This document shows, piece by piece, positions 1 through 64,000 of a DNA stretch of 64,000 nucleotides. How positions within the stretch are numbered: the stretch's first letter is position 1; the number at the start of each line of letters is the position of its first letter. The translations under genes were made by a program, and so were the position numbers. The DNA comes from an uncultured Bacilli bacterium (GTDB lineage: Bacteria > Bacillota_I > Bacilli_A > RF39 > UBA660). The stretch is taken from the NCBI GenBank assembly GCA_947629815.1, contig CANRFG010000002.1, forward strand, positions 7,539 to 71,538, in the 5' to 3' direction. Under the pieces are notes generated by a model. The model did not search any database and was not told where the DNA came from. It worked only from the letters and a program-made list of their open reading frames with translations.

Positions 1-1
1 T

Positions 2-1072
2 GGTAAAATCTCATCAGTTTCAAGAAGTGATGTTAATATAGTTGCGACAGTTAATCCTAAGACAAAGCAAGTATTGTTGACTACTATACCAAGAGATTAT
101 TATGTACAATTAAATGGAACTACAGGTTATAAAGATAAGTTGACTCATGCAGGTGTATATGGCGTTGATAAATCTTTAAAAACTATTGAAGATTTATTAG
201 ATATTAAAATAAATTATTATGTAAAAGTAAACTTTACTTCACTTATTAAAATGGTAGATGCAGTTAATGGAATAGATGTATATTCTAAATATAGTTTCAA
301 AGGAGAAAAATATACATTTAAAGCTGGTTATAATCATATGAATGGAGAACAAGCCTTAGAATTTTCAAGAACTAGAAAAACATTAGCAGGTGGTGATAGA
401 GCAAGAGGGGAAAATCAAGAAGCAGTTATAGCAGCTTTAATAGATAAAGTTTGTTCTAAAACTATAATAACTAATTATATTAGTATATTAGATTCATTAG
501 ATGATTCATTTGTTACTAATATGGAAGAAAGTAAAATAACAGATTTAATAAAAATGCAATTAAACGATATGTCTAAATGGAATGTTACAAGTATTTCATT
601 AGATGGAACTAATGGATATGATTATACATACTCATATAAAAATCAAAAACTTTATGTAATGATTCCAATTGAATCTACAATTACATCAGCAAAAAGTAAA
701 ATAAAAGCAGTATTTGATGGAGAAAAATTAGATTCTTCATATGAAGAATTCGATGGCTCTTCTAGTACAGTAACAACTAAGTCAAATAATACAAATAATT
801 CAAAACCAAATAGTACAAGTACAACTAATACAAATCCAAGTAGTAATTCTAGTAGTTCTAATGAAACTACAAATCAACCAAGTTCTAATGAAGAAAATAC
901 TACTAATAATAATTCGACAGAGGAAAATGATAATAAAACAGAACTAAATAGTGAAACAGATAATCAATCTAATAATGAATCAAATGAGCAATTTAAAGAG
1001 CCTGAGAATAATGATTCTAATTGTACTATGGTTGATGGTGAATGTATGGAGCAACATACACCTGATGCATAA
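2..1072 (+). CDS. LytR-CpsA-Psr (LCP) family cell-envelope phosphotransferase, 5-prime truncated by window edge; C-terminal Ser/Thr/Asn-rich low-complexity tail
   Basis: Frame 2 is open from the window edge (GKISSVSRSDVNIVATVNPKTKQVLLTTIPRDYYV). The LCP core motifs are present (YVKVNFTSLIKMVDAVNGIDVY ... GEQALEFSRTRKTLAGGDRARGENQ). The listed ORF start at 74 is an internal TTG. Confidence 0.8.
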   Translation, partial: GKISSVSRSDVNIVATVNPKTKQVLLTTIPRDYYVQLNGTTGYKDKLTHAGVYGVDKSLKTIEDLLDIKINYYVKVNFTSLIKMVDAVNGIDVYSKYSFKGEKYTFKAGYNHMNGEQALEFSRTRKTLAGGDRARGENQEAVIAALIDKVCSKTIITNYISILDSLDDSFVTNMEESKITDLIKMQLNDMSKWNVTSISLDGTNGYDYTYSYKNQKLYVMIPIESTITSAKSKIKAVFDGEKLDSSYEEFDGSSSTVTTKSNNTNNSKPNSTSTTNTNPSSNSSSSNETTNQPSSNEENTTNNNSTEENDNKTELNSETDNQSNNESNEQFKEPENNDSNCTMVDGECMEQHTPDA

Positions 1073-1095
1073 AATAATGTATAATAATGTAAAAA

Positions 1096-1117
1096 ACACA
1101 ACAATTGTGTTTTTTTT
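1096..1117 (+). terminator. Rho-independent terminator (ACACAA-caa-TTGTGT + T7)
   Basis: Perfect 6-bp stem followed by a 7-T run directly after the LCP stop codon. Confidence 0.6.
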
Positions 1118-1154
1118 GAAATGTTTTATAGTATAATGATATTGGTGATATACT

Positions 1155-2390
1155 ATGGATAAAAGTATAAAAGAAGCTTTATTTAACGAATATAATAGAC
1201 AAAATAATAATATTGAACTTATAGCTTCAGAAAATTTTGTTTCAAATGATATTTTAAAATTGCAAGGAAGTATACTAACAAATAAATATGCAGAAGGATA
1301 TCCTGGAAAAAGGTATTATGGTGGATGTAAATATATAGATGATATCGAAAATTTGGCAATAAAATATGCATGTTTATTATTTGATTGTAAATATGCGAAT
1401 GTACAACCACATAGTGGAAGTTCTGCTAATATGGCAGTTTATAGAGCTTTATTACAACATGGAGATAAAGTAATGGGTATGAATTTAAGTCATGGTGGGC
1501 ATTTAACACATGGACATAATATTAATTTTAGTGGAATAGACTATAAAATTGTTTCTTACGAACTAAATAAAGAAACAGAATTGATTGATTATGACGAATT
1601 AGAAAAAAAAGCATTAGAAGAAAAACCAAAAATGATAATAGCTGGTGCAAGTGCTTATTCAAGGAAAATAGATTTTAAAAGATTTAGAGAAATATGTGAT
1701 AAATGTGGAGCTATACTTATGGTAGATATGGCTCATATAGCAGGTTTGGTTGCAGCAGGACTACATGAAAATCCAATTTATTATGCAGATGTAGTAACAT
1801 CAACAACACATAAAACCTTAAGAGGCCCAAGAGGTGGATTAATACTAACTAATAACGAAGAAATAATAAAAAAAATAAATAAAACTATATTTCCAGGTAT
1901 ACAAGGTGGACCACTTATGCATGTTATTGCTGCAAAAGCTCAATGTTTTTACGAAGCATTACAACCATCATTTAAAGTATATCAAGAGCAAGTATTAAAA
2001 AATATAAAAGCTTTATCAAAAGTTTTAACTGAAAATGGTATTAGAATAGTATCAAATGGAACTGATAATCACTTAATACTTGTTGATGTCAAATCAATAG
2101 GTTTAAATGGACTTGAGGCAGAACAAATACTAGATAGTATAAATATAACTGTAAATAAAAATACAATTCCATATGAAACATTATCGCCAACAATAACAAG
2201 TGGAATTAGAATAGGAAGTCCTGCTATGACAACAAGAGGAATGAAAGAAGAAGAATTTACTTTAATAGGCAACATTATAGTTGAAGCGTTAAAAAATAAA
2301 GATGATGAAAAAAAATTAAATGAGCTAAAAGAACAAGTATCAAATTTAGTTAAAAAATTTCCATTAGAAATAGAGGGATATAATGAGTAA
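1155..2390 (+). CDS. glyA: serine hydroxymethyltransferase
   Basis: Full-length SHMT motifs ([23 protein letters not shown]), 411 aa. Confidence 0.95.
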
Positions 2391-3219
2391 TATAGATGGT
2401 AAATTAATAAGTTCAAAAATAAGAGAAGAAATAAAAACAGAAGTTAAAAATTATATGATAAAACCATGCTTAGCTGTGATACAAATAGGAAATGATGAAG
2501 CAAGTAATATTTATATAAACGCTAAGGAAAAAGCTTGTAATGAAGTTGGAATATATTTAAAACATATAAAATTTGATGAAACAACAAGAGAAATAGAAAT
2601 AATAAATAAAATAATTGAACTTAATAATGATGAATATGTACATGGTATACTACTACAATTACCAATACCTCAAAAATTTAACGAAGAAAGATTAATTAAT
2701 TATATAGCTAGAAATAAAGATGTAGATGGATTAACTGATATAAATGTTGGTAAACTTCTTAATAATAAAAAATGTTTGGTTTCTTGTACACCACAAGGAA
2801 TAATGAAGTTATTACAAGAATCAAATGTTGAAATAAGTGGTAAAAATGTTGTAATAGTTGGAAGAAGTAAATTAGTAGGAAAACCACTTATGAGTTTATT
2901 TTTAAATAATGATGCAACTGTTACAATATGTCACTCAAAAACACAAAATTTAAAAGAATTTACTAAAAATGCTGATATATTAGTAGTTGCAGTTGGGTGC
3001 AAACACCTAATAACAAAAGATATGGTTAAAGATGGAAGCGTTGTAATCGATGTTGGAATAAATAGAGTAGATGGAAAAATATATGGCGATGTTGATTATG
3101 AAAATGTAAAAAATAAAGCCTCTTTAATTACTCCTGTTCCAGGAGGGGTTGGACCAATGACAGTTGCTATGCTTTTAAATAATGTTAATATTTCATATAA
3201 AAATATGACTAATAAATAG
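2383..3219 (+). CDS. folD: bifunctional methylenetetrahydrofolate dehydrogenase/cyclohydrolase
   Basis: FolD motifs ([56 protein letters not shown]). It overlaps the glyA stop, consistent with an operon. Confidence 0.93.
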
Positions 3220-3236
3220 TAAATTATTGACTAAAA

Positions 3237-3467
3237 CATAAAAAAAATATATAATTTACTTATAAATTATCTTTTTAACAAGTTATTATATGTAGTATTA
3301 AAGAGAGAATGTATTGGGTGTAAGCATTTATACAAGTATAATAAAAGACATTAAAAATTATAGATAAATCGTTCATTCGCGTTAAGAATTTAAGCGCATG
3401 TTATTATTATAATATGAATTAAGGTGGCACCGCGGATTTTCCGTCCTTATTTTTAAGGACTTTTTTT
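3237..3467 (+). promoter_or_regulatory. T-box riboswitch leader (sigma-A promoter TTGACT-17-TATAAT at 3237-3265; AGAGA box about 3300; T-box sequence AATTAAGGTGGCACCGCGG at 3417-3435; terminator GTCCTTA-tttt-TAAGGAC + T7 at 3443-3467) controlling hisS-aspS
   Basis: Near-consensus T-box 19-mer sits immediately 5-prime of an intrinsic terminator and directly upstream of hisS. This is the standard T-box expression-platform arrangement. Confidence 0.85.
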
Positions 3468-3482
3468 ATTAGGAGGGATAAT

Positions 3483-4754
3483 ATGATACAAAAGCAAAAA
3501 GGGACATATGATGTATATGATGAAATAGGAAGAAAAATATTATATATCGAAGATTTACTTAAAGCATTAATGGAAAAATATAACTATGAGTATTTAAGAA
3601 CACCTTTATTTGAAGCAAGTGAATTGTTCCATAGAGGAGTTGGAGAAACTTCTGATATAGTATCTAAAGAAACATATGACTTTATTGATAGAGGAAATAG
3701 AAATATAACATTAAGACCAGAAGGAACTGCAGGAATTGTTAGAAGTTTTATTGAAAATAAAATGTATGCTAGAAACGATTTACCTGTAAAAACTTGGTAT
3801 TATGGTCCAATGTATAGATATGAAAGACCACAATCAGGTAGGTATAGAGAATTTTATCAATTTGGTGTAGAAGCCTTTGGAAGTAATGACCCTGCCTTAG
3901 ATGCTGAAATAATTAGTATTCCTGTTAATTTTTATAAATTATTAGGTTTAAAGGGAATAAAAGTTAATATTAATAGTTTAGGTGATACTGAGTCAAGATT
4001 AAAATATAAAGAAGCATTAATTAAATATTTAAAACCACATATATCTAATCTTTGTGAAGATTGCCAAAATAGATTTTTAAAAAATCCACTTAGAATATTA
4101 GATTGTAAAGTAGATAAAGATAGTGAAATTTTAAAAAATGTTCCAAATATTTTAGATTATTTAAATGAAGAAAGTAAAACACATTTTGAAAGTGTTCAAA
4201 AATATTTAAAACAATTAGACATTGAATATGTTGTAAATCCAAAAATAGTAAGAGGCCTTGATTATTATACTAATACTGTATTTGAAGTTGAAGCATCTGT
4301 AGAAGGATTTGGTAGTCAAAATGTTTTGTGTGCAGGTGGTAGATATAATAATCTTGTAGAAACTATAGGTGGCCCTAAAGTAGAGGGAGTAGGCTTCGCA
4401 CTTGGACTTGAAAGATTACTTACCGCTCTTGAATTTGAAGATATAAATTTAATAGATAAAAAATCAGTTGATGTATATATTATACCTATGGGTAATAATG
4501 AAAAAGAAATTTCAATGAAATTACTTAATAATATTAGAATGAATGGTTTCAGCGCAGATATCGATTATTTAAGTAGAAACATTAAATCTAATTTTAAACA
4601 AGCAGATAGATTAAATGCTAAATACATAATAATAATTGGAGAAGATGAACTTAAAACAAATACTATTACAATAAAAAATAATAAAACAAAAACTGAACAA
4701 AAATTAAATTTTGATGATATAATAGATTACTTAGATAAGGAGTTTAAGGAATGA
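3483..4754 (+). CDS. hisS: histidyl-tRNA synthetase
   Basis: Class II HisRS motifs (LRPEGTAGIVRS, YYGPMYRYERPQSGRYREFYQFGVE, GGRYNNLV). Confidence 0.95.
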   Translation: MIQKQKGTYDVYDEIGRKILYIEDLLKALMEKYNYEYLRTPLFEASELFHRGVGETSDIVSKETYDFIDRGNRNITLRPEGTAGIVRSFIENKMYARNDLPVKTWYYGPMYRYERPQSGRYREFYQFGVEAFGSNDPALDAEIISIPVNFYKLLGLKGIKVNINSLGDTESRLKYKEALIKYLKPHISNLCEDCQNRFLKNPLRILDCKVDKDSEILKNVPNILDYLNEESKTHFESVQKYLKQLDIEYVVNPKIVRGLDYYTNTVFEVEASVEGFGSQNVLCAGGRYNNLVETIGGPKVEGVGFALGLERLLTALEFEDINLIDKKSVDVYIIPMGNNEKEISMKLLNNIRMNGFSADIDYLSRNIKSNFKQADRLNAKYIIIIGEDELKTNTITIKNNKTKTEQKLNFDDIIDYLDKEFKE

Positions 4755-6058
4755 AAATAAAAGATTTAGCTAATTATGATAATAAAGAAGTAGTAGTACA
4801 AGGATTTGTAGATAATATAAGAAATTTACAATATGTTGCATTTGTTATATTAAGAGATAAATTTGATAAAGTACAAATAACAATTGAAAAAGAAATAGAA
4901 GAAAATAAATCCTTAATACAAATTATAGAAAATTTACCACTTGAGAGTACTTTAAAAGTTACAGGTAAAGTTATGAAAAATGAAAAAGTTAAACTAAATG
5001 GAATTGAAATAATACCTTCTAAAATAGAAGTAACAAGTACATCTTTAGGTGAACTTCCAATAGATATTAAAAATAAAGATAATACATTAAGAGAAACAAG
5101 ATTAGATTATAGATATTTAGATTTAAGAAGAGTAGAAAATCAATTATTATTTAAGTGTCAATCATATATTGAACAAATGATGAGAGAATATTTTTACAAT
5201 AATGATTATACAGAAATACATACTCCAAAAATAAGCGCAAGTAGTGCTGAAAGTGGAGCTGAAATGTTTAAACTAGATTATTTTGGACAAACTGCTTGTT
5301 TATCTCAATCACCACAATTTTATAAACAAATGACTATGTCTTCTGGATTTGATAAAGTATTTGAAATAGGGCCTGTTTTTAGAGCAGAAAATTCTCATAC
5401 TAGTTATCATGCAACTGAAATTGAAATGATTGATGTTGAAATATCATGGATTAATTCAGTAGATGATGTAATGGATGAAGAAGAAAAATGGGTTAAATAT
5501 TTTATGTCTAAATTAAAAGAAAAATATGGAGAAGAAATTAAAAAAGTATTTAATGTTGAAATATCAAATGTAGATACAGATTTTCCAAGAATAAAATTTG
5601 AAGATGCTAAAAAGATAATAAAAGAAAAATATAATTTTACATCTGAAAGAGAAGACGATTTTGAAAGAAAAGAAGAAGAATTAATATGCAAATATGCTAA
5701 AGAAAAATACAATAGTGATTTTGTATTCATAACTAATTTTCCTTATAGTGCAAGGTCATTTTATGTAATGAAAGATGATAATGGTGTAACACAAACTTAT
5801 GACTTACTTTTTAAAGGTATAGAAATAACAAGTGGAGCACAAAGAGAACATAGATATGATATACTTAAAAAACAAATAATTGAAAAAGGAATTGATACAA
5901 ATTTATTACAATTTTATTTAGATTTCTTTAAATATGGTTGTCCTCCACATGGTGGTTTTGGTGTAGGTATGGGAAGAATACTTATGCAAATATTTGAAAT
6001 AGATAATATTAGAGAAGCTACTTTAATATATAGGGGACCAACTAGGTTAAATCCATAG
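4751..6058 (+). CDS. aspS: aspartyl-tRNA synthetase, short archaeal/type-2 form (435 aa; AsnRS not fully excluded)
   Basis: Class IIb motifs (GFDKVFEIGPVFRAENSHTSYHATE, GCPPHGGFGVGMGRILM). The C-terminus RGPTRLNP resembles the type-2 AspRS ending (...RLtP). It is translationally coupled to hisS, as in Firmicute hisS-aspS operons. Confidence 0.7.
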   Translation: MKIKDLANYDNKEVVVQGFVDNIRNLQYVAFVILRDKFDKVQITIEKEIEENKSLIQIIENLPLESTLKVTGKVMKNEKVKLNGIEIIPSKIEVTSTSLGELPIDIKNKDNTLRETRLDYRYLDLRRVENQLLFKCQSYIEQMMREYFYNNDYTEIHTPKISASSAESGAEMFKLDYFGQTACLSQSPQFYKQMTMSSGFDKVFEIGPVFRAENSHTSYHATEIEMIDVEISWINSVDDVMDEEEKWVKYFMSKLKEKYGEEIKKVFNVEISNVDTDFPRIKFEDAKKIIKEKYNFTSEREDDFERKEEELICKYAKEKYNSDFVFITNFPYSARSFYVMKDDNGVTQTYDLLFKGIEITSGAQREHRYDILKKQIIEKGIDTNLLQFYLDFFKYGCPPHGGFGVGMGRILMQIFEIDNIREATLIYRGPTRLNP

Positions 6059-6076
6059 TAGTTAGGGGGTATTGGT

Positions 6077-7480
6077 ATGGACGAGAGACTTAAAAATTTA
6101 AAAGTTGCTGTTTTATTGCAAAAAGGAAAAGTAGACGATAATTTAACAATTTTATTTCCTATTGGATTTTCTTTAGGAGAAGTAAGTAAAGATAGAAATT
6201 TAATGTATGAATATTCAACTGACAGAGTATATAAAAATGCAAAGCAAATTTTACTTGATGATGAAGAAATTTACTCATTTTATAATGATTTTTCATTGGA
6301 TGAATTATTACAAAGATATGAAAACAAGAATTTACCACAAATATTTAAAATTTTAGGTAATTATTATCGTGAAAATGTGTATTTCTTTGATGAAACTAAT
6401 ACGATTAAAAACATGGAAATAAAAGAATTTGAAAAAAAATATGAAATAACATTAACAAATGAAGATATTGATGAAGTTGAGGAAGAAAATGAAAAAATTA
6501 CAACTTTACCACCTATAAAAAAGGCATATGATACTATTAGTGAAAATGTATTTTCTCAAGATTCAGCAATTAAAAAAATTTTAACGGCAATTTATAAAAA
6601 CTTTTTGATTTCTGATTCTAGATTTAAAACAAATATAATTATGTATGGTGAATCTGGGGTAGGTAAGACAGAAATATTAAGACAAGTAAAAAATGTTTTT
6701 GGTTTGCCTGTTGTAATAGAAGATATGAACAATTATACTCAAACAGGTTATATTGGTAAAAATATTGAAGATTTACTTAAGAAACTTTATATAGAAGCAG
6801 GATGTAATATTTTTCTAGCGCAAAGAGGTATATTATGTTTAGATGAAATTGATAAAAAAGTTTCGAATTCTTCTTTAAATGGTGATTCAATAGCAACTAC
6901 TTCTGTTTTAAATGCTTTGTTAAAATTAATCGAAGGTGGAGAATATGAGTTTGAATATGATGGTAATATTGTTAAATTTGATACTTCATATTTAACTGTG
7001 ATAGCGAGTGGTGCTTTTTCTCAATTAAAAGACAGAGTAGATTCAAATAAAAAGAAAATTGGTTTTAATAATGAAATTTCTAAAAGTTATGAATTTGTAA
7101 CTGATGATTTTATAAGTTATGGTCTTCCAAGAGAATTTGTAGGTAGATTTAATTGTATCATCAAATTAAATGACTTAAAAAAGGAAGATTTAAAAAACAT
7201 ATTATTAAATTCAAATATAAGTTCTTTAAAGATAAATATCGATATGTTAAAGAAGTTAGATACAGATGTACATTTATCAGATAATTTAATTGATAAAATT
7301 GTTGAAACTGCCTATAATCAACATACAGGCGCTAGAGCATTAAATAAAATTATTAATGAATTGTTTGATGATGCCTTCTTCGATATATTTTCTACTGATG
7401 TTGAAGATAGTTTGATGCTAGAATTTAATGATGATGCAATGGAAAATAATAAAAAATTTGTAATTTCTAAAAAAGGATGA
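6077..7480 (+). CDS. ClpX-family AAA+ unfoldase paralog lacking the N-terminal C4 zinc-finger domain (novel 170-aa N-domain)
   Basis: Walker A GESGVGKTE; pore-1 loop GYIG; AQRGILCLDEIDKK; LNALLKLIEGG; an IGF tripeptide (KKIGFNN) at the ClpP-docking-loop position; sensor-2 TGARALN. No CxxC motifs at the N-terminus. Confidence 0.7.
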   Translation: MDERLKNLKVAVLLQKGKVDDNLTILFPIGFSLGEVSKDRNLMYEYSTDRVYKNAKQILLDDEEIYSFYNDFSLDELLQRYENKNLPQIFKILGNYYRENVYFFDETNTIKNMEIKEFEKKYEITLTNEDIDEVEEENEKITTLPPIKKAYDTISENVFSQDSAIKKILTAIYKNFLISDSRFKTNIIMYGESGVGKTEILRQVKNVFGLPVVIEDMNNYTQTGYIGKNIEDLLKKLYIEAGCNIFLAQRGILCLDEIDKKVSNSSLNGDSIATTSVLNALLKLIEGGEYEFEYDGNIVKFDTSYLTVIASGAFSQLKDRVDSNKKKIGFNNEISKSYEFVTDDFISYGLPREFVGRFNCIIKLNDLKKEDLKNILLNSNISSLKINIDMLKKLDTDVHLSDNLIDKIVETAYNQHTGARALNKIINELFDDAFFDIFSTDVEDSLMLEFNDDAMENNKKFVISKKG

Positions 7481-8091
7481 TGATAATGATTATAAATTAT
7501 CAATTAAAATTAGAAGAAATAATAAATGAAAATAAAGATAAATTACCAACATTACTTCTTCATAGTTGTTGTGGACCTTGTAGTAGTTATGTTTTAGAAT
7601 ACTTAAATAAATATTTTAAAATAACAATATTATATTATAATCCTAATATATATCCTTATGATGAATATAAAAAAAGACTTGATGAACAAGTAAGATTAAT
7701 AAATGAATTAAATGTTGAAAATAAAATAAGTATGCTAGAATGTAGTTACGATAATAACGAATATGAGAATGTAATAAAAGGTTTAGAAAACGAAAAAGAG
7801 GGTGGAAGCAGGTGTCATAAGTGTTATGAACTTAGATTAGAAAAAACTGCTAAACTAGCTAAGGAAAATAATTTTGATTATTTTTCTACTACATTAACTG
7901 TAAGCCCTTATAAAAATTCTCAAGTTTTAAATGAAATAGGTTCTAAATTAGAAAAAAAATATAATGTTAAATATTTATATTCTGATTTTAAGAAAAAAAA
8001 TGGATATAAGAGAAGTATAGAATTATCTAAAATATACAATTTATATAGACAAAATTATTGTGGTTGTATTTATTCAAAAAAAACGGATTAA
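7477..8091 (+). CDS. queH: epoxyqueuosine reductase QueH (DUF208)
   Basis: LLLHSCCGPCSSYVLEYL cysteine cluster and CGCIYS C-terminal motif typical of QueH; 204 aa. Confidence 0.85.
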   Translation: MMIMIINYQLKLEEIINENKDKLPTLLLHSCCGPCSSYVLEYLNKYFKITILYYNPNIYPYDEYKKRLDEQVRLINELNVENKISMLECSYDNNEYENVIKGLENEKEGGSRCHKCYELRLEKTAKLAKENNFDYFSTTLTVSPYKNSQVLNEIGSKLEKKYNVKYLYSDFKKKNGYKRSIELSKIYNLYRQNYCGCIYSKKTD

Positions 8092-8104
8092 TCCGTTTTT
8101 TATA
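8075..8104. terminator. bidirectional intrinsic terminator between convergent queH and def (A-run, AACGGA-ttaa-TCCGTT, T-run)
   Basis: Perfect hairpin flanked by A7 and T5 runs; it overlaps the stop codons of both genes. Confidence 0.6.
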
Positions 8105-8648
8105 TTAGTCTTATTTCATTTTCATTAAAGAAAGGTTTATTTTTATCTATTCTATCAAAAAATAATATTCCATTTAAGTGGTCTATTTCATGTTGAAATG
8201 CAATTGATAAATCTTCCCTTGCTCTAATTCTTATTTTGTTTCCATCTTCATCGAATCCTTCAACAGTAACTCTTGCATATCTTGGAACATGTCCTTCAAC
8301 ATCTCTATTTACGCTTAAACAACCTTCGCCAGCTTCTGCAGCAATCATTTCTTCAGAATTACTTATAATTTTAGGATTAATTACTACATAATTATCAAAT
8401 TTTCCTTCTTCATATTCATGTACGATTATTATTATTCTTTTATTTAATCCAAGTTGAGGAAAAGCAAGTCCCATTCCTGGTCTTAAGTTATATTTTTTTT
8501 CGTATTCTTCTATTTGACTATATGTTAATTCTTGAATAGCTTGTTTTATTAATTTTTTATCTTCTTTTGTTAATGGAAAAACAACATCAATTGATTTTTC
8601 TCTTAAACTTTTTTCTTTTTCATCTAAAATATTAAGTTTTTTAAACAT
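8100..8648 (-). CDS. def: peptide deformylase
   Basis: Def motifs GMGLAFPQLG, EGCLSV and QHEIDHLNG are present. Confidence 0.9.
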   Translation of the reverse strand: MFKKLNILDEKEKSLREKSIDVVFPLTKEDKKLIKQAIQELTYSQIEEYEKKYNLRPGMGLAFPQLGLNKRIIIIVHEYEEGKFDNYVVINPKIISNSEEMIAAEAGEGCLSVNRDVEGHVPRYARVTVEGFDEDGNKIRIRAREDLSIAFQHEIDHLNGILFFDRIDKNKPFFNENEIRLI

Positions 8649-8727
8649 AATACCAACTCCACGAATATTATTTTAGCACAAAATACTAAAAAATAAAAGA
8701 AACTTCGAATTTTCGAAGTTTTTATTA

Positions 8728-8901
8728 TTAGTTTTGACCAGGTCCAAAAGCACGAGCTCCTATTACAATAACTAATAATATGAATAATACTAATATGATA
8801 GCAGCACCATATCCAGCGCCATATCCGTAACCTCCACCATTAGAGTATCCACCGCAAGGTTGACCGCAACCATATCCTTGGTATCCACCATAGTAATACA
8901 T
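8728..8901 (-). CDS. YjcZ-family sporulation micro-protein (57 aa, Gly/Tyr-rich N-terminus plus one hydrophobic helix); absent from the supplied ORF track (below its length cutoff)
   Basis: Hand translation gives MYYYGGYQGYGCGQPCGGYSNGGGYGYGAGYGAAIILVLFILLVIVIGARAFGPGQN. A strong RBS (GGAGGTATTAAT) precedes the ATG at 8899-8901. The terminator hairpin at 8701-8720 follows the stop codon. Confidence 0.6.
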   Translation of the reverse strand: MYYYGGYQGYGCGQPCGGYSNGGGYGYGAGYGAAIILVLFILLVIVIGARAFGPGQN

Positions 8902-9050
8902 ATTAATACCTCCATTTCCTAATATAGTTTATTAATTATGTTTAAATAATGTTATATAAAATGTCTAGTTTTTAAATTTTTATTTATGAATTGTTTAATT
9001 AATTTAAAATATGTGTTATTATATAAGAGTAGGTGAGTATATGAAAGGTA

Positions 9051-10198
9051 TTAAAAATACATATCGTGATTTAGATAAACCATTACTTTTTATTACAATC
9101 GGACTATTTATATTTGGTTTATTTAATATAGTAACTGCTTCTAGTAATGAAGCTGTTGAGAGATATGGTGTTTCTATATATTATTATTTTAGTAGACAAT
9201 TATTTATACTTTTTATAGGTTTTATAGCAAGTTTAATTATTTTTAAATTAAATACAAAAACTTATAAACCTCTTTTTACTGTTGCCTTTTTGGTTATTTC
9301 AGCTATTCTTTTTTATTTACTTTTATATGGTTCATTTAATAGAGGTGCAAAGAACTGGGTAAGTATTGGAGGATTTTCTTTTCAGCCTAGTGAATTTGCA
9401 AAACCAATTATAATAGTTTGTTTATCACTTATATTTGATAGTTTTTATAAAATTTTTAGAAATAAAAATAAAAAACATTATAATTTAATAGCTTTAGTAC
9501 TTTTTGTTGGTCTTATGTTACCAGCTATAATATTTTTACAAAAAGATTTAGGAACTATGTTTATAATGATTTGTATATTTTTAGTAATGTTTTTTGGAAG
9601 TCCAATACTAAGAGTAGAAAAAGTAAAAACTATTGGATTACTAGCAGTGCTTGGTCTTATAGCAGTATTAATGATGCAAGTAATTACAGGACATGTACTT
9701 AGTAATGCTCAACTTGCTCGTTTTAATTTTTTTAGTCCTTGCAGTAATTATGAAACAGGTGGTTATCAAACTTGTAATGGTTTTATTGCTATAAATAATG
9801 GTGGGCTTTTAGGTAGTGGTATTGGTAATAGTAAGCAGAAATATTCTTATATTCCAGAACCTCATACTGATATGGTATTTTCTATAATAGCTGAGGAGCA
9901 AGGCTTTATTAAAGGTTCTATTATTCTTATATTTATGTTTTATGTTGTTTACAGAATACTTAAAATATCTGCAAATGCTTCTACTATTAAAGGCAAATAT
10001 ATTTGTTTGGGGGTAGCATCGTATATATTTATGCATATGTTAGTCAATTTAGGTGGTATACTTGCTATTATGCCACTTACAGGTGTTCCTCTTCCTTTCT
10101 TAAGTTATGGTGGTTCGTTTACTTTATCGTTGATTGTTTCTTTAGCAATTGTTCAAAGAGTCAATATTGAAACAAGAAATCAAAAAATAAAAGTATAA
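9051..10198 (+). CDS. SEDS-family peptidoglycan glycosyltransferase (FtsW/RodA/SpoVE family)
   Basis: Polytopic membrane protein with the SEDS C-terminal signature (PLTGVPLPFLSYGGSF). The ATG at 9051 has RBS AGGTGAG; the listed 9011 start is less likely. Confidence 0.85.
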
Positions 10199-10306
10199 AT
10201 TTATTTAAAAATTTATATTTTTTATATAAATCTGTAAAGTGGATATGATAAAAGTGTAAAGTTTTATACTTTTTTTTCATTTTTTTAAAATTATGCCCCA
10301 AACCAC

Positions 10307-10340
10307 TTGACAAATGTCATGGGGGGGGGGGCATAATATA
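10307..10340 (+). promoter_or_regulatory. promoter of pilin-like gene 1: -35 TTGACA (10307-10312), spacer containing an 11-nt poly-G tract (10321-10331), -10-like CATAAT/TAATAT (10332-10339)
   Basis: Seen directly. The spacer length is 19 nt to CATAAT or 21 nt to TAATAT, set entirely by the G-run length. Confidence 0.55.
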
Positions 10341-10367
10341 AGTAAATAATAGAAAAGAGGAAGTAAA

Positions 10368-11444
10368 TTGAGAAAAGGTTTTACATTAGTAGAATTGTTA
10401 GCGGTAATAGTGATACTTGCAATAATAGCGTTAATAACAGTACCAATAATAATGAATGTGGTTGAATCATCAAAAAAAGGAGCAGTTAAAGAAAGCCCGC
10501 AAGAATGGTTTATATTTGAAGATAATAGTGATGGGACAGCAACAATAACAGGAGTATCTGATGTATGGAAAAATTTAGAGGATGAAAATAAATATGATAT
10601 AGCAATCCCTTCAAAATCAACTAATGGAAATAGTGTAACAACAATAGGAGAATATGCATTTAATGGAAACAATCTCACAAGTATTGTTATTCCAAAAAGT
10701 GTCACAACAATAGGAGGCTATGCATTTGAATATAATAATCTCACAAATTTAGTAATTCCAGATAATGTTATAACAATAGAAGATGGTGCATTTGAATATA
10801 ATAATCTTGAAAGTTTAGATTTAGGAAATGGAGTTCAGGCAATTGAAGGGTTTGCATTTTCTTTTAATAAACTCACAGGAGAGTTAGTAATTCCAAATAG
10901 TGTCACAACAATAGGAGCAGGTGCATTTGCTGATAATTTATTAACGAATTTAACAATACCAAAAAGTGTCACAACAATAGGTCCAATGGCATTTAATACA
11001 AATTTATTACCAGATGAACAAGCATTTATTTATAAAAGAAATGAAGATGGTACAGAGGATAAAACAACAATAGTAAGTTATGGTGGTAGTAAAAAAGATA
11101 TAAATATACCTAATAACACTATAATAATTGGATTAGGCGCATTTATGGGTAATAATCTCACAAGTGTAATAATTCCAAATAGTATTACAACAATAGGAGA
11201 TTCTGCATTTGAAGGTAACAATCTAACAAATATAATAATACCTGAAAATATTATAACAATAGAATCATATGCTTTTCGTAAAGATGACTATTCAAATCTA
11301 AATTTAACAAAAATAATAAATAAAACAGGAAAAGAATTTGACTGGGATGCAATTATAAATGGTTCAATTGGTAAAAACTATACATTTGTAAAAGGAACAG
11401 TAGAAAGTGATTATGGAAATGTAGAAGTAACAGATACTGAATAA
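10368..11444 (+). CDS. modular type IV pilin-like protein: prepilin N-terminal cleavage/methylation domain fused to BspA-type leucine-rich repeats (LRR_5); TTG start
   Basis: N-terminus RKGFTLVELLAVIVILAIIALITVPII is a class III signal / N-methylation motif. About ten repeats of the form TIGxxAFxxNNLTxxxIP follow. RBS AGAGGAAG precedes the start. Confidence 0.8.
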   Translation: MRKGFTLVELLAVIVILAIIALITVPIIMNVVESSKKGAVKESPQEWFIFEDNSDGTATITGVSDVWKNLEDENKYDIAIPSKSTNGNSVTTIGEYAFNGNNLTSIVIPKSVTTIGGYAFEYNNLTNLVIPDNVITIEDGAFEYNNLESLDLGNGVQAIEGFAFSFNKLTGELVIPNSVTTIGAGAFADNLLTNLTIPKSVTTIGPMAFNTNLLPDEQAFIYKRNEDGTEDKTTIVSYGGSKKDINIPNNTIIIGLGAFMGNNLTSVIIPNSITTIGDSAFEGNNLTNIIIPENIITIESYAFRKDDYSNLNLTKIINKTGKEFDWDAIINGSIGKNYTFVKGTVESDYGNVEVTDTE

Positions 11445-11451
11445 AAGATAG

Positions 11452-11481
11452 ACTATTGATTTTTAAATCAATAGTTTTTAT
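11452..11481 (+). terminator. intrinsic terminator (ACTATTGAT-ttttaa-ATCAATAGT + T5)
   Basis: 9-bp perfect stem followed by a T-run after the pilin 1 stop. Confidence 0.65.
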
Positions 11482-11570
11482 ATTTTATATTAATTTATAA
11501 AAAAGTTTTAAAAATGTATTTCTATGTATAAAATATGATATAATTAAATAAATACAGAAGGAGGATTTTT

Positions 11571-12953
11571 ATGTATTGTGAACAATGTGGAGAAAAATTA
11601 GAAAAAGATGCAGTTTTTTGTTCTAATTGTGGTGCTAAAGTAAATAAAGAAGAAATAAAAGAAGAAACTAAGCAAGAAACTAAAGAAGAAATTATCGAAA
11701 CAAAGGAAGAACAAGAAGAAAGTAGCGAAATAGTTAAAGAAAATAATAAAAGAGAAGAAGATTCAGTTTTAACTGAAGAAAACAAAGAAACAAAAGAAGA
11801 AATAAAAGAAGATGTAAAACAAAATACAACATCTAAAGAAGTAAAAAATAAAAAAAGTAAGAAACCACTTATAATTACTTTGATATCTATAGTTGGCGCT
11901 GTCATATTATTTGTTTTAGGATATTTCTTATATCAATTTATTGATTTATCTTCACCAATTAAAGAAGATTGGGGTCAAAAATATTACACTTATTTAAAAT
12001 CAGCAGAAGAAGATAAAAATATAGATATAAAATTACCAGAAGATTTAAAAAATTCTAAAATTGGATTTTATGAAATAAAAGGTTTAAATGAACCTATTAT
12101 GATAATAACATATGAAAAACAAAACAACAATTATATGAATATATATTATATAAAAGATAATGAAGTAAAAGTAATTGATTTTAATAATCCTACAAGTATA
12201 CAATTTTTGTATAATATAGAAGAAGATAACTATGACTATTATACATACACACTAAATAACAATAATGAAACCTATAAAAAAATAATTGATGAAATAAATG
12301 GAAGTTCTAAAGATTATACATTTAATGATGAAGAAAAAGATAGTGTAATAGATGTAAATGGAAATGAAATATACATTTTAAAAATGGATAAAACATTCAT
12401 AAAATTAAATACTCAAAATAATACATTAGATTATAATAATAATTTAAAAATAAAAGAATTAAAAAATTTAATTATCGATACAATTAAACAATATGAACCA
12501 CAAGATAAACTTATAAATGATGACATTAAAAACAAAGTTGAAGAAGAAAAGAAAACAGTTAATTCTAAAATAGAAGAAATAAAGAAAGCAGAAGAAGAAG
12601 TAGAAAAGAAAAAAGAAGAAGAACTAAAAAAAGGATACCAAGTTGGAAATGCAACACTTGCTTATGGAACATATAAATTTGATGTTAGTGACTTTAAAGA
12701 CTTAGGATTTAAAGAAGATGATGAGGTTTTAATTCTTAATGTAGATAAAACTTGTCATTATACAAGAAAATCAAATGTAGGTCAACCTATTGATACTGAT
12801 TGTACTTTTGAAAGTGATGATATACTAAATTCATTTGAATTTCAAAAGGGAATAAGCTTATATGATAAAGATGGAAATTTAATATATGGATTTATGGTAT
12901 ATCAAAATAATAGTTTAAGTGACCAATGGCATGGATTAAAGTTTAAAAATTAA
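11571..12953 (+). CDS. zinc-ribbon (CxxC-x14-CxxC) / Lys-Glu-rich linker / single-TM / extracytoplasmic-domain protein, unknown function
   Basis: N-terminus MYCEQCGEKLEKDAVFCSNCGAKV (zinc ribbon). A charged EK-rich segment follows, then a TM helix (PLIITLISIVGAVILFVLGYFLY) and a 330-aa external domain. A strong RBS GGAGGA precedes the start. Confidence 0.7.
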   Translation: MYCEQCGEKLEKDAVFCSNCGAKVNKEEIKEETKQETKEEIIETKEEQEESSEIVKENNKREEDSVLTEENKETKEEIKEDVKQNTTSKEVKNKKSKKPLIITLISIVGAVILFVLGYFLYQFIDLSSPIKEDWGQKYYTYLKSAEEDKNIDIKLPEDLKNSKIGFYEIKGLNEPIMIITYEKQNNNYMNIYYIKDNEVKVIDFNNPTSIQFLYNIEEDNYDYYTYTLNNNNETYKKIIDEINGSSKDYTFNDEEKDSVIDVNGNEIYILKMDKTFIKLNTQNNTLDYNNNLKIKELKNLIIDTIKQYEPQDKLINDDIKNKVEEEKKTVNSKIEEIKKAEEEVEKKKEEELKKGYQVGNATLAYGTYKFDVSDFKDLGFKEDDEVLILNVDKTCHYTRKSNVGQPIDTDCTFESDDILNSFEFQKGISLYDKDGNLIYGFMVYQNNSLSDQWHGLKFKN

Positions 12954-12982
12954 TATCTAGTAAAAAACTAGATATTTTTTTA
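12953..12982 (+). terminator. intrinsic terminator (ATATCTAGT-aaaaa-ACTAGATAT + T7)
   Basis: Perfect 9-bp stem overlapping the stop codon, followed by a T7 run. Confidence 0.65.
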
Positions 12983-13095
12983 TAATCTGTAAAGTGTATA
13001 TAATAAAAGTGTAAAGTTTTAAAAAGTATGTTATTTAATGATTGACAAATGTTATATAACGATAAATAATATAGATAATAGGAAAGAGGAAGTAA

Positions 13096-14388
13096 ATGAA
13101 AAAAGGATTTACATTAGTAGAATTATTAGCAGTAATAGTAATACTTGCAATAATAGCATTAATAACAGTACCAATAATAATGAATATAGTAGAATCATCA
13201 AGAAAGAGTTCTGCAACAGCATCAGCATATGGATACATTGATGGAGTAAAAATAATGTATGCAAAAGAAATGTTATCTGGAAGTGATTTTACATTAGATG
13301 GAAAATTTAATGTAGATGCTGAAGGTAAATTAGATGGACATAATGTAGAAGTAGAAGGAACAAAAGCAAAAGGTGGATATTTAACATATAGTGATGGAAA
13401 AATAACAGAAGGATGTTTAACAATAGGAGATTATAAAGTAACAATAGAAAATGATACTGCAAAAGAAACTGTAAAAGGAGCATGTGATAGTTCTTCAAAT
13501 GGCGATGAATCAGGAACAAATGTAGTATTTAATGATGGAAGAGAGATATATTTTAATGTTGATACAGGAGAAGAATGTACAGTAGAAGATTATGAAGCAG
13601 CAGGAGGACTAGAAGTACAAAGTAAAACAGGTAATAAACAAGGTTGTATGAAATTTTATGCATTTTTAGATAGTGAAGATTCTGAAACAGTTAATTTGCT
13701 ATTAGACCATAATACAACTGCAGAGGTAAAATGGAATTCAAGTCTAAATAATACTGAAGGTCCAAGTACAGAAGATGGTCAATTGTTATCTCAGTTAAAT
13801 AAAGATACAGAAAATTGGCATGGAACAGAAATACCAAAGAACTATTTAGCATCATGGGAATATGATAATCAAACATATAATTATACAGTAGACTATAGCA
13901 AATATAAAGCTCGATTAATAACAACTGAAGAAATTGCTAAAATTGTAAAAAAAGAAGAAAAAAAACTTGAAGAATTATGTGATGATTCATGCATTGATAG
14001 CTATGGCACATTTGATATAACAAATGGTGAGTATTGTGATAGTTACATTTATGATGATTCGGCTTCTGAGGTTTATTGTGTATCTCCTAATTTTGCTACT
14101 GGAGGTAATTATAATGGTGGTATCGTAACTTATGGATGGTTGTTTGATAATTTATCAATTGGTTCTGCTAGTTGTATAATTTATGGTTGTAAAAATGGAC
14201 AAATTGATGATTCATATAATTATTGGACGGCATCTCCTTATGTTTGTGAGTCGTATGTATATGATAATATTATTTATTATTCATGGGTAGTGTCTTACGA
14301 TGGTACTGCTAATAACAATAATATTGGAGGACTCGCAGGTATTCGCCCTGTTATTGAGGTTTCGAAATCTAAATTGTCTAATAGTTAA
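13096..14388 (+). CDS. modular type IV pilin-like protein 2: the same prepilin N-terminus fused to a Cys-rich C-terminal module
   Basis: N-terminus KKGFTLVELLAVIVILAIIALITVPII is nearly identical to pilin-like gene 1 (the first ~110 nt are about 89% identical at nucleotide level). The C-terminal 150 aa contain many Cys residues (CDDSCIDSYG..CDSYIYDD..YCVSPNF..CIIYGCKNGQ). Confidence 0.8.
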   Translation: MKKGFTLVELLAVIVILAIIALITVPIIMNIVESSRKSSATASAYGYIDGVKIMYAKEMLSGSDFTLDGKFNVDAEGKLDGHNVEVEGTKAKGGYLTYSDGKITEGCLTIGDYKVTIENDTAKETVKGACDSSSNGDESGTNVVFNDGREIYFNVDTGEECTVEDYEAAGGLEVQSKTGNKQGCMKFYAFLDSEDSETVNLLLDHNTTAEVKWNSSLNNTEGPSTEDGQLLSQLNKDTENWHGTEIPKNYLASWEYDNQTYNYTVDYSKYKARLITTEEIAKIVKKEEKKLEELCDDSCIDSYGTFDITNGEYCDSYIYDDSASEVYCVSPNFATGGNYNGGIVTYGWLFDNLSIGSASCIIYGCKNGQIDDSYNYWTASPYVCESYVYDNIIYYSWVVSYDGTANNNNIGGLAGIRPVIEVSKSKLSNS

Positions 14389-14508
14389 TAAAAAAAAGGT
14401 TAATACGTTAAGTGTTAACTTTTTTTATTAATTTGTATGAAAATAAAATTTTTTTATAAAAAGGAAATTGAATTTATATATAGTATTTTAATAATGAGGA
14501 GGTGAAAC

Positions 14509-15192
14509 ATGAAATATTACTTTGATAAATATAAAATTTATATTTTAGTTATAATTATATTAATATGTGGTTTTAGTATATTTATTTTTATAAATAATAA
14601 AAAAGTTAAAGTAGAAGAAAATATTAAAACAATAGAAAATAATACTTTTGAGCAAAATAAAGAAGAAGAAATAAAAACAGTAAAAGTAGATATTAAAGGA
14701 AGTATAAAACAACCTGGTTTATATGAAATGAATGAGAATGATAGAGTACAAGATGTAATAGAAAAAGCAGGTGGACTTACAGAAAATGCTGATGTTACTT
14801 TAATAAATTTAAGCAAAAAAGTAACAGATGAAATGATTATTAAAATATATAGTAAAGAAGAAATAAAAAACTACAAAAAAAATAATACAGAAACTATAAT
14901 AAAATATATTGAAACAGAATGTAATTGTCCTGATATTACAAATGATGCTTGTATAGATAATTCTGTAAATACTACAAACTCAACAAATACAAATACAAAT
15001 AATAAAATATCAATAAATAACGCTACAAAAGAACAATTAATTTCTATATCAGGTATAGGAGAATCAAAAGCAGAAGCAATAATAACTTATAGAAAAAATA
15101 ATGGACCATTTAAAAGTATAGAAGAAATAAAAAATGTAAGTGGAATAGGAGACTCTTTATTTGAAAAAATCAAAGATTTTATCACTATTTAA
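14509..15192 (+). CDS. comEA: competence protein ComEA (TM anchor, SLBB domain, tandem helix-hairpin-helix DNA-binding domain)
   Basis: SLBB motif KGSIKQPGLYEM..RVQDVIEKAGGL; C-terminal HhH motifs INNATKEQLISISGIGESKAEAIITYR and VSGIGDSLFEKI. Confidence 0.88.
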   Translation: MKYYFDKYKIYILVIIILICGFSIFIFINNKKVKVEENIKTIENNTFEQNKEEEIKTVKVDIKGSIKQPGLYEMNENDRVQDVIEKAGGLTENADVTLINLSKKVTDEMIIKIYSKEEIKNYKKNNTETIIKYIETECNCPDITNDACIDNSVNTTNSTNTNTNNKISINNATKEQLISISGIGESKAEAIITYRKNNGPFKSIEEIKNVSGIGDSLFEKIKDFITI

Positions 15193-17221
15193 AATATTAT
15201 TTTTATTATTAGTAATATTAAGAATAATATTTTCATTTACATTTGATAAACAAAGAGAAATACCAAATTATAATGTATTTAGAGGAGAAATATTAAGTAT
15301 TAAAATAGATGATGATAAAATAACTATTAAACTTAATTCTAAAGAAAAAATCATTGTAAATTATTATTTAAAAGAAAATGAAGATTACTCATATTTAAAA
15401 GTAGGAGACATTATAGAAGTAGAAGGAAATTTAGATTATCCAAGTGAAAATTCTAATTTTAATTTATTTAATTATAAAAATTATTTATTAAGTGAAAAAA
15501 TATATTTTACTTGTACTGCAACTAAAATTACCTTTATAAAAAATAGTAGTAATTTATTAATTAAAATGAAAAATTTTTTAATAGATTACATAAATAATTT
15601 TAAAAGTAAAAATTATTTATATACTTTTATATTAGGTGATAGTAGTACATTAGATACAAATGTAAAATCTTCCTTTCAAAATAATGGAATAAGTCATTTA
15701 TTTGCTGTATCAGGTATGCATATAACACTTATTTCTTCTATTTTTATATTTATTTTAAATAATTTCTTAAAAAATAAAAATACAAGTTATTTAATAACAA
15801 TAATATTTTTGTTTATATATTCATTTATTACAAATTTTTCTCCTTCTGTTTTAAGGTCGTTTTTACTATTTTTATTTATTTTTATTAATAATAAATATAA
15901 TTTAAAATTTAAAACTATTGAAATAATTATATTTATATTGTGTTTGTTATTATTATATAATCCATTTTATATTTATAATATAGGTTTTGTTTTTTCATTT
16001 ACAATTTCTATAGGTTTAATATATTTTTCAAAAAAAATAAACAATTTTAAAAACTATTTTTCTAAAATATTTATAACATCACTTATTTCTTTTTTATTAA
16101 GTATACCAATACTTATAAATAATTTTTTTGAAATTAATTTATTAACTCCATTTATAAATTTAATATTTGTACCACTTATTTCTATAATTATTTTTCCTTT
16201 TTCTTTAATAGTTTTATTTATACCATTATTGGATAATTTATTTTTAGTTATTGTAAGTATAATGGAAAATATATCATTGTTTATAAATAATTATTTTAAT
16301 TTAAGTATTGTATTAAAAAATATGAATTTAATAACAATATTTTTATATTATTTATTTATAATTTTAGTATTAAATAAATTTTTAAATAAAAGATACATAT
16401 ATATTATTCCAATTATAATTTTTATATTTGTATATTCAAATATAAATTATTTTAATAATACTACTAATATAACTATGATGGATGTAGGGCAAGGAGATTC
16501 AATATTTATTCAGTTACCTTACAATAAAGGAAATATTTTATTAGATACAGGAGGTATAGTAAGTTATTATGATAGTTATTCCATTACAGATAAAATAACT
16601 ATTCCATATTTAAAATCAGTTGGTGTTTATAAAATTGATTATTTAATATTAACTCATGGAGATTTTGACCATATGGGTGAAAGTATCAATTTAGTTTCTA
16701 ATTTTAAAGTAGAAAATGTAATATTTAATTGTGGTGAATACAATAATCTTGAAAAATCTCTAATTGAGGTATTAAATGAAAAGAAAATACCATATTATTC
16801 TTGTATTAAAAAATTAAATATTGAAAACAACGAATTTTATTTTTTAAATGATGGAAACTATGATAATGAGAATGATAATTCAAATGTTATATATACTGAA
16901 TTTAATAATTATAAATTTATTTTTATGGGAGACGCAAGTAGTAAAGTTGAAAATAATATTTTAAAAAAATATAGTTTAAGTGAAATAGATGTATTGAAAG
17001 TAGGACATCATGGAAGTAAAACAAGTAGCAGTAAACAATTTGTTAATAGCATTAGCCCTAAATATTCATTAATAAGTGTTGGGAAAAACAATAGGTATGG
17101 ACATCCAAATGAAGAAGTTTTAAATAATTTAGAAAGTTCAAAAATATATAGAACAGATTTAAATGGAAGTATATTATTTGAAATTAAAAATGGAAAATTA
17201 AAAATAAAAACATGTTTATAG
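15161..17221 (+). CDS. comEC: DNA internalization competence protein ComEC/Rec2 (polytopic channel plus C-terminal metallo-beta-lactamase domain)
   Basis: Competence domain (ISHLFAVSGMHITL) and an MBL domain (HGDFDHMGE, LKVGHHGSKTSSS). The TTG start overlaps comEA and has RBS AGGAG. Confidence 0.85.
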   Translation: MKKSKILSLFKILFLLLVILRIIFSFTFDKQREIPNYNVFRGEILSIKIDDDKITIKLNSKEKIIVNYYLKENEDYSYLKVGDIIEVEGNLDYPSENSNFNLFNYKNYLLSEKIYFTCTATKITFIKNSSNLLIKMKNFLIDYINNFKSKNYLYTFILGDSSTLDTNVKSSFQNNGISHLFAVSGMHITLISSIFIFILNNFLKNKNTSYLITIIFLFIYSFITNFSPSVLRSFLLFLFIFINNKYNLKFKTIEIIIFILCLLLLYNPFYIYNIGFVFSFTISIGLIYFSKKINNFKNYFSKIFITSLISFLLSIPILINNFFEINLLTPFINLIFVPLISIIIFPFSLIVLFIPLLDNLFLVIVSIMENISLFINNYFNLSIVLKNMNLITIFLYYLFIILVLNKFLNKRYIYIIPIIIFIFVYSNINYFNNTTNITMMDVGQGDSIFIQLPYNKGNILLDTGGIVSYYDSYSITDKITIPYLKSVGVYKIDYLILTHGDFDHMGESINLVSNFKVENVIFNCGEYNNLEKSLIEVLNEKKIPYYSCIKKLNIENNEFYFLNDGNYDNENDNSNVIYTEFNNYKFIFMGDASSKVENNILKKYSLSEIDVLKVGHHGSKTSSSKQFVNSISPKYSLISVGKNNRYGHPNEEVLNNLESSKIYRTDLNGSILFEIKNGKLKIKTCL

Positions 17222-17804
17222 AAAGGAGATAATGAATTACTATGATAAATAAAAAAAGAATTAATTAATAATAATTTAAATAGAAAAATTAAAAATTATT
17301 CAATTAATAAAAATGACTTAGAAACATATTATAAAGTTGGGAAAATGCTTAATGAAGAAGGAAACATTATGGAGATTGTATAATTATGATGATTTAAATA
17401 AAATAAAATATTATATTAAAGTATTAGAAGAACAAAAAGTGTTAGTTCGAGAACTTTGATTAAAAATAAAATCAATGGAATATGAGAGATTACCAATAGA
17501 AACTAAAAATAAATTAGCATAATTATATATTAATTTAGTTTTATAGTTTACACTTAATTAAACATTAAGAATATATTATTAATGAAATTAAAACAAGTTT
17601 TTAAATGAATATAATTAATAGAAATGTATATATTAAAAATAGTTTAAAAACTGTTTTTTAGGTACGCTAATCGCATATTAGCGTTTATATATAGATAGGC
17701 ATATTTTTATATGCCTTTTATTTTAAAAATAAATAATAATAAAATAATTTTAAATTTAGTATTGTCAAAAAAAATTAAATATGTTATTATTATTTTGTTG
17801 TTAT

Positions 17805-17881
17805 GGCGACGTAGCTCAGTTGGCTAGAGCACTCGGTTCATACCCGATAGGTCGAGAGTTCGAATCTCCCCGTCGCTACCA
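17805..17881 (+). tRNA. tRNA-Met (anticodon CAT; elongator-like; tRNA-Ile-lysidine not excluded)
   Basis: Hand-folded cloverleaf: acceptor GGCGACG/CGTCGCT, anticodon loop TTCATAC, T-loop TTCGAAT, encoded CCA. It closely resembles Bacillus elongator tRNA-Met. One A-C mismatch is present in the T-stem. Confidence 0.75.
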
Positions 17882-17892
17882 ATATGATGTTT

Positions 17893-17924
17893 ACCATTGA
17901 TATTCAATGGTTTTTATTTTTTTT
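17893..17924 (+). terminator. intrinsic terminator after tRNA-Met (ACCATTGA-tat-TCAATGGT + T-run); first copy of a repeated terminator module
   Basis: 8-bp stem plus T-run. Almost the same 45-50-nt module recurs after tRNA-Glu at 25527-25575. Confidence 0.7.
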
Positions 17925-18125
17925 GGTCTTGTTTATTTAATTTATTAGGAATTTGTACTTTTTAGTCAAATAAAACTACTTGAAAAAAAGCTGACTTTAT
18001 GATATATTGAATATGTCAAGGAAACTTGAATAAAATAAAAAAGGAACATTCAATATCGCATGTTGAGTGTTGCCAATATAATTTTGGTTTCACCTAAATC
18101 ATTGCTGAGTTAGGTGATTTTCTTT

Positions 18126-18209
18126 TTATATTAAAACTATAAATAGTAATAATACTAATAGGAAGATAAGAATTACTAAAGATAGAATTAAAAAATCCTT
18201 CTTATTCAT
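18126..18209 (-). CDS. possible 27-aa hydrophobic micro-peptide (MNKKDFLILSLVILIFLLVLLLFIVLI)
   Basis: Strong RBS GGGAGGCGATAGT before the ATG; a bidirectional terminator hairpin (CACCTAA...TTAGGTG at 18094-18118) follows the stop. There is no homology evidence. Confidence 0.3.
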   Translation of the reverse strand: MNKKDFLILSLVILIFLLVLLLFIVLI

Positions 18210-18547
18210 ACTATCGCCTCCCTTCTTTATGAAGTTTGGCAATCACCCAACTATTAAATGTTCCTAAAACAATTATACCAAACGTTTGTTCTTTATACAA
18301 TATAAATAGATAACTTTTTATCAAAAGAAAATAATATAGGTTATTCAATTGTAAGAAGTCATTTATGTGGTAAATGTTTATTTATGAAAATATTAAGTAA
18401 ATATAATAAACGACTTGTTAAAAGTCGTTTTTATGTTAAATAAAATTAATAAAACATATAAAAATTTTAAATTTAACAATTTTAAATCTTTATGTTTAAA
18501 ATTATAAGTGATATAATATTTATGTTGTATCGATTGGAGAATGTAAT

Positions 18548-19060
18548 ATGGAAAAAAAGAAAAAAGAAATTGTTAAAATGTTACTCAATCAAAACTTAGA
18601 TGAAAAAGACGAAGAAGAAATATTAGACCTTTTAATTAATAATCCAATATCAATAGATGTAGATAAAGAAAACGACGAAAAAATGACATTTGGAGATAAG
18701 GTTGCAGATAAATTTTCTGCCATAGCAGGTAGTTGGGCTTTTATAATATCATTTTGTGTATTTTTAATTATATGGATTATTATAAATGGAATTTTACTTA
18801 AAGATTCAATTGACCCATATCCATTTATATTATTAAACTTATTATTATCTTGTCTAGCATCATTACAAGCTCCTATAATAATGATGAGTCAAAATAGACA
18901 AGCAAAAAAAGACACCATTAGAAATAAAAACGATTATCGTACCGATTTAAAAAGCGAATTAATATTAGAATCTTTACACGATGATTTAGATAAAATAATG
19001 CAAAATCAAAATAAAATTTTAGAACATTTAAAAAAAATAGAGAACGAAAATAATAATTAA
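18548..19060 (+). CDS. DUF1003-family membrane protein
   Basis: Conserved DUF1003 core FGDKVADKFSAIAGSWAFII ... DPYPFILLNLLLSCLASLQAPIIMMSQNRQ. Confidence 0.7.
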   Translation: MEKKKKEIVKMLLNQNLDEKDEEEILDLLINNPISIDVDKENDEKMTFGDKVADKFSAIAGSWAFIISFCVFLIIWIIINGILLKDSIDPYPFILLNLLLSCLASLQAPIIMMSQNRQAKKDTIRNKNDYRTDLKSELILESLHDDLDKIMQNQNKILEHLKKIENENNN

Positions 19061-19090
19061 ATATTTTTTAAAGTTTTAGAGGTGTGTTTT

Positions 19091-19726
19091 ATGAAAGAAA
19101 AATATAACAAATATTTAAATGAAAATCCAAATTTTGATAAAACTACAATGATTGGGATTATATGTTCATTAATTGTTATTTCAGGAGTGTTTGGTTTTTG
19201 GTTTGAGTTTATATTTTATTATTTTAATGGAGGTATGCAAGAAATTTATTGGAGAGGTGGAAACTTTTTACCTTGGATAAATATATATGCATATGGTGCA
19301 TTAGGAATTTATTTCTTAACATTTAAATATCGTAAAAAACCATTAAAAGTATTTTTATTAAGTATGATTATATGTGGTATTTTAGAATTTGCTTCAGGAT
19401 ATGTAATGTATACATTTTTCGATGGTTGGAGATGTTGGGATTACAATAAAGAAATATTAAATTTTGGTAATATTGGTGGTTTTGTATGCTTTAGAAGTGT
19501 AAGTTTTTTTGGACTAGCAGGATTATTACTAATATATGTAATTATGCCAATTTTATTTGAAATAGCTAAAAAAATGAATAAAAAAGTATTCTTAACTATT
19601 TCAGTTACTTTATGTGTTATTTTCATAATAGATGAATTATATAATTTAATTTTTGCTAGATTATTTCATACTCCAAGAGCACGTGATATTTACGAAAAAA
19701 TAGGATTTAATTTTGTAAAATTTTAA
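19091..19726 (+). CDS. polytopic membrane protein, unknown function
   Basis: Five predicted TM helices. The ATG at 19091 has RBS AGAGGTG; the listed 19082 start is a GTG two codons upstream. Confidence 0.55.
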   Translation: MKEKYNKYLNENPNFDKTTMIGIICSLIVISGVFGFWFEFIFYYFNGGMQEIYWRGGNFLPWINIYAYGALGIYFLTFKYRKKPLKVFLLSMIICGILEFASGYVMYTFFDGWRCWDYNKEILNFGNIGGFVCFRSVSFFGLAGLLLIYVIMPILFEIAKKMNKKVFLTISVTLCVIFIIDELYNLIFARLFHTPRARDIYEKIGFNFVKF

Positions 19727-19790
19727 AAACATAAGTGTAATAATTATTTCTATAATTTAACTTCGACTATAATAAAGTAGGAGGAGTAAA

Positions 19791-20771
19791 ATGGAAAAAA
19801 TATTTGGAATAGATATAAGTGAATTTCAAACAAATATAAATTTAAATAAAGCAAAAGAAGAAGGAATTAAATATGCTATACTTAGAGGTGGATTTACAGG
19901 ATATGGTAAAGCTAAAGGTAAAGCGATGGATTCTTCTTTTTTAGCGCATTATAATACATGCAAAAAATTAGGAATACCTGTTGGAGCTTATTGGTTTTCA
20001 AGAGCAGTAAGTAAAGAAGAAGGAGAAGCAGAAGCAAAATACTTTTATGACAATTGTCTTAAAGGAAGACAATTTGAATATCCTGTTGCGATAGATGTAG
20101 AAGATTCATATTATCAAGCAAAAGCATCTAAAGAAGCAGTTACACAAGCTATTATAGGATTTTGTGAATATTTGGAAAATAAAGGGTATTATGTAGTAAT
20201 ATATGCAAACACTGATTGGTTTAAAAATAAAATGAGCATCAATAATTTAAATGCCTATGACAAATGGGTAGCATATTGGGGAACACAAAAACCTAATAAT
20301 ATATCAGCTGGAATTTGGCAGTTTGGTGGAAGTACTAATAAAATAAGAACTAACAAAGTTGCAGGAATAGTATGCGACCAAGATTATGCTTATAAAGATT
20401 ATCCTACACTAATTAAAAATAATGGATTTAATGGATATGAAAAATCAAATGAAGAAACACCAAATATACCTAAAAAAACAATAGAACAACTTGCAAATGA
20501 AGTAATTGATGGTTTGTGGGGAAATGGAAATGATAGAGCGCAAAAATTAACAGAAGCAGGATATAATTATGATGAAGTTCAAAATAGAGTAAATGAAATA
20601 ATGAATAGTAAAAGTAAAGAAATAAAATATATAGTAAAGAAGGGAGATAATTTAAATTTAATTGCAAAAAAATATAACACAACTTGGCAAAAAATATATA
20701 ATGATAATAAATCTATAATAGGAAATAATCCAAATTTAATCAAAGCAGGTCAAGTATTAATTATAAAATAA
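19791..20771 (+). CDS. GH25 muramidase (lysozyme) with Cpl-7 (CW_7) and C-terminal LysM cell-wall-binding modules; no signal peptide (endolysin/autolysin-like)
   Basis: GH25 N-terminal motifs (GIDISEFQ, DSSFLAHYNTCKKLGIPVGAYWFSRA). The Cpl-7-like segment is EVIDGLWGNGNDRAQKL..VQNRVNEIM. The LysM module is YIVKKGDNLNLIAKKYNTTWQKIYNDN...IKAGQVLII. Confidence 0.8.
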   Translation: MEKIFGIDISEFQTNINLNKAKEEGIKYAILRGGFTGYGKAKGKAMDSSFLAHYNTCKKLGIPVGAYWFSRAVSKEEGEAEAKYFYDNCLKGRQFEYPVAIDVEDSYYQAKASKEAVTQAIIGFCEYLENKGYYVVIYANTDWFKNKMSINNLNAYDKWVAYWGTQKPNNISAGIWQFGGSTNKIRTNKVAGIVCDQDYAYKDYPTLIKNNGFNGYEKSNEETPNIPKKTIEQLANEVIDGLWGNGNDRAQKLTEAGYNYDEVQNRVNEIMNSKSKEIKYIVKKGDNLNLIAKKYNTTWQKIYNDNKSIIGNNPNLIKAGQVLIIK

Positions 20772-20904
20772 AAAATTTAAAATACTATTACTTAATTGTA
20801 GTAGTATTTTTTTGTTTACAATATCACAAAATTTTCATATTTATTTTGTTGATTATTATTAATAATAAGTCTATAATATAAATATATTTATAAAGGAGGC
20901 AAAC

Positions 20905-23466
20905 ATGTTAAAACTAGAGAAAATAACCAAGATATATGAAGTAGCTGGTAATAAGCAAAAAGCACTTGATGATATAAGTGTTAACTTTAGAAAAAGTGAA
21001 TTTGTTTCAATACTAGGTCAAAGTGGAAGTGGTAAAACAACTTTACTTAATATAATAGGTGGTTTAGATAAATATACAAAAGGAGATTTAATAATAAATG
21101 GTATTTCAACAAAAAAATATAATGATCGTGCATGGGATACATATAGAAACCATAGAGTAGGTTTTGTATTCCAAAGTTATAATTTAATACCACATCAAAC
21201 AGCCTTACAAAATGTAGAACTTGCTCTTACTTTATCTGGAATAGGTAAAGAAGAAAGAAGAAAAAGAAGTATTGAGGTATTAAAAAAAGTAGGTCTTGAA
21301 AAACAAATGAATAAAAGACCAAATCAAATGTCTGGTGGACAAATGCAAAGAATCGCAATAGCTCGAGCACTTATAAATGACCCAGATATATTGTTAGCAG
21401 ATGAACCAACCGGAGCTCTTGATTCAGAAACAAGTATTCAAATAATGAAATTATTAAAAGAAATTTCAAAAGATAAATTAGTAATTATGGTTACACATAA
21501 TCCAGAACTTGCAAATGAATATTCTACAAGAATCATAAAATTATTAGATGGAAAAATAACAGATGATTCAAATCCATTTGATGAAAGTTACGAAAAAGAA
21601 ACAGATTCAAATAATAAAAAAAATAAAAAGACTAAAAAAACTTCAATGAATTATATTACTGCGCTTTCTTTAAGTTTAAACAATTTACTTACTAAAAAAG
21701 GAAGAACAATTTTAACTGCTTTTGCAGGTTCTATAGGTATTATAGGTATCGCACTTATTTTATCGCTTTCTAATGGAATACAAAAGTACATTGATAAAAC
21801 AGAAGAAGAAACATTAAGTTCTTATCCTTTAACTATTGAAAAAGAAAGCATCGATATGAGTTCTTTAATAACTTCACTTACAGGAAATAAAGAAAAAGAA
21901 GAGTATAATGATAACAAAATACATGCTGTAAATATAATGGGTGATATGTTTACTACAATGACACAACAAATACAAACAAATGATTTAAAAACATTTAAAA
22001 AGTATTTAGAAGATAATAAAGATATAGAAAATTATACATCAAATATACAATATTCTTATGATATAACACTAAATCTTTATAAAGAAGATAAAGATAAAAT
22101 AACACAAGTAAATCCTACTACAATATTTAATGCTCTTGGAATGAATACAACAGGTATGTCAAGTGCTTATAGTAGTATGATGAATAATTATGATGTATTT
22201 TATGAAATGCTTGGAAATGAACAATTAAATAAACAACAATATGACTTAGTAGATGGTAGATGGCCTGAAAAATATAATGAAGTTGTATTACAAGTGGATA
22301 AGAATAATCAAATATCTGATTATACTTTATATAGTTTAGGAATATTAGACCAAGATTATTTAAAAGAACAATTCACAAATATGGTAAATGGTAAAGAAGT
22401 TAAATTTGACGAAACATCTTATAATACAAGTGATTTAATCGGTTTGAAATTTAAACTTTTATTAAATACAGATTTTTATCAAAAACAAAATGGTCTTTGG
22501 GTTAATATGTCAAAAGATGAAAATTATTTAAAAGAAAAATTAAAAGATGCTGAAGAAATAGAAATCGTTGGAATTATTAGACCAGATGAAGAAGCAGTTG
22601 TATCATCATCTGGCGCAGGTATGATTGGATATAGACATGATTTAGTTGAGTATATAATTAATAAAACAAATGAAACAGATATAGTAAAAGAACAATTAAA
22701 AAACGAAAAAATAAATGTATTTACAGGTGGAGAATTTACATCTAATACAACATTTGATATGAGTAGTTTATCTAATGAACAACTTCTTTATTTACAAAGT
22801 TTATCTCAAAAAGAATTAGCAGAGTTTATAAATTCTTATACTGAAAATATGACTTCAACTTATGAAGAAAATTTAGAAAAATTAGGTGTTGCTGATCTTG
22901 AAGATCCAAGTTCTATATCTATTTATCCTAAAGATTTTGATTCTAAAACTGAAATAGTTAATATAATTGATGAATATAATAAAGATAAAAACGAAGAAGA
23001 TAAAATTAATTATACAGATATAGTTGGTATAATGATGGGTTCAGTTTCAACAATTGTAAATGTAATTAGTACAGTTTTAATTGCTTTTGTTGCAATAAGT
23101 TTAATAGTATCATCAATAATGATTGCTATAATAACATATATATCTGTTATTGAAAGAACGAAAGAAATTGGTATTTTAAGAGCAATAGGAGCAAGTAAAA
23201 AAGATATTTCACGAGTATTTAATGCAGAAACTTTAATAGAAGGATTAATAGCTGGAGTTTTTGGTATAGTTGTTACTATTTTAATAAATATACCTGCAAA
23301 TATAATTATTAAAAATGCAGTAAATATAAGTAATTTATCTAAATTACCTATAAATGGAGCGATTATATTGATAATAATAAGTGTTTTACTAACAGTTATT
23401 GCTGGATTTATACCTGCTAAACTTGCAAGTAAAAAAGACCCTGTTGAAGCACTTAGAACTGAATAG
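20905..23466 (+). CDS. fused ABC transporter ATP-binding protein / FtsX-family permease (MacB-like)
   Basis: Walker A GQSGSGKTT, signature LSGGQMQRIAIARAL, Walker B LLADEPTGALD. The C-terminal 4-TM FtsX-like domain carries IGILRAIGASKKDI. Confidence 0.88.
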   Translation: MLKLEKITKIYEVAGNKQKALDDISVNFRKSEFVSILGQSGSGKTTLLNIIGGLDKYTKGDLIINGISTKKYNDRAWDTYRNHRVGFVFQSYNLIPHQTALQNVELALTLSGIGKEERRKRSIEVLKKVGLEKQMNKRPNQMSGGQMQRIAIARALINDPDILLADEPTGALDSETSIQIMKLLKEISKDKLVIMVTHNPELANEYSTRIIKLLDGKITDDSNPFDESYEKETDSNNKKNKKTKKTSMNYITALSLSLNNLLTKKGRTILTAFAGSIGIIGIALILSLSNGIQKYIDKTEEETLSSYPLTIEKESIDMSSLITSLTGNKEKEEYNDNKIHAVNIMGDMFTTMTQQIQTNDLKTFKKYLEDNKDIENYTSNIQYSYDITLNLYKEDKDKITQVNPTTIFNALGMNTTGMSSAYSSMMNNYDVFYEMLGNEQLNKQQYDLVDGRWPEKYNEVVLQVDKNNQISDYTLYSLGILDQDYLKEQFTNMVNGKEVKFDETSYNTSDLIGLKFKLLLNTDFYQKQNGLWVNMSKDENYLKEKLKDAEEIEIVGIIRPDEEAVVSSSGAGMIGYRHDLVEYIINKTNETDIVKEQLKNEKINVFTGGEFTSNTTFDMSSLSNEQLLYLQSLSQKELAEFINSYTENMTSTYEENLEKLGVADLEDPSSISIYPKDFDSKTEIVNIIDEYNKDKNEEDKINYTDIVGIMMGSVSTIVNVISTVLIAFVAISLIVSSIMIAIITYISVIERTKEIGILRAIGASKKDISRVFNAETLIEGLIAGVFGIVVTILINIPANIIIKNAVNISNLSKLPINGAIILIIISVLLTVIAGFIPAKLASKKDPVEALRTE

Positions 23467-23602
23467 ACAAACAAAAACAAAAGTAAAAAAAAGACAGTAG
23501 TCTTTTTTTTTAACTAAAAAAATATAATTTTATAAATTATTATATTTTTTTATTAAAATGTTAAAATTTCCATAAAAATATGATAAAATTAATATGTTAT
23601 AT

Positions 23603-23677
23603 TGCCCTATAGCCAAGCGGTAAGGCATCGGACTCTGACTCCGACATGCGTTAGTTCGAATCTAACTAGGGCAGCCA
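23603..23677 (+). tRNA. tRNA-Gln (anticodon CTG)
   Basis: Cloverleaf with U1-A72 and acceptor TGCCCTA/TAGGGCA. It is nearly identical in backbone to Bacillus tRNA-Gln, but the anticodon loop CTCTGAC has C34 rather than U34. CCA is encoded. Confidence 0.8.
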
Positions 23678-23716
23678 ATTTGTTAATTAATTATTTTTAT
23701 ATAAAGGAGACTAACT

Positions 23717-25375
23717 ATGACAAATAAAGATTTAGCTGATTTAATATTCCCAAATATTACAAAAACAATTGAAGATTATGAGAAAATGTATCCAAAAAGA
23801 AAATTAGATGAGGAAGCATGTGTTACTCGTTTCGCACCTTCTCCAACAGGTTATATGCATTTAGGAGGATTTTTTCAAGCATTAATTGATTTTAATATAG
23901 CAAAAAGTACAAATGGAATATTTTATCTTAGAAATGAAGATACTGACCAAAAAAGAGAAGTAGATAAAGCAGTAGAATTAATTATGGAAACATTAAAACA
24001 TTATGATATTATTCCAGATGAATACGAATATAAAGGAGAAATAGTTGGAGAATATGGACCTTATATACAAAGTGAAAGAAAAGAAATATATCATACATTT
24101 ATTAAATATTTAATAGAAATTGGTAGAGCTTATCCATGCTTTTGTACTAAAGATGAAATAAACGAAATGAGAAGTACTCAAGAAGAAAGAAAAATGAGAC
24201 CAGGATATTATGGAAGATTTGCTCGTTGTAATAATATGAGTGTAGATGAGGCTATTAAAAGAATAAAAAATAATGAACCATATGTAATAAGATTCAGGTC
24301 AAATGGTGATTTTGAAAATAAAATAATTTTTAATGATTTAGTAAAAGGCAGACTTCACTTAAATGAAAATGATATAGATGATGTAATAATGAAAAGTGAT
24401 AATTTACTTCCAACTTATCATTTCGCACATGTTGTTGATGACTATTTAATGCATACAACACATGTTGTAAGAGGAGAGGAATGGTTGCCATCAGTTCCAA
24501 AACATATACAAATGTTTGAGGCTTTTGGTTTTGAGCCCCCTAAATATATACATACACCTTTAATTGTTAAAAAAGATGGTGGAAGTATTAGAAAAATATC
24601 TAAAAGAAAAGACCCAGAAGCTTCAATGAGTTATTATGATGAATTAGGTTATCCAACATTAGCAGTTATCGAATCACTTATGACTATTATAAATTCTAAT
24701 TATGAAATTTGGCATACAGAAAATCCTGATAAAACATTTTTAGATTTTAAATTTAATCCAGAAAAAATGTCTTCTTCCGGTGCTTTATATGATTTAGATA
24801 AATTAGATAATATTTCTAAAGATATAATATCTAAAATGAGTGCAGAAGAACTATTTCAAAAATCATACGAATGGGCAAAAAAATATAGTGAATCATTAAC
24901 TTCAATAATTGAAAAAGATAAAAAATATTATACTTCAATTTTAAATATTGAAAGAGAAAAAGTAAAACCAAGAAAAGATATAGCTAAATATTTTGATATT
25001 GAAAATTTAATATGGTATATGTATGATGATATATATTTTAGTAAAGATTTAGAATATGAATGGCAAAAAATAACAGACAAAGAAGAAATTAAAAAAATAT
25101 TAAAAACCTATATTTCAAAATATTATAATGTAGAAAGTCAAGAAGCTTGGTTTGATGAGGTTAAAAAACTTGCTGAGGAACTAGGGTATGCAAGTAATAT
25201 GAAAGAATATAAAAATAATCCTGAGTTATTTAAAGGAAATGTTGCTGATGTAGCAACTGTCCTAAGGGTTGCTTTAACTAGTAAATCAAATACTCCAGAT
25301 TTATATGAAATAATGAATTTATTTGGTAAAGAAAGAGTAAAAAACAGATATAATAAATTAATTGAAAAGTTTTAA
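23717..25375 (+). CDS. gltX: glutamyl-tRNA synthetase (552 aa; probably non-discriminating)
   Basis: Class I GluRS N-terminus TRFAPSPTGYMHLGG; KISKRK (KMSKS-like) motif. Confidence 0.88.
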   Translation: MTNKDLADLIFPNITKTIEDYEKMYPKRKLDEEACVTRFAPSPTGYMHLGGFFQALIDFNIAKSTNGIFYLRNEDTDQKREVDKAVELIMETLKHYDIIPDEYEYKGEIVGEYGPYIQSERKEIYHTFIKYLIEIGRAYPCFCTKDEINEMRSTQEERKMRPGYYGRFARCNNMSVDEAIKRIKNNEPYVIRFRSNGDFENKIIFNDLVKGRLHLNENDIDDVIMKSDNLLPTYHFAHVVDDYLMHTTHVVRGEEWLPSVPKHIQMFEAFGFEPPKYIHTPLIVKKDGGSIRKISKRKDPEASMSYYDELGYPTLAVIESLMTIINSNYEIWHTENPDKTFLDFKFNPEKMSSSGALYDLDKLDNISKDIISKMSAEELFQKSYEWAKKYSESLTSIIEKDKKYYTSILNIEREKVKPRKDIAKYFDIENLIWYMYDDIYFSKDLEYEWQKITDKEEIKKILKTYISKYYNVESQEAWFDEVKKLAEELGYASNMKEYKNNPELFKGNVADVATVLRVALTSKSNTPDLYEIMNLFGKERVKNRYNKLIEKF

Positions 25376-25439
25376 ATTTCTAAAACTTTTTTTATTGTAA
25401 AATAATAAAATACATGATATATTATTAATGTATTTATTT

Positions 25440-25516
25440 GGCCTGTTGGTGAAGTGGCTTAACACATTGCCCTCTCAAGGCAACATTCACGAGTTCGAAT
25501 CTCGTACAGGTCACCA
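25440..25516 (+). tRNA. tRNA-Glu (anticodon CTC)
   Basis: Cloverleaf: acceptor GGCCTGT/ACAGGTC, anticodon stem TTGCC/GGCAA with loop CTCTCAA, T-loop TTCGAAT, encoded CCA. Confidence 0.78.
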
Positions 25517-25526
25517 ATTAGTTATT

Positions 25527-25558
25527 AACCATTGATTTTCAATGGTTTTTATTTTTTT
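25527..25558 (+). terminator. intrinsic terminator after tRNA-Glu (AACCATTGA-ttt-TCAATGGTT + T-run); second copy of the repeated module
   Basis: Same hairpin as at 17893-17924 with a one-base loop difference; followed by TTTTTATTTTTTTGGTCTTGTTT in both copies. Confidence 0.7.
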
Positions 25559-25690
25559 GGTCTTGTTTTTGGTCTTTTTTAATTAGTATTAAAAAAGATG
25601 TATTTAAATATTATTCTTTCATTTTCCTTGACTTTTTATTAATATGTGATAGAATAATTAACGCACTTAAAAAAAGGAGTTGAACTTTAA

Positions 25691-26812
25691 ATGAGTAAAA
25701 CAGAACAAGAATTTATTAAAGAATTAAGATTAATGATATTAAATAAGAGTGATAAAGATTTAAATTATAGTATTGAATGCACAAATAATATAGAAGGTAT
25801 GCCACTTACATTTAATAAAAGATATATCAAAGTAGTAACATATTACTTTGATAAACAAGTAATTGAATATTATGAGTTAAATAATATTAAACCTATTTTA
25901 AGTGAAGTTAGATTCATTAAAGAAGAAGGATATTATTTAAGTTTTGTAAAAGAAAATACATCTAATAATAGCATGGCAAATTTCAAAATAAATTTAGTAG
26001 AAGATAACAAAATAAAATATTCAAAGACAGTTAAATCTTTATTAAATCTAGATACAGAAGACTTAAAACCATTTACTATTAATAGTTATAATGATGAAAT
26101 TGATAAAAATAACAAAAACAATTATTTTATAGAAAATGGTAATTTAACTTATACATTACATGAAGAAATAAAAGAAGCAGACGAAACATATGGAAATGTA
26201 GTAGGTGCTTGCTTTGAAAAGGTTCCATTTAATGAAGATAACATACAATATAAATTTAATACAGCAATAAAATTTTCTGAAAAAACATTATTTGAAAATT
26301 ATAATATATCAGCTATGATATTTAATGGTAGTGTTAATTGTGATGGAGTAAATATATTCCCAAGTTTAGAAATATATAAAAATAAAGAAAGCATAATTAT
26401 TATATATTCAAGTTCAGATAAAACTCAATCACTTTTAGCTAATACATTTAAACCAAAAAGAAACAAAAACAAAGATAAAAAGGTACCATTACTACCAATT
26501 ATGAGTAGTGGTTGTATAACAAATGAGGAAATAAATATTATTGTTGAATATTTATCTAAAAATTATAATAATGAATTTATAGATGTAGCATGCTCTAAAT
26601 TATTAGAATTTGGAGAAAAACTAGAACTTAAGGATTCAACAATATGGCAAGCAGACCAATTAACTCCAGCTTATTTCTTAAACAAATCAAATGATGAAAT
26701 AATAGAAACAATTGAGAAAAATAAAGATTATTACTATGAATTAATAGAAAATCAATATAATTCATTTGTAAATATTCAGAAAGAAAAAACAAAAATTTTA
26801 AAAAATAATTAA
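25691..26812 (+). CDS. hypothetical protein (373 aa), no recognisable domain
   Basis: Long ORF with RBS AAAGGAG and an upstream TTGACT-16-TAGAAT promoter. Confidence 0.55.
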   Translation: MSKTEQEFIKELRLMILNKSDKDLNYSIECTNNIEGMPLTFNKRYIKVVTYYFDKQVIEYYELNNIKPILSEVRFIKEEGYYLSFVKENTSNNSMANFKINLVEDNKIKYSKTVKSLLNLDTEDLKPFTINSYNDEIDKNNKNNYFIENGNLTYTLHEEIKEADETYGNVVGACFEKVPFNEDNIQYKFNTAIKFSEKTLFENYNISAMIFNGSVNCDGVNIFPSLEIYKNKESIIIIYSSSDKTQSLLANTFKPKRNKNKDKKVPLLPIMSSGCITNEEINIIVEYLSKNYNNEFIDVACSKLLEFGEKLELKDSTIWQADQLTPAYFLNKSNDEIIETIEKNKDYYYELIENQYNSFVNIQKEKTKILKNN

Positions 26813-26904
26813 AAATTTAAAAGTCAATATGACTTTTATTTTTTTGATTTAATAACACTTTCTTACTAAAAAATATAGAATAAAATAAAATAAGAAGGTG
26901 TAAT

Positions 26905-27420
26905 ATGAAATTAATTGATTTTGTAAAAGAACAAATAGAAGTTATAAAAGAAAAAGACCCTGCTATTAATAGTAGTATGGAAATATTACTATACCCAAGT
27001 TTTAGAGCTCAATTTTCATATAAAATCGCACATTTTTTATATAAAAGAAAACATTTCTTTTTAGCGAGATTAATATCAGAAACAACTAAAATAACGACAG
27101 GGATTGAAATACACCCAGGAGCAGAAATAGGAAAAAGACTATTTATAGACCATGGTTTTGGAGTAGTAATAGGAGAAACTGCTATAATAGGCGATAATGT
27201 AACTATATATCATGGAGTTACATTAGGAGGAACAGGAAAAGAAAAAGGAAAACGACATCCTACTATAAAAGATAATGTAATGATAGGTTGTGGCGCAAAA
27301 GTACTTGGAAATATTACAATCGGAAAAAATGTTAAAATAGGAGCAAATGCTGTTGTTTTAAATGATATACCAGATAATACTACAGTAGTTGGAATACCTG
27401 CTCACTCTACAAAGAAATAA
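26905..27420 (+). CDS. cysE: serine O-acetyltransferase (short form)
   Basis: Left-handed beta-helix hexapeptide core [46 protein letters not shown]. Confidence 0.8.
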
Positions 27421-27489
27421 TATCCAACTAATATTTAACACCTTGAAAAAAACGACAATTTTTGATAAAATTAGTTGCGTAGTAGGTGT

Positions 27490-29439
27490 GATATGAAAGA
27501 AAAGATAAAAAAAATATTAAAAAATTATAGTTTATTATTGTTTATAATTATTTCTATGTTATATTTAGAAACTATTTTCCATATATTTTGTTTTAAAAAA
27601 TTTGATTTTTTAAATTTAATAAATATATATTTATTTACAATACCAATTTCAATAATTACATATTTTATATCAAGTTTATTTAATAAAAAAGCAAACAAAG
27701 TATTAACATTTATATTTACAATATTATATACTTTACTTTTTGTTTCACAATTTATTTATTTTAACTTATTTAACGCTATATATGGTCCAAATTCAATTGC
27801 TTTTGTAAATCAAGTATTAGTAGTATTGAATGAGGTTTTTGCCACTATATTACAAAATTGGTATGTAATATTATTGATGATTTTGCCTTTAATATTTTTA
27901 ATAGTATTTAATAATAAATTATATTTTGAATTTAATAAGAAAAAAAACATAATTATATCAATAATATACTTTATAATTTTTTATTTAGTAAGTATTTTAT
28001 CAATTAATATAAATAAAAACACTTTATATTGTAATTACAACTTATACTATAAAATAAAACAACCTGTTTTAACTTCAAACAATTTAGGGCTTACAACAAG
28101 TTTTAGATTAGAGGTACAAAGAGCAATATTTGGTTTTAAAGAACAAGCAATTATATCAAGTAATGAAAAATTAAATATAGATGAAAATAAAGAATACAAT
28201 ATGATGGATATAAATTTTGACTATCTTAATACTTTAACAAAAGATAATGATATTATGACTTTAAATAATTTCTTTCAAAATAGACAACCTACTGAAAAAA
28301 ACGAATATACAGGATTATTTAAAGATAAAAACTTAATATTTATTGTAGCAGAATCTTTAGATAAAAGTGTAATATCTAAAGATATAACTCCTACATTATA
28401 TAAATTATCAAAAGAAAGTATACAATTTAATAATTACTATGTTCCTTTATATCCTGGAAGTACAGGGGCTGGTGAATATATGACAGGTTGGGGGCTTTTA
28501 GCTTCTAATGTAGCAAAACTAGACCAACTTTCACAAACAATAGGTAACAACAATGAATTTAGATTAAATAATAGTCTTAAAAAATTAGGATATAAAACTC
28601 ATGCTTATCATGATTATTATGGATATTTTTATCATAGAGATGAATATTTTAAAAACGATAATTACGATGATTATTCATTCTGTGATACAGGTTTGGTATC
28701 ATCATGTGAAGAATTCAGAGGTAGCGATTTAGAAATGATTCAAAATAGTATTAAAAACTATATAAATGATGATAAATTCTTCACATATTATTTAACTGTT
28801 AGTGGGCATGGTAGTTATAGTTATAATGAAAGTTCAATAATAAGAAAAAATTATGACAAAGTTAAAAATCTAAGTTATTCAGATGATATTAAAGGTTTGT
28901 TAGCATCAAATATTGAGTTAGATAAGGCATTGGAATATTTAGTTAAAACTTTAGAAGAAAACAACTTACTAGATGATACAGTAATAGTTATAACACCTGA
29001 CCATTATCCTTACTATTTAAAACCAAATCAATTTAATGAATTAGATAGTGAAGATAGAACAGATAAGTTTTTATTACATCATCAAAATTTAATCATTTGG
29101 AATAATGATAATTCTAATATAGCTACTGATAAATATATTTCTAATATAGATATATTACCAACTATTTTAAATTTATTTGGAATTGAATATGATTCTAGAT
29201 TATTTATAGGAAGAGATGCTTTATCAAATTCACCATCAACTGTTATTCTTTCAGACCAAAGTTGGATAAATGAATATGGTAGTTATGATACAGTAGAAGA
29301 TAGTTTCAAAGAAAAGAAACCTGTTGATAGTAATTATGTTGAAAGTATGAATCAAACAATCAATACTTATTTTAGTATTTCTAATATGATTCAAGAAAAA
29401 AAATATTATAATTTCATATTTGAAAACATAAAAGTGTAA
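27490..29439 (+). CDS. LTA-synthase family protein (N-terminal polytopic membrane domain plus extracellular sulfatase-like domain)
   Basis: Five TM helices followed by a sulfatase-fold domain (LIFIVAESLD, VITPDHYPYY). The ATG at 27490 has RBS AGGTGTG. Confidence 0.75.
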   Translation, partial: DMKEKIKKILKNYSLLLFIIISMLYLETIFHIFCFKKFDFLNLINIYLFTIPISIITYFISSLFNKKANKVLTFIFTILYTLLFVSQFIYFNLFNAIYGPNSIAFVNQVLVVLNEVFATILQNWYVILLMILPLIFLIVFNNKLYFEFNKKKNIIISIIYFIIFYLVSILSININKNTLYCNYNLYYKIKQPVLTSNNLGLTTSFRLEVQRAIFGFKEQAIISSNEKLNIDENKEYNMMDINFDYLNTLTKDNDIMTLNNFFQNRQPTEKNEYTGLFKDKNLIFIVAESLDKSVISKDITPTLYKLSKESIQFNNYYVPLYPGSTGAGEYMTGWGLLASNVAKLDQLSQTIGNNNEFRLNNSLKKLGYKTHAYHDYYGYFYHRDEYFKNDNYDDYSFCDTGLVSSCEEFRGSDLEMIQNSIKNYINDDKFFTYYLTVSGHGSYSYNESSIIRKNYDKVKNLSYSDDIKGLLASNIELDKALEYLVKTLEENNLLDDTVIVITPDHYPYYLKPNQFNELDSEDRTDKFLLHHQNLIIWNNDNSNIATDKYISNIDILPTILNLFGIEYDSRLFIGRDALSNSPSTVILSDQSWINEYGSYDTVEDSFKEKKPVDSNYVESMNQTINTYFSISNMIQEKKYYNFIFENIKV

Positions 29440-29502
29440 ACTAAATATTATTTTTTATAAATTTATAGACTTTTAATATTTAGTATGTTATAATTAAATT
29501 GC

Positions 29503-29671
29503 CTAAAGATAAGAAATCGTCTGTTAAGAAAAACCTACAAATAAACGATTGGGAATCTAATTTATATGTGGTGTTGAATACCTTTTTATAAGGAATCCTA
29601 AAGCCTATAATGTGATGCCCACCTGGTAGACAGGGTTTATCGTTTCGGACGCCTACATCCTTAGGCTTTTT
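29503..29671 (+). ncRNA. candidate structured small RNA (6S/SsrS-like?), 5-prime and 3-prime ends paired in a long-range closing helix, ending in a hairpin and T6 run
   Basis: GC-enriched 170-nt ORF-free segment. The 5-prime GCCTAAaGATaagaaatCGTC pairs with the 3-prime GACGcctacATCcTTAGGC. The T6 run is followed by an independent TTGATT-17-TATAAT promoter for tcdA. Confidence 0.3.
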
Positions 29672-29718
29672 TATTGATTTAAATAGACGATTGTGCTATA
29701 ATTAACAATGGTGAAAGT

Positions 29719-30402
29719 ATGATAGAACAGTTCGAAAGATTAGAACTTCTTGTTGGACAAACTAAGTTAAAAAAAATATTTGATACAACTGTACTTGTTA
29801 TTGGTCTTGGTGGAGTTGGAAGCTATGCTGTTGAAGCATTAGTTCGTTCTGGTATTAAAAAGATTATATTAGTTGATTCAGATAAAATAGATATAACTAA
29901 TTTAAATAGGCAACTTATGACTAACTATAATAATATTGGAAAATATAAAGCAGAGGCCTTAAAAGAAAGAATAAAAACCATTAATAAATATATTGATGTT
30001 GAATGTATAAATGAATTTATTTCAAATGATAATATAGATAAATTATTTGATAGAAAAATTGATTATGTAATTGATGCTTGTGATACAGTAAATACTAAAA
30101 AAGAAATAATTAGAAAATGTGTTAAAAATAAAATTAAATTTATTTCAAGTATGGGCGTTGGAAATAAAATGAATTCTTCTAGATTAAAAATAGTTGATAT
30201 TAGAAAAACGAGTTATGACCCAATATCAAAAATAATTAGAAAAATGATAAAAGATGAAAAAATAAATAGTAAAGTCCCTGTTGTATTTAGTGATGAAATA
30301 CCTATTAAAGTAAAAGAAAAGATTGGTTCAAATTCATTTGTTCCTGCAACAGCAGGATTATTATGCGCAAGTTATGTAATAAATGATATTGTAAAGGATT
30401 GA
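29719..30402 (+). CDS. tcdA: tRNA threonylcarbamoyladenosine dehydratase TcdA (ThiF/MoeB E1-like fold)
   Basis: Rossmann GLGGVGS motif with NLNRQ; 227-aa TcdA/YrvM-type. Confidence 0.75.
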   Translation: MIEQFERLELLVGQTKLKKIFDTTVLVIGLGGVGSYAVEALVRSGIKKIILVDSDKIDITNLNRQLMTNYNNIGKYKAEALKERIKTINKYIDVECINEFISNDNIDKLFDRKIDYVIDACDTVNTKKEIIRKCVKNKIKFISSMGVGNKMNSSRLKIVDIRKTSYDPISKIIRKMIKDEKINSKVPVVFSDEIPIKVKEKIGSNSFVPATAGLLCASYVINDIVKD

Positions 30403-30406
30403 TAGT

Positions 30407-30943
30407 ATGAAACAAGATTTATACAATATAGCTAAATGTATAAGTGGTAGAGTTTTACTTATTGGTATAGAAGATGCAAATATTTTTGATATTATTAATT
30501 CTAATGATAAAATTTTAATTTGTGATTCATTAAATAATTTTAAATCTAAAAAAATGTATTGTGATAGTACTACTAAGTCTAATTCTAAAGTTATAAAAGT
30601 TAAAAAATTAAGAAAAGTTTTTAAAAAAAAGAATGTTGATTTTATTATTTGTAATATTTTGGAAATGAAAAAACATATGAAATCATTTTTAAGTGATAGT
30701 ATATATATAAATAGTAATATGCTTTATATTTATGGAAATGAAAATGATTTTGATTCTGAAGAATTAATAAGTAAATATAAACGATATTGTAATGATATAA
30801 AAATAGAAAAATTTGATGATAATTTTATTATATATATTGATAATAAAAATACAAAAACAAATAAAGTCAAAGATAAATTTTATTATGTAATTGATACTAT
30901 TTCTAATATTAGAAATATAATTGCTGATATTATAATGGGGTGA
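30407..30943 (+). CDS. hypothetical protein (178 aa)
   Basis: ORF tightly packed between tcdA and the third pilin-like gene; no recognisable domain. Confidence 0.5.
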   Translation: MKQDLYNIAKCISGRVLLIGIEDANIFDIINSNDKILICDSLNNFKSKKMYCDSTTKSNSKVIKVKKLRKVFKKKNVDFIICNILEMKKHMKSFLSDSIYINSNMLYIYGNENDFDSEELISKYKRYCNDIKIEKFDDNFIIYIDNKNTKTNKVKDKFYYVIDTISNIRNIIADIIMG

Positions 30944-30948
30944 ATTAA

Positions 30949-31824
30949 ATGAGAGAAAAAGGTTTTACATTAATTGAACTTGTTTGCGTTATATTGTTGC
31001 TGGCTATAATTATTTCTTTATCTACAATAGCTATTGTTAATGTTGTTCAAAACAGCAAAGAAAGAGAAAATAAAGCTTCTATGGAACTTATAAAGACTGC
31101 AGTAAATGATTATATTGATAAATATGAGAATGATTTTCATATAGAAAATGGTGTTACATATTGTATTGATGTACAGGATTTAATAGATGAAAATTTACTT
31201 ATTTCAAATATTAGTTATGATGGAGAAAAAATAAACGAAAAAACTGTAAAAACAGAATATAACAATAATAATTATTCTTATAAACTAGATGATAAAGAAA
31301 CTTGTATGATTTCTGAAACTAAAAAATATGAAATTACTAATTTAGTTTCAAATGGTAGTTTTGAAAATGGAACAACAGATTGGTCAGGAGATGTAATGAC
31401 AATATCAGATGATACCTCATCTAGTGGTACAAAAAGTTTGTATATTAAAGATATAGATGAAAATCATAATTTTTGGTATACACAAACTATTAACAATATA
31501 TCTGTAGGTGATAAAATATACTATACCTTAAAGTCAAAAGTTTTAAACGGAAGATTTAATATTATTTTGGATGATGATAATGGTACTTCTTTACCAGCTA
31601 GGGAATCATCTGAATTTGTTAAAATTTCTAGTATTTATAGTTCAAAACATGATACCTTTAATGTTCAAGTAGGGTCATCCTATGCTGTTATTGGAGAGGG
31701 ATATATAGATGATGTTATAATTATAAATTTAACAGAAACATTTGGCGCAGGAAATGAACCTTCTAAAGATTGGTGTGATGAACACATAAATTATTTTGAT
31801 GGAACTACGGTTATTTATAAATAA
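30949..31824 (+). CDS. modular type IV pilin-like protein 3: prepilin N-terminus plus a CBM4/9/22-like carbohydrate-binding-type C-terminal module
   Basis: N-terminus REKGFTLIELVCVILLLAIIISL is a prepilin methylation motif. The C-terminal NGSFENGTTDWSG motif is characteristic of CBM_4_9-type beta-sandwich modules. Confidence 0.7.
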   Translation: MREKGFTLIELVCVILLLAIIISLSTIAIVNVVQNSKERENKASMELIKTAVNDYIDKYENDFHIENGVTYCIDVQDLIDENLLISNISYDGEKINEKTVKTEYNNNNYSYKLDDKETCMISETKKYEITNLVSNGSFENGTTDWSGDVMTISDDTSSSGTKSLYIKDIDENHNFWYTQTINNISVGDKIYYTLKSKVLNGRFNIILDDDNGTSLPARESSEFVKISSIYSSKHDTFNVQVGSSYAVIGEGYIDDVIIINLTETFGAGNEPSKDWCDEHINYFDGTTVIYK

Positions 31825-32744
31825 GTTATTATTAATACAAGTAAACTAGAAACAACGCCATGTATTATTCTTGCAAATAAATAGGGCAGATATTTAATAT
31901 TTGTTCCTTTTAATATACTTTTTACTTGTACATGTATACATATACCCCCAAATGATAAGAAAAAGGTTGAAATTACAGCTTTTAGGTTAATATTTATATT
32001 TAACATGCTTACATATTTTAAACCTTGTGTCATTTCTATAATGCCATTTAAAATATATTGAATAATATTAGGTAAATCTAAATTACTATCAATAATTGTT
32101 GTAATAACTAAAAAAGTAGTAATAATACCAAGTAATAAAAGTAAAGTATCAATTGTTTTAGTTATGGAATTAGTAAGTATTTCAATAAAAGATTTATTAT
32201 TTAATTCTTTCTTATTATTTATCTTATTTGAATTTAGACTAGGGTGATAATTCCTAAAAATAATACCTACTATTATATTTCCTAAATAATGACAAATAAG
32301 TATAACTAAAGCAAGTCTTTTATTTAAAAATAAAGTTAATGTTCCTAATATAAAAAGAGGATTTGAAAAATGAGTAAATAATAATACTTTAGTTGCTTCA
32401 TATTCATTAATAAGTCCTTTATCATATAATTCCTTAGTATATTTTGAATTACTTGGAAAACCTGAAAAAATACTTAATACAAATATAAAAGCACACTCAC
32501 TTTTAATTTTAAATAATTTCATTAAAGGAGAAAAATATTTAGAAACAATTTCAATAAAACCATAATTAATTAATAAATCTGATAAAATAAAAAAAGGAAA
32601 TAAAGTTGGAAATATATTGTTTTTCCATATTTCCATAGAAAATGATATAGTACTTACAATAGATGTAGAGTTTGTTAATATTTCAAATATAAAAAAAAAT
32701 AAAATTGTTATAATAAAATAATTTACATATTTCTTCATATTCAC
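31815..32744 (-). CDS. ylbJ: sporulation integral membrane protein YlbJ
   Basis: Collinear similarity to B. subtilis YlbJ (IWKNNIFPTLFPFFILSDLL, LFARIIHG). Confidence 0.75.
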   Translation of the reverse strand: MNMKKYVNYFIITILFFFIFEILTNSTSIVSTISFSMEIWKNNIFPTLFPFFILSDLLINYGFIEIVSKYFSPLMKLFKIKSECAFIFVLSIFSGFPSNSKYTKELYDKGLINEYEATKVLLFTHFSNPLFILGTLTLFLNKRLALVILICHYLGNIIVGIIFRNYHPSLNSNKINNKKELNNKSFIEILTNSITKTIDTLLLLLGIITTFLVITTIIDSNLDLPNIIQYILNGIIEMTQGLKYVSMLNININLKAVISTFFLSFGGICIHVQVKSILKGTNIKYLPYLFARIIHGVVSSLLVLIITYL

Positions 32745-32783
32745 ACCTACATTCTTATAAAATTGATTAGAAAGGATAAATCT

Positions 32784-33791
32784 ATGATTAATAAATTATA
32801 TGAAAAAATAAAGTTATATATAAAAGAAAATTACAAATTTTTATTAGGAATACTAGTTATATTTTTTCTTGGTACTTTTAAACTTCCTTTTTTTATAGAT
32901 GCTCCAGGAGGAATTATAAATGTTAATGATAAAATAGAAATAGAAAATTCAAATGATATTAATGGTAGTTTAAATTTATCATATGTAACAGAACTAAATG
33001 CAACAATACCTACTTATTTATTCGCACTTTTAAATAAAGATTATGATATTATCCCACAAGAAGAAATGAAATATGATAATGAAACAATAGAAGAAGCTAT
33101 GAAAAGAAGCGATATATTATTAAAAGAATCAGTAAGCTATTCAACTTATGTTGCTTATAAAAAAGCAAATAAAGAAATTAATATAACAAGTAGTGAAGTT
33201 TATGTTGCATATATTATAGATAGAAACACAAACGATTTAAAAATAGGGGACCAAATATTAAAAATAGATGATATAGAGATTAAAAGCAAGGAAAAATTAA
33301 ATGAAGTTTTATCTAAATATAATGAAAATGATACAATAAATATCAAAGTTAAAAACGATAATAAAGAATATACAAGAACCGCTAAAATGAAATTAATAGA
33401 TGGTAAAGCTGCTATTGGAATATTAATATCTGAAGTATATGATTTAGAAACTTCTCCAACTATTAATTATAAATTTGATAGTTCAGAAACAGGTCCATCA
33501 GGTGGTTTAATGCTTACTCTTGCTATTTATGATTATTTAACAGAAGAAGATTTAACGCGTGGCAGAAAAATCGTAGGAACAGGTACAATAGATTTTGATG
33601 GTAATGTAGGACAGATAGGTGGAGTTAAATATAAATTAAAAGGAGCAATTAAAAATAAAGCAGATATATTTATAGTTCCAGCAGGAGAAAACTATGATGA
33701 AGTAATGGATTTAGTAAAAGAAAATAATTACAATATAAAAATAATCAAAGCATTAAACTTTGACCAAGTAGTAAATGAACTAAAAAAATAA
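32784..33791 (+). CDS. ylbL: SepM/YlbL-family Lon-like S16 serine peptidase with PDZ domain
   Basis: N-terminal TM, PDZ region, and C-terminal Lon-proteolytic-like domain (GPSGGLMLTLAIYDYL ... IDFDGNVGQIGGVKYKLKGA). Adjacent to ylbJ as in Bacillus. Confidence 0.78.
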   Translation: MINKLYEKIKLYIKENYKFLLGILVIFFLGTFKLPFFIDAPGGIINVNDKIEIENSNDINGSLNLSYVTELNATIPTYLFALLNKDYDIIPQEEMKYDNETIEEAMKRSDILLKESVSYSTYVAYKKANKEINITSSEVYVAYIIDRNTNDLKIGDQILKIDDIEIKSKEKLNEVLSKYNENDTINIKVKNDNKEYTRTAKMKLIDGKAAIGILISEVYDLETSPTINYKFDSSETGPSGGLMLTLAIYDYLTEEDLTRGRKIVGTGTIDFDGNVGQIGGVKYKLKGAIKNKADIFIVPAGENYDEVMDLVKENNYNIKIIKALNFDQVVNELKK

Positions 33792-33838
33792 ATTTAATTT
33801 TTAAATAAGAATTTATCTAATGATAAAGTCAATTTTAA

Positions 33839-34240
33839 TTAATTGATAATATAACTTTTTTCAATATATTTTTGTATTTTATTTTCACTTATAGGATAAA
33901 TAGTGGCAACATAATTATCCTTGTTCTTTTGCAAATTCAATTTAACAACAACGCATACATTTTCCTCTATTTTTTTAAAATAAAGTAAAGAATTTTTACA
34001 TTTATCATAATAAACAAAAAGTGGATTATTTATTATATTTTCAATGTTAGTTATTGCTTTATTATAATTATCTACGCTTGAAAATTCAGAAATGTGTTTT
34101 GTTATGTGTAAGTATAAATCTAATGATTGAACAATTGTTGTGTTTTTATAATCATATAATTTATATTTATCAATTATGTCATTTGAAATTACACCAACAA
34201 TTTTTTTTATTTGCTTTTTGCTCATATTAATCACCACCAT
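33839..34240 (-). CDS. hypothetical protein (133 aa)
   Basis: ORF with RBS GGTGGTGA, preceded by a 230-nt structured leader. Confidence 0.5.
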   Translation of the reverse strand: MVVINMSKKQIKKIVGVISNDIIDKYKLYDYKNTTIVQSLDLYLHITKHISEFSSVDNYNKAITNIENIINNPLFVYYDKCKNSLLYFKKIEENVCVVVKLNLQKNKDNYVATIYPISENKIQKYIEKSYIIN

Positions 34241-34245
34241 AAAAA

Positions 34246-34475
34246 AATAACCTCCAATCTAAAAATTAAATTGGAGGATTTGAACAAATTTAAGTAGTCT
34301 CCCAGTCCTACATGTATTCTTTCGGCTACGCCTACTCAAACCAAAATAAATTGGCGTTAGTGCAAGAAGAAAATTTACACCCTTTAAATTTGAACAATGT
34401 TATTTTAATACATAAACAACAAAAACTTTGTCAAAAATTGCTCGACAATAAGAATATATCATATTTTTTATTACT
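34246..34475 (-). promoter_or_regulatory. candidate cis-regulatory leader/attenuator: promoter TTGACA-17-TATATT (about 34470-34442, minus strand), 200-nt GC-enriched leader, and terminator hairpin CCTCCAAT-N11-ATTGGAGG + T7 ending 18 nt before the start codon
   Basis: The only promoter for the 33839..34240 gene lies upstream of a strong intrinsic terminator, so expression requires regulated read-through. One hairpin arm is a CCTCC anti-SD-like sequence. Confidence 0.4.
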
Positions 34476-34512
34476 TGTCAAATCTTATTTTATATAAATT
34501 ATATAATTTTAA

Positions 34513-34785
34513 CTATTCTTTTAATCCTTTTTCAACGCCATTCATAAGTCTTAATAAATCAATGACAAGTATTAAACCTAATAAATTAAGTATTACAAAT
34601 AAAACCATATTTTTATTAAAATTACCAATTCCATTAAAGAAACAAAGACCAATTAAAACCAAATAAAATAAAATACAAATAATATAAATAGTATATCTTT
34701 TACTTGATTTTACTTTTTTATTTGTTAACATTGAAAGTAATCCACCATTCATTAAATCTTGAGTGATATTATAAGTATTTTTCAT
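34513..34785 (-). CDS. small membrane protein (90 aa, 2 TM)
   Basis: Strong RBS GGAGGGAAG 8 nt before the ATG; two hydrophobic helices. Confidence 0.55.
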   Translation of the reverse strand: MKNTYNITQDLMNGGLLSMLTNKKVKSSKRYTIYIICILFYLVLIGLCFFNGIGNFNKNMVLFVILNLLGLILVIDLLRLMNGVEKGLKE

Positions 34786-34883
34786 AAAACTTCCCTCCTA
34801 AATAAGTATATAAAATTTATAAATTTTTATCAAGTATATTTTACTTTAATTATTAGTTTTGGTATAATTAAATAGGTGGTAAA

Positions 34884-37418
34884 ATGAAACTAAACGAAGT
34901 CGATGTAACAAAAGTTTCCCCTGGAATAAGACAATATATTGATGTAAAAAAACAAAATCCAGATGTAATAATTTTTTTTAGATTAGGTGATTTTTATGAA
35001 ATGTTTTTTGAAGATGCAATAAACATTTCAAGAGAATTAGAATTAACACTTACAGGAAAAAATGCTGGATTAGAAGAAAAAGTACCAATGTGTGGTATAC
35101 CTTATCATGCTGCTAAATTATATATAGATAAATTAGTAGAAAAAGGATATAAAGTAGGTATATGTGAACAATTAGAAGACCCAAAAACTGCTAAAGGAAT
35201 CGTTAAAAGAGATTTAATACAAATAATAAGTAAGGGTACAATAATGGATAACGAATCCTTAAAAGAATATGAAAATAATTATATTGGTAATATTATAGAT
35301 TTCACACATGCATATGGTGTAAGTTACATAGATATATCAACAGGAGAAGTTAATGTATTTTTAATAGAACATAATAACTCTAAATTAGTAAGTGAAATAG
35401 TAAGTATCGGAATAAAAGAAATAATAGTAACAGATAAAGTAGACTTGTCGATTACTTCAATGCTTGAAAATCAATTTAAAATATCAACTACTGTATTTAA
35501 TGATATAACATCAACAGAATATGAATACATTTATAAAGATATTGAAGATATTAGATATATAGAAACAATAAGACATTTACTAACATATATAACAACAACT
35601 CAAAAAAGAAATATGCAACATATGCAAAAAGCTATTATAAGAGAAAATAAAAATTACTTAAAAATGGATATTCATACTAAAAGAAACTTAGAACTTACAG
35701 AAACATTAAGACTTAAACAAAGAAATTATTCATTAATTTGGTTACTAGATAAAACAAAAACTGCGATGGGCTCTAGAATGCTTAAAAACTATATAGAAAA
35801 TCCATTAATAAATGTAGATGAAATAAATAGAAGATATGATTTTGTTCAAAAATTATTAGAACAATTTATATTAAAAAGTGACTTAGAAAAATGTTTAATA
35901 GAAGTATATGACTTAGAAAGATTAAGTGGTAGAATTGCGTTTGGAAGTGCGAATGCTAGAGATTTATTACAACTTAAAAACTCTATAAAAGTATTACCAA
36001 ATATTAAATCATTACTTGAACAAATTAATTATGACAAATCATTTGATACATTAGAAGAATTATATAACTTATTAGAAGAAAGTATATATGAAAATCCACC
36101 TGTTTCAATAAAAGAAGGATATTTAATAAAAGAAGGATACGATAAAGATTTAGACGAATTAAAAGAACTAAGAAAAGGTGGAAAAGACTTTATCGCTAAA
36201 TTTGAAACAGAAGAAAGAGAAAGAACAGGAATTAAAAATTTAAAAGTAGGCTACAATAGAGTATTTGGATATTATATAGAAGTAAGTAAAGGAAACACAA
36301 ATCTTATAAAAGAAGAATATGGTTATGAAAGAAGACAAACACTTGCTAACTGCGAAAGATATATAAGTCCAATACTAAAAGAAAAGGAATCACTTATATT
36401 AAATGCAGAAGAAAAAATAATAGATTTAGAATATGAATTATTTAATTTAATCAAAGATAAAGTAAAAGAATATATTCCAAAACTTCAAAATATTTCAAAA
36501 ATAATAAGTGAAATAGATGTATTACAATCTTTCGCAACCATTACTGAAGAAAATAATTATGTAAGACCTATTATTACAAAAAACGAAATAGAAATAATAG
36601 AAGGTAGACATCCTGTTGTAGAAAAAGTATTAGAAGGTAGCGAATATGTAGAAAACGATGTAATAATGGATGAAAAAACAAATGTACTTCTTATTACAGG
36701 TCCTAATATGGCCGGTAAATCAACTTATATGAGGCAAATGGCAATAATTGCTATAATGGCTCAAATTGGTTGCTTTGTACCTGCTAAAAGCGCTAAATTA
36801 CCAATATTTGATGCGATATATACAAGAATAGGTGCAAGTGATGATTTAGTAAGTGGAGAATCGACATTTATGGTAGAAATGTTAGAAGCAAATAATGCAA
36901 TACAAAATGCAACAGAAAGAAGTTTAATATTATTTGATGAATTGGGTAGGGGAACTGCTACTTTTGATGGTATGGCTTTAGCACAATCAATAATAGAATA
37001 TATACATGACAACATTAAAGCAAAAACTTTATTTTCAACACATTATCATGAATTAACTGATTTAGAAAACACACTTAAAAACCTTAAAAATGTTCATGTT
37101 TCTGCTCATGAAGAAAATGGTAATATAACTTTTCTGCACAAAGTAAAAGAAGGTAGTATTGATAAAAGTTATGGTATTCATGTTGCTAAACTTGCAAACC
37201 TTCCTGATAGCTTAATAAATAGAGCAAATCAAATATTAAAAATATATGAAAACAAAGAAATTAAAAGAGATGTAAAAATACAAGAAGCACTTCCTATAGA
37301 AGAGTTAATTCCTAAAAAAAGTGAAATAGAAAATATGTTAGATTCAGTTAATCCTTTAGAAATAACTCCAATTGAGGCTTTAAATATACTATATAAATTA
37401 AAAGAAAAAATGAAATAG
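34884..37418 (+). CDS. mutS: DNA mismatch repair protein MutS
   Basis: Full-length MutS with Walker A GPNMAGKSTYMRQ and FDELGRGT motifs. Confidence 0.95.
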   Translation: MKLNEVDVTKVSPGIRQYIDVKKQNPDVIIFFRLGDFYEMFFEDAINISRELELTLTGKNAGLEEKVPMCGIPYHAAKLYIDKLVEKGYKVGICEQLEDPKTAKGIVKRDLIQIISKGTIMDNESLKEYENNYIGNIIDFTHAYGVSYIDISTGEVNVFLIEHNNSKLVSEIVSIGIKEIIVTDKVDLSITSMLENQFKISTTVFNDITSTEYEYIYKDIEDIRYIETIRHLLTYITTTQKRNMQHMQKAIIRENKNYLKMDIHTKRNLELTETLRLKQRNYSLIWLLDKTKTAMGSRMLKNYIENPLINVDEINRRYDFVQKLLEQFILKSDLEKCLIEVYDLERLSGRIAFGSANARDLLQLKNSIKVLPNIKSLLEQINYDKSFDTLEELYNLLEESIYENPPVSIKEGYLIKEGYDKDLDELKELRKGGKDFIAKFETEERERTGIKNLKVGYNRVFGYYIEVSKGNTNLIKEEYGYERRQTLANCERYISPILKEKESLILNAEEKIIDLEYELFNLIKDKVKEYIPKLQNISKIISEIDVLQSFATITEENNYVRPIITKNEIEIIEGRHPVVEKVLEGSEYVENDVIMDEKTNVLLITGPNMAGKSTYMRQMAIIAIMAQIGCFVPAKSAKLPIFDAIYTRIGASDDLVSGESTFMVEMLEANNAIQNATERSLILFDELGRGTATFDGMALAQSIIEYIHDNIKAKTLFSTHYHELTDLENTLKNLKNVHVSAHEENGNITFLHKVKEGSIDKSYGIHVAKLANLPDSLINRANQILKIYENKEIKRDVKIQEALPIEELIPKKSEIENMLDSVNPLEITPIEALNILYKLKEKMK

Positions 37419-37426
37419 AGGTAAAT

Positions 37427-38710
37427 ATGAAAATATTAATAAAAAATGGATTAGTAGTTACTATAAATAAAAATGATGAAATAAAAAAAATGGACATTTT
37501 AATAGAAGATGATGAAATAAAATTTTTAGGTGATAATTATAATGGAAATGTTGATAAAGTAATAGATGCAACAAATAAAGTAATTTTACCGGGTCTAATA
37601 AATACACATACACATTTAGGTATGTCTATATTTAGAGGAACTAGTGATGGACTTTCATTAATGAATTGGTTAAATAATAAAATATGGCCTCTTGAAGATA
37701 AATTAACACCTAAAGATGTATATTATAACAATTTACTTTCTTGTATTGAAATGATAAAAACAGGGACAACTACTTGTTGTGATATGTATTTTGGTGTCAC
37801 TGAAGGTATAAATGCAATAATTAATAGCAAAATAAGATGTGTTTATACAAGATGTTTAATGGATAATGATGGTTTAGGAGATGAAAAAATAAAAGAATTT
37901 TTAGATTTATATAATAATTATAAAGATAAAAATCCTCTTCTAACTTTTAGTGCATCAGTACATTCAATGTATACTTGTTCATATGAATATTTAAAAAAGG
38001 TTAAAAAATTAGCAGATGAAAACAATTTATTATTAAATATACATTGCGCTGAAAATATAGAAGAAATAAACACAATAAAAGAAAAATATAATAAAACTCC
38101 TATACAATTGTTAGATGAACTTGGATATTTACAAAGTAAACTTCTTTTAGCCCATGGCACTTATATAACTGATGAAGATATAAAACTATTAAAAAATAAA
38201 AATGTTTCTATTGCTCATAATCCAATAAGTAATTTAAATTTAGGTTGTGGTATTGCTCCAATTAGTAAATTTGTTAAATACAATATAAATGTTTCAATAG
38301 GAACAGATGGACAGGGTAGTGGAAATAACTTAAATTTATTCAATCATATAGGATATGTTGATTTATTACAAAAAGGTTTTAATAAAGATGCACAAATAAT
38401 TGAATCATATGATGTACTTAAAATGGCTACAATAAATGGCGCTAAAGCACTTGGACTTGATAATTTAGTAGGAAGTATAGAAGTAGGTAAAAAAGCAGAT
38501 ATTATTATATTAGATATGAATAATATAGAAATTTTTCCAACAAACAATCTAATATTTGATATAGTACATAATATATCTATAAATAATATAGAAACAACTA
38601 TTATAAATGGAAATATATTGATGGAAAATCATAAATTATTACTAGATGTAAATATAGATGATTTAAAAGAAAATATTAATAATATACTTAAAAAGATGGG
38701 TGAAATATGA
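37427..38710 (+). CDS. amidohydrolase, 5-methylthioadenosine/S-adenosylhomocysteine deaminase family (MtaD-like)
   Basis: Metal-binding HTH motif (LPGLINTHTHLGMSIFRG), chlorohydrolase-family layout, 427 aa. Confidence 0.75.
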   Translation: MKILIKNGLVVTINKNDEIKKMDILIEDDEIKFLGDNYNGNVDKVIDATNKVILPGLINTHTHLGMSIFRGTSDGLSLMNWLNNKIWPLEDKLTPKDVYYNNLLSCIEMIKTGTTTCCDMYFGVTEGINAIINSKIRCVYTRCLMDNDGLGDEKIKEFLDLYNNYKDKNPLLTFSASVHSMYTCSYEYLKKVKKLADENNLLLNIHCAENIEEINTIKEKYNKTPIQLLDELGYLQSKLLLAHGTYITDEDIKLLKNKNVSIAHNPISNLNLGCGIAPISKFVKYNINVSIGTDGQGSGNNLNLFNHIGYVDLLQKGFNKDAQIIESYDVLKMATINGAKALGLDNLVGSIEVGKKADIIILDMNNIEIFPTNNLIFDIVHNISINNIETTIINGNILMENHKLLLDVNIDDLKENINNILKKMGEI

Positions 38711-39093
38711 AAATATTAAAAAAAGAAAATTGGTGGATTTGGTTATTATTAACTTTATTTTCAAGTGGTAGTAGTACATTAGTATTAGGTGCTTTACTTG
38801 ATGTTTATAGAAAAAATGCATGGTATAGAAAATGGTATTATTGGGTACTAGGAATTCCATTTATATTCCCACTCTTAATAATGATATTTATATTTTACTT
38901 AGAAATTATGTGCAAAACAGCAGCCAAATTAGAAGTTTCAGGTAAGGAAATATACTTATCACCTTATACATGGATAATATGTGTGATTATTCCAATTATT
39001 GGTTGGATAGTTGCTATTATAATGTCTATTTATATACAAGTAGATATAATATATCGTTTATATATAGGAAATGGAGAAAAATATATTAATTAA
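38707..39093 (+). CDS. hypothetical membrane protein (128 aa, Trp-rich)
   Basis: ORF overlapping the mtaD stop; 3-4 TM helices. Confidence 0.5.
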   Translation: MKILKKENWWIWLLLTLFSSGSSTLVLGALLDVYRKNAWYRKWYYWVLGIPFIFPLLIMIFIFYLEIMCKTAAKLEVSGKEIYLSPYTWIICVIIPIIGWIVAIIMSIYIQVDIIYRLYIGNGEKYIN

Positions 39094-39161
39094 ATATATT
39101 TTTTCTTTTTACTTGATTTTGGTTTTAATTTTTTATATACTTATTATGGAGGGTATAGGTT

Positions 39162-39551
39162 ATGGATGTAAAAGTAAATTTTAATGGAACTGAAAAAAAT
39201 AAAAATGAAATAATATACAATAATATTATTGATACAATGGAAGATATGAATATTTCTAAACAAGAACAAATAGAATATTTAAAACAAAAAATAACTTATT
39301 TAGAAAATACTTCAAAAGAAAGAGCAATTATAATTATAACTGTATTAATAGGATTTATACTTTTATTATTTGGAGTTTATTTAATGAGTATAAATATTAA
39401 AACATATGGTGCGATATTTATAGTTGTAAGTTTTATAGCAGTAATAACTAAACTTATATTAGTTATTAGAAAATTACAAGCATCATCTAAAGATGGAAAA
39501 TTTGATAGTGTTGAACAATTAAGAAAAATATTAAACTTAAAATTAAAATAA
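39162..39551 (+). CDS. hypothetical membrane protein (129 aa)
   Basis: ORF with RBS GGAGGG; two TM helices. Confidence 0.5.
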   Translation: MDVKVNFNGTEKNKNEIIYNNIIDTMEDMNISKQEQIEYLKQKITYLENTSKERAIIIITVLIGFILLLFGVYLMSINIKTYGAIFIVVSFIAVITKLILVIRKLQASSKDGKFDSVEQLRKILNLKLK

Positions 39552-39588
39552 TTTTAAGTTTTTATAATTTTATATAAGGAGTTTAATA

Positions 39589-40191
39589 ATGAATAAAAAT
39601 TACAATAAATATGTTGATACCATTTATTTAATAAAAAAACTAGAAGAAGAATTAGATTTACCTTTTTTTGAAATCTTAGAAAAAGTTAAAAAATCTAATA
39701 TTCAAATGGAAGAACAAGAAGTAGATAAATATTTTTATGGTATTGTAAACTTAGATTACTTGAATAAATGTATTTTAATACTTAAAAATAAATGTATAAC
39801 TTTATTAGAATTAATATTAAAATTAGCTAACAATAATATAAGTGATATTGAAAGCGAACTTGATAATTTAGATATAATATTAAATAAAAGAGGAAAAATA
39901 TTGTACAGCGATATTATTAGATTAACAAAACCAACTATATACAATATAAATACATTATTTTGTATGGTTAAAATGTCAAGCGAAAAAGAAACATATATGA
40001 CTGAATTTAATCTTTTAGACTTTGTAAAAGAATATGAAGTGTTTTTATATGATGAATATCCAAGTACTTTATTACAATTTAAAAATATCAATTATGTAAA
40101 AAAGGGATTTATTAATCTAACTAATAATCAAATAGAAGAATCTAAAAAAAGAATAGAAACAAAAGTACTAAGATTAAATAAAAAAGACTAA
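39589..40191 (+). CDS. hypothetical protein (200 aa)
   Basis: ORF with RBS AAGGAG; no recognisable domain. Confidence 0.5.
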   Translation: MNKNYNKYVDTIYLIKKLEEELDLPFFEILEKVKKSNIQMEEQEVDKYFYGIVNLDYLNKCILILKNKCITLLELILKLANNNISDIESELDNLDIILNKRGKILYSDIIRLTKPTIYNINTLFCMVKMSSEKETYMTEFNLLDFVKEYEVFLYDEYPSTLLQFKNINYVKKGFINLTNNQIEESKKRIETKVLRLNKKD

Positions 40192-40307
40192 ATATAATTT
40201 TTTTAGAAATGATGCATATAATGTATTAAAAGTAAATAGTTTTTATTAAAAAAAATAAAAAACTTTTCAAATTTGACAAAAAAGTGTAAATTTGATATAC
40301 TTGATAT

Positions 40308-40933
40308 ATATTGATTGGCACATTATTCTAGTCAATATGATTTATTAGGAAGACGGGGCTAAAAATCCGTTAAAGAGCATATCTGTGAAACTTTTGGTGT
40401 TTGCTTCTTACGCCCAGTTTGGGGTGAATGCTGGAAGGTAGAGTTATGGGCGCACATAATGGCATATGTTTCCGACCCATTCCTCATGGAGACCTAATCT
40501 TGTGGTAAGCATATACACATACCGTTGACTTGACTTACTACGACTTAGGCTTGAACCTACTTTGTGGCGAAAGTTATGAGTAGTGTAGCTTGTCTTGAGT
40601 GGATATTTGGAACGAATGAACAATTTTAAGTAATTTATAGCTAAGATTATTTAAAAATCGCATTCTGAAATTATGTCTGCAAAAAAGAATTATTAATAAA
40701 TCAGTTGGGGAGGAAATCTCCTAGAGTGTCATTGATATAGGATTGCAGTGTGTACTAAGTGGCAATCGAGTAATATAATAGGTAACTATATATCTGCTTT
40801 TTTAAAGGGGAACCGCAAGTATGGTAACATCTTGTAAGAGCAGGGGAAATCCAACTCGACCTAAGACACAAAGTTAACTATATTAATAGCCAGACAAGAG
40901 TTTTAAAGGGGGAAATTACCCTTTTTATTTTTT
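40308..40933 (+). ncRNA. large structured noncoding RNA, about 625 nt; candidate OLE (ornate large extremophilic) RNA
   Basis: ORF-free on both strands and markedly GC-enriched against a 22-25% GC background. It has its own promoter (TTGACA-17-TATACT at 40273-40301) and intrinsic terminator (AAAGGG-N8-CCCTTT + T-run at 40905-40933). The size matches OLE. A small polytopic membrane protein follows immediately, and nusB-xseA-xseB lie adjacent, which is the conserved OLE/oapA neighbourhood. Confidence 0.45.
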
Positions 40934-40950
40934 AATTTCTGAGGTGACTT

Positions 40951-41493
40951 ATGGCAAAAAAGAAAACTAATAACACAAAATGGATAATAAAAATAACTGT
41001 TTTGGCCTTTATAATTTCATTAATATTCTCTTTAATATCAGAACTTGCTTTAAATAATGTTGGTATAATTATTGGAGTTATTGTTTTATTTATATTTATA
41101 TTAATAGGAGTAGTATTTGATATGATAGGTGTTGCAGTTACAGTATGTGATGAAAAACCTATTCATTCCATGAATTCTAGAAAATTAAAAGGCGCTAATG
41201 TAGCAGTTATCCTTAAAAAAAATTCAGCAAAAGTTTCATCTTTTTGTAACGATGTAGTAGGTGATATTTGTGGTATTATATCAGGTTCTGCTGGTATCGT
41301 TATTGCTACAACTATTTCAATTAAACTTAATGTAAATCCATTATATGTAAATTTAATTGTAACAGGTTTAGTAGCTGCGCTTACTATAGGTGGTAAAGCA
41401 ATGGGAAAAGATATAGCTATTAAAAAAAGTAATAATATAATGAATATTTTTTCTAAATTTATTTCTTATTTTTATACTCCAAAAAATAAATAA
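40951..41493 (+). CDS. small polytopic membrane protein, candidate OapA (OLE-associated protein A)
   Basis: 180 aa with four hydrophobic helices and a conserved-looking acidic motif (FDMIGVAVTVCDE). RBS GAGGTGA. Position directly 3-prime of the large ncRNA. Confidence 0.4.
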   Translation: MAKKKTNNTKWIIKITVLAFIISLIFSLISELALNNVGIIIGVIVLFIFILIGVVFDMIGVAVTVCDEKPIHSMNSRKLKGANVAVILKKNSAKVSSFCNDVVGDICGIISGSAGIVIATTISIKLNVNPLYVNLIVTGLVAALTIGGKAMGKDIAIKKSNNIMNIFSKFISYFYTPKNK

Positions 41494-41554
41494 AAATTAT
41501 TTAAAATTTATAGATTTTATAAATGTCTTTTGATAAAATAAAATAGGTGGTTAT

Positions 41555-41956
41555 ATGATGCAATTAAATAGAAGTGAATTAAGAGTAAAAATAATGACAA
41601 TTTTATATCAAATAAGTATATATGAAAAAAATAAAATAAAATATAATTTAGACGATATTTTTAAAGAAACACTTGATATAGATAATGAATTTGTTAAAGA
41701 AACTGTATATGGAGTAATTACATATAAAAATGAAATAGATAAAATCGCAAATGAAAATATGAAAGATTGGACAATAGATAGATTAGGATATACTGACCAA
41801 GCTATACTTAGAATGGGGATATTCGAGTTATTATATACAGAAACACCAGATATAGTCGCTATAAATGAGGCTGTAGAACTTGCTAAACAATATAGTGATG
41901 ACAAAGTTAAAAACATGATAAATGGTGTTATGGATAGTATTCTTCATAACAAATAG
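41555..41956 (+). CDS. nusB: transcription antitermination factor NusB
   Basis: NusB fold motifs (RVKIMTILYQ, DRLGYTDQAILRMGIFELLY, INEAVELAKQY). Confidence 0.88.
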   Translation: MMQLNRSELRVKIMTILYQISIYEKNKIKYNLDDIFKETLDIDNEFVKETVYGVITYKNEIDKIANENMKDWTIDRLGYTDQAILRMGIFELLYTETPDIVAINEAVELAKQYSDDKVKNMINGVMDSILHNK

Positions 41957-41964
41957 GTGATGAT

Positions 41965-43233
41965 ATGAATGATGTAAGTAAATATTTAACTGTTACTGCA
42001 CTAACAAGATATATCAAATATAAAATAGATAATGACGAAAACTTAAGATTAGTTTTTTTAAAAGGAGAAATTTCAAATTTTAAAGAACATACAACAGGAC
42101 ATTTATATTTTTCTGTAAAAGATGAAACAAGTAAAATAAACGCTATTATGTTTAGTTCAAATGCTAAAAAAATAGGATTTAAAATTACAGATGGTATGAA
42201 AGTATTGATAGTTGGTAGAATCAGTGTATATGAGGCAACAGGTAACTATCAAATATATGTTGATGAAATGATGGAAGATGGTATAGGAAATCTATATTTA
42301 GAATTTGAAAAATTAAAGAAAAAACTTTCAGAAGAAGGATTATTTGATAAAGAAAAGAAAAAACCAATACCTAAATTTCCAGAAAAAATAGGTATTGTTA
42401 CTGCTTCTACAGGAGCTGCTATAAAAGATATAATTTCTACAATAAAAAGAAGATATCCTATATGTAAAACATATTTATTTCCAAGTTTAGTTCAAGGTGA
42501 AAATGCAGCAGATGATATAGTTAATAAAATATCTACTGCTCAACTTTATGATTTAGACATATTAATAATTGGTAGAGGTGGAGGCTCTATAGAGGATTTA
42601 TGGCCTTTTAATGAAGAGAAAGTAGCGCGTGCAATATTTTCATCAAAAATACCTACAATAAGCGCTGTTGGGCATGAAATTGACTTTACAATAGCAGATT
42701 TTGTTGCAGATTTACGAGCCCCTACACCAACAGGAGCGGCTGAAATGGCTGTTCCTAATATTACAGATGTTGTAAAACATATAAACAATTTAAATATTAG
42801 AATAAATGAAAGTATAAATACTAAGATAAATTATCAAAAATTAAAAGTTGATTCTTTGAGAAACTCATTTATACTTAAAAATCCAATGTTAATTTATGAA
42901 AACAAAAAACAAAAACTTGATTTATTATTTGAAAACTTAAATAAAAATATTTTCATAAATTTATCTAATAAACGACTTTTAATAGATAATTTTAAAAATA
43001 ATTATATAATTAAAAATCCAAATATTTTATATGAAAAACAAAAAGATAAATTATTAAATATAATACAAAAACTTGAACTTGTTAATCCACTAAGTATACT
43101 TAAAAAAGGATATACTTTAACATATAAAGAAAACAAGTTAATTAAATCAGTTAAAGATATAAATAAAGATGAAATAATAAAAATTAAATTACATGATGGA
43201 TTAATTACATCAAAAGTAATAGATAAGGAGTAA
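41965..43233 (+). CDS. xseA: exodeoxyribonuclease VII large subunit
   Basis: OB-fold N-terminus (VFLKGEISNFKEHTTGHLYFSVKDE) and catalytic core (RGGGSIEDLWPFNEE). Confidence 0.9.
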   Translation: MNDVSKYLTVTALTRYIKYKIDNDENLRLVFLKGEISNFKEHTTGHLYFSVKDETSKINAIMFSSNAKKIGFKITDGMKVLIVGRISVYEATGNYQIYVDEMMEDGIGNLYLEFEKLKKKLSEEGLFDKEKKKPIPKFPEKIGIVTASTGAAIKDIISTIKRRYPICKTYLFPSLVQGENAADDIVNKISTAQLYDLDILIIGRGGGSIEDLWPFNEEKVARAIFSSKIPTISAVGHEIDFTIADFVADLRAPTPTGAAEMAVPNITDVVKHINNLNIRINESINTKINYQKLKVDSLRNSFILKNPMLIYENKKQKLDLLFENLNKNIFINLSNKRLLIDNFKNNYIIKNPNILYEKQKDKLLNIIQKLELVNPLSILKKGYTLTYKENKLIKSVKDINKDEIIKIKLHDGLITSKVIDKE

Positions 43234-43234
43234 T

Positions 43235-43456
43235 ATGACAAAAGAAAAAAAATTCGAAGAAAAAATGGAAGAATTAGAAAACATAGTAAATGAACTTGAA
43301 AATGGAAACACAGATTTAGATGATTCAATAAATAAATATACTAAGGCTATGCAATTAATAAAAGAATGCGACGAGAAATTAAAAAATGTCGAAGAACAAG
43401 TAAATAAAATAGTACTTGAAAATGGCGAAATTAAAGATTTTAATATAGAAGAATAG
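43235..43456 (+). CDS. xseB: exodeoxyribonuclease VII small subunit
   Basis: 73-aa coiled-coil protein with the XseB signature (FEEKMEELENIVNELENG); translationally coupled to xseA. Confidence 0.85.
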   Translation: MTKEKKFEEKMEELENIVNELENGNTDLDDSINKYTKAMQLIKECDEKLKNVEEQVNKIVLENGEIKDFNIEE

Positions 43457-43543
43457 GCAAATTTTTGATTTGTCTTTTTTTATAAAAAGAATTTACTATA
43501 TTAAAATTATTTGATATAATACATATACAAAATTTTATTAAAG

Positions 43544-44605
43544 GTGTTTAAAATGAAAAAATATGAATTATCAATTAAAGATTATGATTGGTTGAAAAAA
43601 ATAATTAATATTAGTATTTCAATAAAAAAATTGTATGATAATCTAATTAAATTAGAAGTATTAGGTAATAAAAATACAGATGAATATTTAAAATACTTAA
43701 ATTATTTAGATATTGGTATTGAAATAGAAGATAAAATATATAAAGAAGCAAACTTAAATTTTCCAAAAAGTGATGCTCTTGCTGGTTTTTTAAATGGTTT
43801 TTTAGTTGAAAAAAACTTGAATAAAAATGTATTAGCAAGAGATTTAGATATTAATAATAAAAATATACTACCAAAAGATTTAGATATAGTTTTAATGCGT
43901 ATAATCTCTGTATTAGTTTATAATTGTATTTCTGATTATGAATCTATTCAAAAGATGTCTAATAATGACTTAAAAGAATTAAAAGAAACATTTGGTATAA
44001 AAAACTTAGTTGGTTTATCCATTTATAGTGGAATTGAATTAAAAAAATCACTTGATAAAGATTCTAATATGGGTTTTCTTACTTTTTTACAAGAATTTAT
44101 AAAAGATAATAATTATTCTAGTTTTAAAGAAGATTTAATTGAATATAAATATTATAATATATTTATGAATAAAAATGTTGAAAATTATATAAAAGAAAAT
44201 CATTTTGAAATACCTAAATTTTATACTAATTCTAGATTTATAGCAGATTTAACTAGAACTGATTTATATTTATATCAACTATTTAAAAATAATTATGCAA
44301 ATAGAATTGCAATGGAATCTATTTTAAATATTTTAGAAATTTCAGATAGTGATTATATGAAAACCAATGAATCTATCTTTTCAATTTTAAATCAATGTTA
44401 TTTGCGTTCTTCACTTTTACAAATGAACGATGATTATATAAGTGATTCTAATTATGCTTTTCATGAATTTGTAGAAGGTAAAGAATATAATAAAAATTAT
44501 CCTGAACATAATATAAGTGAACAAATAATAATAAGTTGTTTTAAAGGAATTAAAAAAGACAGAGAAAAACAATTTGAAGTGTCAATTAGATATAGAAAAA
44601 AATAA
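43544..44605 (+). CDS. hypothetical protein (353 aa) occupying the position where ispA lies in Bacillus; no polyprenyl-synthase DDxxD motifs
   Basis: Long ORF; no recognisable domain. Confidence 0.5.
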   Translation: MFKMKKYELSIKDYDWLKKIINISISIKKLYDNLIKLEVLGNKNTDEYLKYLNYLDIGIEIEDKIYKEANLNFPKSDALAGFLNGFLVEKNLNKNVLARDLDINNKNILPKDLDIVLMRIISVLVYNCISDYESIQKMSNNDLKELKETFGIKNLVGLSIYSGIELKKSLDKDSNMGFLTFLQEFIKDNNYSSFKEDLIEYKYYNIFMNKNVENYIKENHFEIPKFYTNSRFIADLTRTDLYLYQLFKNNYANRIAMESILNILEISDSDYMKTNESIFSILNQCYLRSSLLQMNDDYISDSNYAFHEFVEGKEYNKNYPEHNISEQIIISCFKGIKKDREKQFEVSIRYRKK

Positions 44606-44725
44606 AATTTTATTTTAAATAATTTTAACTTTAAGCTACATAATAATAATGTAGCTTATTATTTTTTACTAATGCCATATAATTAAATCCATACACATAA
44701 TTTTATTAGAAGGAGTTGTTTAAAA

Positions 44726-45712
44726 ATGATTTTAAAAAAATCCTTTACAAACTTACTAATTCTTCTAACATTATTTATTATTCCGATTAAAGCATCTGGT
44801 TATTCAGATTATCTAATAGTTGGAGGAGAAAATGTAGGTATCAAACTAAATTCTAAAGGTGTTATGGTAGTTGGACTATATACAATTAATAATATTTCTC
44901 CAGCAAAAGACGCAGGAATAAAAGTAGGGGATACTATAACAAGTATTAACGATAAAAAAGTATCCAATGTGTATGATATGACATCTCAAATATCAAAATA
45001 TGTTGATGAAACAATAAAAATTGGATATGTTAGAGATGACATAGAAAAATATGCAAATATAAAACTTGTAAAAACAGATAATGAATATAAAACAGGTATG
45101 TATATAAAAGATAATATAACAGGTATAGGAACACTTACATATATAGACCCTAATACAAAATTATTTGGTGCTTTAGGGCATGAAATAATTGAGAAAAATA
45201 CAAACAAAATATTAGATTCAAATAATGGTATAATATTTGATTCTACTGTTACAAGTATTAAATCAAGTACATCTGGAAATCCTGGAGAAAAAAACGCAAA
45301 ATTAGAACCTGATGATACTAAGGGAACTATTTTTGAAAATACAAGTCATGGAATATTTGGTAATTATACAGATACCTTACCAAATAAAAAATTATATAAA
45401 GTTGCTTCAATAGATGATATTAAAACAGGGGAGGCTAGTATATTTACTGTACTAGAAAACAAAGAAATAGGACAATATGATATCAATATTACAAATATAA
45501 ATAAAACTTCTAATAATACTAAAAATATACAATTTGAAATAACAGATGAAGAACTTTTAGAAAAAACAGGTGGAATTGTTCAAGGAATGAGTGGTTCACC
45601 AATAGTTCAAGGAGATTATATAGTTGGAGCTGTAACACATGTTATAATAGATAATCCAACAAATGGGTATGGAATATTTATAACTAATATGCTAGAAGAA
45701 GCAGAGAATTAA
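44726..45712 (+). CDS. spoIVB: SpoIVB peptidase (S55) with PDZ domain
   Basis: Signal peptide, PDZ region, and S55 catalytic motifs (GIGTLTYIDP..FGALGHEI, GIVQGMSGSPIV). Confidence 0.85.
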   Translation: MILKKSFTNLLILLTLFIIPIKASGYSDYLIVGGENVGIKLNSKGVMVVGLYTINNISPAKDAGIKVGDTITSINDKKVSNVYDMTSQISKYVDETIKIGYVRDDIEKYANIKLVKTDNEYKTGMYIKDNITGIGTLTYIDPNTKLFGALGHEIIEKNTNKILDSNNGIIFDSTVTSIKSSTSGNPGEKNAKLEPDDTKGTIFENTSHGIFGNYTDTLPNKKLYKVASIDDIKTGEASIFTVLENKEIGQYDINITNINKTSNNTKNIQFEITDEELLEKTGGIVQGMSGSPIVQGDYIVGAVTHVIIDNPTNGYGIFITNMLEEAEN

Positions 45713-45757
45713 GAGATTATTCTCTTTTTTCTTGTAAAAAAAATCTACTTATGTAGA

Positions 45758-46450
45758 TTAATTTTTAATTATGTCATTATATTCTTGTTCATCAATATAG
45801 TTGTATTCCCTCATTGCGCTTATAACATGTTTTTGTCTTTGATAAGCAAGTTCTGGATTAACATCTAATGAATATACAGATGGAGCATTTGGAATTCCTG
45901 CTAATAAAGATGCTTCATTTAAGTTAAGTTCAATTGGTTTCTTATTAAAATAACCTTTACTAGCAGAAGAAACACTATAATATCCACTTCCATAATAAAT
46001 AGTATTTATATATAATTCTAAAATTTCATTTTTACTTAAATTTTTTTCTAAATTATATGCCATAAACATTTCAGCAACTTTTCTAACCATTTTTTTCTCT
46101 TGAGTAAAATACATATTTTTTGCTAACTGCTGTGTAATAGAGCTACCACCTGTTACATAAGCTCCTTTTTTAACATTAGTAAATATTGCCTTTACAGTAG
46201 AAATTAAATCAACTCCATTATGAGTATAAAATCTATGGTCTTCAACTGCAACAATTGCTTCTTTAAAATATGGTGATACATCTTCTATTTTAGTATAATC
46301 ACTTTTACTTTTAATTTCATTTATTTTAATATCTAAAGGTGTTTCTTTAAGTACTTGTTTATATAAATTATATCCACTAATTAAAAAATAACCACATATA
46401 CAAATAAATACTAAAAACAAACTTAATATAATTGTTTTAATAACTTTCAT
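45758..46450 (-). CDS. monofunctional peptidoglycan glycosyltransferase (GT51 transglycosylase domain, membrane-anchored)
   Basis: GT51 motifs EDHRFYTHNGVD, GGSSITQQLAKN and INTIYYGSG. Confidence 0.82.
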   Translation of the reverse strand: MKVIKTIILSLFLVFICICGYFLISGYNLYKQVLKETPLDIKINEIKSKSDYTKIEDVSPYFKEAIVAVEDHRFYTHNGVDLISTVKAIFTNVKKGAYVTGGSSITQQLAKNMYFTQEKKMVRKVAEMFMAYNLEKNLSKNEILELYINTIYYGSGYYSVSSASKGYFNKKPIELNLNEASLLAGIPNAPSVYSLDVNPELAYQRQKHVISAMREYNYIDEQEYNDIIKN

Positions 46451-46481
46451 AAAACACCTTCTTTCATTAAATTAAAAAAGC

Positions 46482-46574
46482 CTATGGCCTAACAAATATA
46501 ATTGATATTACAAATGATGCTACAATAGCGAAAAGCATTAAATATATTACAATTTTTTGTGTCTTTGGTTTCAT
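46482..46574 (-). CDS. possible 30-aa membrane micro-peptide (MKPKTQKIVIYLMLFAIVASFVISIIFVRP)
   Basis: RBS GAGGTGAATTAC before the ATG; a single TM helix; not in the ORF track (below its length cutoff). Confidence 0.3.
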   Translation of the reverse strand: MKPKTQKIVIYLMLFAIVASFVISIIFVRP

Positions 46575-46663
46575 GTAATTCACCTCTAGTAATAATTATA
46601 ATATAAATTTTAATATTTTGGAATATTATTTTAAATTTTAAATAAGATTTATTAGGTGATTAA

Positions 46664-47293
46664 ATGAAAAAATATTTGGACAAGTTTAAAGGACTAATTA
46701 AATTAAACAAAAAAACACTACTTTTTTTTACTATTTTATTAATAATAGGAATATTATCAGGTTCTATATTTATGGCAATATTAAATGATACTGATAAACA
46801 ATTAATAAATGAATATTTTAATAATTTTATCTCTAATATTGAAAATAATAATTTGAATTATTTTGAAGCAATTAAAAATGGTTTATTTAATAACTTATTA
46901 TATATTTTAATTATATGGATATTAGGTATTTCAGTAATAGGTATTCCAATAGTAATATTAATGTTTTTTGTAAAAAGTTTTACTTTAGGTTTTTCTATTT
47001 CTAGTATAATATTTAATTATAAATTTAAAGGTTGTTTACTAAGTTTTATAAATATATTTCCACATCAAATACTTAATTTTTTAGTTTATATAATTCTTAC
47101 TACTTATTCTATTTTTCTTTCACTTAGAATAATAAATTCGATAATTAAAAAGAAAACAATAGATTTTAGAATGATAATGAATAAATACATTAAAGTATTA
47201 ATATTTTCAGTTATAGTAATTGTAATTTCTATTATTATAGAAGTATTTTTAACTCCAATTTTAATAAAGTTAATAATACCTTTTATAAAATAA
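46664..47293 (+). CDS. stage II sporulation protein M-like polytopic membrane protein
   Basis: 209 aa with five TM helices in a SpoIIM-like topology; weak similarity only. Confidence 0.45.
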   Translation: MKKYLDKFKGLIKLNKKTLLFFTILLIIGILSGSIFMAILNDTDKQLINEYFNNFISNIENNNLNYFEAIKNGLFNNLLYILIIWILGISVIGIPIVILMFFVKSFTLGFSISSIIFNYKFKGCLLSFINIFPHQILNFLVYIILTTYSIFLSLRIINSIIKKKTIDFRMIMNKYIKVLIFSVIVIVISIIIEVFLTPILIKLIIPFIK

Positions 47294-47314
47294 TTATAAA
47301 TAGAAAGGGATTTT

Positions 47315-47818
47315 ATGAAAAACTCATATACATTAAAAGAAATAATATTTGGATTAAGAGATAATTATTTAACAAATCATAATTTAAGTTTTAATCATAA
47401 CATTACTTATTTACTTATAGATGAAATAATTTCAATATATGGAAATTGGTGCAAAAGAATATTTGTTTACAATAATAAATTAGAAATTAAATTATATAAT
47501 GAATTTGGACAATATCTTGATAAATTTAATATTACATATGACGCTATAAACGATAAATTAATTTTTAATTTACATATTAAAAATAAAGCTTACTATATAT
47601 CACACGATTCAAAATTAATAGATATTTTATTAAATAAAAAACTAATCAAAACAAAAATTCCTACAAATTATAGAAATATTATAGATAATAGCGAAAATGC
47701 AAAAAAACAAATATATATAGATAAATCATTACATTCTTATGATAAAACAATTAGTTATTTAATTAATGATGAAATAAATGATAAAAAAATAAAGCTTATA
47801 AAAAAAAGCAATTTATAA
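47315..47818 (+). CDS. hypothetical protein (167 aa)
   Basis: ORF with RBS AAAGGGA. Confidence 0.5.
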   Translation: MKNSYTLKEIIFGLRDNYLTNHNLSFNHNITYLLIDEIISIYGNWCKRIFVYNNKLEIKLYNEFGQYLDKFNITYDAINDKLIFNLHIKNKAYYISHDSKLIDILLNKKLIKTKIPTNYRNIIDNSENAKKQIYIDKSLHSYDKTISYLINDEINDKKIKLIKKSNL

Positions 47819-47887
47819 GTTTTTTTATATAATTAATAAAATATACTATTTAAAAACACTTATGTTATAATATTAATGGTGGTATTT

Positions 47888-48991
47888 ATGAAAAAAGTTG
47901 TTATAGGAATGAGTGGTGGAGTAGATAGTAGTGTTGCTGCTATAAAATTACTTGAGCAAGGATATGAAGTAATAGGTCTTTTTATGCGAAATTGGGACGC
48001 TTCTTTAAATAATGATATATTAGGTAATCCAACTTTAAATGAAAATATATGTCCACAAGAACAGGATTATAATGATGCTTTAGAAGTTTGTAAAAAATTA
48101 TCTATCCCACTTCATAGAATAGATTTTGTAAAAGAATATTGGGATTATGTATTTACTTACTTTTTAGATGAATTAAAAAAAGGAAGAACTCCTAATCCTG
48201 ATATAATGTGTAACAAATATATAAAATTTGATATGTTTGTAAAAGAAGCTAAAAAATTAGGTGCGGACTTTATCGCAACAGGTCATTATGCTAGAATAAA
48301 AGATAATAAATTATTAAGAGCAATCGATAGTAATAAAGACCAAACATATTTTTTATCACAATTATCTAAAAAACAATTAGAAAATGTTTTATTTCCAATT
48401 GGAGACTTAGAAAAAAAAGAAGTAAGGGAAATTGCTTTAAAACACGATTTAATAACTGCTAAAAAGAAAGATTCAACAGGAATATGTTTTATAGGAGAAA
48501 GAAATTTTAAAAACTTTTTAAAAAATTATTTACCAAATACTCCTGGTAAAATGATAAATATAGAAACAAACGAGGTAGTAGGGGAGCATATAGGATTAAT
48601 GTATTATACAATTGGTCAAAGAAAAGGTCTTGATGTAGGTGGTACAAAAGAAAGATTATTTGTTGTTGGAAAAGACTTAGAAAAAAATATTTTGTATGTA
48701 GATGAAGGAGAAGATAACGAGTATTTGATATCAGATAGCGCAATTATAGAAAATGTAAATTGGATTTCTGATAAAAAAATAAATAAATGTACTGCTAAAT
48801 TTAGATATCGTCAACCTGATAATGATGTTACATTAGAATTTATAAATGATGAAATATTAGTAAAATATCCACAAGGAGTTAAAGCAGTTACTCCAGGACA
48901 AGCATGTGTATTTTACGATAATGAAGAATGTTTAGGTGGAGGAATTATAAAAGAAGTAAGAAAAAATGGCCAAAAATTATGGTATTTGTAA
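47888..48991 (+). CDS. mnmA: tRNA-specific 2-thiouridylase MnmA
   Basis: PP-loop [15 protein letters not shown] and catalytic Cys motifs (GICFIGE). The ATG at 47888 has RBS GGTGGTA. Confidence 0.92.
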
Positions 48992-49060
48992 ATATACTAT
49001 CACTTTACACTTGACATTTGACTATTAAGTGTTAAAATGATAATAGGAGGTTTTAATAAC

Positions 49061-49837
49061 ATGGAGAGATTAAATGAAATATTAAGAGAATTAGGAATTT
49101 CTAAAGTAAAACTTGCTAAATTTTTAGGTGTATCTAGACAAATGATTTATAATTATTTAGAATTAGATGACATAAACAAATGGCCAAAAGATAAAAAAGT
49201 ATTATTATTAAATTTATTAGGTATAAAATCACCTGATGAGATAAAAAATATTAAAGTAGATACTGATTATATTATGGATGTAGAAACAAGAATTAATAGC
49301 CTTTTTGAAAATTCAATGAGAAATCAAATGTCAGATACTGATATTTATGAAGGACTTGGAAAAAAAGAAAGAGAACTATTAGATAATATTATAAGTATCG
49401 TTAAAGAAAAATTAGAAGATGATAATGACGATTCTTATTATTCAGTTAAATATATGTATAACTATATGCAATCTATTGACACTTCAAAAGAATTAAAATA
49501 TATTTTAGCATATGTTGCAAAAGCTGCTGGATTTGAAAAGCCATTAGAATTTGTATTTAACCAAGATGAACAATTTGTATTTGAAAGTATACTTTTTTCA
49601 GCGCTTACATTATTTAATAGTGGTGGTTCTTCTAAAACTAAGATTATCGAATGTCATAAGAGGTTTGTATCTCAAATAGAACATAAAGTTGAAGAAAAAA
49701 TGAGTCGTACTATGGAACTTAATACAATTAAAGTTCAAGCTTTAAAAGAACTTGGATATACAGAAATAACTGAAAAAAATGCTGCAGAAGTATTTGAAAA
49801 GATAGCAGAAATACAATCAAGAAAGATAAGTAGTTAA
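49061..49837 (+). CDS. XRE-family helix-turn-helix transcriptional regulator (258 aa) with helical C-terminal domain
   Basis: HTH segment LNEILRELGISKVKLAKFLGVSRQMIYNYLEL. RBS AGGAGG lies 10 nt before the ATG at 49061. The promoter TTGACA overlaps an inverted copy of the GTGTAAAGTG motif. Confidence 0.7.
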   Translation: MERLNEILRELGISKVKLAKFLGVSRQMIYNYLELDDINKWPKDKKVLLLNLLGIKSPDEIKNIKVDTDYIMDVETRINSLFENSMRNQMSDTDIYEGLGKKERELLDNIISIVKEKLEDDNDDSYYSVKYMYNYMQSIDTSKELKYILAYVAKAAGFEKPLEFVFNQDEQFVFESILFSALTLFNSGGSSKTKIIECHKRFVSQIEHKVEEKMSRTMELNTIKVQALKELGYTEITEKNAAEVFEKIAEIQSRKISS

Positions 49838-49957
49838 GGTAATTTTATAGAGAAGTTAACATAATATTAATTATACGAAGTTATAAAAACTTCTTTTTTT
49901 ATATGTTTTTAAGTATATTATATTATATATTACAAATAATATTATTGGGTGATTAAA

Positions 49958-50098
49958 ATGAAAAAGAATAAAGATTTAAAAGCTAGAAGCAATGCACAAA
50001 GCAATGCTAAATCAAATGCTAGAACTACATCATCAAATGCTAATGCAAATTCATCTATGAATAGTTCAATGAACGATAATTCATATGATTGCAAATAA
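49958..50098 (+). CDS. possible 46-aa hydrophilic Asn/Ser/Ala-rich small protein (MKKNKDLKARSNAQSNAKSNARTTSSNANANSSMNSSMNDNSYDCK)
   Basis: RBS GGGTGA before the ATG. Composition resembles minor small acid-soluble spore proteins. Not in the ORF track (below its length cutoff). Confidence 0.35.
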   Translation: MKKNKDLKARSNAQSNAKSNARTTSSNANANSSMNSSMNDNSYDCK

Positions 50099-50148
50099 TT
50101 TGATGTATTTTATTACCCACTTAATAAAGGAACTAAATTAGTTCCTTT

Positions 50149-50901
50149 TTAAAATATTATTGAATTAATATACATAAATATTATTCCAATTATAAAAAAT
50201 ATTATTGTTATTTTTTTACAATTATATTTTAATGAAGTTGGAAATAATTCATATAGTGATATATATATCATTATACCTGCAATAATAGAAAAAATAGAGC
50301 CCATTATTACATCATTCACTACCCTACTCAAAAACAAATAGGCGAGTAGAGCACCAAATGGTTCAGAAATTGCAGAAATTAAAGTATAAAATAAGGCTTT
50401 TTTCTTGCTATTTGAAGAATAATATATTGGAATTGATATACTAATACCTTCTGGTATATTATGAAATGCTATTGCTATTGCAAGCGTTATTCCAAGAGAC
50501 ATATCAGAAGTACTTGCTAAAAATGTTGCTATACCTTCTGGTATATTATGTATAATTATAGCAAGCATCGAGAATACCCCTACTCTATATAAATTTCCTT
50601 TTTTATTTTGAACAGGTAATTTTATATTTATATATGATGCTATTAAAATACCTACTACTATAAAAATCAAACATATTAAAATCATTGGTATAGTGTTATA
50701 TTTTGTACTTATTAAATTAACACTTTCTGGTATTAAATCAGTTAATGAAACACATAACATAACTCCTGCTGCAAAAGCAAGTGAACATATTAAAATTTTT
50801 TCATTTTTTTTATGAAAAACAAGTAATGTTCCTAGCATAGTAGAAAATCCTGCAATTGTAGTTAATAAAAAACCATATAATGTATTCATATTATCCCTCA
50901 A
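50149..50901 (-). CDS. zupT: ZIP-family zinc transporter
   Basis: Two HNIPEG metal-binding motifs and eight TM helices. Confidence 0.85.
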   Translation of the reverse strand: MRDNMNTLYGFLLTTIAGFSTMLGTLLVFHKKNEKILICSLAFAAGVMLCVSLTDLIPESVNLISTKYNTIPMILICLIFIVVGILIASYINIKLPVQNKKGNLYRVGVFSMLAIIIHNIPEGIATFLASTSDMSLGITLAIAIAFHNIPEGISISIPIYYSSNSKKKALFYTLISAISEPFGALLAYLFLSRVVNDVIMGSIFSIIAGIMIYISLYELFPTSLKYNCKKITIIFFIIGIIFMYINSIIF

Positions 50902-50953
50902 ATAAATATATGAAACTTATATGATTTTATTATATTTAATTATTTATTTATGA

Positions 50954-51205
50954 TTATTTATTAGTATTATGGTAGTAATTAAATGTAGATAATTGTTCAC
51001 TTACCCACTCTAAATCATCTAGTTCAATATAACTATCATTTAAATAATCTTCTATTTTAAAAATAAGCTCATTTATATTTTTATAATCTAAATAATTTAT
51101 ATTATATTTATTTAATACATCAATCTGTTCATCAGACAAATATATACCATTTTTTCTTTGTTTAATACTTCTTTTATTAAATTCTAACTCAATATTTTCT
51201 TCCAT
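50954..51205 (-). CDS. hypothetical acidic protein (83 aa)
   Basis: ORF only. Confidence 0.4.
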   Translation of the reverse strand: MEENIELEFNKRSIKQRKNGIYLSDEQIDVLNKYNINYLDYKNINELIFKIEDYLNDSYIELDDLEWVSEQLSTFNYYHNTNK

Positions 51206-51292
51206 AATATTATTCCTTATTTTCTCTTATTAGAAAATTCACATAGCGCTACCCAAATAGCTAAAGCTATAATTAAAATATATAACATAACA

Positions 51293-51988
51293 TCACCTTT
51301 TATATTTCTTTATGCTTTTCTTATCTAATTTACTTACTCTATATGAATCATTTATTTTACTAATTGATTTATTTATAATAAATTTATCTAAATTATTATT
51401 TTCAAATAATTTAATAGTTTTATCTTTATATTTTATAAAACAAATAGAAATAAGCCAAGCAACAGCCATTTTTACATAATAATCACTATTATTACATTTT
51501 TTAATTAATTCTATTATATCATCAATATATAAATCATTAATATAATAATTAAGTAATAAAACATATCCAAATCTAACTATCCAATTATTTTTACTTGAAA
51601 TATAATCTTTTATTAAAATAAATCCATTTTCTTGATTTTTTTTAAAATATTTCATGTTGCTAGCAACTATATCATTTACAGCCCAATTATCTATATATTT
51701 TAAATAATCATTTAATAAATCTATATTATTTGTATTTGAAATAACAAGTCCAAGAATTAAAGTTTCCTCATAATATTCATGTTTGTTATTTTTAATAAAG
51801 TCCAAATAATTACCTTTTGAAATAGATAAAGCTATTTTTTTTAATATAGGGGTTTTTATACCTATTAATTTTATATTATCATTTTTTAATAATTTAAAAT
51901 GAAAATCCCTATATTTTTTATCTTGTAATGAAAATAAATAATTTATAAATTCTTGATAATTATTCCAATCAAATGTTTCTAAATTCAT
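51293..51988 (-). CDS. DNA alkylation repair protein (AlkD/AlkC-like HEAT-repeat glycosylase family)
   Basis: Family motif NWAVNDIV and overall helical-repeat layout, 231 aa. Confidence 0.6.
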   Translation of the reverse strand: MNLETFDWNNYQEFINYLFSLQDKKYRDFHFKLLKNDNIKLIGIKTPILKKIALSISKGNYLDFIKNNKHEYYEETLILGLVISNTNNIDLLNDYLKYIDNWAVNDIVASNMKYFKKNQENGFILIKDYISSKNNWIVRFGYVLLLNYYINDLYIDDIIELIKKCNNSDYYVKMAVAWLISICFIKYKDKTIKLFENNNLDKFIINKSISKINDSYRVSKLDKKSIKKYKR

Positions 51989-53337
51989 AAAACACTATTT
52001 ATAAAATTCATAAATTCATTTTGAATTTCATTTAATCTTTCCATAGTTTCTGCTTCAAATCTTAAAGTTAAACAAGGTGTTGTATTAGATACTCTAATAA
52101 GAGCCCATGAATCATTAAATTCAACTCTAACACCATCTGTTTCATTAATATTATAACCTTTAGATTTACAATAATCTTTTACTTTTGAAACAATTTCAAA
52201 TTTTTTAATATCATCTGTATTTACTTTTATTTCTTCTGTTGAATAGTATCTTTTTATATCTTTTAATTCATTACTTAAAGTAGTGTTGTTATTAGATAAA
52301 ATTTCTAACATTCTAAGACCTGCATATATTCCATCATCAAAACCTAAAAATTTATCTCTAAAATATATATGTCCAGAATATTCTCCACCAAAAATATAAT
52401 TTCCTTCTTGCATCATCATATTTATATATGAATTACCTGTTCTATACATTGTTTTTTCTATACCTAATTTATCTAATTCATTAATTAAACTTCTTGAACA
52501 TTTAACATCAAATAACGCTCTTTTATTACCAATTGTATTATATAAATACTTATACATTACAATTAAATAATAATCTGTTTTAATGATATTCCCTTGTTCA
52601 TCAACAAGCCCTACTCTATCTGCATCTCCATCTATTCCTATTCCTAAATCATAATGTAATTCTTTAACCATATTTGATAATTCAATCATATTTTTATTAA
52701 CTGAAGGGTCAGGGTCATGTTTAGGAAAAGTTCCATCACTTTCACAATTAATTAGTTTATATTCTACATTTAATCTATCTAATATATCTTTAATTATTAT
52801 AGAGCCTGTTCCATTACCACAATCTACTACAATTTTAAGTTTTGAACCTAAATTTATAGTTTTTGTAATTAAATTTATATAATCATTTTTTATATCTTTA
52901 TGTATTATATTTCCCATACCTGCTGTAAAATTATTATCTTTAACAAATTGTTTAAATTCAATTATTTTTTCTCCATAAGCATTTCTTTCTCTTTCAAATG
53001 ATATTTTAAAACCATTATATATAGAAGGATTATGACTTGCTGTAACCATAATACCACTATTTATGTTATAAAATATTTTTGAAAAATAGTACATAGGAGT
53101 TGTAACTAGTCCTAAATCTATTACATGTATACCACTTTCTGTTATACCTTTAATTAAATTAGAAGATAGTTCAGGTGATGATATTCTATTATCATGACCT
53201 ACAACAGTAATATCATCTCCCCTATTTTTTATATAACTACCAAAACCTCTACCTATTAAATATGCTTCTTCATTTGTTAAATCTTCATTATAAATTCCTC
53301 TTATATCATACTCTCTAAATATATTATCTTTTATCAT
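51985..53337 (-). CDS. alpha-D-phosphohexomutase (phosphomannomutase/phosphoglucomutase type)
   Basis: Active-site loop GIMVTASHNPSIYNGFK, N-terminal FREYDIRG, metal loop GIGIDGDADR. Confidence 0.85.
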   Translation of the reverse strand: MIKDNIFREYDIRGIYNEDLTNEEAYLIGRGFGSYIKNRGDDITVVGHDNRISSPELSSNLIKGITESGIHVIDLGLVTTPMYYFSKIFYNINSGIMVTASHNPSIYNGFKISFERERNAYGEKIIEFKQFVKDNNFTAGMGNIIHKDIKNDYINLITKTINLGSKLKIVVDCGNGTGSIIIKDILDRLNVEYKLINCESDGTFPKHDPDPSVNKNMIELSNMVKELHYDLGIGIDGDADRVGLVDEQGNIIKTDYYLIVMYKYLYNTIGNKRALFDVKCSRSLINELDKLGIEKTMYRTGNSYINMMMQEGNYIFGGEYSGHIYFRDKFLGFDDGIYAGLRMLEILSNNNTTLSNELKDIKRYYSTEEIKVNTDDIKKFEIVSKVKDYCKSKGYNINETDGVRVEFNDSWALIRVSNTTPCLTLRFEAETMERLNEIQNEFMNFINSVL

Positions 53338-53348
53338 ATAAATCCTTT

Positions 53349-54251
53349 CTAATTTCCACCATGTGGGTGAAATGAATCATAATTTTCTTTTAATTTTTTA
53401 TTAGAAACATGTGTGTATATTTGTGTTGTTGAAATATTGGAGTGTCCTAGCATTTCTTGTATGCTTCTTAAATCAGCGCCACCATTTAGTAAATGTGTTG
53501 CGAAAGAATGTCTTAATGTATGTGGTGAAAAAGATGTTTCTATATTCTTTTCTTTAGCGATTGTTTTAAGTATTTTAAAAAATCCTTGTCTAGTCATTTT
53601 TTTGCCATGATTATTTAAAAATAAGTAATCATTATTTTCTTTTTTTATTAATAAATTTCTATACTCTTTTATATAAATATCTAAATAATATAAAGTGTAA
53701 TCTCCAAGTGGTATTATTCTTTCTTTAGAGCCTTTTCCAATTGTTCTTACAATACAATTTTCTAAATCTAAATCAGTTACTTTTAAATTAACGAGTTCAC
53801 TTACTCTAAGTCCTGTTCCATACATTAATTCTATCATTGCTTTATTTCTATAACTAAATTTATCTTTTAAATCAATATCTAATAGTTTTAAAACTTCTTC
53901 TTCACTTAATACTTTTGGAAGTGTTTTAGTTAATTTAGGAAGTTCCAAATCAAGTGATGGATTATTTTTAATATACTTTTCTATTATTAAAAACTTATAA
54001 AATGACCTTATAACAGATATGGAATGAGCAATTGATTTTTCTGTCAATTCATTTTTTTTCAAATATTTTAAATATTCTTTTATATCAGATGAATTTACTT
54101 CTTTTAAATAAATTTTTTGCTCTTTTAAATAGTCATAATATTTTTTTAGTTCCATTGTATATGAATCAACTGTATTGTTACTATACTTTTTATCTATTAA
54201 TAAATAGTTTTTATATTCTTCTATTTTATTAGTAAATTCTATATCATTCAT
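53349..54251 (-). CDS. tyrosine site-specific recombinase, XerC/XerD family
   Basis: Catalytic R..HxxR..Y region (LRHSFATHLLNGGADLRSIQEMLGHSNISTTQIYTHV). No flanking repeats or mobile-element cargo. Confidence 0.85.
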   Translation of the reverse strand: MNDIEFTNKIEEYKNYLLIDKKYSNNTVDSYTMELKKYYDYLKEQKIYLKEVNSSDIKEYLKYLKKNELTEKSIAHSISVIRSFYKFLIIEKYIKNNPSLDLELPKLTKTLPKVLSEEEVLKLLDIDLKDKFSYRNKAMIELMYGTGLRVSELVNLKVTDLDLENCIVRTIGKGSKERIIPLGDYTLYYLDIYIKEYRNLLIKKENNDYLFLNNHGKKMTRQGFFKILKTIAKEKNIETSFSPHTLRHSFATHLLNGGADLRSIQEMLGHSNISTTQIYTHVSNKKLKENYDSFHPHGGN

Positions 54252-54393
54252 ATCATCACCATAATAATTATATCATGTATTTTTAATTTAATTAAAATTT
54301 ATTTTATACATTTACATATTTAATATAATTAATATTTTATTACTATACCCAATTTATTAAGAAATGTGTTAAAATATAAGAAGTGGTGGTATT

Positions 54394-55605
54394 ATGAATG
54401 AACCTTTAGCTATTAAATTAAGACCAAAAAAAGTAAAAGATGTAATTGGTCAAGAACATTTAATTGGAAAAGATAAAATAATAACAAATATAGTAAATAA
54501 TAAAAAATTATTTTCGATGATTTTTTATGGTAAACCAGGTGTTGGTAAAACAACACTTGCTCTTGCTATTACAAATGAACTTGGTTTTAAATATAGAATG
54601 CTTAATGCTGTTGTTAACGCTAAAAAGGATTTTGATGTTGTTATTGAAGAAGCAAAAATGTATGGTAATATTGTCTTAGTTTTAGATGAAATTCATAGAT
54701 TAAACAAAGATAAACAAGATATTTTACTTCCTTATTTAGAAAATGGTGTTATAACACTTATTGGTATGACTACTTCAAATCCTTATCATAGTATTAATCC
54801 TGCTATAAGAAGTAGATGTCAAATATTTGAACTTAAAGAACTTACTAATGAACATGTAGTTATAGGAATTAAAAGAGCCATAAAAAGTGAATTTTTACCT
54901 AATATAAAAATAGATAAAAAAAGTATTGATTACATCGCCTCATTATCTAATGGAGATTTAAGATTTGCTTATAATTTACTTGAAATGGCTTACTACTCTA
55001 CTAGTGATTTTAATATAAATTTAGATGTTTTAAAAAATATAAATAGTAAACCTGCTTTTTTTCATGATAAAAACGAAGATGGTTATTATGATGTAATAAG
55101 TGCTTTTCAAAAATCTATTCGTGGAAGTGATGTTAATGCTTCTCTTTATTATTTAGCAAGATTAATAGAAGCAGGAGATTTAGATATAATATTTAGAAGG
55201 ATGAGCGTTATTGCATATGAAGATATTGGGCTTGCTAATAGTTCTATGGGACCTAAAGTAGATGCTTGTATAAATGCATGCAATCGTCTTGGACTTCCTG
55301 AGGCTAGAATTCCTTTAGCAGCAACTGTAATAGAACTTGCTTTATCTCCTAAATCTAATAGTGCTTGTATGGCAATAGATGATGCTTTAAATGTTGTTAG
55401 AAGTGGTAATAGTGGTAATGTACCTGATAATATTAAAACTACTTCTCCTGATTATTTATATCCACATAATTATAAAGGTAGTTGGGTAAAACAACAATAC
55501 TTACCTGATAAAATTAAAAATATTAAATTTTATGTACCAAAAAATAACAAATATGAAAATATGTTAAAAGAAGTAATCGATAAGATAGAAAGAAATAGTA
55601 AATAG
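54394..55605 (+). CDS. rarA: replication-associated recombination protein A (MgsA/RarA AAA+ ATPase)
   Basis: Walker A GKPGVGKTT, Walker B LVLDEIHR, and the RarA C-terminal helical domain. Confidence 0.88.
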   Translation: MNEPLAIKLRPKKVKDVIGQEHLIGKDKIITNIVNNKKLFSMIFYGKPGVGKTTLALAITNELGFKYRMLNAVVNAKKDFDVVIEEAKMYGNIVLVLDEIHRLNKDKQDILLPYLENGVITLIGMTTSNPYHSINPAIRSRCQIFELKELTNEHVVIGIKRAIKSEFLPNIKIDKKSIDYIASLSNGDLRFAYNLLEMAYYSTSDFNINLDVLKNINSKPAFFHDKNEDGYYDVISAFQKSIRGSDVNASLYYLARLIEAGDLDIIFRRMSVIAYEDIGLANSSMGPKVDACINACNRLGLPEARIPLAATVIELALSPKSNSACMAIDDALNVVRSGNSGNVPDNIKTTSPDYLYPHNYKGSWVKQQYLPDKIKNIKFYVPKNNKYENMLKEVIDKIERNSK

Positions 55606-55618
55606 AAAGAGGTATTAT

Positions 55619-57241
55619 ATGGAAAAAATATATATATTTGGTCATAGAAATCCAGATACTGATAGTGTTTGTTCTTCAATAGCGTTATCTTATTTAAAAA
55701 ATAAATTAGGAATGAATACAGTACCTGTTATATTAAGTGATATAAACAATGAAACTAAATTTGTTCTTGACTATTTTAATATTAAAAAACCAATGTTTTT
55801 AAATGATGTTAAATTAAAAATTAAAGATACTGATTATAGAAAAAATCATTTTATAAATGCTTATGAATCAGTATATGCTGGATATAAAAAAATGGTAGAA
55901 TCAGGTACTAGTAAAATACCAATTGTAGATGATAATCAAAGATTTTTAAGCGTTCTTTCAATGAAAAATATAGCGACAGACCAAATCGAAGGAAATACAC
56001 AAATACTTACAACTTCATATGATAATATTATAAATACTATAAGTGGAGAATCTTTATTAAAATTTGATAATAAAATACATGGGGAATTAATGATTGCAGG
56101 ATATAAAAGTACTACATTTATTGAAAATATCAAACTTAATAGTGATACTATATTAATTGTTGGAGATAGACATTCAATTATAGAATATGCAGTAAATCAA
56201 AAAGTTAAATTAATTATTTTAACAGGAAACGCAAATATAAAAGAAGAACATTATAATATTGCGCTTAAAAATAATGTAAATATTATAAGAACTTATCATT
56301 CTACTTTTGAAGTCGCAAAAATGATTAATTTATGTAATTATATTTATAAAATATCTACTACTAAAGATGTACTTTGTGTTAACGAAGATATGCCCATAGA
56401 TGAATTTACAAAACTTGCTAATCAAACTAAATTTAGTTATTATCCTGTTATAAGTAAAAATGAAAAATGTCTTGGTATAGTTAGATTATCTGATGTTGGA
56501 TATACTAAAAAGAAAAAAATTATTTTAGTTGACCATAATACAGCAAGACAAAGTGTAGAAGGAATAGAAGAAGCAGAAATTATTGAGATAATTGACCATC
56601 ATAATTTAGGTAATCTTGGTACTTCTAAGCCTATTAATTTTAGAAATATGCCTGTTGGTAGTACTTGTACAATTATATATTTGTTGTTTAAGGAAAATAA
56701 TATTGAAATACCTCCTCATATTGCAGGGTTGTTAATTAGTGGTATATGTTCAGATACAATTATTTTAAAGTCCCCTACTACTACTGATATTGATAGAAAA
56801 GCTATAAATGAATTATCTTATATTGCTTCCATTAATTATAATGAATATGCACTTGAAATGTTTAAAAAAGGTTCTTCATTTATAGGAAAAACTAAACAAG
56901 AAATTTTATATACAGATTTTAAAAATTACCCTATTGATAATAATAAAATTGGTATTTCACAAGTACTTACTACAAATCCTAGTGAAATATTAGATGAAAA
57001 AGATGAATTTATAAATGAAATGAATAATATCAAAAAATCTGGCGAATATTATTTAATTACTATGCTTGTTACTGATATATTAAATAATAATTCTTATATT
57101 TTATATACAGATGGTTGTGATGATATTATTAAAAAAACATTTAATTTAAAAGAAATATATGAAGGAAAATTATTAGAAAATATTGTTTCAAGAAAGTTAC
57201 AAGTTGTACCACAATTATTAGATAATTTAGAAAAAAAATAA
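55619..57241 (+). CDS. CBS-domain-containing family II inorganic pyrophosphatase (DHH-CBS-CBS-DHHA2)
   Basis: DHH motif IFGHRNPDTDSVCS, central CBS pair, DHHA2 motif (DHHN..G). Confidence 0.82.
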   Translation: MEKIYIFGHRNPDTDSVCSSIALSYLKNKLGMNTVPVILSDINNETKFVLDYFNIKKPMFLNDVKLKIKDTDYRKNHFINAYESVYAGYKKMVESGTSKIPIVDDNQRFLSVLSMKNIATDQIEGNTQILTTSYDNIINTISGESLLKFDNKIHGELMIAGYKSTTFIENIKLNSDTILIVGDRHSIIEYAVNQKVKLIILTGNANIKEEHYNIALKNNVNIIRTYHSTFEVAKMINLCNYIYKISTTKDVLCVNEDMPIDEFTKLANQTKFSYYPVISKNEKCLGIVRLSDVGYTKKKKIILVDHNTARQSVEGIEEAEIIEIIDHHNLGNLGTSKPINFRNMPVGSTCTIIYLLFKENNIEIPPHIAGLLISGICSDTIILKSPTTTDIDRKAINELSYIASINYNEYALEMFKKGSSFIGKTKQEILYTDFKNYPIDNNKIGISQVLTTNPSEILDEKDEFINEMNNIKKSGEYYLITMLVTDILNNNSYILYTDGCDDIIKKTFNLKEIYEGKLLENIVSRKLQVVPQLLDNLEKK

Positions 57242-57258
57242 GAAATTTTCTTATTTTT

Positions 57259-57819
57259 TTATATTAAAACATATTGTTTTGAATGATGATGTTTTACTTC
57301 ACTTAATCCTAAATTTTTTATAAGTTTATTATTTAATTCTTGCATTTCAATAGCTATTTTAAGAGAATTTAAGTCTACTTCTATTAAACCTGTATAATTT
57401 AATTTATATAATAAAATATATAAATTATTTATAGTAGTTTTATAAGAAGCACATCTTTTACCAATTATAAATTCAAGTTGTTTTAATTCCTCATATTCTA
57501 TTGTTCCATCAGGGTTTATATATATTTCAACATCTTTACTTATTTTAGTAGTACCTCTTTTAAATGAGAATTTCAATTTATAAGTATATGTACTATTTTC
57601 AAATACATTATAATATGCTCCACTAGAAATATTATAAAGCCATGAATTTTTAGGTGAATGTTCAATTTCAAATTCATTTAAACTACTCATTTTATTTTGA
57701 GTTAACTCATTTTCTTCATAAATTTTATCAATTTCTTTTGGATTAAGTTTAGATAATTCTAATAAATTAAATAATTCATAATTATATTTTGCAATTAATT
57801 GTTCTTCAAAACCTTCCAT
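57259..57819 (-). CDS. hypothetical protein (186 aa)
   Basis: ORF only. Confidence 0.45.
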   Translation of the reverse strand: MEGFEEQLIAKYNYELFNLLELSKLNPKEIDKIYEENELTQNKMSSLNEFEIEHSPKNSWLYNISSGAYYNVFENSTYTYKLKFSFKRGTTKISKDVEIYINPDGTIEYEELKQLEFIIGKRCASYKTTINNLYILLYKLNYTGLIEVDLNSLKIAIEMQELNNKLIKNLGLSEVKHHHSKQYVLI

Positions 57820-57910
57820 TTTTATATTCCCCTTTCAAAAAGACCATGATATTTTAGCATAATAATTAAAAAAAAGCAAATTGAATGTATAAAACATAAT
57901 CATATTTGCA

Positions 57911-58834
57911 TTAAACACTAATTAAAAACAATTCTAAACCAATATATTTATCTTTTTTACCTGTTTTTATTTCTTCATCTAATATAGCTAATTTATATAA
58001 ATTTGATATCAAATCCTTTTCACTATAATTTTTTCCTTTTTCGATAGCTAACTTTATTCTATATGGATGTATATCTAAAATATCTGCTATATCATTACCA
58101 CTATAACCTTGTTTATATAGTCTTTTTGCTTGATAAATAATTCTAAATTGATTAGCGAGCATTACTATTATTTTTATTGGTTCTTCATTCATTTTAATCA
58201 TTTCATTATATATTGATATTGCTTTTTCTTTATCTTTAGATACTATACTTTCTATTAAAGCAAATATATCAATATCTATATTTTTACTTGTTAAATTAGT
58301 TACATCATCTTTTGTGATTATTTTATTATCATCTTTATATATTTTAATTTTTTCTATTTCATTACTTAATATATCTAAATTATTACCTACCCTATCTTTT
58401 AAATAATTAAGTGTTAAAGAATCTATTTTATAATCTCCAAACATATCTTTTAATGTATTATTATCAAAATCATTAAAATCTTTAACTATACCTGTTTTTT
58501 TTATTTCTTTTGTTATTTTTTTTCTTTCATCTAATTTTTCATTATTTACTATAAATATAAGAATACAATCTGGATTTGGATTAGATATATAGTTATTTAA
58601 AATATCTGTATCTATTTCTTGTTTAACACCTGTAAATATATAACTATTGTTTACTATTATAAGTTTTTTATTTCCAAACATATCTATAGTATTTGCATCT
58701 TCTAATATTTTGTTAAGTCCATCATCTAAGTCATATGTAATTATACTAAAATTTTGTATTTTATTTTCTTCTTTTATTTTTTTTATATAATTTTCTATTA
58801 AGTGTGTTTCTTTTCCATATAATAAGTAAATCAT
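57911..58834 (-). CDS. holA: DNA polymerase III delta subunit
   Basis: N-terminus IYLLYGKETHLIENY and the delta-subunit length and layout. Confidence 0.75.
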   Translation of the reverse strand: MIYLLYGKETHLIENYIKKIKEENKIQNFSIITYDLDDGLNKILEDANTIDMFGNKKLIIVNNSYIFTGVKQEIDTDILNNYISNPNPDCILIFIVNNEKLDERKKITKEIKKTGIVKDFNDFDNNTLKDMFGDYKIDSLTLNYLKDRVGNNLDILSNEIEKIKIYKDDNKIITKDDVTNLTSKNIDIDIFALIESIVSKDKEKAISIYNEMIKMNEEPIKIIVMLANQFRIIYQAKRLYKQGYSGNDIADILDIHPYRIKLAIEKGKNYSEKDLISNLYKLAILDEEIKTGKKDKYIGLELFLISV

Positions 58835-58920
58835 TGTTAACTCCTATCTAATAGAATTATAACATTATTTATTTTTTTAATAAACATTTATTGAATAAAA
58901 AATCAAGAAAAAATTCTTGA

Positions 58921-59733
58921 TTATTTTTTTAATTTTTGAACTTTAGCAATTTTTTTTAATTCATTACTTACAGCTTTTTCTTCAATTTTAGAAATAATAT
59001 CATTGTTCATGACTTCAACAATACACTTAATAATATCTTTAGAATCAATATAATATCCTTTTGAAAATATGAGTTTTTCATCAATTATAGAATATCCATT
59101 TGTAAAATTTAATTCATCTGAAATACGACCATCAAAATAATTAGTATATGACTCACTTAATTTTGAACCATCATATTTGTAGAATTTTTTAATTGTTCCA
59201 TCAATATTCAAATAACTTGTTTTGTATGAAGAACATTGAAATTTATTATATTTTTGTTGTAAAACAATCTTAGATAATGGAACATCACCATCATTAAAAT
59301 TAGAAATTTCAACAATAGAAAATAATTTATTAAAATTCTTTAATTCATCTATATTTACAAATTTAAATAAAGGTTTTCCATCATTATTTATTGCTACAAG
59401 CATTTCAAAATTATCATTTATCCAAGTAAGATTACCATTTTTTACAACCATAGCAAATCCATATTTATTAAAATCAGTCGCAATAGTAAATTTATATGGC
59501 ATCAAAAAATCATCTTTTTCTCTTTTATATGAATATAAACCATTCCATAACTTAATAACTTTATAACCATTTGAAAAATTTCTTTTTTCAACAATATCAT
59601 TTACAAGTGATTTTTTATTTTCAGAATTAATTTCTATAAAACATTCGTTATCTCCATTAAAATAATATCTATTTGTAAAAGTATTACCTTTGACAATTTT
59701 ATTTATTATTTCTGGTAATTCTTTATCAATCAT
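58921..59733 (-). CDS. hypothetical WG-repeat-like beta-rich protein (270 aa)
   Basis: Repeated (N/K)GY..I..W/YG-type segments. The start ATG at 59731-59733 has RBS GGGAGG. Immediately downstream of the two-component system. Confidence 0.5.
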   Translation of the reverse strand: MIDKELPEIINKIVKGNTFTNRYYFNGDNECFIEINSENKKSLVNDIVEKRNFSNGYKVIKLWNGLYSYKREKDDFLMPYKFTIATDFNKYGFAMVVKNGNLTWINDNFEMLVAINNDGKPLFKFVNIDELKNFNKLFSIVEISNFNDGDVPLSKIVLQQKYNKFQCSSYKTSYLNIDGTIKKFYKYDGSKLSESYTNYFDGRISDELNFTNGYSIIDEKLIFSKGYYIDSKDIIKCIVEVMNNDIISKIEEKAVSNELKKIAKVQKLKK

Positions 59734-59788
59734 TATAATACCTCCCACAAGATTTATTATACAACCATATATATTAAAAATCAAGAAT

Positions 59789-61240
59789 TCAATCTTGATT
59801 CTTTTTTCTAATATTTTTTTTATTTTTACTTACAATTTCCTCATTTTTTATTTTTTTAGGTAATTCAAAATAGAAAACAGTTCCCTCTTTATTTTTAGAT
59901 TCAACTCCATAATTACAATTATGATTTATAAATATATTTTTTACAATAGAAAGACCAACTCCACTACCAACATGAACTCTTGAATGTGTTTTATCTACTT
60001 TATAATATTTGTCCCATATATTTTTGATTTCTTCTTCATCTATTCCATTTCCTGTATCTTTTACTTCTATTCTAAAATTATCTTCTTTTTCAATAACATT
60101 TATTATTACTTTTTTATCTTCTCCTGTATAATTTATAGCATTATTAATTAAATTATAAAGTGCTTGCTCAATTCTTTTTTTATCAGCGCATACTATAGAA
60201 TTATCAAGTAAATTTAATTCAAAGTTATATCCATCATTTTCTACCATGATGTCATATCTTTTTACTATACTTTTTATTAAATCATTTATATCAAATTGTT
60301 CTATATTTAATTTTTGAGTTCCAGATTGTATTTTTGATAAGTCTAAAATATCATTTACAAGTACATTTAATCTATCTGTTTCTTCTATTATAATATTTAA
60401 ATCTTTTTGCATTTTTTCTTTATCTTTATATGTTACATCTCTAACCATTTCTGCATATGCTTTTATCATTGTAAGTGGTGTTTTTAAATCATGACTTACA
60501 TTTGCAAGTAATTCTCTTCTCAACTCTTCTGTTTTTGATAGTTCATTTTTAGTGTATTCAAGTGTTTGAGCAAGTTCGTTTAATTCCAAAATAGATTCGT
60601 TTGTATCGAATTTAGCGTTGAAATCTCCTTGTGATAATTTTTTAGCTTCATTATTTATTTTAATAACTCCACTTGATATTTTTTTAGAAACAAAATAAGA
60701 AACTATCAATGATAAGATTATAACTAATAAAGTTACATAAAAAAATTGGTTTTTTAATACTGTTATAGTTGTATCAATTGGTTCAATAGATGCACTTATA
60801 AATGCGTAGTTAGTTTCATCTAATTTTATACCATAAATAATACTTTTATTTTTAAATCTTGGATTAACTAAAGTATATATTTTTTTAGATAAATTACTAT
60901 TTATAAAATCTTTCTTATAAAAAGAGCCATCTTTACTTGTTTCTCCTCCCATACAACCTTTATCATATAATACAGATAAATATTTTGTTGTATCATTGTT
61001 TATTATTTCTATACAAACTTCATTTTCCATTGAAATTTTATCTAATATATCTTCATAATTATTACTTTGAAAACTTGATAACATTTTTTCAACAGAATTT
61101 TCTAACTTATTTACTACGAAATTTTTATAATAAGATTTTAAAAATAATATTTGAAATATCCATAAAAATAATAATATTGAAGCAGAAAAAATTATAAAAT
61201 ATATCCATATTTTAGTTCTTAAATTACTTTTTTGTTTCAT
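59789..61240 (-). CDS. sensor histidine kinase (2 TM, HAMP, HisKA, HATPase_c)
   Basis: H-box SHDLKTPLT and N/G1/G2 boxes (NLINNAINYT, DTGNGI, GSGVGLSIV). Confidence 0.88.
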   Translation of the reverse strand: MKQKSNLRTKIWIYFIIFSASILLFLWIFQILFLKSYYKNFVVNKLENSVEKMLSSFQSNNYEDILDKISMENEVCIEIINNDTTKYLSVLYDKGCMGGETSKDGSFYKKDFINSNLSKKIYTLVNPRFKNKSIIYGIKLDETNYAFISASIEPIDTTITVLKNQFFYVTLLVIILSLIVSYFVSKKISSGVIKINNEAKKLSQGDFNAKFDTNESILELNELAQTLEYTKNELSKTEELRRELLANVSHDLKTPLTMIKAYAEMVRDVTYKDKEKMQKDLNIIIEETDRLNVLVNDILDLSKIQSGTQKLNIEQFDINDLIKSIVKRYDIMVENDGYNFELNLLDNSIVCADKKRIEQALYNLINNAINYTGEDKKVIINVIEKEDNFRIEVKDTGNGIDEEEIKNIWDKYYKVDKTHSRVHVGSGVGLSIVKNIFINHNCNYGVESKNKEGTVFYFELPKKIKNEEIVSKNKKNIRKKNQD

Positions 61241-61889
61241 TATATTTATATCCTACTCCTCTTACTGTAACAATTAAATTTCTATATTTTCCTAAATTAT
61301 TTCTAAGCATTTTTATATGTGTATCTATTGTTCTATCATCGCCAAAAAAATTATATCCCCAAATTTTTGTTAAAAGTTGTTCTCTAGAAAGAGCAATTCC
61401 TTTATTTTCAATAAAATATACTAAAAGTTCATATTCTTTTGGTGTCAATTTTACTTCTTTATTTTTTATAGTTACTACTCTTCCTGCATAGTCGATTTTT
61501 AAATCTTCATATGTATATACATCTTCAATATTTTTAACTCTTTTAAGTATTGCTTTTATTCTTGCCATCAATTCTTTAGGACTAAATGGTTTTGTTAAAT
61601 AATCATCTATTCCTAAATCAAATCCTGCTAATTTATCAAATTCTTCACTTCGTGCAGACAAAACAATAGTAGGAATGTTTTTTATTTTTTTTATTTCTTT
61701 AAATGCACTGAAACCATCTAATTTAGGCATCATTATATCGAGTACCATTAAATCTATATCGTTATTTTTTATTTTTTCTATTGCATCTAATCCATTTTCT
61801 GATTCTATTACCTCAAAATTTTCTAGTATACAATATTCTTTAATTACATTTCTTATTAATTCTTCATCATCTACTATAAGTATTTTCAT
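61224..61889 (-). CDS. OmpR/PhoB-family response regulator
   Basis: Receiver domain (MKILIVDDEE, DLMVLDIMMPKLDG) and winged-helix output domain (RTIDTHIKMLRNNLG). Confidence 0.9.
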   Translation of the reverse strand: MKILIVDDEELIRNVIKEYCILENFEVIESENGLDAIEKIKNNDIDLMVLDIMMPKLDGFSAFKEIKKIKNIPTIVLSARSEEFDKLAGFDLGIDDYLTKPFSPKELMARIKAILKRVKNIEDVYTYEDLKIDYAGRVVTIKNKEVKLTPKEYELLVYFIENKGIALSREQLLTKIWGYNFFGDDRTIDTHIKMLRNNLGKYRNLIVTVRGVGYKYNETKK

Positions 61890-61954
61890 TTAATCACACC
61901 CTATAAACATATTATACAATTATTATGTATTTTTAGTGAAAAAAAAAGAAATAA

Positions 61955-64000
61955 TTATTTTATTTCTTCTAATTTAACGCTTACTAATTTACTTACACCT
62001 GATTCTTGCATAGTAATTCCATATAATAAATCTACATATTCCATTGTTTTCTTTTTATGTGTTATCAATATAAATTGTGTTTTATCTTTTAATCCATTTA
62101 TATAATTTCCAAAACTATCTACATTTACTTCATCTAGTGCTGCCTCTACCTCATCTAATATGCAGAAAGGTACAGGTCTTGATTTAAGTATTGCGAAAAG
62201 CAAACTGATTGCTGTAAAAGTTTTTTCTCCACCTGATAACAAAGATATACTTGTAAGTGTTTTTCCCGGAGGAGACGCTACTATTTCTATACCTGTTTCT
62301 AATAAATCATTTTCATCTGTAAGTTTTAGTTCTGCTGTTCCACCTCTAAATAAACTTTTAAAAGTTTCATTAAAGTTTTTATTTATTATTTTAAATGTTT
62401 CCATGAATTCTTTTTTCATTACTGTATCCATTTCTTTTATTATTTCAAGTAATGTATTTTCTGCATTTACTAAATCTTCTCTTTGTTTAATTAAAAATTC
62501 ATATCTTGTACTTATTTTTTCATATTCAGAAGGCGCTGCTAAATTAACTTCTCCTAAATCTTTTAATTTTTTCTTTAAAGTTGTAACTTTACTACGAGCT
62601 AAATCAACATCGAGTTCTAATTTATATAAAGAAACTGCATTTTCATAAGTAATGCTATATGTTTCGTTTAATAAATTAAGTAAATTATCAAGTTTAACAT
62701 CTAATCTATTTACTTCTATTTCTGCTTCTTTTAATTCATTACTTTTTTGATTGTAAATAGAATTTTCTTTTTTAATAATATGTTCGAATTGTTCTAATTC
62801 TTCATTTATTTCATCTTTTTTACTATTTAATATTTTTAATTCATTTTCAATATTATTTTTAGTATTAATAGTTTCATAATATGTATTTAATATTTCTTCT
62901 TCTTCTTTATCTAAAGAATTATTTAATAAATTATTTGTTCCTTTAATTTCTAAATTAATATTGTCTTTATCTAATAATAAACTACTATATTTACTGTTTT
63001 TATCACTTATTTTACTTTCAATATTTATTTTTTCTTTATTTATTAAGTATAAATTTTCTTCGTTTATTTTAATATTTTCATCTATATTATTTATTTGTAT
63101 TTCTATTTCATTTATATCTTTATCAATATTTTCTAGTTCTTTTAGTGATTTTTCATATTCGTATTTAATTGTTATTATATTATTTTGTTTTGTATCTTTA
63201 CCACCTGTTATGGCACCACCTACATGTGATAATTCACCATCTAGTGTTACAACTTTATAACGATAATTTATTTTTTTAGAAAATTTATTTAATGTATCAA
63301 TATTATCACATATTATAACATTTCCAAATTGATTTTCTATAATATTTTTATATTTTGGATCATATTTAATTAATTTATCTGCAGTTGAAATAACTTTTTC
63401 TCCATCTATCATATTTTTTGTTTCATTATCGATTGTTTTTGATTTAATTATATTAAGTGGGAAAAAAGTAGCTCTACCAATATTATTGTTTTTTAAATAT
63501 GTAATTGCTTCTTTTATAGAATTTTCATTATCTGCGATTATTGTAGATGATGATGCACCTAAACTTGTAGAAATTGCTTTTTTATATTTATCATCTGTAT
63601 CGATTATATTTCCAATTACATCATGAATACCTGTTAATTTAGGATTTGAAAGTATGCTTTTTACAGGATATGGTAGAGTTGAATTATTTTCTATATTTTG
63701 TTTTAATGTTTCTTTTTTATTTTGTAAATATGTTTCTTCTCTTAATTTATTTGATAATTTATTTTGAATATTTGTTTTTTCGTTTTTTAAATTTTCTATA
63801 ATGTTTTCATATTTGTTATAGTTTTCTTCTATTTTTTCTTGTTCTAATTTTAATGTAGATAATTCATTATTTACTACATTTAATTCACTATCTATTTTTA
63901 GTAAACTTTCTTTTAATTCTAAAATATTATTGTGAAGTTTTATATCATCAACTTCGTATTTTTTTCTTTCTAATATTATTTGTTTTTGACCATTTATTTT
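61955..64000 (-). CDS. smc: chromosome segregation protein SMC, C-terminal about two thirds (gene continues beyond the window edge)
   Basis: Signature/Walker B region LSGGEKTFTAISLLFAILKSRPVPFCILDEVEAALD and hinge (GRATFFPLN). The reading frame stays open upstream of the listed Met through the window end. Confidence 0.88.
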   Translation of the reverse strand, partial: KINGQKQIILERKKYEVDDIKLHNNILELKESLLKIDSELNVVNNELSTLKLEQEKIEENYNKYENIIENLKNEKTNIQNKLSNKLREETYLQNKKETLKQNIENNSTLPYPVKSILSNPKLTGIHDVIGNIIDTDDKYKKAISTSLGASSSTIIADNENSIKEAITYLKNNNIGRATFFPLNIIKSKTIDNETKNMIDGEKVISTADKLIKYDPKYKNIIENQFGNVIICDNIDTLNKFSKKINYRYKVVTLDGELSHVGGAITGGKDTKQNNIITIKYEYEKSLKELENIDKDINEIEIQINNIDENIKINEENLYLINKEKINIESKISDKNSKYSSLLLDKDNINLEIKGTNNLLNNSLDKEEEEILNTYYETINTKNNIENELKILNSKKDEINEELEQFEHIIKKENSIYNQKSNELKEAEIEVNRLDVKLDNLLNLLNETYSITYENAVSLYKLELDVDLARSKVTTLKKKLKDLGEVNLAAPSEYEKISTRYEFLIKQREDLVNAENTLLEIIKEMDTVMKKEFMETFKIINKNFNETFKSLFRGGTAELKLTDENDLLETGIEIVASPPGKTLTSISLLSGGEKTFTAISLLFAILKSRPVPFCILDEVEAALDEVNVDSFGNYINGLKDKTQFILITHKKKTMEYVDLLYGITMQESGVSKLVSVKLEEIK

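Follow-up and report, generated by a model that had tools for sequence, protein, structure and literature searches.

The ClpX-like AAA+ unfoldase gene studied here lies in a 64,000-nucleotide stretch of DNA from an uncultured Bacilli bacterium (this whole stretch is called the window hereafter), between aspS and queH in an arrangement that starts with hisS (Table 1). At their junction, hisS and aspS share 4 nt, and no terminator-like site was found between positions 3460 and 8698. Read from the sequence, the best explanation for this layout is that the gene would share a transcript with hisS, aspS, and queH behind the T-box leader and be translationally coupled to them. A previous sequence-only reading of this DNA had pointed out that the gene follows hisS-aspS instead of neighboring clpP or tig, and indeed tblastn (E. 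coli ClpP and canonical ClpX queries) revealed neither clpP nor tig nor a further clpX anywhere in the window.

Table 1. Features of the operon and of the ClpX-like gene. Positions are those of the window; residue retention was counted on 134 full-length N-domain-bearing family members aligned to E. coli ClpX, whose numbering is given in parentheses.
Feature	Position	Strand	Remarks
Promoter-like site TTGACT-17-TATAAT	3227..3255	+	11/12, consensus match only; before operon leader
T-box leader upstream of hisS	3266..3451	+	RF00230, 85.3 bits, E 2e-19; just missed the gathering score of 93
Terminator-like hairpin after T-box leader	3443..3460		
hisS (encodes histidyl-tRNA synthetase), first in the operon	3483..4754	+	in ortholog: tRNA-synt_His, HGTP_anticodon
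aspS, short AspRS (435 aa) without GAD insertion	4751..6058	+	tRNA_anti-codon and tRNA-synt_2 only
Strong Shine-Dalgarno AGGGGG of the ClpX-like gene	6064..6071	+	7 nt 5' of ATG
ClpX-like AAA+ unfoldase gene (feature under study)	6077..7480	+	ORF, 467 aa
Family-defining N-terminal alpha/beta domain, residues 1-125	6077..6451	+	small beta-barrel-like half, then helices; no Cys
Acidic disordered linker, residues ~126-145	6452..6511	+	pLDDT < 50 at 132-140; pI 4.05
Walker A GESGVGKT, residues 191-198	6647..6670	+	Lys (K125) in 134/134
Pore-1 loop GYIG, residues 224-227	6746..6757	+	Tyr (Y153) in 109/134, Phe in 9
Walker B ILCLDEIDK, residues 252-260	6830..6856	+	Asp (D184) in 132/134, Glu (E185) in 118/134
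RKH loop deletion site	6956..6967	+	YDG/NIV junction spans a 7-residue gap versus E. coli GGRKHPQQEF
IGF tripeptide, residues 328-330, in coil 327-341	7058..7066	+	hydrophobic first position (268) in 123/134, Gly (G269) in 126/134, Phe (F270) in 124/134
EFVGRF, residues 353-358, with Arg finger R357	7133..7150	+	Arg (R307) in 119/134
Sensor-2 TGAR, residues 417-420 (R420), small AAA+ subdomain	7325..7336	+	Arg (R370) in 113/134
queH (encodes epoxyqueuosine reductase), last in the operon	7477..8091	+	start overlaps stop of the ClpX-like gene (ATGA)

The window also contains spoIVB, spoIIM, rarA, mutS, and a gene for a YlbL-like PDZ-Lon_C protein, from which we conclude that the host is a full-featured, probably spore-forming member of the Bacillota and not a minimal Mollicute. 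The sequence-only reading had further suggested a link of the unfoldase to sporulation. However, spoIVB and spoIIM are located ~38 kb away, and the conserved neighbors are aminoacyl-tRNA synthetase genes; a sporulation role was rejected, as neither positional nor distributional evidence speaks for it.

The encoded AAA+ unfoldase derives from ClpX, although it does not qualify as a ClpX equivalog. Pfam detects AAA_2 (3.4e-17) and ClpB_D2-small, and the top eleven distinct matches among PDB sequences (HMMER) are all ClpX. All the ClpX motifs quoted by the sequence-only reading are present (including LLKLIEGG at residues 281-288), and their collinearity was borne out by the HMMER alignment of residues 127-445 with E. 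coli ClpX (8e91_A; E 1.6e-29); identity of the AAA+ module to canonical ClpX is ~26-31%. In the AlphaFold2 model (58-sequence family alignment, mean pLDDT 88.8), the part beyond the linker is predicted to form a ClpX-like AAA+ module, and when the complete model was compared with the PDB by Foldseek, the top matches were exclusively ClpX subunits of ClpXP complexes, from E. coli, Neisseria, M. tuberculosis, and human (E ~1e-25, target TM ~0.8). The module carries Walker A and B, the Arg finger, sensor-2, and the pore-1 aromatic-hydrophobic pair (GYIG for the GYVG of ClpX), with an aromatic residue in 118 of 134 members. In ClpX, the pore-1 Tyr grips and translocates the substrate.

The best NCBIfam match is the ClpX equivalog NF003745, at 165.4 bits for a curated cutoff of 359, and a second ClpX equivalog figure (NF003745/TIGR00382 test) amounts to 143 bits for a cutoff of 370.75; thus, the protein is not a ClpX equivalog. 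HslU (ClpY/CodX) is of the same AAA+ clade, but the protein matches it less well than ClpX: TIGR00390 comes second among NCBIfam matches, with 92.8 bits (cutoff 362) in three fragments of the P-loop region. In HslU, an I domain is inserted and docking to HslV occurs through the C-terminal tail, not through an IGF loop; the protein studied here has no I-domain insertion and no full-length TIGR00390 match. Since the motor and the IGF loop of ClpX are there while the equivalog score, the C4 zinc-binding domain, and the RKH loop are lacking, the protein, as judged from its motifs, would work like ClpX but stands outside the ClpX equivalogs.

No zf-C4_ClpX domain (PF06689) was detected by Pfam, residues 1 to 170 contain no Cys, and no CxxC was found in close family members. 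The replacement of the zinc-binding domain by an unrelated domain, as previously claimed, is therefore upheld, but the description of the latter as an acidic domain of ~170 aa needs correction: according to AlphaFold2, the folded part covers ~125 aa and is followed by a disordered acidic linker of ~20 aa, and the acidity of the domain is undistinctive (pI of 4.9 versus 4.8 for the whole protein). The predicted N-domain fold reaches a pLDDT of 93 from only 28 sequences, which argues for a conserved core, and no structural relative, solved or viral, was found for this confident fold. It occurs only at the N terminus of this type of AAA+ module. The deletion of the RKH loop is common to all family members shown, and the pore-2 loop has diverged relative to canonical ClpX. 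This deletion had gone unnoticed in the sequence-only reading, as had the hypervariability of the gene and the large undescribed family described below.

In ClpX, the RKH loops and the zinc-binding domain recognize ssrA-type tags, adaptors, and specific substrates, and specificity is usually explained by these two elements together with the adaptors. The loss of both from the protein thus supports an altered substrate or adaptor specificity, as the sequence-only reading had suggested, and the new N-domain is likely the recognition module, although its near-neutral omega (see below) could mean weak constraint and not a recognition role.

The KKIGFNN segment is aligned by HMMER onto SGIGFGA of E. 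coli ClpX, and its IGF tripeptide falls on I268-G269-F270, at the position of the ClpP-docking loop, as had been read from the letters alone. The AlphaFold2 model places the tripeptide in a flexible coil (residues 327 to 341, pLDDT ~62-65) between two helices (315 to 326 and 342 to 348), and the modeled coil fits what is expected of a flexible docking loop. The tripeptide recurs in ~93% of members, and the counts for G269 (126 of 134) and F270 (124) are no lower than those for the Arg finger (119), Walker B Glu (118), and sensor-2 (113). The one subclade without IGF, a small one (P0139, P0140, P0150, P0152, P0163, and P0169), is also devoid of the pore Tyr, the Walker B Glu, the Arg finger, and sensor-2; hence, IGF persists only in members that keep the motor. 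The IGF loops of ClpX seat in hydrophobic clefts of ClpP, and to our knowledge docking to ClpP is their only known role. Most likely, the protein docks ClpP through its IGF loops, as had been proposed. The absence of clpP within 10 kb at any of the seven family loci examined, and from the window, counts against this reading, and IGF might conceivably be conserved for the sake of some other partner.

The N-domain defines a large family. Its profile, searched against 1.84 billion representatives, matched 315 clusters at an E value of ≤1e-3 and 86 at ≤1e-10, so the family comprises at least 315 clusters (50% identity level). The domain begins within the first ~35 residues in all 150 matches listed; full-length matches are 450 to 674 aa long, those checked having the AAA+ module, and short matches mostly look like contig-end fragments. 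Searching for homologs of the protein itself gave several dozen zinc-less proteins, ~450 to 580 aa long, and among the homologs listed, PF06689-bearing proteins first appear at ~33% identity. The few named members are all annotated solely as "AAA family ATPase" of a "Bacilli bacterium," and the hosts are Bacilli or "Clostridium" metagenome-assembled genomes of 23 to 29% GC. In a neighbor-joining tree of the AAA+ module, 135 family members (P0107 counted among them) form one clade apart from 40 canonical ClpX, with a separating branch of length 0.27. Median identity is 34% inside the family versus 58% among the sampled canonical ClpX, E. coli included. In a literature search, no ClpX-type family turned up in which the N-domain is replaced, nor one with such an operon position or such an evolutionary behavior, and the family is undescribed to date. 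A scan of genome contigs for the Walker B pattern matched only canonical ClpX, from many phyla. The best zinc-finger-bearing match, P0073, was considered as the canonical ClpX of the lineage but was uninformative, with an unrelated context rich in small unannotated ORFs.

The order hisS-aspS-unfoldase gene was found in four of seven independent contexts, down to 39% identity of the unfoldase. Two of these loci (L083 and L085) encode proteins 50 to 52% identical to that of the window. In a "Bacilli bacterium" genome (locus L087, GCA_028693965.1), a 39%-identical protein follows a long, GAD-containing AspRS, and in another locus (L093), the three genes lie inside a Bacillus-type secDF-relA-dtd-hisS-aspS cluster. 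In the other contexts, the family gene comes after rimM-trmD-fmt, stands alone, or forms a tandem pair in one genome, whose two copies share 53% identity and each carry IGF and the complete set of motifs. All the loci examined have a GC content of 23 to 29%.

The gene is also a gene-sized hypervariable block, which is a new observation. Relative to a syntenic contig of 197 kb from GCA_947623925.1, protein identity is 99.5% for mutS, 98.6% for hisS, 98.2% for aspS, 97.8% for def, and 89.6% for queH, whereas it drops to 52% (tblastn) or 53.5% (global alignment) for the ClpX-like protein. Of the 32 shared genes, only two diverge further, one for a pilin (30% identity) and one for an unannotated protein of 353 aa (44%). 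The ClpX-like protein is the fastest-evolving cytoplasmic enzyme of its neighborhood. In 100-nt bins, DNA identity is 92 to 100% at positions 3200 to 5999, 61 to 79% at 6100 to 7499, and 85 to 97% from 7500 onward; the low-identity block thus coincides with the ORF. Against L083 (Nei-Gojobori), dN reaches 0.373 for the gene versus 0.006 to 0.064 for seven other genes from glyA to ftsW, with an omega of 0.42 overall, 0.84 for the N-domain, and 0.29 for each AAA+ subdomain. Against L085, where dS is saturated in all genes, dN is 0.37 versus 0.06 to 0.13 for the same seven genes, and omega is 0.41 overall and 0.69 for the N-domain.

The three alleles are all ~53% identical pairwise, although one pair of the genomes is much closer than either is to the third. 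No cluster between 52 and 100% identity to the protein was found in a database of 5.8 billion clusters; the MutS clusters, by contrast, form a continuum at 100, 91, 88, 84, and 79% identity. Members of the protein's own ≥90% cluster differ at just 5 to 6 scattered sites, so hypermutation does not occur within an allele class. At codons for identical amino acids, synonymous differences amount to 0.34 for the gene and 0.32 for glyA, and to 0.06 to 0.08 for hisS and aspS. As glyA thus matches the unfoldase gene, the region is a recombination mosaic, and the view of uniquely ancient alleles, suggested by a jump of dS from 0.13 to 0.89, was dropped. In synonymous age, the gene reaches the upper end of the local range without exceeding it; what is exceptional is its rate of amino acid replacement. 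Either allele exchange or fast in situ evolution may have produced this divergence, the data fitting both.

Canonical ClpX (E. coli, B. subtilis; TIGR00382/NF003745) has in common with the protein a collinear AAA+ module with Walker A and B, GY[VI]G, IGF, Arg finger, sensor-2, and a D2-small-type C-terminal subdomain. In contrast, the protein has no C4 domain and no RKH loop, its pore-2 loop has diverged, and it bears the 125-aa N-domain and the acidic linker instead; it scores below half of the equivalog cutoff, is encoded in a hisS-aspS operon, away from tig and clpP, has a rate of evolution several times that of its neighbors, and belongs to a family far less conserved than canonical ClpX. 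Zinc-less ClpX paralogs are already known: Myxococcus xanthus ClpX3 is an extra, dispensable ClpX-type protein with specialized roles that lacks the zinc-binding N-domain and whose RKH motif is altered, as described in a study that also documents the connection between the RKH loop and ssrA in ClpX (PMC11423568). However, ClpX3 is without any N-domain, whereas the present family gained a different folded one; hypervariability is not reported for ClpX3, and the two belong to different phyla and show no sign of a common origin. A precedent is offered by ClpI of Actinomycetota, described as a distinct, lineage-restricted class of Clp unfoldase that was recognized purely by bioinformatics (PMC10149685); it is catalogued with Hsp100/Clp unfoldases (e.g., ClpB, ClpC), in another phylum, and not as a ClpX-type protein.

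We propose a model in which the ClpX-descended protein would act as a hexameric unfoldase that most likely feeds ClpP and whose substrate specificity, likely set by its new N-domain, would change fast, and we regard this model as reasonably probable. Expressed together with hisS and aspS under T-box control, the hexamer would unfold and translocate proteins with ATP, substrates passing through its Tyr-bearing pore. The N-domain, on its flexible acidic linker, would select these substrates in place of the zinc-binding domain and RKH loops, and the IGF loops would dock in the surface clefts of ClpP for their delivery. The retention of the motor and docking element together with the loss of both recognition elements points to a ClpP-docking unfoldase with a new choice of substrates, and the faster turnover of the protein than of its neighbors, above all in the N-domain, suggests changing or lineage-specific targets. 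Several observations argue for this model, namely, ClpX as best match by both sequence and fold, intact ATPase and pore motifs, the position and conservation of IGF, the single clade, the confidently folded N-domain, the synteny, the T-box leader, the overlapping stop and start codons, and the high dN. The score far under the ClpX equivalog cutoff counts against it.

The protein could instead be the organism's sole ClpX, an ortholog with a diverged N-domain and a housekeeping ClpXP role. ClpX is indeed its nearest known family, and no second clpX is seen in the window, which is, however, a small part of the genome. A housekeeping ClpX would hardly have lost both the zinc-binding domain and the RKH loop, nor would it be ~53% identical between genomes whose MutS and HisS are 99.5 and 98.6% identical, when canonical ClpX shows a median of 58% even with E. 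coli included. Moreover, tandem duplicates of this type of gene occur in one genome, one subclade has degenerated to motif-less proteins, the family gene was never beside tig or clpP at the loci examined, and the family is a separate clade on a long branch. We thus consider this reading unlikely, and the protein would rather be a paralog. Further toward loss, a redundant paralog drifting under relaxed selection and without specific function would account for the raised omega (0.42 overall and ~0.8 for the N-domain), the degenerate subclade, and the low median identity within the family (34%). But catalytic motifs and IGF are intact in the protein and in ~90% of members of a family of at least 315 clusters, the omega of the AAA+ module is 0.29, the high pLDDT obtained for the N-domain from so few sequences denotes a conserved core, synteny and translational coupling are kept down to 39% identity, and the protein's own cluster differs at those few sites only, all of which makes drift very improbable.

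ClpX also has known ClpP-independent chaperone functions, and the protein may accordingly be a remodeling chaperone working without ClpP, its IGF loop contacting another partner or being purely structural. No linkage to clpP was seen in any context examined, and the conserved neighbors are translation genes and not proteases, as this reading would have it. Yet the hydrophobic-Gly-Phe pattern stands at the docking position in ~93% of members and is lost only alongside motor activity, and we know of no non-ClpP role for the IGF loop of ClpX. A function apart from ClpP therefore appears improbable to us, and coupling to ClpP remains the reading that we favor.

A more speculative extension, to which we give little credit at present, would be that the family is a ClpP-coupled unfoldase of variable specificity engaged in genetic conflict, in which the ClpX chassis would have become a proteolytic module for immunity or surveillance. 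The targets of the N-domain might then be proteins of phages or mobile elements or components of toxin-antitoxin systems, and recombination at the conserved hisS-aspS and queH flanks might maintain divergent alleles or swap them, by analogy with pilin or restriction-specificity loci. Phage records match the AAA+ module only, at ~30% identity. PADLOC returned only generic P-loop matches, partial ones to DolB (residues 118 to 215, 54 bits) and IetA (17 bits), with no full-length match to a defense model for the protein and nothing for the N-domain.

Our study brings to light, in poorly known uncultured low-GC gut Bacilli, a natural and widespread ClpX lineage from which the recognition elements have been removed and to which a new domain has been added, while the motor and the docking loop were kept. 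Its placement in a T-box-regulated aminoacyl-tRNA synthetase operon and its fast evolution hint at a role in translation stress or genetic conflict. The family may, therefore, constitute a ready-made system for studying how Clp unfoldases are retargeted.

At the L094 locus, which belongs to another genome, two members of the ClpX-like family lie in tandem (6665-8080 and 8077-9609) with overlapping stop and start codons; the copies are 53% identical to one another and both retain all motor motifs and the ClpP-docking-loop tripeptide IGF, and the pair could form mixed hexamers or provide alternative specificities. Moreover, the profile search with the N-domain alone returned a subclade of six proteins (P0139, P0140, P0150, P0152, P0163, and P0169) that keep the N-domain and Walker A and have jointly lost the pore Tyr, the Walker B Glu, IGF, the Arg finger, and sensor-2. 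Judged by these residues, they are probably pseudo-ATPases descended from the ClpX-like family. The same search yielded short N-domain matches of 173 to 179 aa with a short basic tail (P0162, P0197, P0206, and P0178), which are candidate stand-alone N-domain proteins rather than contig-end fragments; a Pfam search with P0162 gave no match.

The hisS-aspS operon itself begins with a T-box leader that a default Rfam scan misses because its score lies below the gathering score (see the table). Its aspS encodes a short AspRS, while the long bacterial form of 579 to 580 aa occupies the same hisS-aspS slot at two other family-bearing loci (L087, 1214-2953; L093, 8236-9978). The short form of the window and the long form of these related genomes share just 30 to 35% identity, and the presence of both in one slot suggests that the AspRS type was replaced inside a conserved operon.

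Features located in the window
Feature	Position	Strand	Details
T-box leader 5' of hisS	3266-3451	+	85.3 bits; Rfam gathering score, 93
aspS	4751-6058	+	short form, 435 aa, without GAD insertion
GH25 muramidase	19791-20771	+	CW_7 repeat and LysM domain
6S (SsrS) RNA	29497-29671	+	55.7 bits; exceeds gathering score
YlbL-like PDZ-Lon_C protease gene	32763-33791		
OLE RNA	40299-40909	+	full-length; 391 bits, E 2e-111
SpoIVB peptidase gene	44726-45712		
SpoIIM gene	46664-47293		
RarA/MgsA gene	54394-55605		

The sporulation genes present in the window indicate that the host lineage is probably spore-forming. The closest named relatives carry the label "Bacilli bacterium" despite these genes. When protein identities were compared between this genome and the near-identical GCA_947623925.1, two type IV pilin-like proteins (10368-11444 and 13096-14388; 30% and 68% identity) and an unannotated 353-aa protein adjoining spoIVB (43544-44605; 44%) were hypervariable in addition to the ClpX-like protein. 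Identity was also low, at 66% for ComEA, 71% for a zinc-ribbon protein, and 72% for an LtaS-like member of the sulfatase family. The GH25 muramidase, which adjoins an ABC/FtsX fusion protein, has an endolysin-like architecture and could be either a prophage remnant or an autolysin.

Away from the operon, the window encodes 6S RNA and OLE (ornate, large, extremophilic) RNA. The latter is bordered by unannotated ORFs (39589-40191 and 40951-41493), the downstream one of which may encode an OLE-associated protein. OLE RNA is a notable large noncoding RNA given its host, a gut-type Bacillota MAG of 24% GC.

Follow-up and report, generated by a model that had tools for sequence, protein, structure and literature searches.

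A poly-G tract in the predicted promoter spacer of a modular type IV pilin-like gene as a candidate slipped-strand switch in an uncultured low-GC gut bacterium

Why would a genome so poor in G and C carry eleven consecutive Gs just upstream of a gene for a pilin-like protein? In the window, by which we mean the whole stretch of 64,000 nucleotides analyzed here (23.2% GC), the G11 homopolymer at 10321-10331 stands alone, as every other run of G or C has at most 5 nt (the next longest are four G5 and two C5 runs). Independent and identically distributed bases of this composition would produce 1.1e-5 runs of at least G11 per window. An earlier note on this DNA had placed the tract at exactly these coordinates and had called its occurrence by chance vanishingly unlikely, which the computed expectation bears out. 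The run is internal to the contig with unique sequence on either side, and three independent ENA assemblies show it with the same flanks (G11 in two, G10 in one), so it is not an accident of assembly. The G11 run is thus confirmed to be real and far beyond chance. Its length also exceeds the approximately 8 nt above which homopolymers slip at high frequency. The comparisons that we present here make it likely that this tract is a hypermutable promoter-spacer repeat, working as a slipped-strand switch of the transcription of the pilin gene.

The order of the elements at the locus is ATTATGCCCCAAACCAC-TTGACA-AATGTCAT-GGGGGGGGGGG-CATAAT-ATAAGTAAATAATAGAAAAGAGGAAGTAAA-TTG (Table 1). The G11 run lies between the conserved TTGACA and a set of -10-like hexamers, with three overlapping candidates. 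The most likely -10 is CATAAT, which adjoins the run, as the -10 does in most of the related promoter families among the matches listed. From TTGACA to CATAAT, the spacer measures 19 bp with G11, 18 with G10 and 17 with G9. Both alternatives overlap CATAAT: one is TAATAT (10334-10339), with a spacer of 21, and the other is TATAAG (10337-10342), with 24 bp between it and the -35, and in the promoter alignment this hexamer is the positional homolog of the -10 of a paralogous gene. The perfect TTGACA and the -10-like CATAAT and TAATAT of the earlier note are all present, with the spacers of 19 and 21 that it gave, and its expectation that the loss of Gs restores a spacer of 17-18 nt is roughly right for CATAAT.

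Table 1. Coordinates of the features at the two pilin loci, numbered from the first letter of the window.
Feature	Position	Strand	Basis
Upstream conserved box, direct copies ATAAATCTGTAAAGT and ATAAAAGTGTAAAGT, 22 nt apart	10226..10262	+	Direct repeat D1
20-nt T-rich insertion TACTTTTTTTTCATTTTTTT, with a T8 run inside, between the upstream box and the -35	10267..10286	+	Alignment gap columns 46-65
Quasi-palindrome centred at 10313/10314	10281..10346	.	Inverted repeat I1; hairpin fold
-35 hexamer TTGACA, perfect consensus	10307..10312	+	Sequence; block conserved in five aligned promoters
G11 homopolymer in the predicted promoter spacer, proposed slipped-strand switch	10321..10331	+	Sequence; G10 in L003, G11 in L001 and L005
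Most likely -10 hexamer CATAAT, adjoins the G run	10332..10337	+	Sequence; -10 also abuts the run in most related families
Ribosome-binding site AGAGGAAG, ~5-7 nt 5′ of the TTG start	10356..10363	+	Sequence; conserved in the paralog
Modular type IV pilin-like protein, 358 aa, TTG start	10368..11444	+	Pfam; alignments; PDB relatives
Paralog promoter without tract: TTGACA, 17 bp, AATAAT	13042..13070	+	Promoter scan, 11/12 consensus matches; alignments
Paralogous modular pilin, 430 aa	13096..14388	+	Alignments; weak DUF6273-like C-terminal match

The quasi-palindrome around the tract holds a perfect 10-bp inverted repeat, ATTATGCCCC (10290-10299) and GGGGCATAAT (10328-10337), which encloses the -35 and whose 3′ arm is the end of the G run plus the -10. 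As DNA, it folds into a hairpin of -13.6 kcal/mol (z = -3.8). The alignments show no conservation of this quasi-palindrome in the paralog promoter or in the closest metagenomic promoter (L085). A terminator scan of 9900-13300 found none, and there is no strong terminator between ftsW and the pilin gene. An Rfam E-value scan of 9500-14000 reported no RNA family, which makes a known riboswitch or leader unlikely. Two other structural candidates were rejected. A G-quadruplex can be rejected by reasoning, because a single G11 run is unable to supply four G-tracts. As for an inverton, in which inverted repeats flank a promoter segment of ~100-700 bp and a site-specific recombinase acts, the arms here are only 10 bp long and 28 bp apart, and the adjacent genes are ftsW and the gene for a zinc-ribbon protein.

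The product of the gene, which we call the LRR-pilin (10368-11444), matches N_methyl with an E-value of 2.6e-6, above the curated cut-off, and LRR_5 (BspA-type) with an E-value of 1e-49, in agreement with the earlier description of a pilin with a BspA-type LRR module. Its N-terminus, MRKG followed by FTLVELLAVIVILAIIALITVPII, has a class III signal peptide (G at -1, E at +5) and a hydrophobic alpha1-N helix. The signal peptide and alpha1 helix take up residues 1-39, and the LRR_5 module, a C-terminal non-pilin module of the kind that defines modular pilins, comes directly after residue 39. The relatives of the LRR-pilin in the PDB are cell-surface proteins with LRRs, among them pneumococcal PcpA and Treponema TpLRR. 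By alignment, the LRR-pilin is without the ~104-aa globular pilin head that is kept in the homolog P0002, in the pilin of the related locus L007, and in the paralog. Since the head is missing, unlike in its closest relatives, the LRR-pilin appears to be only a partial member of the modular type IV pilins. The identical protein is found in two other assemblies.

The LRR-pilin gene has ftsW and the zinc-ribbon protein gene as neighbours, with comEA and comEC downstream. No pilus assembly genes (prepilin peptidase, ATPase, platform protein) were found among the ~26 annotated of the 59 window ORFs of at least 120 aa. A full-length MutS is encoded at 34884-37418, and MutL was not seen in the window. 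Lost mismatch repair as the cause of the instability of the tract is not supported; with a full-length MutS present, instability need not mean that mismatch repair has been lost.

Is the tract an old part of this promoter, or has it been acquired? The window itself includes a good point of comparison. The paralog (13096-14388) has the same first 37 residues as the LRR-pilin, and it has the globular head and, at its C-terminus, a module with weak similarity to DUF6273 ('GCMK.Y...LDHNTTA...GIRPVIEVSK'); an exact-protein look-up of the paralog returned no record. The earlier note had observed that this paralog shares the -35 context and lacks the tract, and that holds: its promoter shares the TTGACAAATGT block and the upstream box with the LRR-pilin promoter, and has a 17-bp spacer with no G run. 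Upstream of the paralog there is a clean terminator, and then TTGACA-17 bp-AATAAT. Judged from sequence, this promoter is an internal reference for the ancestral geometry.

We aligned five promoters: that of the LRR-pilin with G11, its G10 allele, that of the paralog, and those of two loci from a related species. One of these (L006) is the locus of P0002, which is the closest homolog, at 63% identity. The other (L007) is from a rabbit-gut MAG labelled 'uncultured Bacilli bacterium', with a syntenic ftsW-pilin-zinc-ribbon-comEA-comEC arrangement and an FtsW that is 88% identical. The upstream box (AATCTGTAAAGT), the block TTGACAAA.GT.AT that carries the -35, and the RBS plus start region are all invariant in the alignment. 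The start codon lies 54 nt from the beginning of TTGACA in the three tract-less promoters (paralog, L006 and L007) versus 61 nt in the LRR-pilin promoter. The G run replaces an AT-rich hexamer of the related promoters, 'ATAACG' or 'AAAGTT', and adds about 5 nt. Because the blocks are invariant and the G run occurs only in the LRR-pilin promoter, we are looking at a promoter with a conserved -35 in which the tract is derived, in one gene only. Within the aligned promoters, the G tract thus presents itself as a derived feature of the LRR-pilin gene alone.

The same alignment informs about the sequence upstream of the -35. The first copy of the upstream box (ATAAATCTGTAAAGT) is invariant in the paralog promoter, L006 and L007, and in the window ATCTGTAAAGT is found at 10230 and 12985 only. 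This box is possibly an activator site or a UP-like element common to the pilin promoters of the lineage. The 20-nt T-rich insertion, on the other hand, is missing from the paralog and ortholog promoters. A scan of a genome collection based on FtsW identified two related species. In one of them (L007) synteny is kept around a single, different pilin without tract, and in the other (L008) there is no pilin gene at this locus. Thus, the tract is not conserved at the locus between species.

A slipping tract should differ in length between otherwise nearly identical sequences, and such heterogeneity had been predicted for this one. Exact-protein look-ups provided three ENA metagenome contigs (L001, L003 and L005, with coverage of about 3x) that hardly differ from the window between about 8050 and 13175. 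Over 5.7 kb, the alignment of L003 with the window has 0 mismatches and one indel, G10 in place of G11, and all five A/T runs of 8 nt within these 5.7 kb are the same in both. L001 and L005 both have G11; in L001 the zinc-ribbon gene has lost 9 nt in frame, and in L005 the pilin gene has a 3-nt change. One G10 in four assemblies of the species, at ~3x coverage, is suggestive of length variation but weak alone, and Illumina errors at G10-G11 are plausible in these ~3x ENA assemblies. An exact 21-mer of the LRR-pilin promoter had 0 hits in the JGI metagenomes, so the species of the window is absent from them. A look-up of the exact deformylase protein returned nine contigs, which added no further reading of the tract, and one Logan contig of the locus ends ~70 nt short of it.

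The promoter of a homologous LRR-pilin in another gut species provides evidence of hypervariability within a species. Four LRR-pilin homologs were looked up irrespective of tracts; P0036 has a tract, and P0002, P0003 and P0025 are without. The promoter of P0036 reads TTGACAaact-G9-tggtaaTATAAT. The 90%-identity cluster of P0036 has members on many contigs, and exact look-ups with three of those members (the P0036/P0122-P0124 family) found 18 more loci from different samples. The loci of this family are at least 98.3% identical over 2.7 kb (gene plus downstream), with one short 1.7-kb contig at 97.7%. The tract lengths are G8, G9, G10, at least G10 (at a contig start), G11 seven times, G12 four times, G14 and G16, and two scaffolds have N-gaps exactly at the tract. 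That is, 17 assemblies at least 98.3% identical have the same promoter with tracts that go from G8 to G16, and the corresponding spacers from TTGACA to TATAAT go from 17 to 24 bp. For example, L143 has G8 and L142 has G11, with 6 substitutions between them in 2,700 nt. L131 and L141-L150 are free of other G/C runs of 7 or more. A range of G8-G16 is far above what homopolymer sequencing error could give.

We have also scanned metagenomes for G runs of 8 or more followed, 25-55 nt on, by the coding motif KGFTL[IV]E, which resulted in at least 120 loci, all ascertained on G8 or more; their number is a count, not a frequency. About 33 loci among the matches listed, in contigs with 25-34% GC that come in many cases from human gut, share a layout around a G8-G11 run: a perfect TTGACA 2-11 nt before the run, a -10 (TATACT, TATAAT, TAAAAT or TACAAT) 0-7 nt after it, and an RBS and prepilin start ~30 nt further. 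These ~33 loci among the matches listed fall in a dozen or more unrelated flank families. The promoter most like that of the window, among the matches listed, is L085 (TTGACAAATGTTCTA-G10-TATAAT). The spacers of the ~33 loci among the matches listed are 15-20 bp with a mode of 19, where the G8+ requirement biases towards long ones. By eye across the families among the matches listed, compensation between run length and the remaining spacer has no clear trend in this G8+ ascertained set. The low-GC loci among the matches listed add up to 400,630 nt with 50 G/C runs of at least 8, and 50 of the 50 are upstream of a pilin N-terminus. One of the runs, at a second tandem pilin promoter (L014:2498), was not selected by the scan.

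Other features of these loci bear on variation. In 7 of 10 pairs of loci with at least 90% flank identity among the matches listed, the two members differ in tract length (G8 vs G10 or G9 vs G11, for example). Together with G10 vs G11 in the species of the window (weak coverage) and G8-G16 in the homologous LRR-pilin promoter, this is the length heterogeneity between near-clonal sequences that the earlier note had anticipated. In promoters of this class, the length of the tract changes much more rapidly than the sequence around it. Some assemblies among the matches listed have more than one poly-G pilin locus (VOFC01 in four contigs, ORRE01 in two, OUQF01 in two). The encoded proteins in the scan are modular pilins with varied C-terminal parts, and four of the poly-G promoter pilins (L013, L083, L092 and L085) have the C-terminal module type of the tract-less paralog. 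In the lineage of the window, as in a 'CCACTTGACAAGT-Gn' metagenomic family, a promoter plus N-terminus cassette is common to paralogs. The scan also includes a separate class, in which G9-G10 comes after a hairpin and before a C-rich segment with a T-run, and that may not be a promoter spacer. Some metagenomic prepilin leaders have a G tract in the coding region (class c).

How would such a tract operate? In the mechanism that we propose, G11 would sit in the spacer of a sigma-A-type promoter of a stand-alone modular type IV pilin gene. Slipped-strand mispairing in replication would add or remove single G residues, and each change would shift the distance between TTGACA and CATAAT by a 1-bp step. 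Sigma-70-type promoters are best at a spacer of 17 ± 1 bp, and are weak at 19 bp or more. Because its spacer is 19 bp, the G11 allele of the window is predicted to be low or OFF, and by analogy to other sigma-70-type promoters G9-G10 are predicted to be ON. The outcome would be a heritable and reversible cell-to-cell heterogeneity in whether a type IV or Com-type filament displays the LRR module, and the benefit could be in adhesion, or in immune or phage evasion. We infer that the hexamers are a working promoter, that length alters transcription, which lengths are ON, and the benefit. The comparative evidence (a conserved -35, length variants, and recurrence) supports the promoter-spacer phase-variation architecture that the earlier note had recognized at this locus, and we think that the poly-G promoter very probably switches expression stochastically, as others of a known type do.

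Two observations complicate the predicted states. The observed spacers in the ~33 loci among the matches listed cluster at 18-20 bp, not 17. This clustering could indicate that most populations are OFF, or it could come from the G8+ ascertainment, or the tract could serve for something besides spacing. In addition, read-through from ftsW, possible because no strong terminator separates it from the LRR-pilin gene, could blunt any switch.

Could the G run then be a fixed promoter or operator element, with a special geometry or as the site of a regulator, and its variation in length an unselected by-product? Among the matches listed, the run is always on the coding strand, it usually adjoins the -10 in unrelated families, and the modal spacer is 19 bp and not 17, all of which would be natural for a fixed element; and at our locus, the run is one arm of a 10-bp perfect inverted repeat in a 32-nt quasi-palindrome that resembles the operator of a dimeric protein. 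However, the palindrome is missing in the paralog and in L085, tracts of G8-G16 in one species are hard to square with a length-specific binding site, and a change of spacer length alters the geometry of the promoter anyway. To our knowledge there is no G-tract-binding factor for such promoters, and our literature searches did not find one. We regard a fixed element as unlikely. We find it less probable still, by about half, that the promoter is elsewhere (read-through from ftsW or an upstream start) and that the G run is in a 5′ leader, acting if at all by means of RNA or DNA structure. A leader would fit with the lack of a terminator-like site between ftsW and the gene, with the stable hairpin that can form in the region, and with the metagenomic class that has G9-G10 after a hairpin. 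But TTGACA and a -10 bracket the run in ~33 loci of many families among the matches listed, the spacing of -10 and RBS is what one expects of a short leader, at the paralog a clean terminator of its own precedes the same promoter, and Rfam gave no hit.

A sequencing or assembly artefact, either poly-G from two-colour chemistry or a mis-called homopolymer, is the explanation to which we give hardly any credence. It could draw on the ~3x ENA coverage of the species, on the Logan contig that ends ~70 nt before the tract, and on the N-gaps at the tract in two scaffolds of the homologous locus. Instrument poly-G artefacts appear at the ends of reads and contigs and are much longer, but this run is internal, with unique flanks, in four assemblies of the species, and dozens of contigs, from many independent studies, have such a run at the equivalent place in a promoter. 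The earlier note had named an assembly artefact among the things that would overturn its proposal, and reproducibility across assemblies and studies rules that out.

Returning to the slipped-strand switch that we favor, how does it compare with known systems? In Mycoplasma hyorhinis, each vlp gene has a poly-A tract between its -35 and -10, which results in independent switching and combinatorial surface variation. The vlp genes belong to a low-GC Firmicute-derived lineage, and have a conserved promoter and 5′ cassette with divergent 3′ parts. The promoter plus N-terminus cassette of our paralogs is similar, but vlp involves poly-A and lipoproteins where we find poly-G and pilins, and only one of the two pilin promoters in the window has a tract. 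In Neisseria meningitidis, porA (poly-G), and opc and fetA (poly-C) have a G/C homopolymer of ~9-14 nt between -35 and -10, and slippage by single nucleotides alters the spacer, so that a surface protein is transcribed in a graded or an ON/OFF manner. The position of the homopolymer is the one that we propose for the tract of the LRR-pilin promoter. On the other hand, those are outer-membrane proteins of a Gram-negative with a ~50% GC genome and many contingency loci, whereas the LRR-pilin promoter is from a Gram-positive-type, uncultured gut bacterium of 23% GC, and its product is type IV pilin-like. Neisseria pilC, a phase-variable pilus-associated adhesin, also has a poly-G tract.

The C(10-14) intergenic tract of fetA is already known (PMC5953494). 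A sortase-pilus of Bifidobacterium breve has a poly-G tract in its coding region, and phase-variable pilus production (PMC9187656). The tracts of pilC and B. breve are within coding sequence and act by frameshift, and that of the LRR-pilin is in the predicted promoter. As for the modular type IV pilins, more than 1,200 proteins in 264 architectures have been reported (PMC8179133). In Streptococcus sanguinis PilB and PilC, a ligand-binding module is grafted on the pilin part, and they are thought to be adhesive and located at the tip (PMC8179133). The LRR-pilin is like them in that its N-terminal pilin part carries an extra module, and unlike them in that the module is LRR_5 and the globular head is missing; the text of PMC8179133 has no mention of LRR or 'leucine-rich'. 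No phase variation has been described for the S. sanguinis pilins. Our literature searches for a poly-G or homopolymer promoter switch of Firmicute type IV pilins found none, the nearest being the B. breve case (PMC9187656). The mechanism would then be the classical promoter-spacer switch, already known, in a group for which we found no report of it.

Most work on phase variation in gut commensals has dealt with invertible promoters (Bacteroides, C. difficile) and with methylation switches. In the literature that we searched, simple-sequence contingency loci are mainly those of Neisseria, Haemophilus, Campylobacter, Helicobacter and the mycoplasmas. Do our observations amount to a widespread, undescribed system? 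We put the chances at about even. In such a system, unrelated low-GC gut Firmicutes (from human, rabbit and other hosts) would have G8-G16 tracts that adjoin the -10 of stand-alone genes for modular type IV pilins with varied C-terminal modules (LRR_5, DUF6273-like and others), often several per genome or assembly, and independent slippage of the tracts would result in a combinatorial pilus display. If so, this would be the Gram-positive pilus counterpart of the mycoplasma Vlp system.

Genes of this type can be searched for by a simple signature: TTGACA, a G run of at least 8, a -10 hexamer, and a prepilin N-terminus. The P0036 family, with its G8-G16 tracts, is a well-sampled human-gut locus, and makes the hypothesis testable from existing reads and metatranscriptomes. 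If the hypothesis is true, the presence of a pilin gene in a MAG would be no predictor of its expression. Uncultured low-GC gut Firmicutes would vary the binding modules displayed on their pili by means of poly-G promoter switches, which would bear on adhesion, on the evasion of IgA or phages, and possibly on DNA uptake.

The promoter of the pilin putatively controlled by the G tract (the G1 promoter) is spanned by a quasi-palindrome, inside which a perfect 10-bp inverted repeat takes in the final four G of the run together with the CATAAT hexamer. A quasi-palindrome of this type is absent from the related promoters. Several other promoter families, represented by the metagenome loci L125, L041, L083, and L014, have instead a C3-C5 run immediately upstream of the -35.

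The G runs found before metagenomic pilin genes also include other arrangements. In a separate class, a G10-G11 run lies within a long prepilin leader ORF (ATG..AATATG-Gn-CAG..; loci L082, L009, L063, L028, L103, L109). L082 and L009 have the run in frame; in L063 and L028 it is out of frame. These leader-ORF runs look like a switch of the translational frameshift type, as opposed to a promoter switch. In another class (L047, L096, L101, L111, L122, L066, L086, L092, L114), a GTTTGC-N5-GCAAAC hairpin is followed by G9-G10, then by TAAACAACCCTCTTTTTT, and then by the pilin gene; here TTGCCG..TAAACA may act as a weak promoter, or the G run may form part of the stem of a terminator-like element. 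In some copies of the 'CCACTTGACAAGT-Gn' family (L041, L113), codons 2-4 also contain an A7-A8 run (ATGAAAAAAAGG), which shifts the pilin out of its reading frame. The gene may be decaying in these copies, or the run may be another hypermutable tract. Finally, the G13-G24 runs upstream of prepilin genes in contigs of about 50% GC (L043, L058, L084, L017, L010, L095), several of them Ga0099364 and with a host GC far above that of the window, adjoin a conserved 'GTAAGCCCTTAA..AAGGACTTACG' hairpin. These runs may be an artefact, because some of them are located at contig ends.

Features of the window, with strand and supporting detail
Feature	Position	Strand	Detail
Small membrane protein	8728-8901	-	57 aa, Gly/Tyr-rich
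Quasi-palindrome	10281-10346		32-nt arms
6S RNA	29497-29671	+	55.7 bits
Third prepilin-type gene	30949-31824	+	291 aa; N_methyl only
Stand-alone PBECR3 domain protein	33839-34240	-	barnase/EndoU/colicin-like nuclease
OLE (ornate large extremophilic) RNA, full-length	40299-40909	+	391 bits (gathering score 50)

The third prepilin-type gene of the window has a different context, downstream of ThiF and a gene of unknown function, and there is no G run upstream of it. The 6S RNA is directly upstream of a ThiF-family gene, and the small membrane protein, which adjoins def, is kept in all related contigs. The MutS encoded within 34884-38710 is full, with five domains; the gene after it encodes an amidohydrolase and is not mutL, and there is no MutL among the annotated ORFs of the window. 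A full-length OLE RNA is notable for an uncultured gut organism of 23% GC.

The pilin at 10368-11444, the one downstream of the G tract, is itself "headless": its residues 1-39 (signal peptide and alpha1) run straight into the LRR module. Its relatives, namely its closest homolog (P0002), the pilin at L007:7285-8163, and the window paralog at 13096-14388, have a globular pilin domain, of which about 104 residues are missing here. L007, the corresponding locus of a related species, has only one pilin at the site, a chimeric-looking one that joins a paralog-like head to a short LRR-type tail. This arrangement suggests cassette shuffling via the common 5′ region.

Follow-up and report, generated by a model that had tools for sequence, protein, structure and literature searches.

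The 64-kb stretch of DNA that was analysed (the window) carries, all on the + strand, two pilin-type genes, pil1 (10368-11444; TTG start, 358 aa) and pil2 (13096-14388; 430 aa), with a gene for a zinc-ribbon protein having one transmembrane segment between them (11571-12953; Zn_Ribbon_1) and comEA (14509-15192; SLBB and HHH_3) and comEC/rec2 (15161-17221; Competence and Lactamase_B) beyond, the last three as the earlier note had stated, according to domain searches. Both pilin-type products match N_methyl (E=2.6e-6 for pil1 and E=4.3e-6 for pil2) and start M(R/K)KG|FTLVE, with the G at -1 and the E at +5 of a prepilin-peptidase site. In Pfam searches pil1 also matches LRR_5 (E=1e-49; we take IPR026906 to be the entry for this BspA-type repeat), with a repeat period of 66 nt, and pil2 has a DUF6273 match that is below threshold. 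The zinc-ribbon gene is retained with the locus in five contigs (L001, L002, L027, L029 and L030) and absent at related loci, and nothing was found tying it to pil1 or pil2. The adjacency to comEA-comEC to which attention had been drawn is real in the window but is not conserved in the family, there being one comEC end nearby among about 118 other loci; being linked to comEA is a species-specific trait. Sporulation genes are also present in this organism.

The two proteins differ in architecture. The AF2 model of pil2 (helix 7-60 and beta sheet 69-127, pLDDT about 90) gives a pilin module at aa 1 to ~130, a linker at aa 133-142 and a separate, Cys-rich, C-type-lectin-like module at aa ~143-430. 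Profile searches match solved pilins. On this modelling pil2 is a true bimodular pilin, the canonical pilin fold being followed by an add-on module, as had been surmised. The pil1 model (pLDDT 92) combines a class III signal peptide with a shortened alpha1 helix within aa 1-39 (helix 7-35, 29 residues), with the BspA-type LRR_5 solenoid (aa ~45-358) directly after, and its Foldseek matches are gut-bacterial LRR surface proteins and PcpA. All 10 of the closest pil1 homologues examined retain a pilin head, about 100 aa in length. As modelled, pil1 is thus an incomplete pilin, a head-deleted derivative that has lost its pilin module. The description of the pair as modular pilin-type paralogues with a common 5′ cassette and promoter and unrelated adhesin-like C-terminal modules is borne out by Pfam, NCBIfam, AF2 and Foldseek; for pil1, the prepilin N-terminus and LRR module are there but a globular pilin domain is not.

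A third pilin-type gene (30949-31824, + strand; N_methyl E=6e-6) shares an operon with a TcdA/ThiF-like gene and an ORF of 178 aa. Its prepilin N-terminus is as reported, but the accompanying CBM4/9 assignment is weak (CBM_4_9 E=0.0045, below threshold, its 17.8 bits falling short of the cutoff, 25.9) and its N-terminal DNA is unlike the pil1/pil2 cassette. Some homologues of its C-terminal module do contain PF02018, and the syntenic orthologue on scaffold L119 (1.09 Mb) differs in its C-terminal module.

Sequences common to the 5′ ends of pil1 and pil2

The cassette that encodes the class III (prepilin) signal peptide and alpha1 helix is 112 nt long and 90% identical between the two genes (10366-10477 and 13094-13205), the copies being in direct orientation 2728 nt apart on either side of the zinc-ribbon gene, in agreement with the earlier estimate of about 2.7 kb. 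Counted on the alignment, the first 108 nt of coding sequence have 11 differences, 8 of them G/A transitions (the predominance of which had been pointed out) and 8 at third codon positions. A 32-nt cassette pattern with two positions free has an exact match in 23 loci from many species, so that protein constraint and AT-biased codons explain much of the cassette's DNA conservation without exchange.

Similarity extends upstream to the -35 box and, as had also been proposed, to the RBS/5′ UTR (for pil1, 10343..10367 on the + strand, TAAATAATAGAAAAGAGGAAGTAAA) and an upstream element of 38 nt. The element (AATCTGTAAAGTGGATATGATAAAAGTGTAAAGTTTTA, at 10229..10266, with GTAAAG twice, 22 nt apart; matching copy at 12984..13021, both on the + strand) is within a non-coding block that is 84% identical between 10206-10266 and 12961-13021, with the core CTGTAAAGTGnATATnATAAAAGTGTAAAG; further blocks in both are TTGACAAATGT and ATAATAGrAAAGAGGAAGTAAAT. 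Shuffled sequence yielded no chance occurrences of these common non-coding patterns. Beyond its two copies, the upstream element was not found within the window; it is 100% identical 5′ of a paralogue on another contig (pilY, in L031) and partial in rabbit MAG loci L004 and L021. It is possibly an activator site.

Promoters and the poly-G tract

The pil2 promoter, TTGACA-17 nt-AATAAT (13042..13070, + strand), has 11 of 12 consensus matches and is without a G tract. That of pil1, on the same strand, consists by direct reading of TTGACA (10307..10312) and CATAAT (10332..10337), the 3′ part of the spacer being a run of 11 Gs (10321..10331); G11 makes the spacer 19 nt, and G10 would make it 18 nt and G9 17 nt. 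(Our consensus promoter scan, restricted to spacers of 16-18 nt, did not report it.) This is the sole run of 8 or more Gs in the 64 kb, where shuffling gives an expectation of 0.02 for an 8-G word. An inverted repeat (10290..10337, + strand; ATTATGCCCC at 10290-10299 and GGGGCATAAT at 10328-10337) has the -35 box inside it, and one of its arms is made up of the last Gs of the tract together with the -10 box.

In related genomes comparable G tracts precede 14 of 94 pilin-like genes (7/35 and 7/59) and none of 705 other ORFs (0/306 and 0/399), the run invariably being G on the coding strand. The promoter G tract is a recurrent trait specific to the pilin-type family, so that its placement in the pil1 promoter, as previously described, has counterparts in other species. 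One of these (L010) has an identical TTGACA-N8-G11-CATAAT promoter, and tracts of G8 to G11 are found in L013, L018, L034-36, L037/38, L052, L064, L071, L080, L095, L110 and L116. Uninterrupted long tracts have spacers of 18-19 nt, and one shorter tract (L095a, G8 then A) has 19 nt. Uninterrupted runs of 9 or more Gs are intrinsically hypermutable, as simple-sequence repeats are. Slipped-strand mispairing at the tract would alter the -35/-10 spacing of pil1 and of the other members with G tracts, with G9 (17 nt) predicted to be on and G11 (19 nt) low or off, and individual adhesins would thereby be switched ON and OFF randomly.

The family in other genomes

A search with pil2 gave at least 2,960 matches, and the family forms 1,546 clusters at 50% identity (E<=1e-30). 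The family is large and multigene, encodes modular pilin-type surface proteins, and seems confined to one clade of uncultured gut Bacilli with very low GC content; the records of several related MAGs carry the label Mollicutes or Tenericutes. There are several copies per MAG, and each is a separate transcription unit, every copy having its own promoter, RBS and start codon. The plan of a unit is an upstream element, a sigma-70-type promoter, a 5′ UTR with RBS, the cassette with alpha1N, usually a small head of pilin type, and an exchangeable C-terminal module for binding. The modules include BspA-type LRR, C-type-lectin-like/Lcl-like, DUF6273, and Flg_new_2 with fn3. In L004 and L021 a pil2-type head is joined to a pil1-type LRR, which points to module shuffling.

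The further copies of the 5′ cassette that the earlier note had thought worth seeking in the genome do exist. They belong to two more paralogues of the same species, pilX and pilY, on other contigs and with mosaic 5′ ends. Judged from the alignments, the 5′ regions of all four paralogues are mosaics. Between pil1 and the L031 copy of pilY there is 100% identity over 253 bp (10221-10473), coding and non-coding, with abrupt boundaries on both sides, and the pilY protein starts MKKKG in the NCBI genome and MRKG in L031. The pil2 and pilX cassettes are 94% identical, and the heads, though cassettes are normally the best conserved part, are more alike still, with no differences at 13234-13334 and 13343 to ~13425, after which the C-terminal modules are unrelated. 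One pil2 gene (L027) has two pilX-type SNPs, and one contig (L026) joins the 5′ region and genomic context of pilX to the body of pil2. Cassette exchange as earlier suggested is supported by the mosaic structure among paralogues, but the recent exchanges link pil1 to pilY and pil2 to pilX, and pil1 and pil2 are not each other's closest partners. The deletion or fusion envisaged between the two direct repeats was not seen: the sole contig spanning the locus (L027) keeps the arrangement of the window, and three others (L001, L002 and L029) have the same upstream order and end at or just past the pil2 cassette.

Homologous recombination or gene conversion via the conserved 5′ sequences would move promoters, cassettes and heads between bodies. 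The products would be cut by a prepilin peptidase encoded elsewhere and surface-displayed, either on a type IV or Com filament, at its tip, or in the membrane with alpha1N as anchor, where they would act as adhesins.

Alternative readings

We lean towards regarding these genes as a recombining family of modular pilin-type adhesins of which some members are phase-variable, and each part of that reading has a competitor. Active cassette exchange could be dispensed with if duplication, purifying selection, AT codon bias and common regulatory sites account for the likeness and misassembly at repeats produced the hybrid contigs. The 32-nt pattern conserved in many species fits this, as do the 11 differences per 108 nt (8 at third codon positions) that separate the pil1 cassette from that of pil2 and imply that homogenisation between these two is not ongoing, and the lack of a deletion or fusion variant. 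Contigs break within cassettes, as assemblers do at repeats, and since the exact pil2/pilX common stretches reach 83-101 nt, L026 could be an assembly chimera. However, a chimera at pilY in L031 needs two jumps because the sortase-side upstream context differs from that of pil1, and the abrupt 253-bp identity that takes in non-coding sequence, the alternative pilY N-termini, the pil2/pilX heads that are closer than their cassettes, and the two-SNP patch in L027 all speak against descent without exchange; we consider it unlikely. Quite unlikely, in our estimation, is that the G tract is fixed and has a regulatory or structural role, as the arm of a C-run/G-run inverted repeat that serves regulator binding or forms a cruciform. 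The repeat does fold better than shuffles as single-stranded DNA (-13.6 kcal/mol, z=-3.2), a C-run 5′ and a G-run 3′ of the -35 box recur in L010 and L034-36, all three samples of one species (L034-36) have G9, and G11 with a 19-nt spacer is constant in three species, so that 19 nt is possibly a selected functional state, not ‘off’. Against fixity, length ranges from G6 to G11 across orthologous and paralogous promoters with conserved flanks, the two interrupted (and hence less slippery) tracts, in L016 and L039, have spacers of exactly 17 nt, and long G runs are in general hypermutable. Length variation within the species also speaks against it, though on thin evidence: contigs with G10 (L001) and G11 (L002, L029, L031) are otherwise identical across the aligned promoter region, this being one G10 against four G11, all in 3x-coverage assemblies.

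The competitor with the strongest claim, though still rather doubtful, is display independent of any pilus, the class III signal peptide and alpha1N being an export and membrane-anchor device, as in archaeal class III substrates, never polymerised, so that ‘pilin’ would be a misnomer for most members. As the earlier note had it, genes for pilus assembly (PilB/ComGA, PilC/ComGB and prepilin peptidase) were not found in the 64-kb window, where a scan of about 50 ORFs gave no T2SSE, T2SSF or Peptidase_A24, nor did scanning some 120 related loci (~0.8 Mb) for a Walker-A motif turn up pilus assembly genes. The family genes are monocistronic and dispersed among housekeeping genes, and the C-type-lectin-like module is found on non-pilin proteins too. 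Also awkward for a modular pilin are pil1, whose 29-residue helix stands alone without the head through which pilins make filament contacts, and members of 1,900 to more than 2,170 aa (one of 1,902 aa), ungainly as filament subunits. On the other hand, most members, including pil2 and the 10 pil1 homologues, have a confidently predicted head, which a mere anchor would not need, and the alpha1 profile matches the polymerising pilins PilE1, MshA and PilA4. Modular pilins of Streptococcus sanguinis enter pili (PMC8179133), and comEA and comEC suggest that Com-type machinery is encoded in the genome.

Comparison with known systems

Modular pilins are widespread (survey by Raynaud et al. 2021, PMC8179133); IPR026906 is among their 15 commonest architectures, and in S. 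sanguinis the modular type IV pilins PilB and PilC bear a vWA and a lectin module, respectively (PMC8179133). Like these, pil2 has a class III signal peptide, a small pilin module, a short linker and a non-pilus binding domain. Unlike them, the genes here are outside a pil operon, as a large dispersed family with its own promoters, some of which have G tracts, and pil1 is without the pilin module; the S. sanguinis proteins were found in pili, whereas the family here is read from sequence and models.

As a set of several separately transcribed surface-protein genes, some with a promoter repeat, the family also resembles mycoplasmal vlp and vmm. The vlp genes have near-identical promoters, 5′ UTRs and signal peptides and diverge in the external regions that come next. 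ON/OFF switching comes from a homopolymer (poly-A) in the promoter region of Mycoplasma hyorhinis vlp and from a dinucleotide repeat in the promoter spacer of M. mycoides vmm (PMC10502178). In vlp and vmm the signal is that of a lipoprotein (class II), whereas in the pil family it is that of a prepilin (class III), the tract is poly-G where that of vlp is poly-A, and folded adhesin domains take the place of the simple repeats of Vlp external regions. Switching is experimentally demonstrated for vlp and vmm, while the pil G tract is a candidate switch.

The R64/IncI shufflon gives the tip adhesin PilV a constant N-terminal pilin part and alternative C-terminal adhesin segments via DNA rearrangement (PMC9881135), an outcome like that in the pil family. 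Its means are Rci, a site-specific recombinase, together with inverted sfx repeats inside a single gene, whereas here complete genes are in direct orientation, and neither an adjacent recombinase nor an inverted cassette was found in the window. In Neisseria, pilin-related genes (pilE/pilS) vary through recombination among paralogues, and pilC has a poly-G switch, a pairing of paralogue recombination with poly-G tracts that is proposed here also. Unlike the fully equipped pil copies, the neisserial pilS genes are incomplete, have no promoter and stay silent, supplying variable segments to a single expression locus, and the pilC tract is in coding sequence, not in a promoter spacer. For the modules themselves, the closest systems are the C-terminal domain of Legionella Lcl, other bacterial C-type-lectin-fold adhesins, pneumococcal PcpA and BspA-type LRR surface proteins of gut bacteria; these have other anchors (a collagen-like stalk, choline-binding repeats, and a lipoprotein or Sec signal).

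The family would combine mechanisms each of which is already known, modular pilins and phase variation by a simple-sequence repeat in the promoter, and exchange of 5′ regions would diversify which adhesin is under which switch.

Pilin-type genes with a common 5′ end

The earlier note described modular pilin paralogues sharing a 5′ cassette next to comEA-comEC, and all the features that it claimed for the locus are present where it placed them. The gene pil1 (10368-11444) has a TTG start and encodes 358 aa, in which Pfam detects N_methyl and LRR_5 (E=1e-49; we take IPR026906 to be the LRR_5 entry), and pil2 (13096-14388) encodes 430 aa with N_methyl, plus a DUF6273 match below threshold. Between them lies the gene for a zinc-ribbon membrane protein (11571-12953) whose product, 460 aa here, is 457 aa in one sample (contig L002, 4156-5529). 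Downstream of pil2 come comEA and then comEC, an adjacency that is probably incidental. The cassette, i.e. the 5′ DNA common to pil1 and pil2, is a direct repeat of 112 nt with 90% identity, its copies 2728 nt apart, and alignment of the first 108 nt of coding sequence gives 11 differences, 8 of them G/A transitions. Three further patterns are shared upstream where the chance expectation is none, namely a 38-nt element with the core CTGTAAAGTGnATATnATAAAAGTGTAAAG, the −35 region TTGACAAATGT and the 5′UTR/RBS. The run of 11 Gs ahead of pil1 (10321-10331) is the sole run of eight or more in the 64 kb of DNA, of 19-27% GC.

The surroundings are a housekeeping region of a spore-forming Firmicute, with genes for SHMT, several tRNA synthetases, MutS, NusB, SpoIVB, SpoIIM and LtaS. 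The SpoIVB peptidase and SpoIIM genes are at 44726-47293 in a genome of 19-27% GC, and their presence, together with a relative's near-complete scaffold of only ~1.1 Mb, suggests a very small genome for a spore-former. A small minus-strand ORF (33839-34240), isolated among the housekeeping genes, matches PBECR3 (E=4e-15), a phage-Barnase-EndoU-ColicinE5/D-RelE-like nuclease domain, and is a possible toxin module. An FtsW/RodA-family gene (9011-10198) adjoins a pilin-type gene, as also happens, in varying orientation, in four unrelated loci (L005, L016, L023 and L074); this could be chance or weak synteny. Relative to contig L029 (1-318), the stretch 7649-7966 in the QueH gene has ~100 mismatches in 318 nt, followed by near-identity over 5 kb, which looks like a recombination tract or the boundary of a strain-specific allele.

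Protein architecture

The products of pil1, pil2 and a third gene, pil3 (30949-31824), each have a class III signal, with a short basic leader, glycine at −1, a hydrophobic residue at +1 and glutamate at +5 (MRKG/FTLVE, MKKG/FTLVE and MREKG/FTLIE, respectively), and score above the cutoffs of PF07963 (N_methyl) and TIGR02532. The G at −1 and E at +5 on which the earlier pilin assignment had been made to depend are present in pil1 and pil2, as M(R/K)KG followed by FTLVELLAVIVILAIIALITVPIIMN.

The AlphaFold model of pil2 (48 homologues) has a 54-residue alpha1 helix (7-60) on a beta sheet (69-127) with pLDDT ~90, then a low-confidence linker (133-142) and a separate Cys-rich module that is C-type-lectin-like. 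The ~50-residue alpha1 helix packed against a beta-sheet head that is a feature of type IV pilins is thus modelled for pil2, but not for pil1, and a profile built on the pil2 family matches solved pilins across alpha1. The C-terminal part of pil2, which also occurs in non-pilin proteins, appears in the model as an add-on module distinct from the pilin head, as had been proposed. So modelled, pil2 is a bimodular pilin that fits the modular-pilin definition of Raynaud et al. 2021 (PMC8179133).

For pil1 the same proposal stands in part. It carries the extra LRR_5 module, but its model (pLDDT 92) has a helix at 7-35 only, a disordered stretch at 32-39 and, from about residue 45, an LRR solenoid like those of gut-bacterial BspA-type surface proteins and pneumococcal PcpA, so that the pilin part is truncated and the globular head missing. 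It is short by ~100 aa compared with the ten closest N_methyl + LRR_5 homologues examined, all of which keep a head of ~90-110 aa. In its closest relatives, from a rabbit-gut MAG (L004, 444 aa, and L021, 654 aa), a pilin module of pil2 type (67% identity to pil2 residues 1-136) is joined to an LRR of pil1 type (63% identity to pil1 residues 40-358). Since homologues keep the head and the model has a short helix, pil1 is a head-deleted derivative consisting of signal peptide, truncated alpha1 and LRR. Though head-less, it is conserved: two metagenome contigs and the NCBI genome encode the identical protein, and one more contig a one-residue variant.

The assignment of pil3 as pilin-type holds, but the match of its supposed carbohydrate-binding module to CBM_4_9 is below threshold, and it does not share the cassette DNA of pil1 and pil2. 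It forms a three-gene unit with a TcdA/ThiF-like gene and an ORF of 178-180 aa (29719-31824), syntenic in a relative's 1.09-Mb scaffold (L119, 8768-11179), where the 392-aa pilin is 64% identical to pil3 over the N-terminal 41% of the latter and differs in its C-terminal part.

A G tract between the promoter boxes

The most distinctive feature of the family, the modular pilin-type genes of uncultured low-GC gut Bacilli, is a G tract in some of its promoters. The promoter of pil1 reads TTGACA, 8 nt, G11, CATAAT, with the repeat tract between the −35 and −10 boxes, and L010, a locus of another species, has the same promoter before a different pilin-type gene. At least nine independent family promoters have this layout, and many family promoters besides those of pil1 and L010 contain G8 to G11 tracts. 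Runs of seven or more Gs within 250 nt upstream were found at 7/35 and 7/59 non-redundant pilin-like ORFs in two independent sets of loci, as against 0/306 and 0/399 other ORFs in the same sets; at pilin-like ORFs it is the coding strand that bears the G in every case. Where both boxes were readable, long uninterrupted tracts give spacers of 18-19 nt, and the interrupted ones of L016 and L039 spacers of exactly 17 nt; in L095a (G8 then A) the spacer is 19 nt. A consensus promoter scan detected the tract-less pil2 promoter, with a 17-nt spacer; G11 in the window makes a 19-nt spacer, outside the scan's range of 16-18 nt. Locus L095 has two copies of one G-tract promoter ~1.3 kb apart (1194 and 2482), apparently before tandem paralogues, one with G8 then A and the other with G9, the spacer being 19 nt in both. 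That the tracts might be poly-G artefacts of two-colour sequencing chemistry was rejected because they are internal, have conserved promoter boxes on either side and recur in independent assemblies.

Other elements of the region were considered. A 10-bp inverted repeat (ATTATGCCCC/GGGGCATAAT, 10290-10337) encloses the −35 box, its right arm combining the end of the tract with the −10 box, and TGACAAATGTCA inside it forms a small inverted repeat of its own; other species (L010, L034-36) likewise have a C run upstream of the −35 box and a G run downstream. An invertible promoter was rejected because a segment of 28 bp is, to our knowledge, smaller than known invertases can use. By k-mer analysis the upstream motif CTGTAAAGT / GTGTAAAG is only ~5-fold enriched over family promoters; it is unenriched elsewhere in the window and absent before comEA or any other gene there, for which reason a shared competence regulon is unsupported. 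A riboswitch or leader RNA as the explanation of the conserved 5′UTR is likewise unsupported, as Rfam gave no RNA family in 9800-14800.

Mosaics among paralogues

Two further paralogues of the same species, on other contigs, came out of homologue searches and exact-protein look-ups: pilX (P0005; 377 aa, pilin module plus DUF6273) and pilY (P0120 and P0243; 512 and 513 aa, pilin module plus LRR_5). Both also occur in the NCBI genome that has pil1, pil2 and pil3 on one 95,689-nt contig. Between pil1 and pilY, on contig L031, identity is 100% over 10221-10473, i.e. the upstream element, G11 promoter, UTR and cassette, with abrupt boundaries and different flanking genes; in the NCBI genome, the pilY N-terminus is MKKKG instead. 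The gene before pilY (L031, 3-716) looks like a class B sortase by sequence (TLSTC motif, by eye), and no LPXTG-type signal was noticed in the family members examined.

For pil2 and pilX the promoters are 69% identical and the cassettes 94%, with zero differences over 13234-13334 and 13343-~13425, after which the modules are unrelated. In L027, two SNPs of pilX type lie within pil2. In contig L026 (1-11108; ENA ERZ27249348 NODE_1103) genes for ABC transporters, VTC, CotH and a 182-aa lipoprotein, which are the upstream genes of pilX, lead into the pilX promoter and cassette, joined to the body of pil2 and on to comEA and comEC. From that sample also comes L001, with FtsW, pil1, the zinc-ribbon gene and the pil2 5′ end. 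L026 may reflect a rearrangement of the genome by way of the pilin module that pil2 and pilX share, or else a chimera of assembly, the latter because the two genes have exact stretches of 83-101 nt in common. Of the short contigs, L001, L027, L029 and L030 break within cassettes, and L002 stops ~80 nt past that of pil2. Taken together, the mosaics support the view that family members have recently undergone gene conversion or recombination with one another. The pil1-pil2 deletion and fusion foreseen in the earlier note was not among the variants seen, and the mosaics do not support it.

Elsewhere, L037 (291 kb) and L038 (63 kb), compared at ~9697, encode an identical pil2-family protein (P0012) with 99.9% identity downstream, and their DNA is unrelated upstream of ~300 nt before the pilin gene; this break at its 5′ side is the same pattern as in L026.

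Family size and distribution

With pil2 as query there were at least 2,960 matches, most of them 380-400 aa long and aligning collinearly with 99% of pil2, and an exhaustive search gave 1,546 clusters at 50% identity (E<=1e-30). A 32-nt pattern of the cassette, in which two positions were left free, was matched exactly at 23 loci. The MAGs concerned come from rabbit, goat, human and other sources and belong to uncultured Bacilli, 'Mollicutes' and 'Tenericutes'; a single MAG has up to seven copies, and the proteins, from 166 aa to >2,170 aa, have varied C-terminal parts. From the exactness of the match across species, protein constraint and AT-biased codons account for much of the cassette DNA conservation. 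At the related loci examined, family genes are monocistronic and dispersed among housekeeping genes, none adjoining pilus machinery.

Proposed switching, exchange and display

The reading that we narrowly favor is of an adhesin repertoire carried on a pilin-type N-terminus, in which promoter G tracts would switch individual adhesin genes and recombination through conserved 5′ sequences would reassort family members. By analogy, promoter-spacer phase variation is predicted from the anatomy of the tract. The direct sign of switching is a single difference in low-coverage assemblies (all ~3x), G10 in L001 where the window, L002, L029 and L031 have G11, the promoter region being otherwise identical; three of three samples of another species have G9, and JGI metagenome contigs, scanned for the pil1/L010 promoter with the length of the G run left free, gave no match. 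We regard it as improbable that the tract is a fixed element. Slightly less so, though still unlikely, is that there is no active exchange among paralogues; the mosaics point to recent exchange among family members, but the pil1 and pil2 cassettes, at 90% identity, are not being homogenized.

Display is the weakest link of the favored reading, and a serious rival, with something to be said for it though on the unlikely side, is that the pilin-type N-terminus acts as a pilus-independent membrane anchor. It is serious because no pilus machinery was found in the window and ~120 related loci, pil1 is without a head and some family members are very large. The earlier statement that the window has no pilus assembly genes is borne out by a scan of ~50 of its ORFs for pilus assembly domains, and prepilin peptidase, assembly ATPase and platform protein are absent from the 64 kb and from the flanks of the related loci. 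A motif scan of all loci for PilB-type Walker A boxes gave one match, in a 721-aa non-pilin ORF that was rejected as a PilB-type ATPase, its N-terminus resembling a transmembrane segment. The window has no comG operon, and the pil proteins fail the ComGC/GD/GE/GF models, scoring 16-27 bits, at the N-terminus only, against cutoffs of 49-80. For head-bearing members, presentation at a pilus tip, by analogy with Streptococcus sanguinis modular pilins (PMC8179133), is plausible.

Relation to known systems and meaning

Taken alone, the locus is an ordinary family member, and each mechanistic ingredient is already known elsewhere. Promoter-repeat phase variation, the shufflon and pilE/pilS variation are all established systems. 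Modular pilins are widespread, with IPR026906 among the 15 commonest architectures (PMC8179133). The anatomy of the G tract is that of promoter-spacer phase variation in Mycoplasma mycoides vmm, and it resembles the homopolymer switch of M. hyorhinis vlp promoters (PMC10502178). The pilE/pilS system has silent promoterless donors and a single expression locus, whereas every copy seen here has a promoter, RBS and start codon; tblastn found no silent partial cassettes in the window, so that the locus fails that definition. Nor is it a shufflon, in which inverted repeats surround invertible segments and a dedicated recombinase acts: the copies are direct, no significant inverted repeat joins those of pil1 and pil2, and the sole tyrosine recombinase in the window (53349-54251) is Xer-like and 40 kb away. 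Literature searches gave no account of a modular-pilin family in Gram-positive gut bacteria that is both phase-variable and recombining.

A bolder version, which we regard as doubtful, is that these gut Bacilli use the prepilin signal plus alpha1N as a universal 'plug' for a combinatorial adhesin repertoire under stochastic switching, the poly-G tract picking the adhesin per cell, cassette recombination reassigning switches and heads to other binding modules, and a Com-type or type IV filament bearing the chosen adhesin at its tip. On that view, cell-walled bacteria would have a pilin-based equivalent of the variable-lipoprotein systems of Mycoplasma, and the specificity of a DNA-uptake or adhesion pilus would itself be phase-variable. 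One genome has both full modular pilins and a derivative without the head, and one architecture has ~1,500 sequence clusters, together a natural test set for display of bulky modules by type IV filaments. If the favored reading is right, gut and rumen Bacilli of a large, hardly studied group would vary their surface adhesins in two ways at once, by homopolymer-tract promoter switching and by recombination among pilin-type genes, and Mycoplasma-style surface variation would reach cell-walled, spore-forming relatives and Gram-positive type IV pilin-type proteins.

Follow-up and report, generated by a model that had tools for sequence, protein, structure and literature searches.

The paired repeats upstream of two modular pilin-like genes in an uncultured Bacilli bacterium belong to a duplicated 5' module

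The window studied here, i.e., the whole analysed stretch of 64,000 nt from an uncultured Bacilli bacterium, carries two modular type IV pilin-like genes on its forward strand. The first, pil1 (10368-11444), encodes 358 aa with an N_methyl signal and a BspA-type LRR_5 match (E = 1e-49), and a globular pilin module is seemingly absent. The second, pil2 (13096-14388), encodes 430 aa, where N_methyl and a pilin module are followed by 290 residues with a weak DUF6273-like C-terminus. That is, both proteins start with the prepilin cleavage/methylation motif and a hydrophobic alpha-1 helix and bear an extra C-terminal non-pilin module (LRR_5 and the 290-residue extension, respectively). Between them lies a gene for a zinc-ribbon membrane protein of 460 aa (11571-12953, forward strand), which both this species and a sister species have together with the pilin module. 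PF07963 and TIGR02532 are matched by pil1, pil2 and a third gene at 30949-31824. Pilus machinery genes were not found in the window.

Both genes are preceded by a core promoter on the forward strand. For pil2 (13042-13070), it reads TTGACA-17-AATAAT and agrees with the consensus at 11/12 positions. The pil1 promoter (10307-10339) combines TTGACA (10307-10312) with CATAAT/TAATAT (10332-10339), with a spacer of 19 or 21 nt, depending on whether CATAAT or TAATAT is taken as the -10. An inverted repeat, ATTATGCCCC (10290-10299) and GGGGCATAAT (10328-10337), flanks the pil1 -35 on both sides.

The -35 and -10 of pil1 are separated by a possibly variable 11-G tract (10321-10331) that sets the spacer length and is, in our view, more interesting than the upstream blocks described below. 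We find 10 G in one contig (L105) and 11 G in two others (L106, L107) as well as in the window, where a homopolymer sequencing error is possible because the contigs have only about 3x coverage. The three contigs come from rabbit-gut assemblies (ERZ272492xx-ERZ272496xx). Judged by its make-up, the tract is a candidate slipped-strand homopolymer switch.

Upstream of each core promoter lies a 37-nt block on the forward strand, at 10230-10266 for pil1 (ATCTGTAAAGTGGATATGATAAAAGTGTAAAGTTTTA) and at 12985-13021 for pil2 (ATCTGTAAAGTGTATATAATAAAAGTGTAAAGTTTTA). The two blocks are identical at 35/37 positions, and both are located 5' of a TTGACA -35 (10307-10312 and 13042-13047) and a pilin-like gene. 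Each contains the box TGTAAAGT twice, i.e., a distal and a proximal copy with starts 22 nt apart (10233-10240 and 10255-10262 for pil1; 12988-12995 and 13010-13017 for pil2). The 14 nt between the boxes show no repetition, and the hexamer at +11 within the block is TATGAT or TATAAT. From the end of the proximal repeat, the -35 is 24 nt away in pil2 and 44 nt in pil1. A second promoter proposed inside the block (TTTATA-17-TATGAT, 9/12) was rejected because it is weak and occurs in pil1 only.

A preceding sequence-only reading of this DNA had described the blocks as a conserved direct-repeat element upstream of both pilin paralogs. The near-identity is real, with coordinates that needed a shift of 2-4 nt, and the two half-sites 22 nt apart were confirmed in each block. 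The spacer had been given as N13, for which the window holds no match; the correct form is TGTAAAGTG-N12-GTGTAAAG, which matches exactly the two blocks even when up to three mismatches are allowed. No further two-box copy is present in the window. The link to the pilins holds for pil1 and pil2 and does not extend to the third pilin-like gene (30949-31824), where no box was found.

The same reading had counted four or five promoter-associated copies of the motif, well above chance, and took them to suggest a regulator site shared by the pilins, an HTH gene and a large ncRNA, here the OLE RNA. We compared the number of occurrences in the window with the number expected. For STGTAAAGTK, 5 occurrences face 0.55 expected, and 4/5 are those of the two duplicated blocks. 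Beyond the pilin pair, this leaves one full box, where 0.09-0.55 are expected by chance, corresponding to chance probabilities of about 0.4 (10-mer) and about 0.09 (11-mer AAGTGTAAAGT). The 9-mer GTGTAAAGT with one mismatch allowed shows no enrichment (12 occurrences, 18.9 expected). AAGTGTAAA is found 6 times compared to 2.0 expected; here, the duplicated pilin pair accounts for 2/6 copies, one runs across a stop codon (29432-29440) and one is in promoter-less intergenic DNA. Of the TGTAAAG heptamers outside the pilin blocks, 6/7 fall within coding sequence, which accounts for 90% of the window. That is, the excess is confined to the duplicated pair, and the remaining copies are at chance level.

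Both non-pilin copies exist, each with corrections. At the HTH gene, a single box AAGTGTAAAGTG on the reverse strand (49001-49012, previously placed at 49008-49019) abuts the -35 TTGACA (49011-49016) and overlaps it by 2 nt (CACTTTA|CACTTGA on the forward strand). In the OLE RNA promoter, the copy AAGTGTAAATTT (40282-40293, forward strand) lies in the spacer between TTGACA (40274-40279) and TATACT (40296-40301). It had been reported at 40281-40293 with one mismatch, which is true relative to the 9-mer GTGTAAAGT, while there are 2 mismatches to the 12-mer originally used. The former copy is thus inverted at the edge of a -35 and the latter sits within a spacer, i.e., position and orientation are inconsistent among the promoters. 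Near-copies would be expected in promoter-like DNA because the reverse complement CACTTTACA is one mismatch away from the -35 context CACTTGACA. We consider the HTH-gene and OLE boxes to be probably chance-level resemblances, and the blocks provide no evidence for a regulator site common to four or five promoters.

The similarity of pil1 and pil2 is not limited to the blocks. Their upstream homology covers about 10206-10477 and 12961-13205 in the form of conserved patches, which besides the block comprise the -35 region (11/11), the RBS region (21/23) and the first 112 coding nt (90%). Downstream of the signal-peptide region, the genes are fully diverged. Each block marks the promoter-distal end of a 5' module that spans about 250-270 nt and was duplicated within the strain-variable ftsW-comEA island. 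Besides the block, this module comprises the TTGACAAATGT -35 region, the ribosome-binding site and roughly 36 codons for the class III signal peptide and the alpha-1 helix. Its duplication accounts for the likeness of the two blocks, and a convergence of unrelated promoters on a common operator does not.

The pil2 segment, which opens with the block, is flanked by two forward-strand copies of the 12-nt direct repeat ATTTTTTTATAA (12974-12985 and 14448-14459), and native comEA upstream sequence resumes past the right copy. In another strain (L122), whose zinc-ribbon protein is 97% identical, pil2 is absent and the terminator of the zinc-ribbon gene is directly joined to comEA. The segment missing there amounts to 1,474 nt (1.47 kb), starts exactly at the block and has the ATTTTTTTATAA repeats at both flanks. 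The sequence-only reading had itself named a recent duplication of the pilin 5' region, with no copies elsewhere, as the explanation that would undo its proposal. This is what we observe for the pair, i.e., a duplicated 5' region, of which the pil2 copy belongs to a strain-variable indel.

Footprinting of the pilin promoters in relatives, also suggested by that reading, gives a divided picture. In the sister species (L108; FtsW 88% identical), only one pilin gene follows ftsW, and its product combines pil2-like and pil1-like parts as a mosaic. The distal box AATCTGTAAAGT is retained there at 53 nt before TTGACA, compared to 54 nt in pil2 and 74 nt in pil1 (20 nt more). At the proximal position, the sister species shows TTATTTTT with 2/8 matching positions, i.e., the proximal box is absent. 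A relative with 79% identity has a pilin-like gene with a TTGACA promoter and no box, and in more distant relatives either the box or the pilin is missing from the locus. Between ftsW and comEA, the locus is hypervariable across the genus. The proximal box thus appears to be specific to this species.

We also scanned 185,579 GTDB species-representative genomes for the exact two-box pattern, which yielded 125 instances at 104 loci, and in 0/125 cases a pilin N-terminus follows. The low-GC matches examined (L040, L061) are within coding regions, and many matches are 22-nt iteron-like arrays (Marivita, Bacteroidales and other lineages). In a metagenome collection, the flanked two-box pattern gave 0 matches, and the distal box plus -35 gave 82, none of them before a pilin. 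The pilin N-terminus, used as a query, retrieved nothing but short, generic fragments of pilins, which did not help footprinting. For the zinc-ribbon protein, distant homologues do not neighbour pilins, and the exact pil2 protein was not found in the contig index searched.

Next, we evaluated whether the blocks are under constraint. Comparing pil1 and pil2, the block shows 2/37 differences and the synonymous sites of the adjacent codons show 7/25.8 (pS = 0.27; Fisher P = 0.026), a comparison of small samples (37 block positions, 25.8 synonymous sites). Among the synonymous differences, 5/7 are G in pil1 and A in pil2, which hints at a peculiar history of pil1 rather than at a neutral clock. 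Outside three pil1-specific replacements or insertions, the alignable intergenic parts are about as similar as the block. With regard to the sister species, the distal box AATCTGTAAAGT is identical at 12/12 positions. This is unexpected under neutrality because 4-fold sites of ftsW differ at 0.405, i.e., the neutral expectation is 0.595^12 or about 0.002, a post hoc figure. The N-terminal cassette, by our own count from the alignment, shows about 3 differences in 36 codons across species, such that its synonymous sites are unusually conserved as well. Without any selection, a recently exchanged 5' cassette could thus account for the kept distal box.

Given these observations, we lean, with little better than even confidence, towards an account that combines a duplicated module, a distal box that is a candidate upstream site, and chance resemblances at the HTH-gene and OLE RNA promoters. 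Within the block, the likeliest working part is presumably the distal box AATCTGTAAAGT, which, on modest evidence of constraint, may be a private upstream operator. It would then constitute an upstream site at about -86 (pil2) and -108 (pil1) from the predicted transcription starts, where a DNA-binding protein might modulate the sigma-A-type promoter of these adhesin-like pilins. Of the earlier claim of a shared cis-regulatory site, this leaves a weakly favoured version for the two pilin promoters, and not for the HTH gene and the OLE RNA with their single, differently placed, chance-level copies.

The most serious rival is that the block has no function, i.e., that it simply begins a segment that was recently duplicated or converted, with the 8-nt repeat as a by-product of AT-rich low-complexity intergenic DNA. 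We regard this as possible, if on balance unlikely. It is in accordance with pil2 being a strain-level indel with microhomology at its bounds, with the lack of the proximal box in the sister species and of both boxes in the next relative, and with an identity of about 90-95% in all alignable intergenic parts. Short-range 8-nt direct repeats also occur in other intergenic regions of the window (16 matches at about 7 loci, 1.9 expected). Activator-dependent promoters are usually not near consensus, and the near-consensus pil2 promoter needs no activator. A functionless relic, on the other hand, fits less well with a fully identical distal box at 40% neutral divergence, with its kept distance to the -35 (53, 54 and 74 nt, the last being 54 + 20), with a block that diverged less than neighbouring synonymous sites, and with the preservation of block and -35 while the sequence between them was replaced or expanded.

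A more ambitious version of the operator idea seems decidedly doubtful to us. Here, a regulator confined to this lineage would use the distal box and the species-specific second box as its operator and turn on tip-adhesin (modular pilin) genes, complemented by the poly-G spacer switch of pil1. If true, an uncultured gut bacillus would pick its displayed type IV filament adhesin by two layers, one regulated and one stochastic, and this control would sit inside a strain-variable cassette island beside comEA/comEC.

Two proposals assign the block to known regulator families. According to the first, which we find quite improbable, it is the site of a LytTR-type (AgrA/ComE-like) activator, i.e., two 9-nt direct repeats 12-13 nt apart, read by a response regulator whose gene lies beyond the window. 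Sites of AgrA consist of imperfect 9-nt direct repeats with 12-13 bp between them upstream of the -35 (PMC5600425), an architecture that the repeats CTGTAAAGTG and GTGTAAAGTT with their 22-nt period do fit. In our own reading, the proximal box region AAAGTTTTA also agrees with the AgrA consensus at 7/9 positions, but the distal box departs from [TA][AC][CA]GTTN[AG][TG]. Furthermore, the proximal repeat does not adjoin the -35, the -35 is a consensus TTGACA instead of a weak one, and the sister species does not share the repeat pair. Domain scans and sister-species annotation covered the window ORFs of 100 aa or more apart from 54394-55605, 55619-57241 and 57259-57819, and revealed neither a LytTR domain nor another obvious partner regulator.

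The second proposal, put forward by the sequence-only reading, takes GTGTAAAGTG as the binding site of a single regulator, the HTH protein (49061) or the OmpR-type protein (61224-61889), which would govern both pilins, the HTH gene and the OLE RNA. This is very improbable. The exact 11-mer AAGTGTAAAGT at the HTH promoter, the surplus of AAGTGTAAA and the presence of an OmpR-type regulator together with its kinase in the window speak for it. Yet the additional copies are single rather than paired and vary in orientation and placement, the AAGTGTAAA surplus includes the pilin pair as well as copies unrelated to promoters, the motif is not enriched at one mismatch, and the third pilin-like gene lacks a box. 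XRE-type HTH proteins normally read inverted repeats, whereas the block has direct ones. OmpR-family dimers bind head-to-tail repeats with an 11-nt period (PMC6222199), as opposed to 22 nt in the block. The WalR consensus TGTWAH-N5-TGTWAH (PMC9210968) has 0 matches in the window compared to 2.2 expected. Neither protein offers a specific lead, i.e., the OmpR-type regulator is generic and below every NCBIfam equivalog cut-off, and the HTH protein has no family or solved-structure match beyond a weak HTH_3.

We also compared the block with the consensuses of an alternative-sigma -10, a CcpA/LacI-type half-site, a ComK box and a Spo0A box, and rejected each because the partner half-site or core bases are missing.

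Finally, it is hardly credible that the block is a recombination site, i.e., that it delimits on the 5' side a mobile pilin cassette that a recombinase inserts or exchanges behind terminators: it does open the pil2 indel and, in two species, the post-ftsW pilin module, in a locus that is hypervariable in the genus, with a mosaic sister-species pilin and a tyrosine recombinase gene (53349-54251) in the window, but the junctions are 12-nt T-run microhomologies, which point to illegitimate or slipped recombination and not to a defined core site, neither module has a block copy at its right-hand end, the block has direct repeats where tyrosine-recombinase sites typically have inverted arms, and the recombinase resembles the housekeeping XerC/D type.

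A regulon of pilins, a regulator and the OLE RNA would have offered a convenient way into the biology of an uncultured gut Firmicute, but the data do not support it. With the duplicated module and its candidate distal site as the favoured account, the finding is ordinary and opens no major question. The remaining interest concerns how adhesin-type modular pilin genes diversify, i.e., via a shared 5' promoter/signal module, whole-gene gain and loss between strains at the ftsW-comEA hot spot, mosaic C-terminal domains and a candidate homopolymer switch. For the annotation of such genomes, the result is of local value and comes with the caution that paralogous copies are not independent occurrences of a motif.

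Regarding known systems, the block shares the 22-nt period with iterons, i.e., direct repeats at replication origins. Iteron-like arrays in unrelated genomes have 3-6 tandem units with GTGTAAAGTG, whereas the block has two boxes only, an unrepeated inter-box sequence and no replicon context. Sites of the OmpR/PhoB/WalR type are likewise head-to-tail direct repeats, and TGTAAA fits TGTWAH, but their period is 11 nt, the block instead has TATGAT/TATAAT at +11, and a canonical WalR box is absent from the window. Similar in layout are LytTR-family sites (AgrA, ComE, PlnC/D) with two same-strand direct repeats of about 9 nt, 12-13 nt apart and 5' of the -35; the block differs in its off-consensus sequence, its distance of 24-44 nt from the -35, the strong core promoter and the loss of the pair in the sister species.

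For the genes, and not for the DNA element, the counterpart is the PilB/PilC type of modular type IV pilins from Streptococcus sanguinis (PMC8179133), where a grafted module follows the prepilin motif and the alpha-1 helix. In our case, the grafted modules are a BspA LRR (pil1) and a pilin module plus an unassigned C-terminal domain (pil2). Unlike for PilB/PilC, the window lacks pilus machinery genes, and pil1 apparently lacks the globular pilin module.

The organisation of the locus resembles that of paralogous, phase-variable surface-protein genes with conserved 5' cassettes, as in the vlp family of Mycoplasma hyorhinis. Common to both are a similar promoter, ribosome-binding site and signal-peptide region followed by fully divergent downstream sequence, a homopolymer in the promoter spacer (here in one copy, pil1, with a length that may differ between samples), and variation between strains. 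In contrast to the vlp family, there are only two copies here, the signal is that of a class III type IV prepilin instead of a lipoprotein, and the switch is a predicted one.

Upstream of each of the two modular type IV pilin-like genes between ftsW and comEA, we find a 37-nt block, i.e., ATCTGTAAAGTGGATATGATAAAAGTGTAAAGTTTTA at 10230-10266 for pil1 and ATCTGTAAAGTGTATATAATAAAAGTGTAAAGTTTTA at 12985-13021 for pil2. With 35/37 positions matching, the near-identical repeat described by the sequence-only reading is real, and both blocks show the proposed pair of half-sites, i.e., two TGTAAAGT boxes (distal and proximal) placed 22 nt start to start. The reported N13 spacer has 0 matches in the window (23% G+C), while the true spacer is N12. 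A search with the N12 pattern returns only the two pilin blocks from the window, even at ≤3 mismatches. Positions given earlier were shifted by 2-4 nt for the pilin blocks and by 7 nt for the copy at the HTH promoter. Both blocks descend from the distal end of a single promoter module, and as a pair they provide no evidence of a regulon.

A regulon had been read from four or five promoter-associated copies. We find five STGTAAAGTK matches in the window (0.55 expected), four of which belong to the two duplicated blocks. That is, copies were double-counted, and the regulon reading falls by its own refuting condition, since duplication explains the pair. The sole extra match (49001-49012, minus strand) overlaps by 2 nt the -35 of the gene for the HTH protein, which had been taken for an XRE regulator (gene at 49061). 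The inverted copy is thus present but not beyond chance (P of one extra match ~0.4 for the 10-mer, ~0.09 for the 11-mer), i.e., a single box at this promoter is statistically unremarkable. The HTH protein has no recognisable family and finds no support as candidate regulator. The large ncRNA (40299-40909) is OLE RNA (full-length match to Rfam RF01071, 391 bits), and the window further encodes a 6S RNA (29497-29671). The OLE promoter spacer does hold a mismatched copy (40282-40293, without the G of AAAG), but the 9-mer is not enriched at one mismatch in the window (12 found vs. 18.9 expected). AAGTGTAAA occurs six times in the window (2.0 expected): two are the pilin duplicates, one lies across the stop codon of a sulfatase-family gene and one in promoter-less intergenic DNA. 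Of the seven TGTAAAG heptamers located elsewhere than in the pilin blocks, six fall into coding sequence, which covers 90% of the window. Read on the opposite strand, the box is CACTTTACA and differs by one mismatch from CACTTGACA, the -35 context shared by pil1 and the HTH gene, and at the HTH promoter 'box' and -35 form the tandem CACTTTA/CACTTGA. Weaker box versions near promoters probably arise because the box resembles -35 DNA.

Compared to shuffled sequence, intergenic DNA of the window is enriched in short-range direct repeats, e.g., two copies of TTTTTGGTCTT with 12-nt period (25554-25580) and of ATGTTTCTT with 24-nt period (63706-63740). Direct repeats of 12- and 21-nt period also occur in a 46-aa ORF (49958-50098). 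This small ORF has its own ribosome-binding site and an Asn/Ser/Ala-rich product with repeated SNA motifs, and it lies behind the HTH gene in a gap of 310 nt. A PBECR3-nuclease-family gene (33839-34240) has a long leader upstream (34241-34512, minus strand) with a terminator-like hairpin (CCTCCAAT...ATTGGAGG, then a T run); an Rfam search of this leader gave no family at threshold.

Each block is followed by a sigma-A-type promoter. For pil2 (13096-14388; prepilin motif, pilin module and 290 further residues) this is TTGACA-17-AATAAT at 13042-13070. For pil1 (10368-11444; prepilin motif, then BspA-type leucine-rich repeats, LRR), TTGACA (10307-10312) is followed by an 11-G tract (10321-10331) and CATAAT/TAATAT (10332-10339), such that the spacer of 19 or 21 nt contains the homopolymer. 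The tract has 10 G in one same-species contig and 11 G in two. Judged from these sequences, it is a candidate slipped-strand phase switch and a more testable lead than the possible operator block. A 10-nt inverted repeat (ATTATGCCCC at 10290-10299, GGGGCATAAT at 10328-10337) is found on both sides of the pil1 -35. A third modular pilin-like gene (30949-31824; N_methyl, 291 aa) lacks a TGTAAAGT box; it lies in an apparent operon (29719-31824) with a ThiF-family gene and a gene for a 178-aa protein of unknown kind.

Next, we compared a graded series of relatives obtained through FtsW homologues. The order ftsW, pil1, zinc-ribbon membrane protein gene, pil2, comEA, comEC and identical blocks are shared by same-species contigs. 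A second strain (contig L122; zinc-ribbon protein 97% identical) is without pil2, and its zinc-ribbon gene terminator joins comEA directly. That is, pil2 is a 1,474-nt presence/absence polymorphism (12974-14459 vs. L122 1500-1590), whose left end is exactly the block start and which has a 12-nt direct repeat, ATTTTTTTATAA, on either side (12974-12985, 14448-14459). In the sister species (contig L108; FtsW 88% identical), ftsW is followed by a single pilin gene (L108 11285-12163, 292 aa). Residues 1-138 of its product share 66% identity with the pil2 pilin module and the C-terminal part can be aligned to the end of the pil1 LRR protein, a mosaic that suggests domain shuffling among these genes. 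Upstream, AATCTGTAAAGT is kept 53 nt from TTGACA, and the proximal-box position reads TTATTTTT. Among five other relatives (FtsW 78-83% identical), the gene next to ftsW is comEA itself, an unrelated one or one for a nucleoside phosphorylase; one of the five carries a pilin-like gene downstream of comEC with a TTGACA promoter and no box. The position downstream of ftsW is a hypervariable site in the genus (window 10199-14508; contigs L108, L111, L117, L118-L121, L205, L206), its states being pilin plus zinc-ribbon gene (with or without pil2), one pilin plus zinc-ribbon gene, an unrelated gene, comEA, or a nucleoside phosphorylase gene. A AAAAGGAA(A)T box lies upstream of comEA in every relative examined (window 14455-14470; L108 13700-13720; L111 11198-11212; L122 1526-1540) and is absent from the pilin promoters; it may serve a competence promoter as a sigma-H-like -35.

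Whether the block is constrained receives some evidence for and some against. Between pil1 and pil2, 2/37 block positions differ compared to 7/25.8 synonymous sites in codons 2-36 (pS = 0.27; Fisher P = 0.026; samples are small). AATCTGTAAAGT is identical at 12/12 positions in the pil1, pil2 and sister-species promoters, while ftsW 4-fold sites differ at 0.405 between species. In pil2 and the sister species, 54 and 53 nt separate the distal box from the -35, compared to 74 nt in pil1. The 20-nt excess of pil1 is close to two helical turns; in pil1, the DNA from block to -35 was replaced or expanded, with block and TTGACAAATGT retained. Other observations weaken the case for constraint: the block is about as similar as alignable intergenic stretches outside it, and 5/7 synonymous differences are pil1 G vs. 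pil2 A. Furthermore, conservation of the N-terminal cassette between species is unusually high even at synonymous sites, and recent cassette exchange could therefore mimic selection. A purely neutral relic is a serious rival, if a somewhat doubtful one. The distal box is probably an upstream site at about -86 (pil2) and -108 (pil1) relative to predicted transcription starts, where a putative protein would modulate both promoters; the proximal box would be an addition specific to this species.

A scan of 185,579 representative genomes gives 125 instances of the exact two-box pattern, 0 of them before a pilin N-terminus. Many matches are accounted for by 22-nt-period GTGTAAAGTG tandem arrays in unrelated bacteria (a gammaproteobacterial MAG, Marivita and other Rhodobacteraceae, Bacteroidales; contigs L070 60-200, L002 4068-4125, L016 2490-2545); those of Bacteroidales have two direct copies and one inverted, and the arrays look like iterons or another conserved element. 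In the metagenome collection, the pattern with native flanks was found 0 times, and distal box plus -35 gave 82 matches, 0 of them before a pilin. With no pilin-linked box elsewhere in these scans, the whole element is confined to one species, and the sister species has half of it. This leaves a promoter module duplicated within a strain-variable pilin island, ordinary in kind and possibly with a private operator.

Finally, we relate the module to known systems. Its products share the modular type IV pilin architecture, which is widespread (PMC8179133). In repeat length, gap and placement, the block resembles LytTR-family sites, where 9-nt repeats separated by 12-13 nt lie upstream of the -35 (PMC5600425). 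A LytTR-family site is argued against by the sequence, the 24-44 nt to the -35, the consensus -35 itself and the examined window ORFs, which include no LytTR gene. The OmpR-type regulator (61224-61889), also proposed earlier, fares no better: it is a generic family member, the WalR form TGTWAH-N5-TGTWAH (PMC9210968) is absent from the window, and the block has a period of 22 nt in contrast to the 11 nt of OmpR-family sites (PMC6222199).
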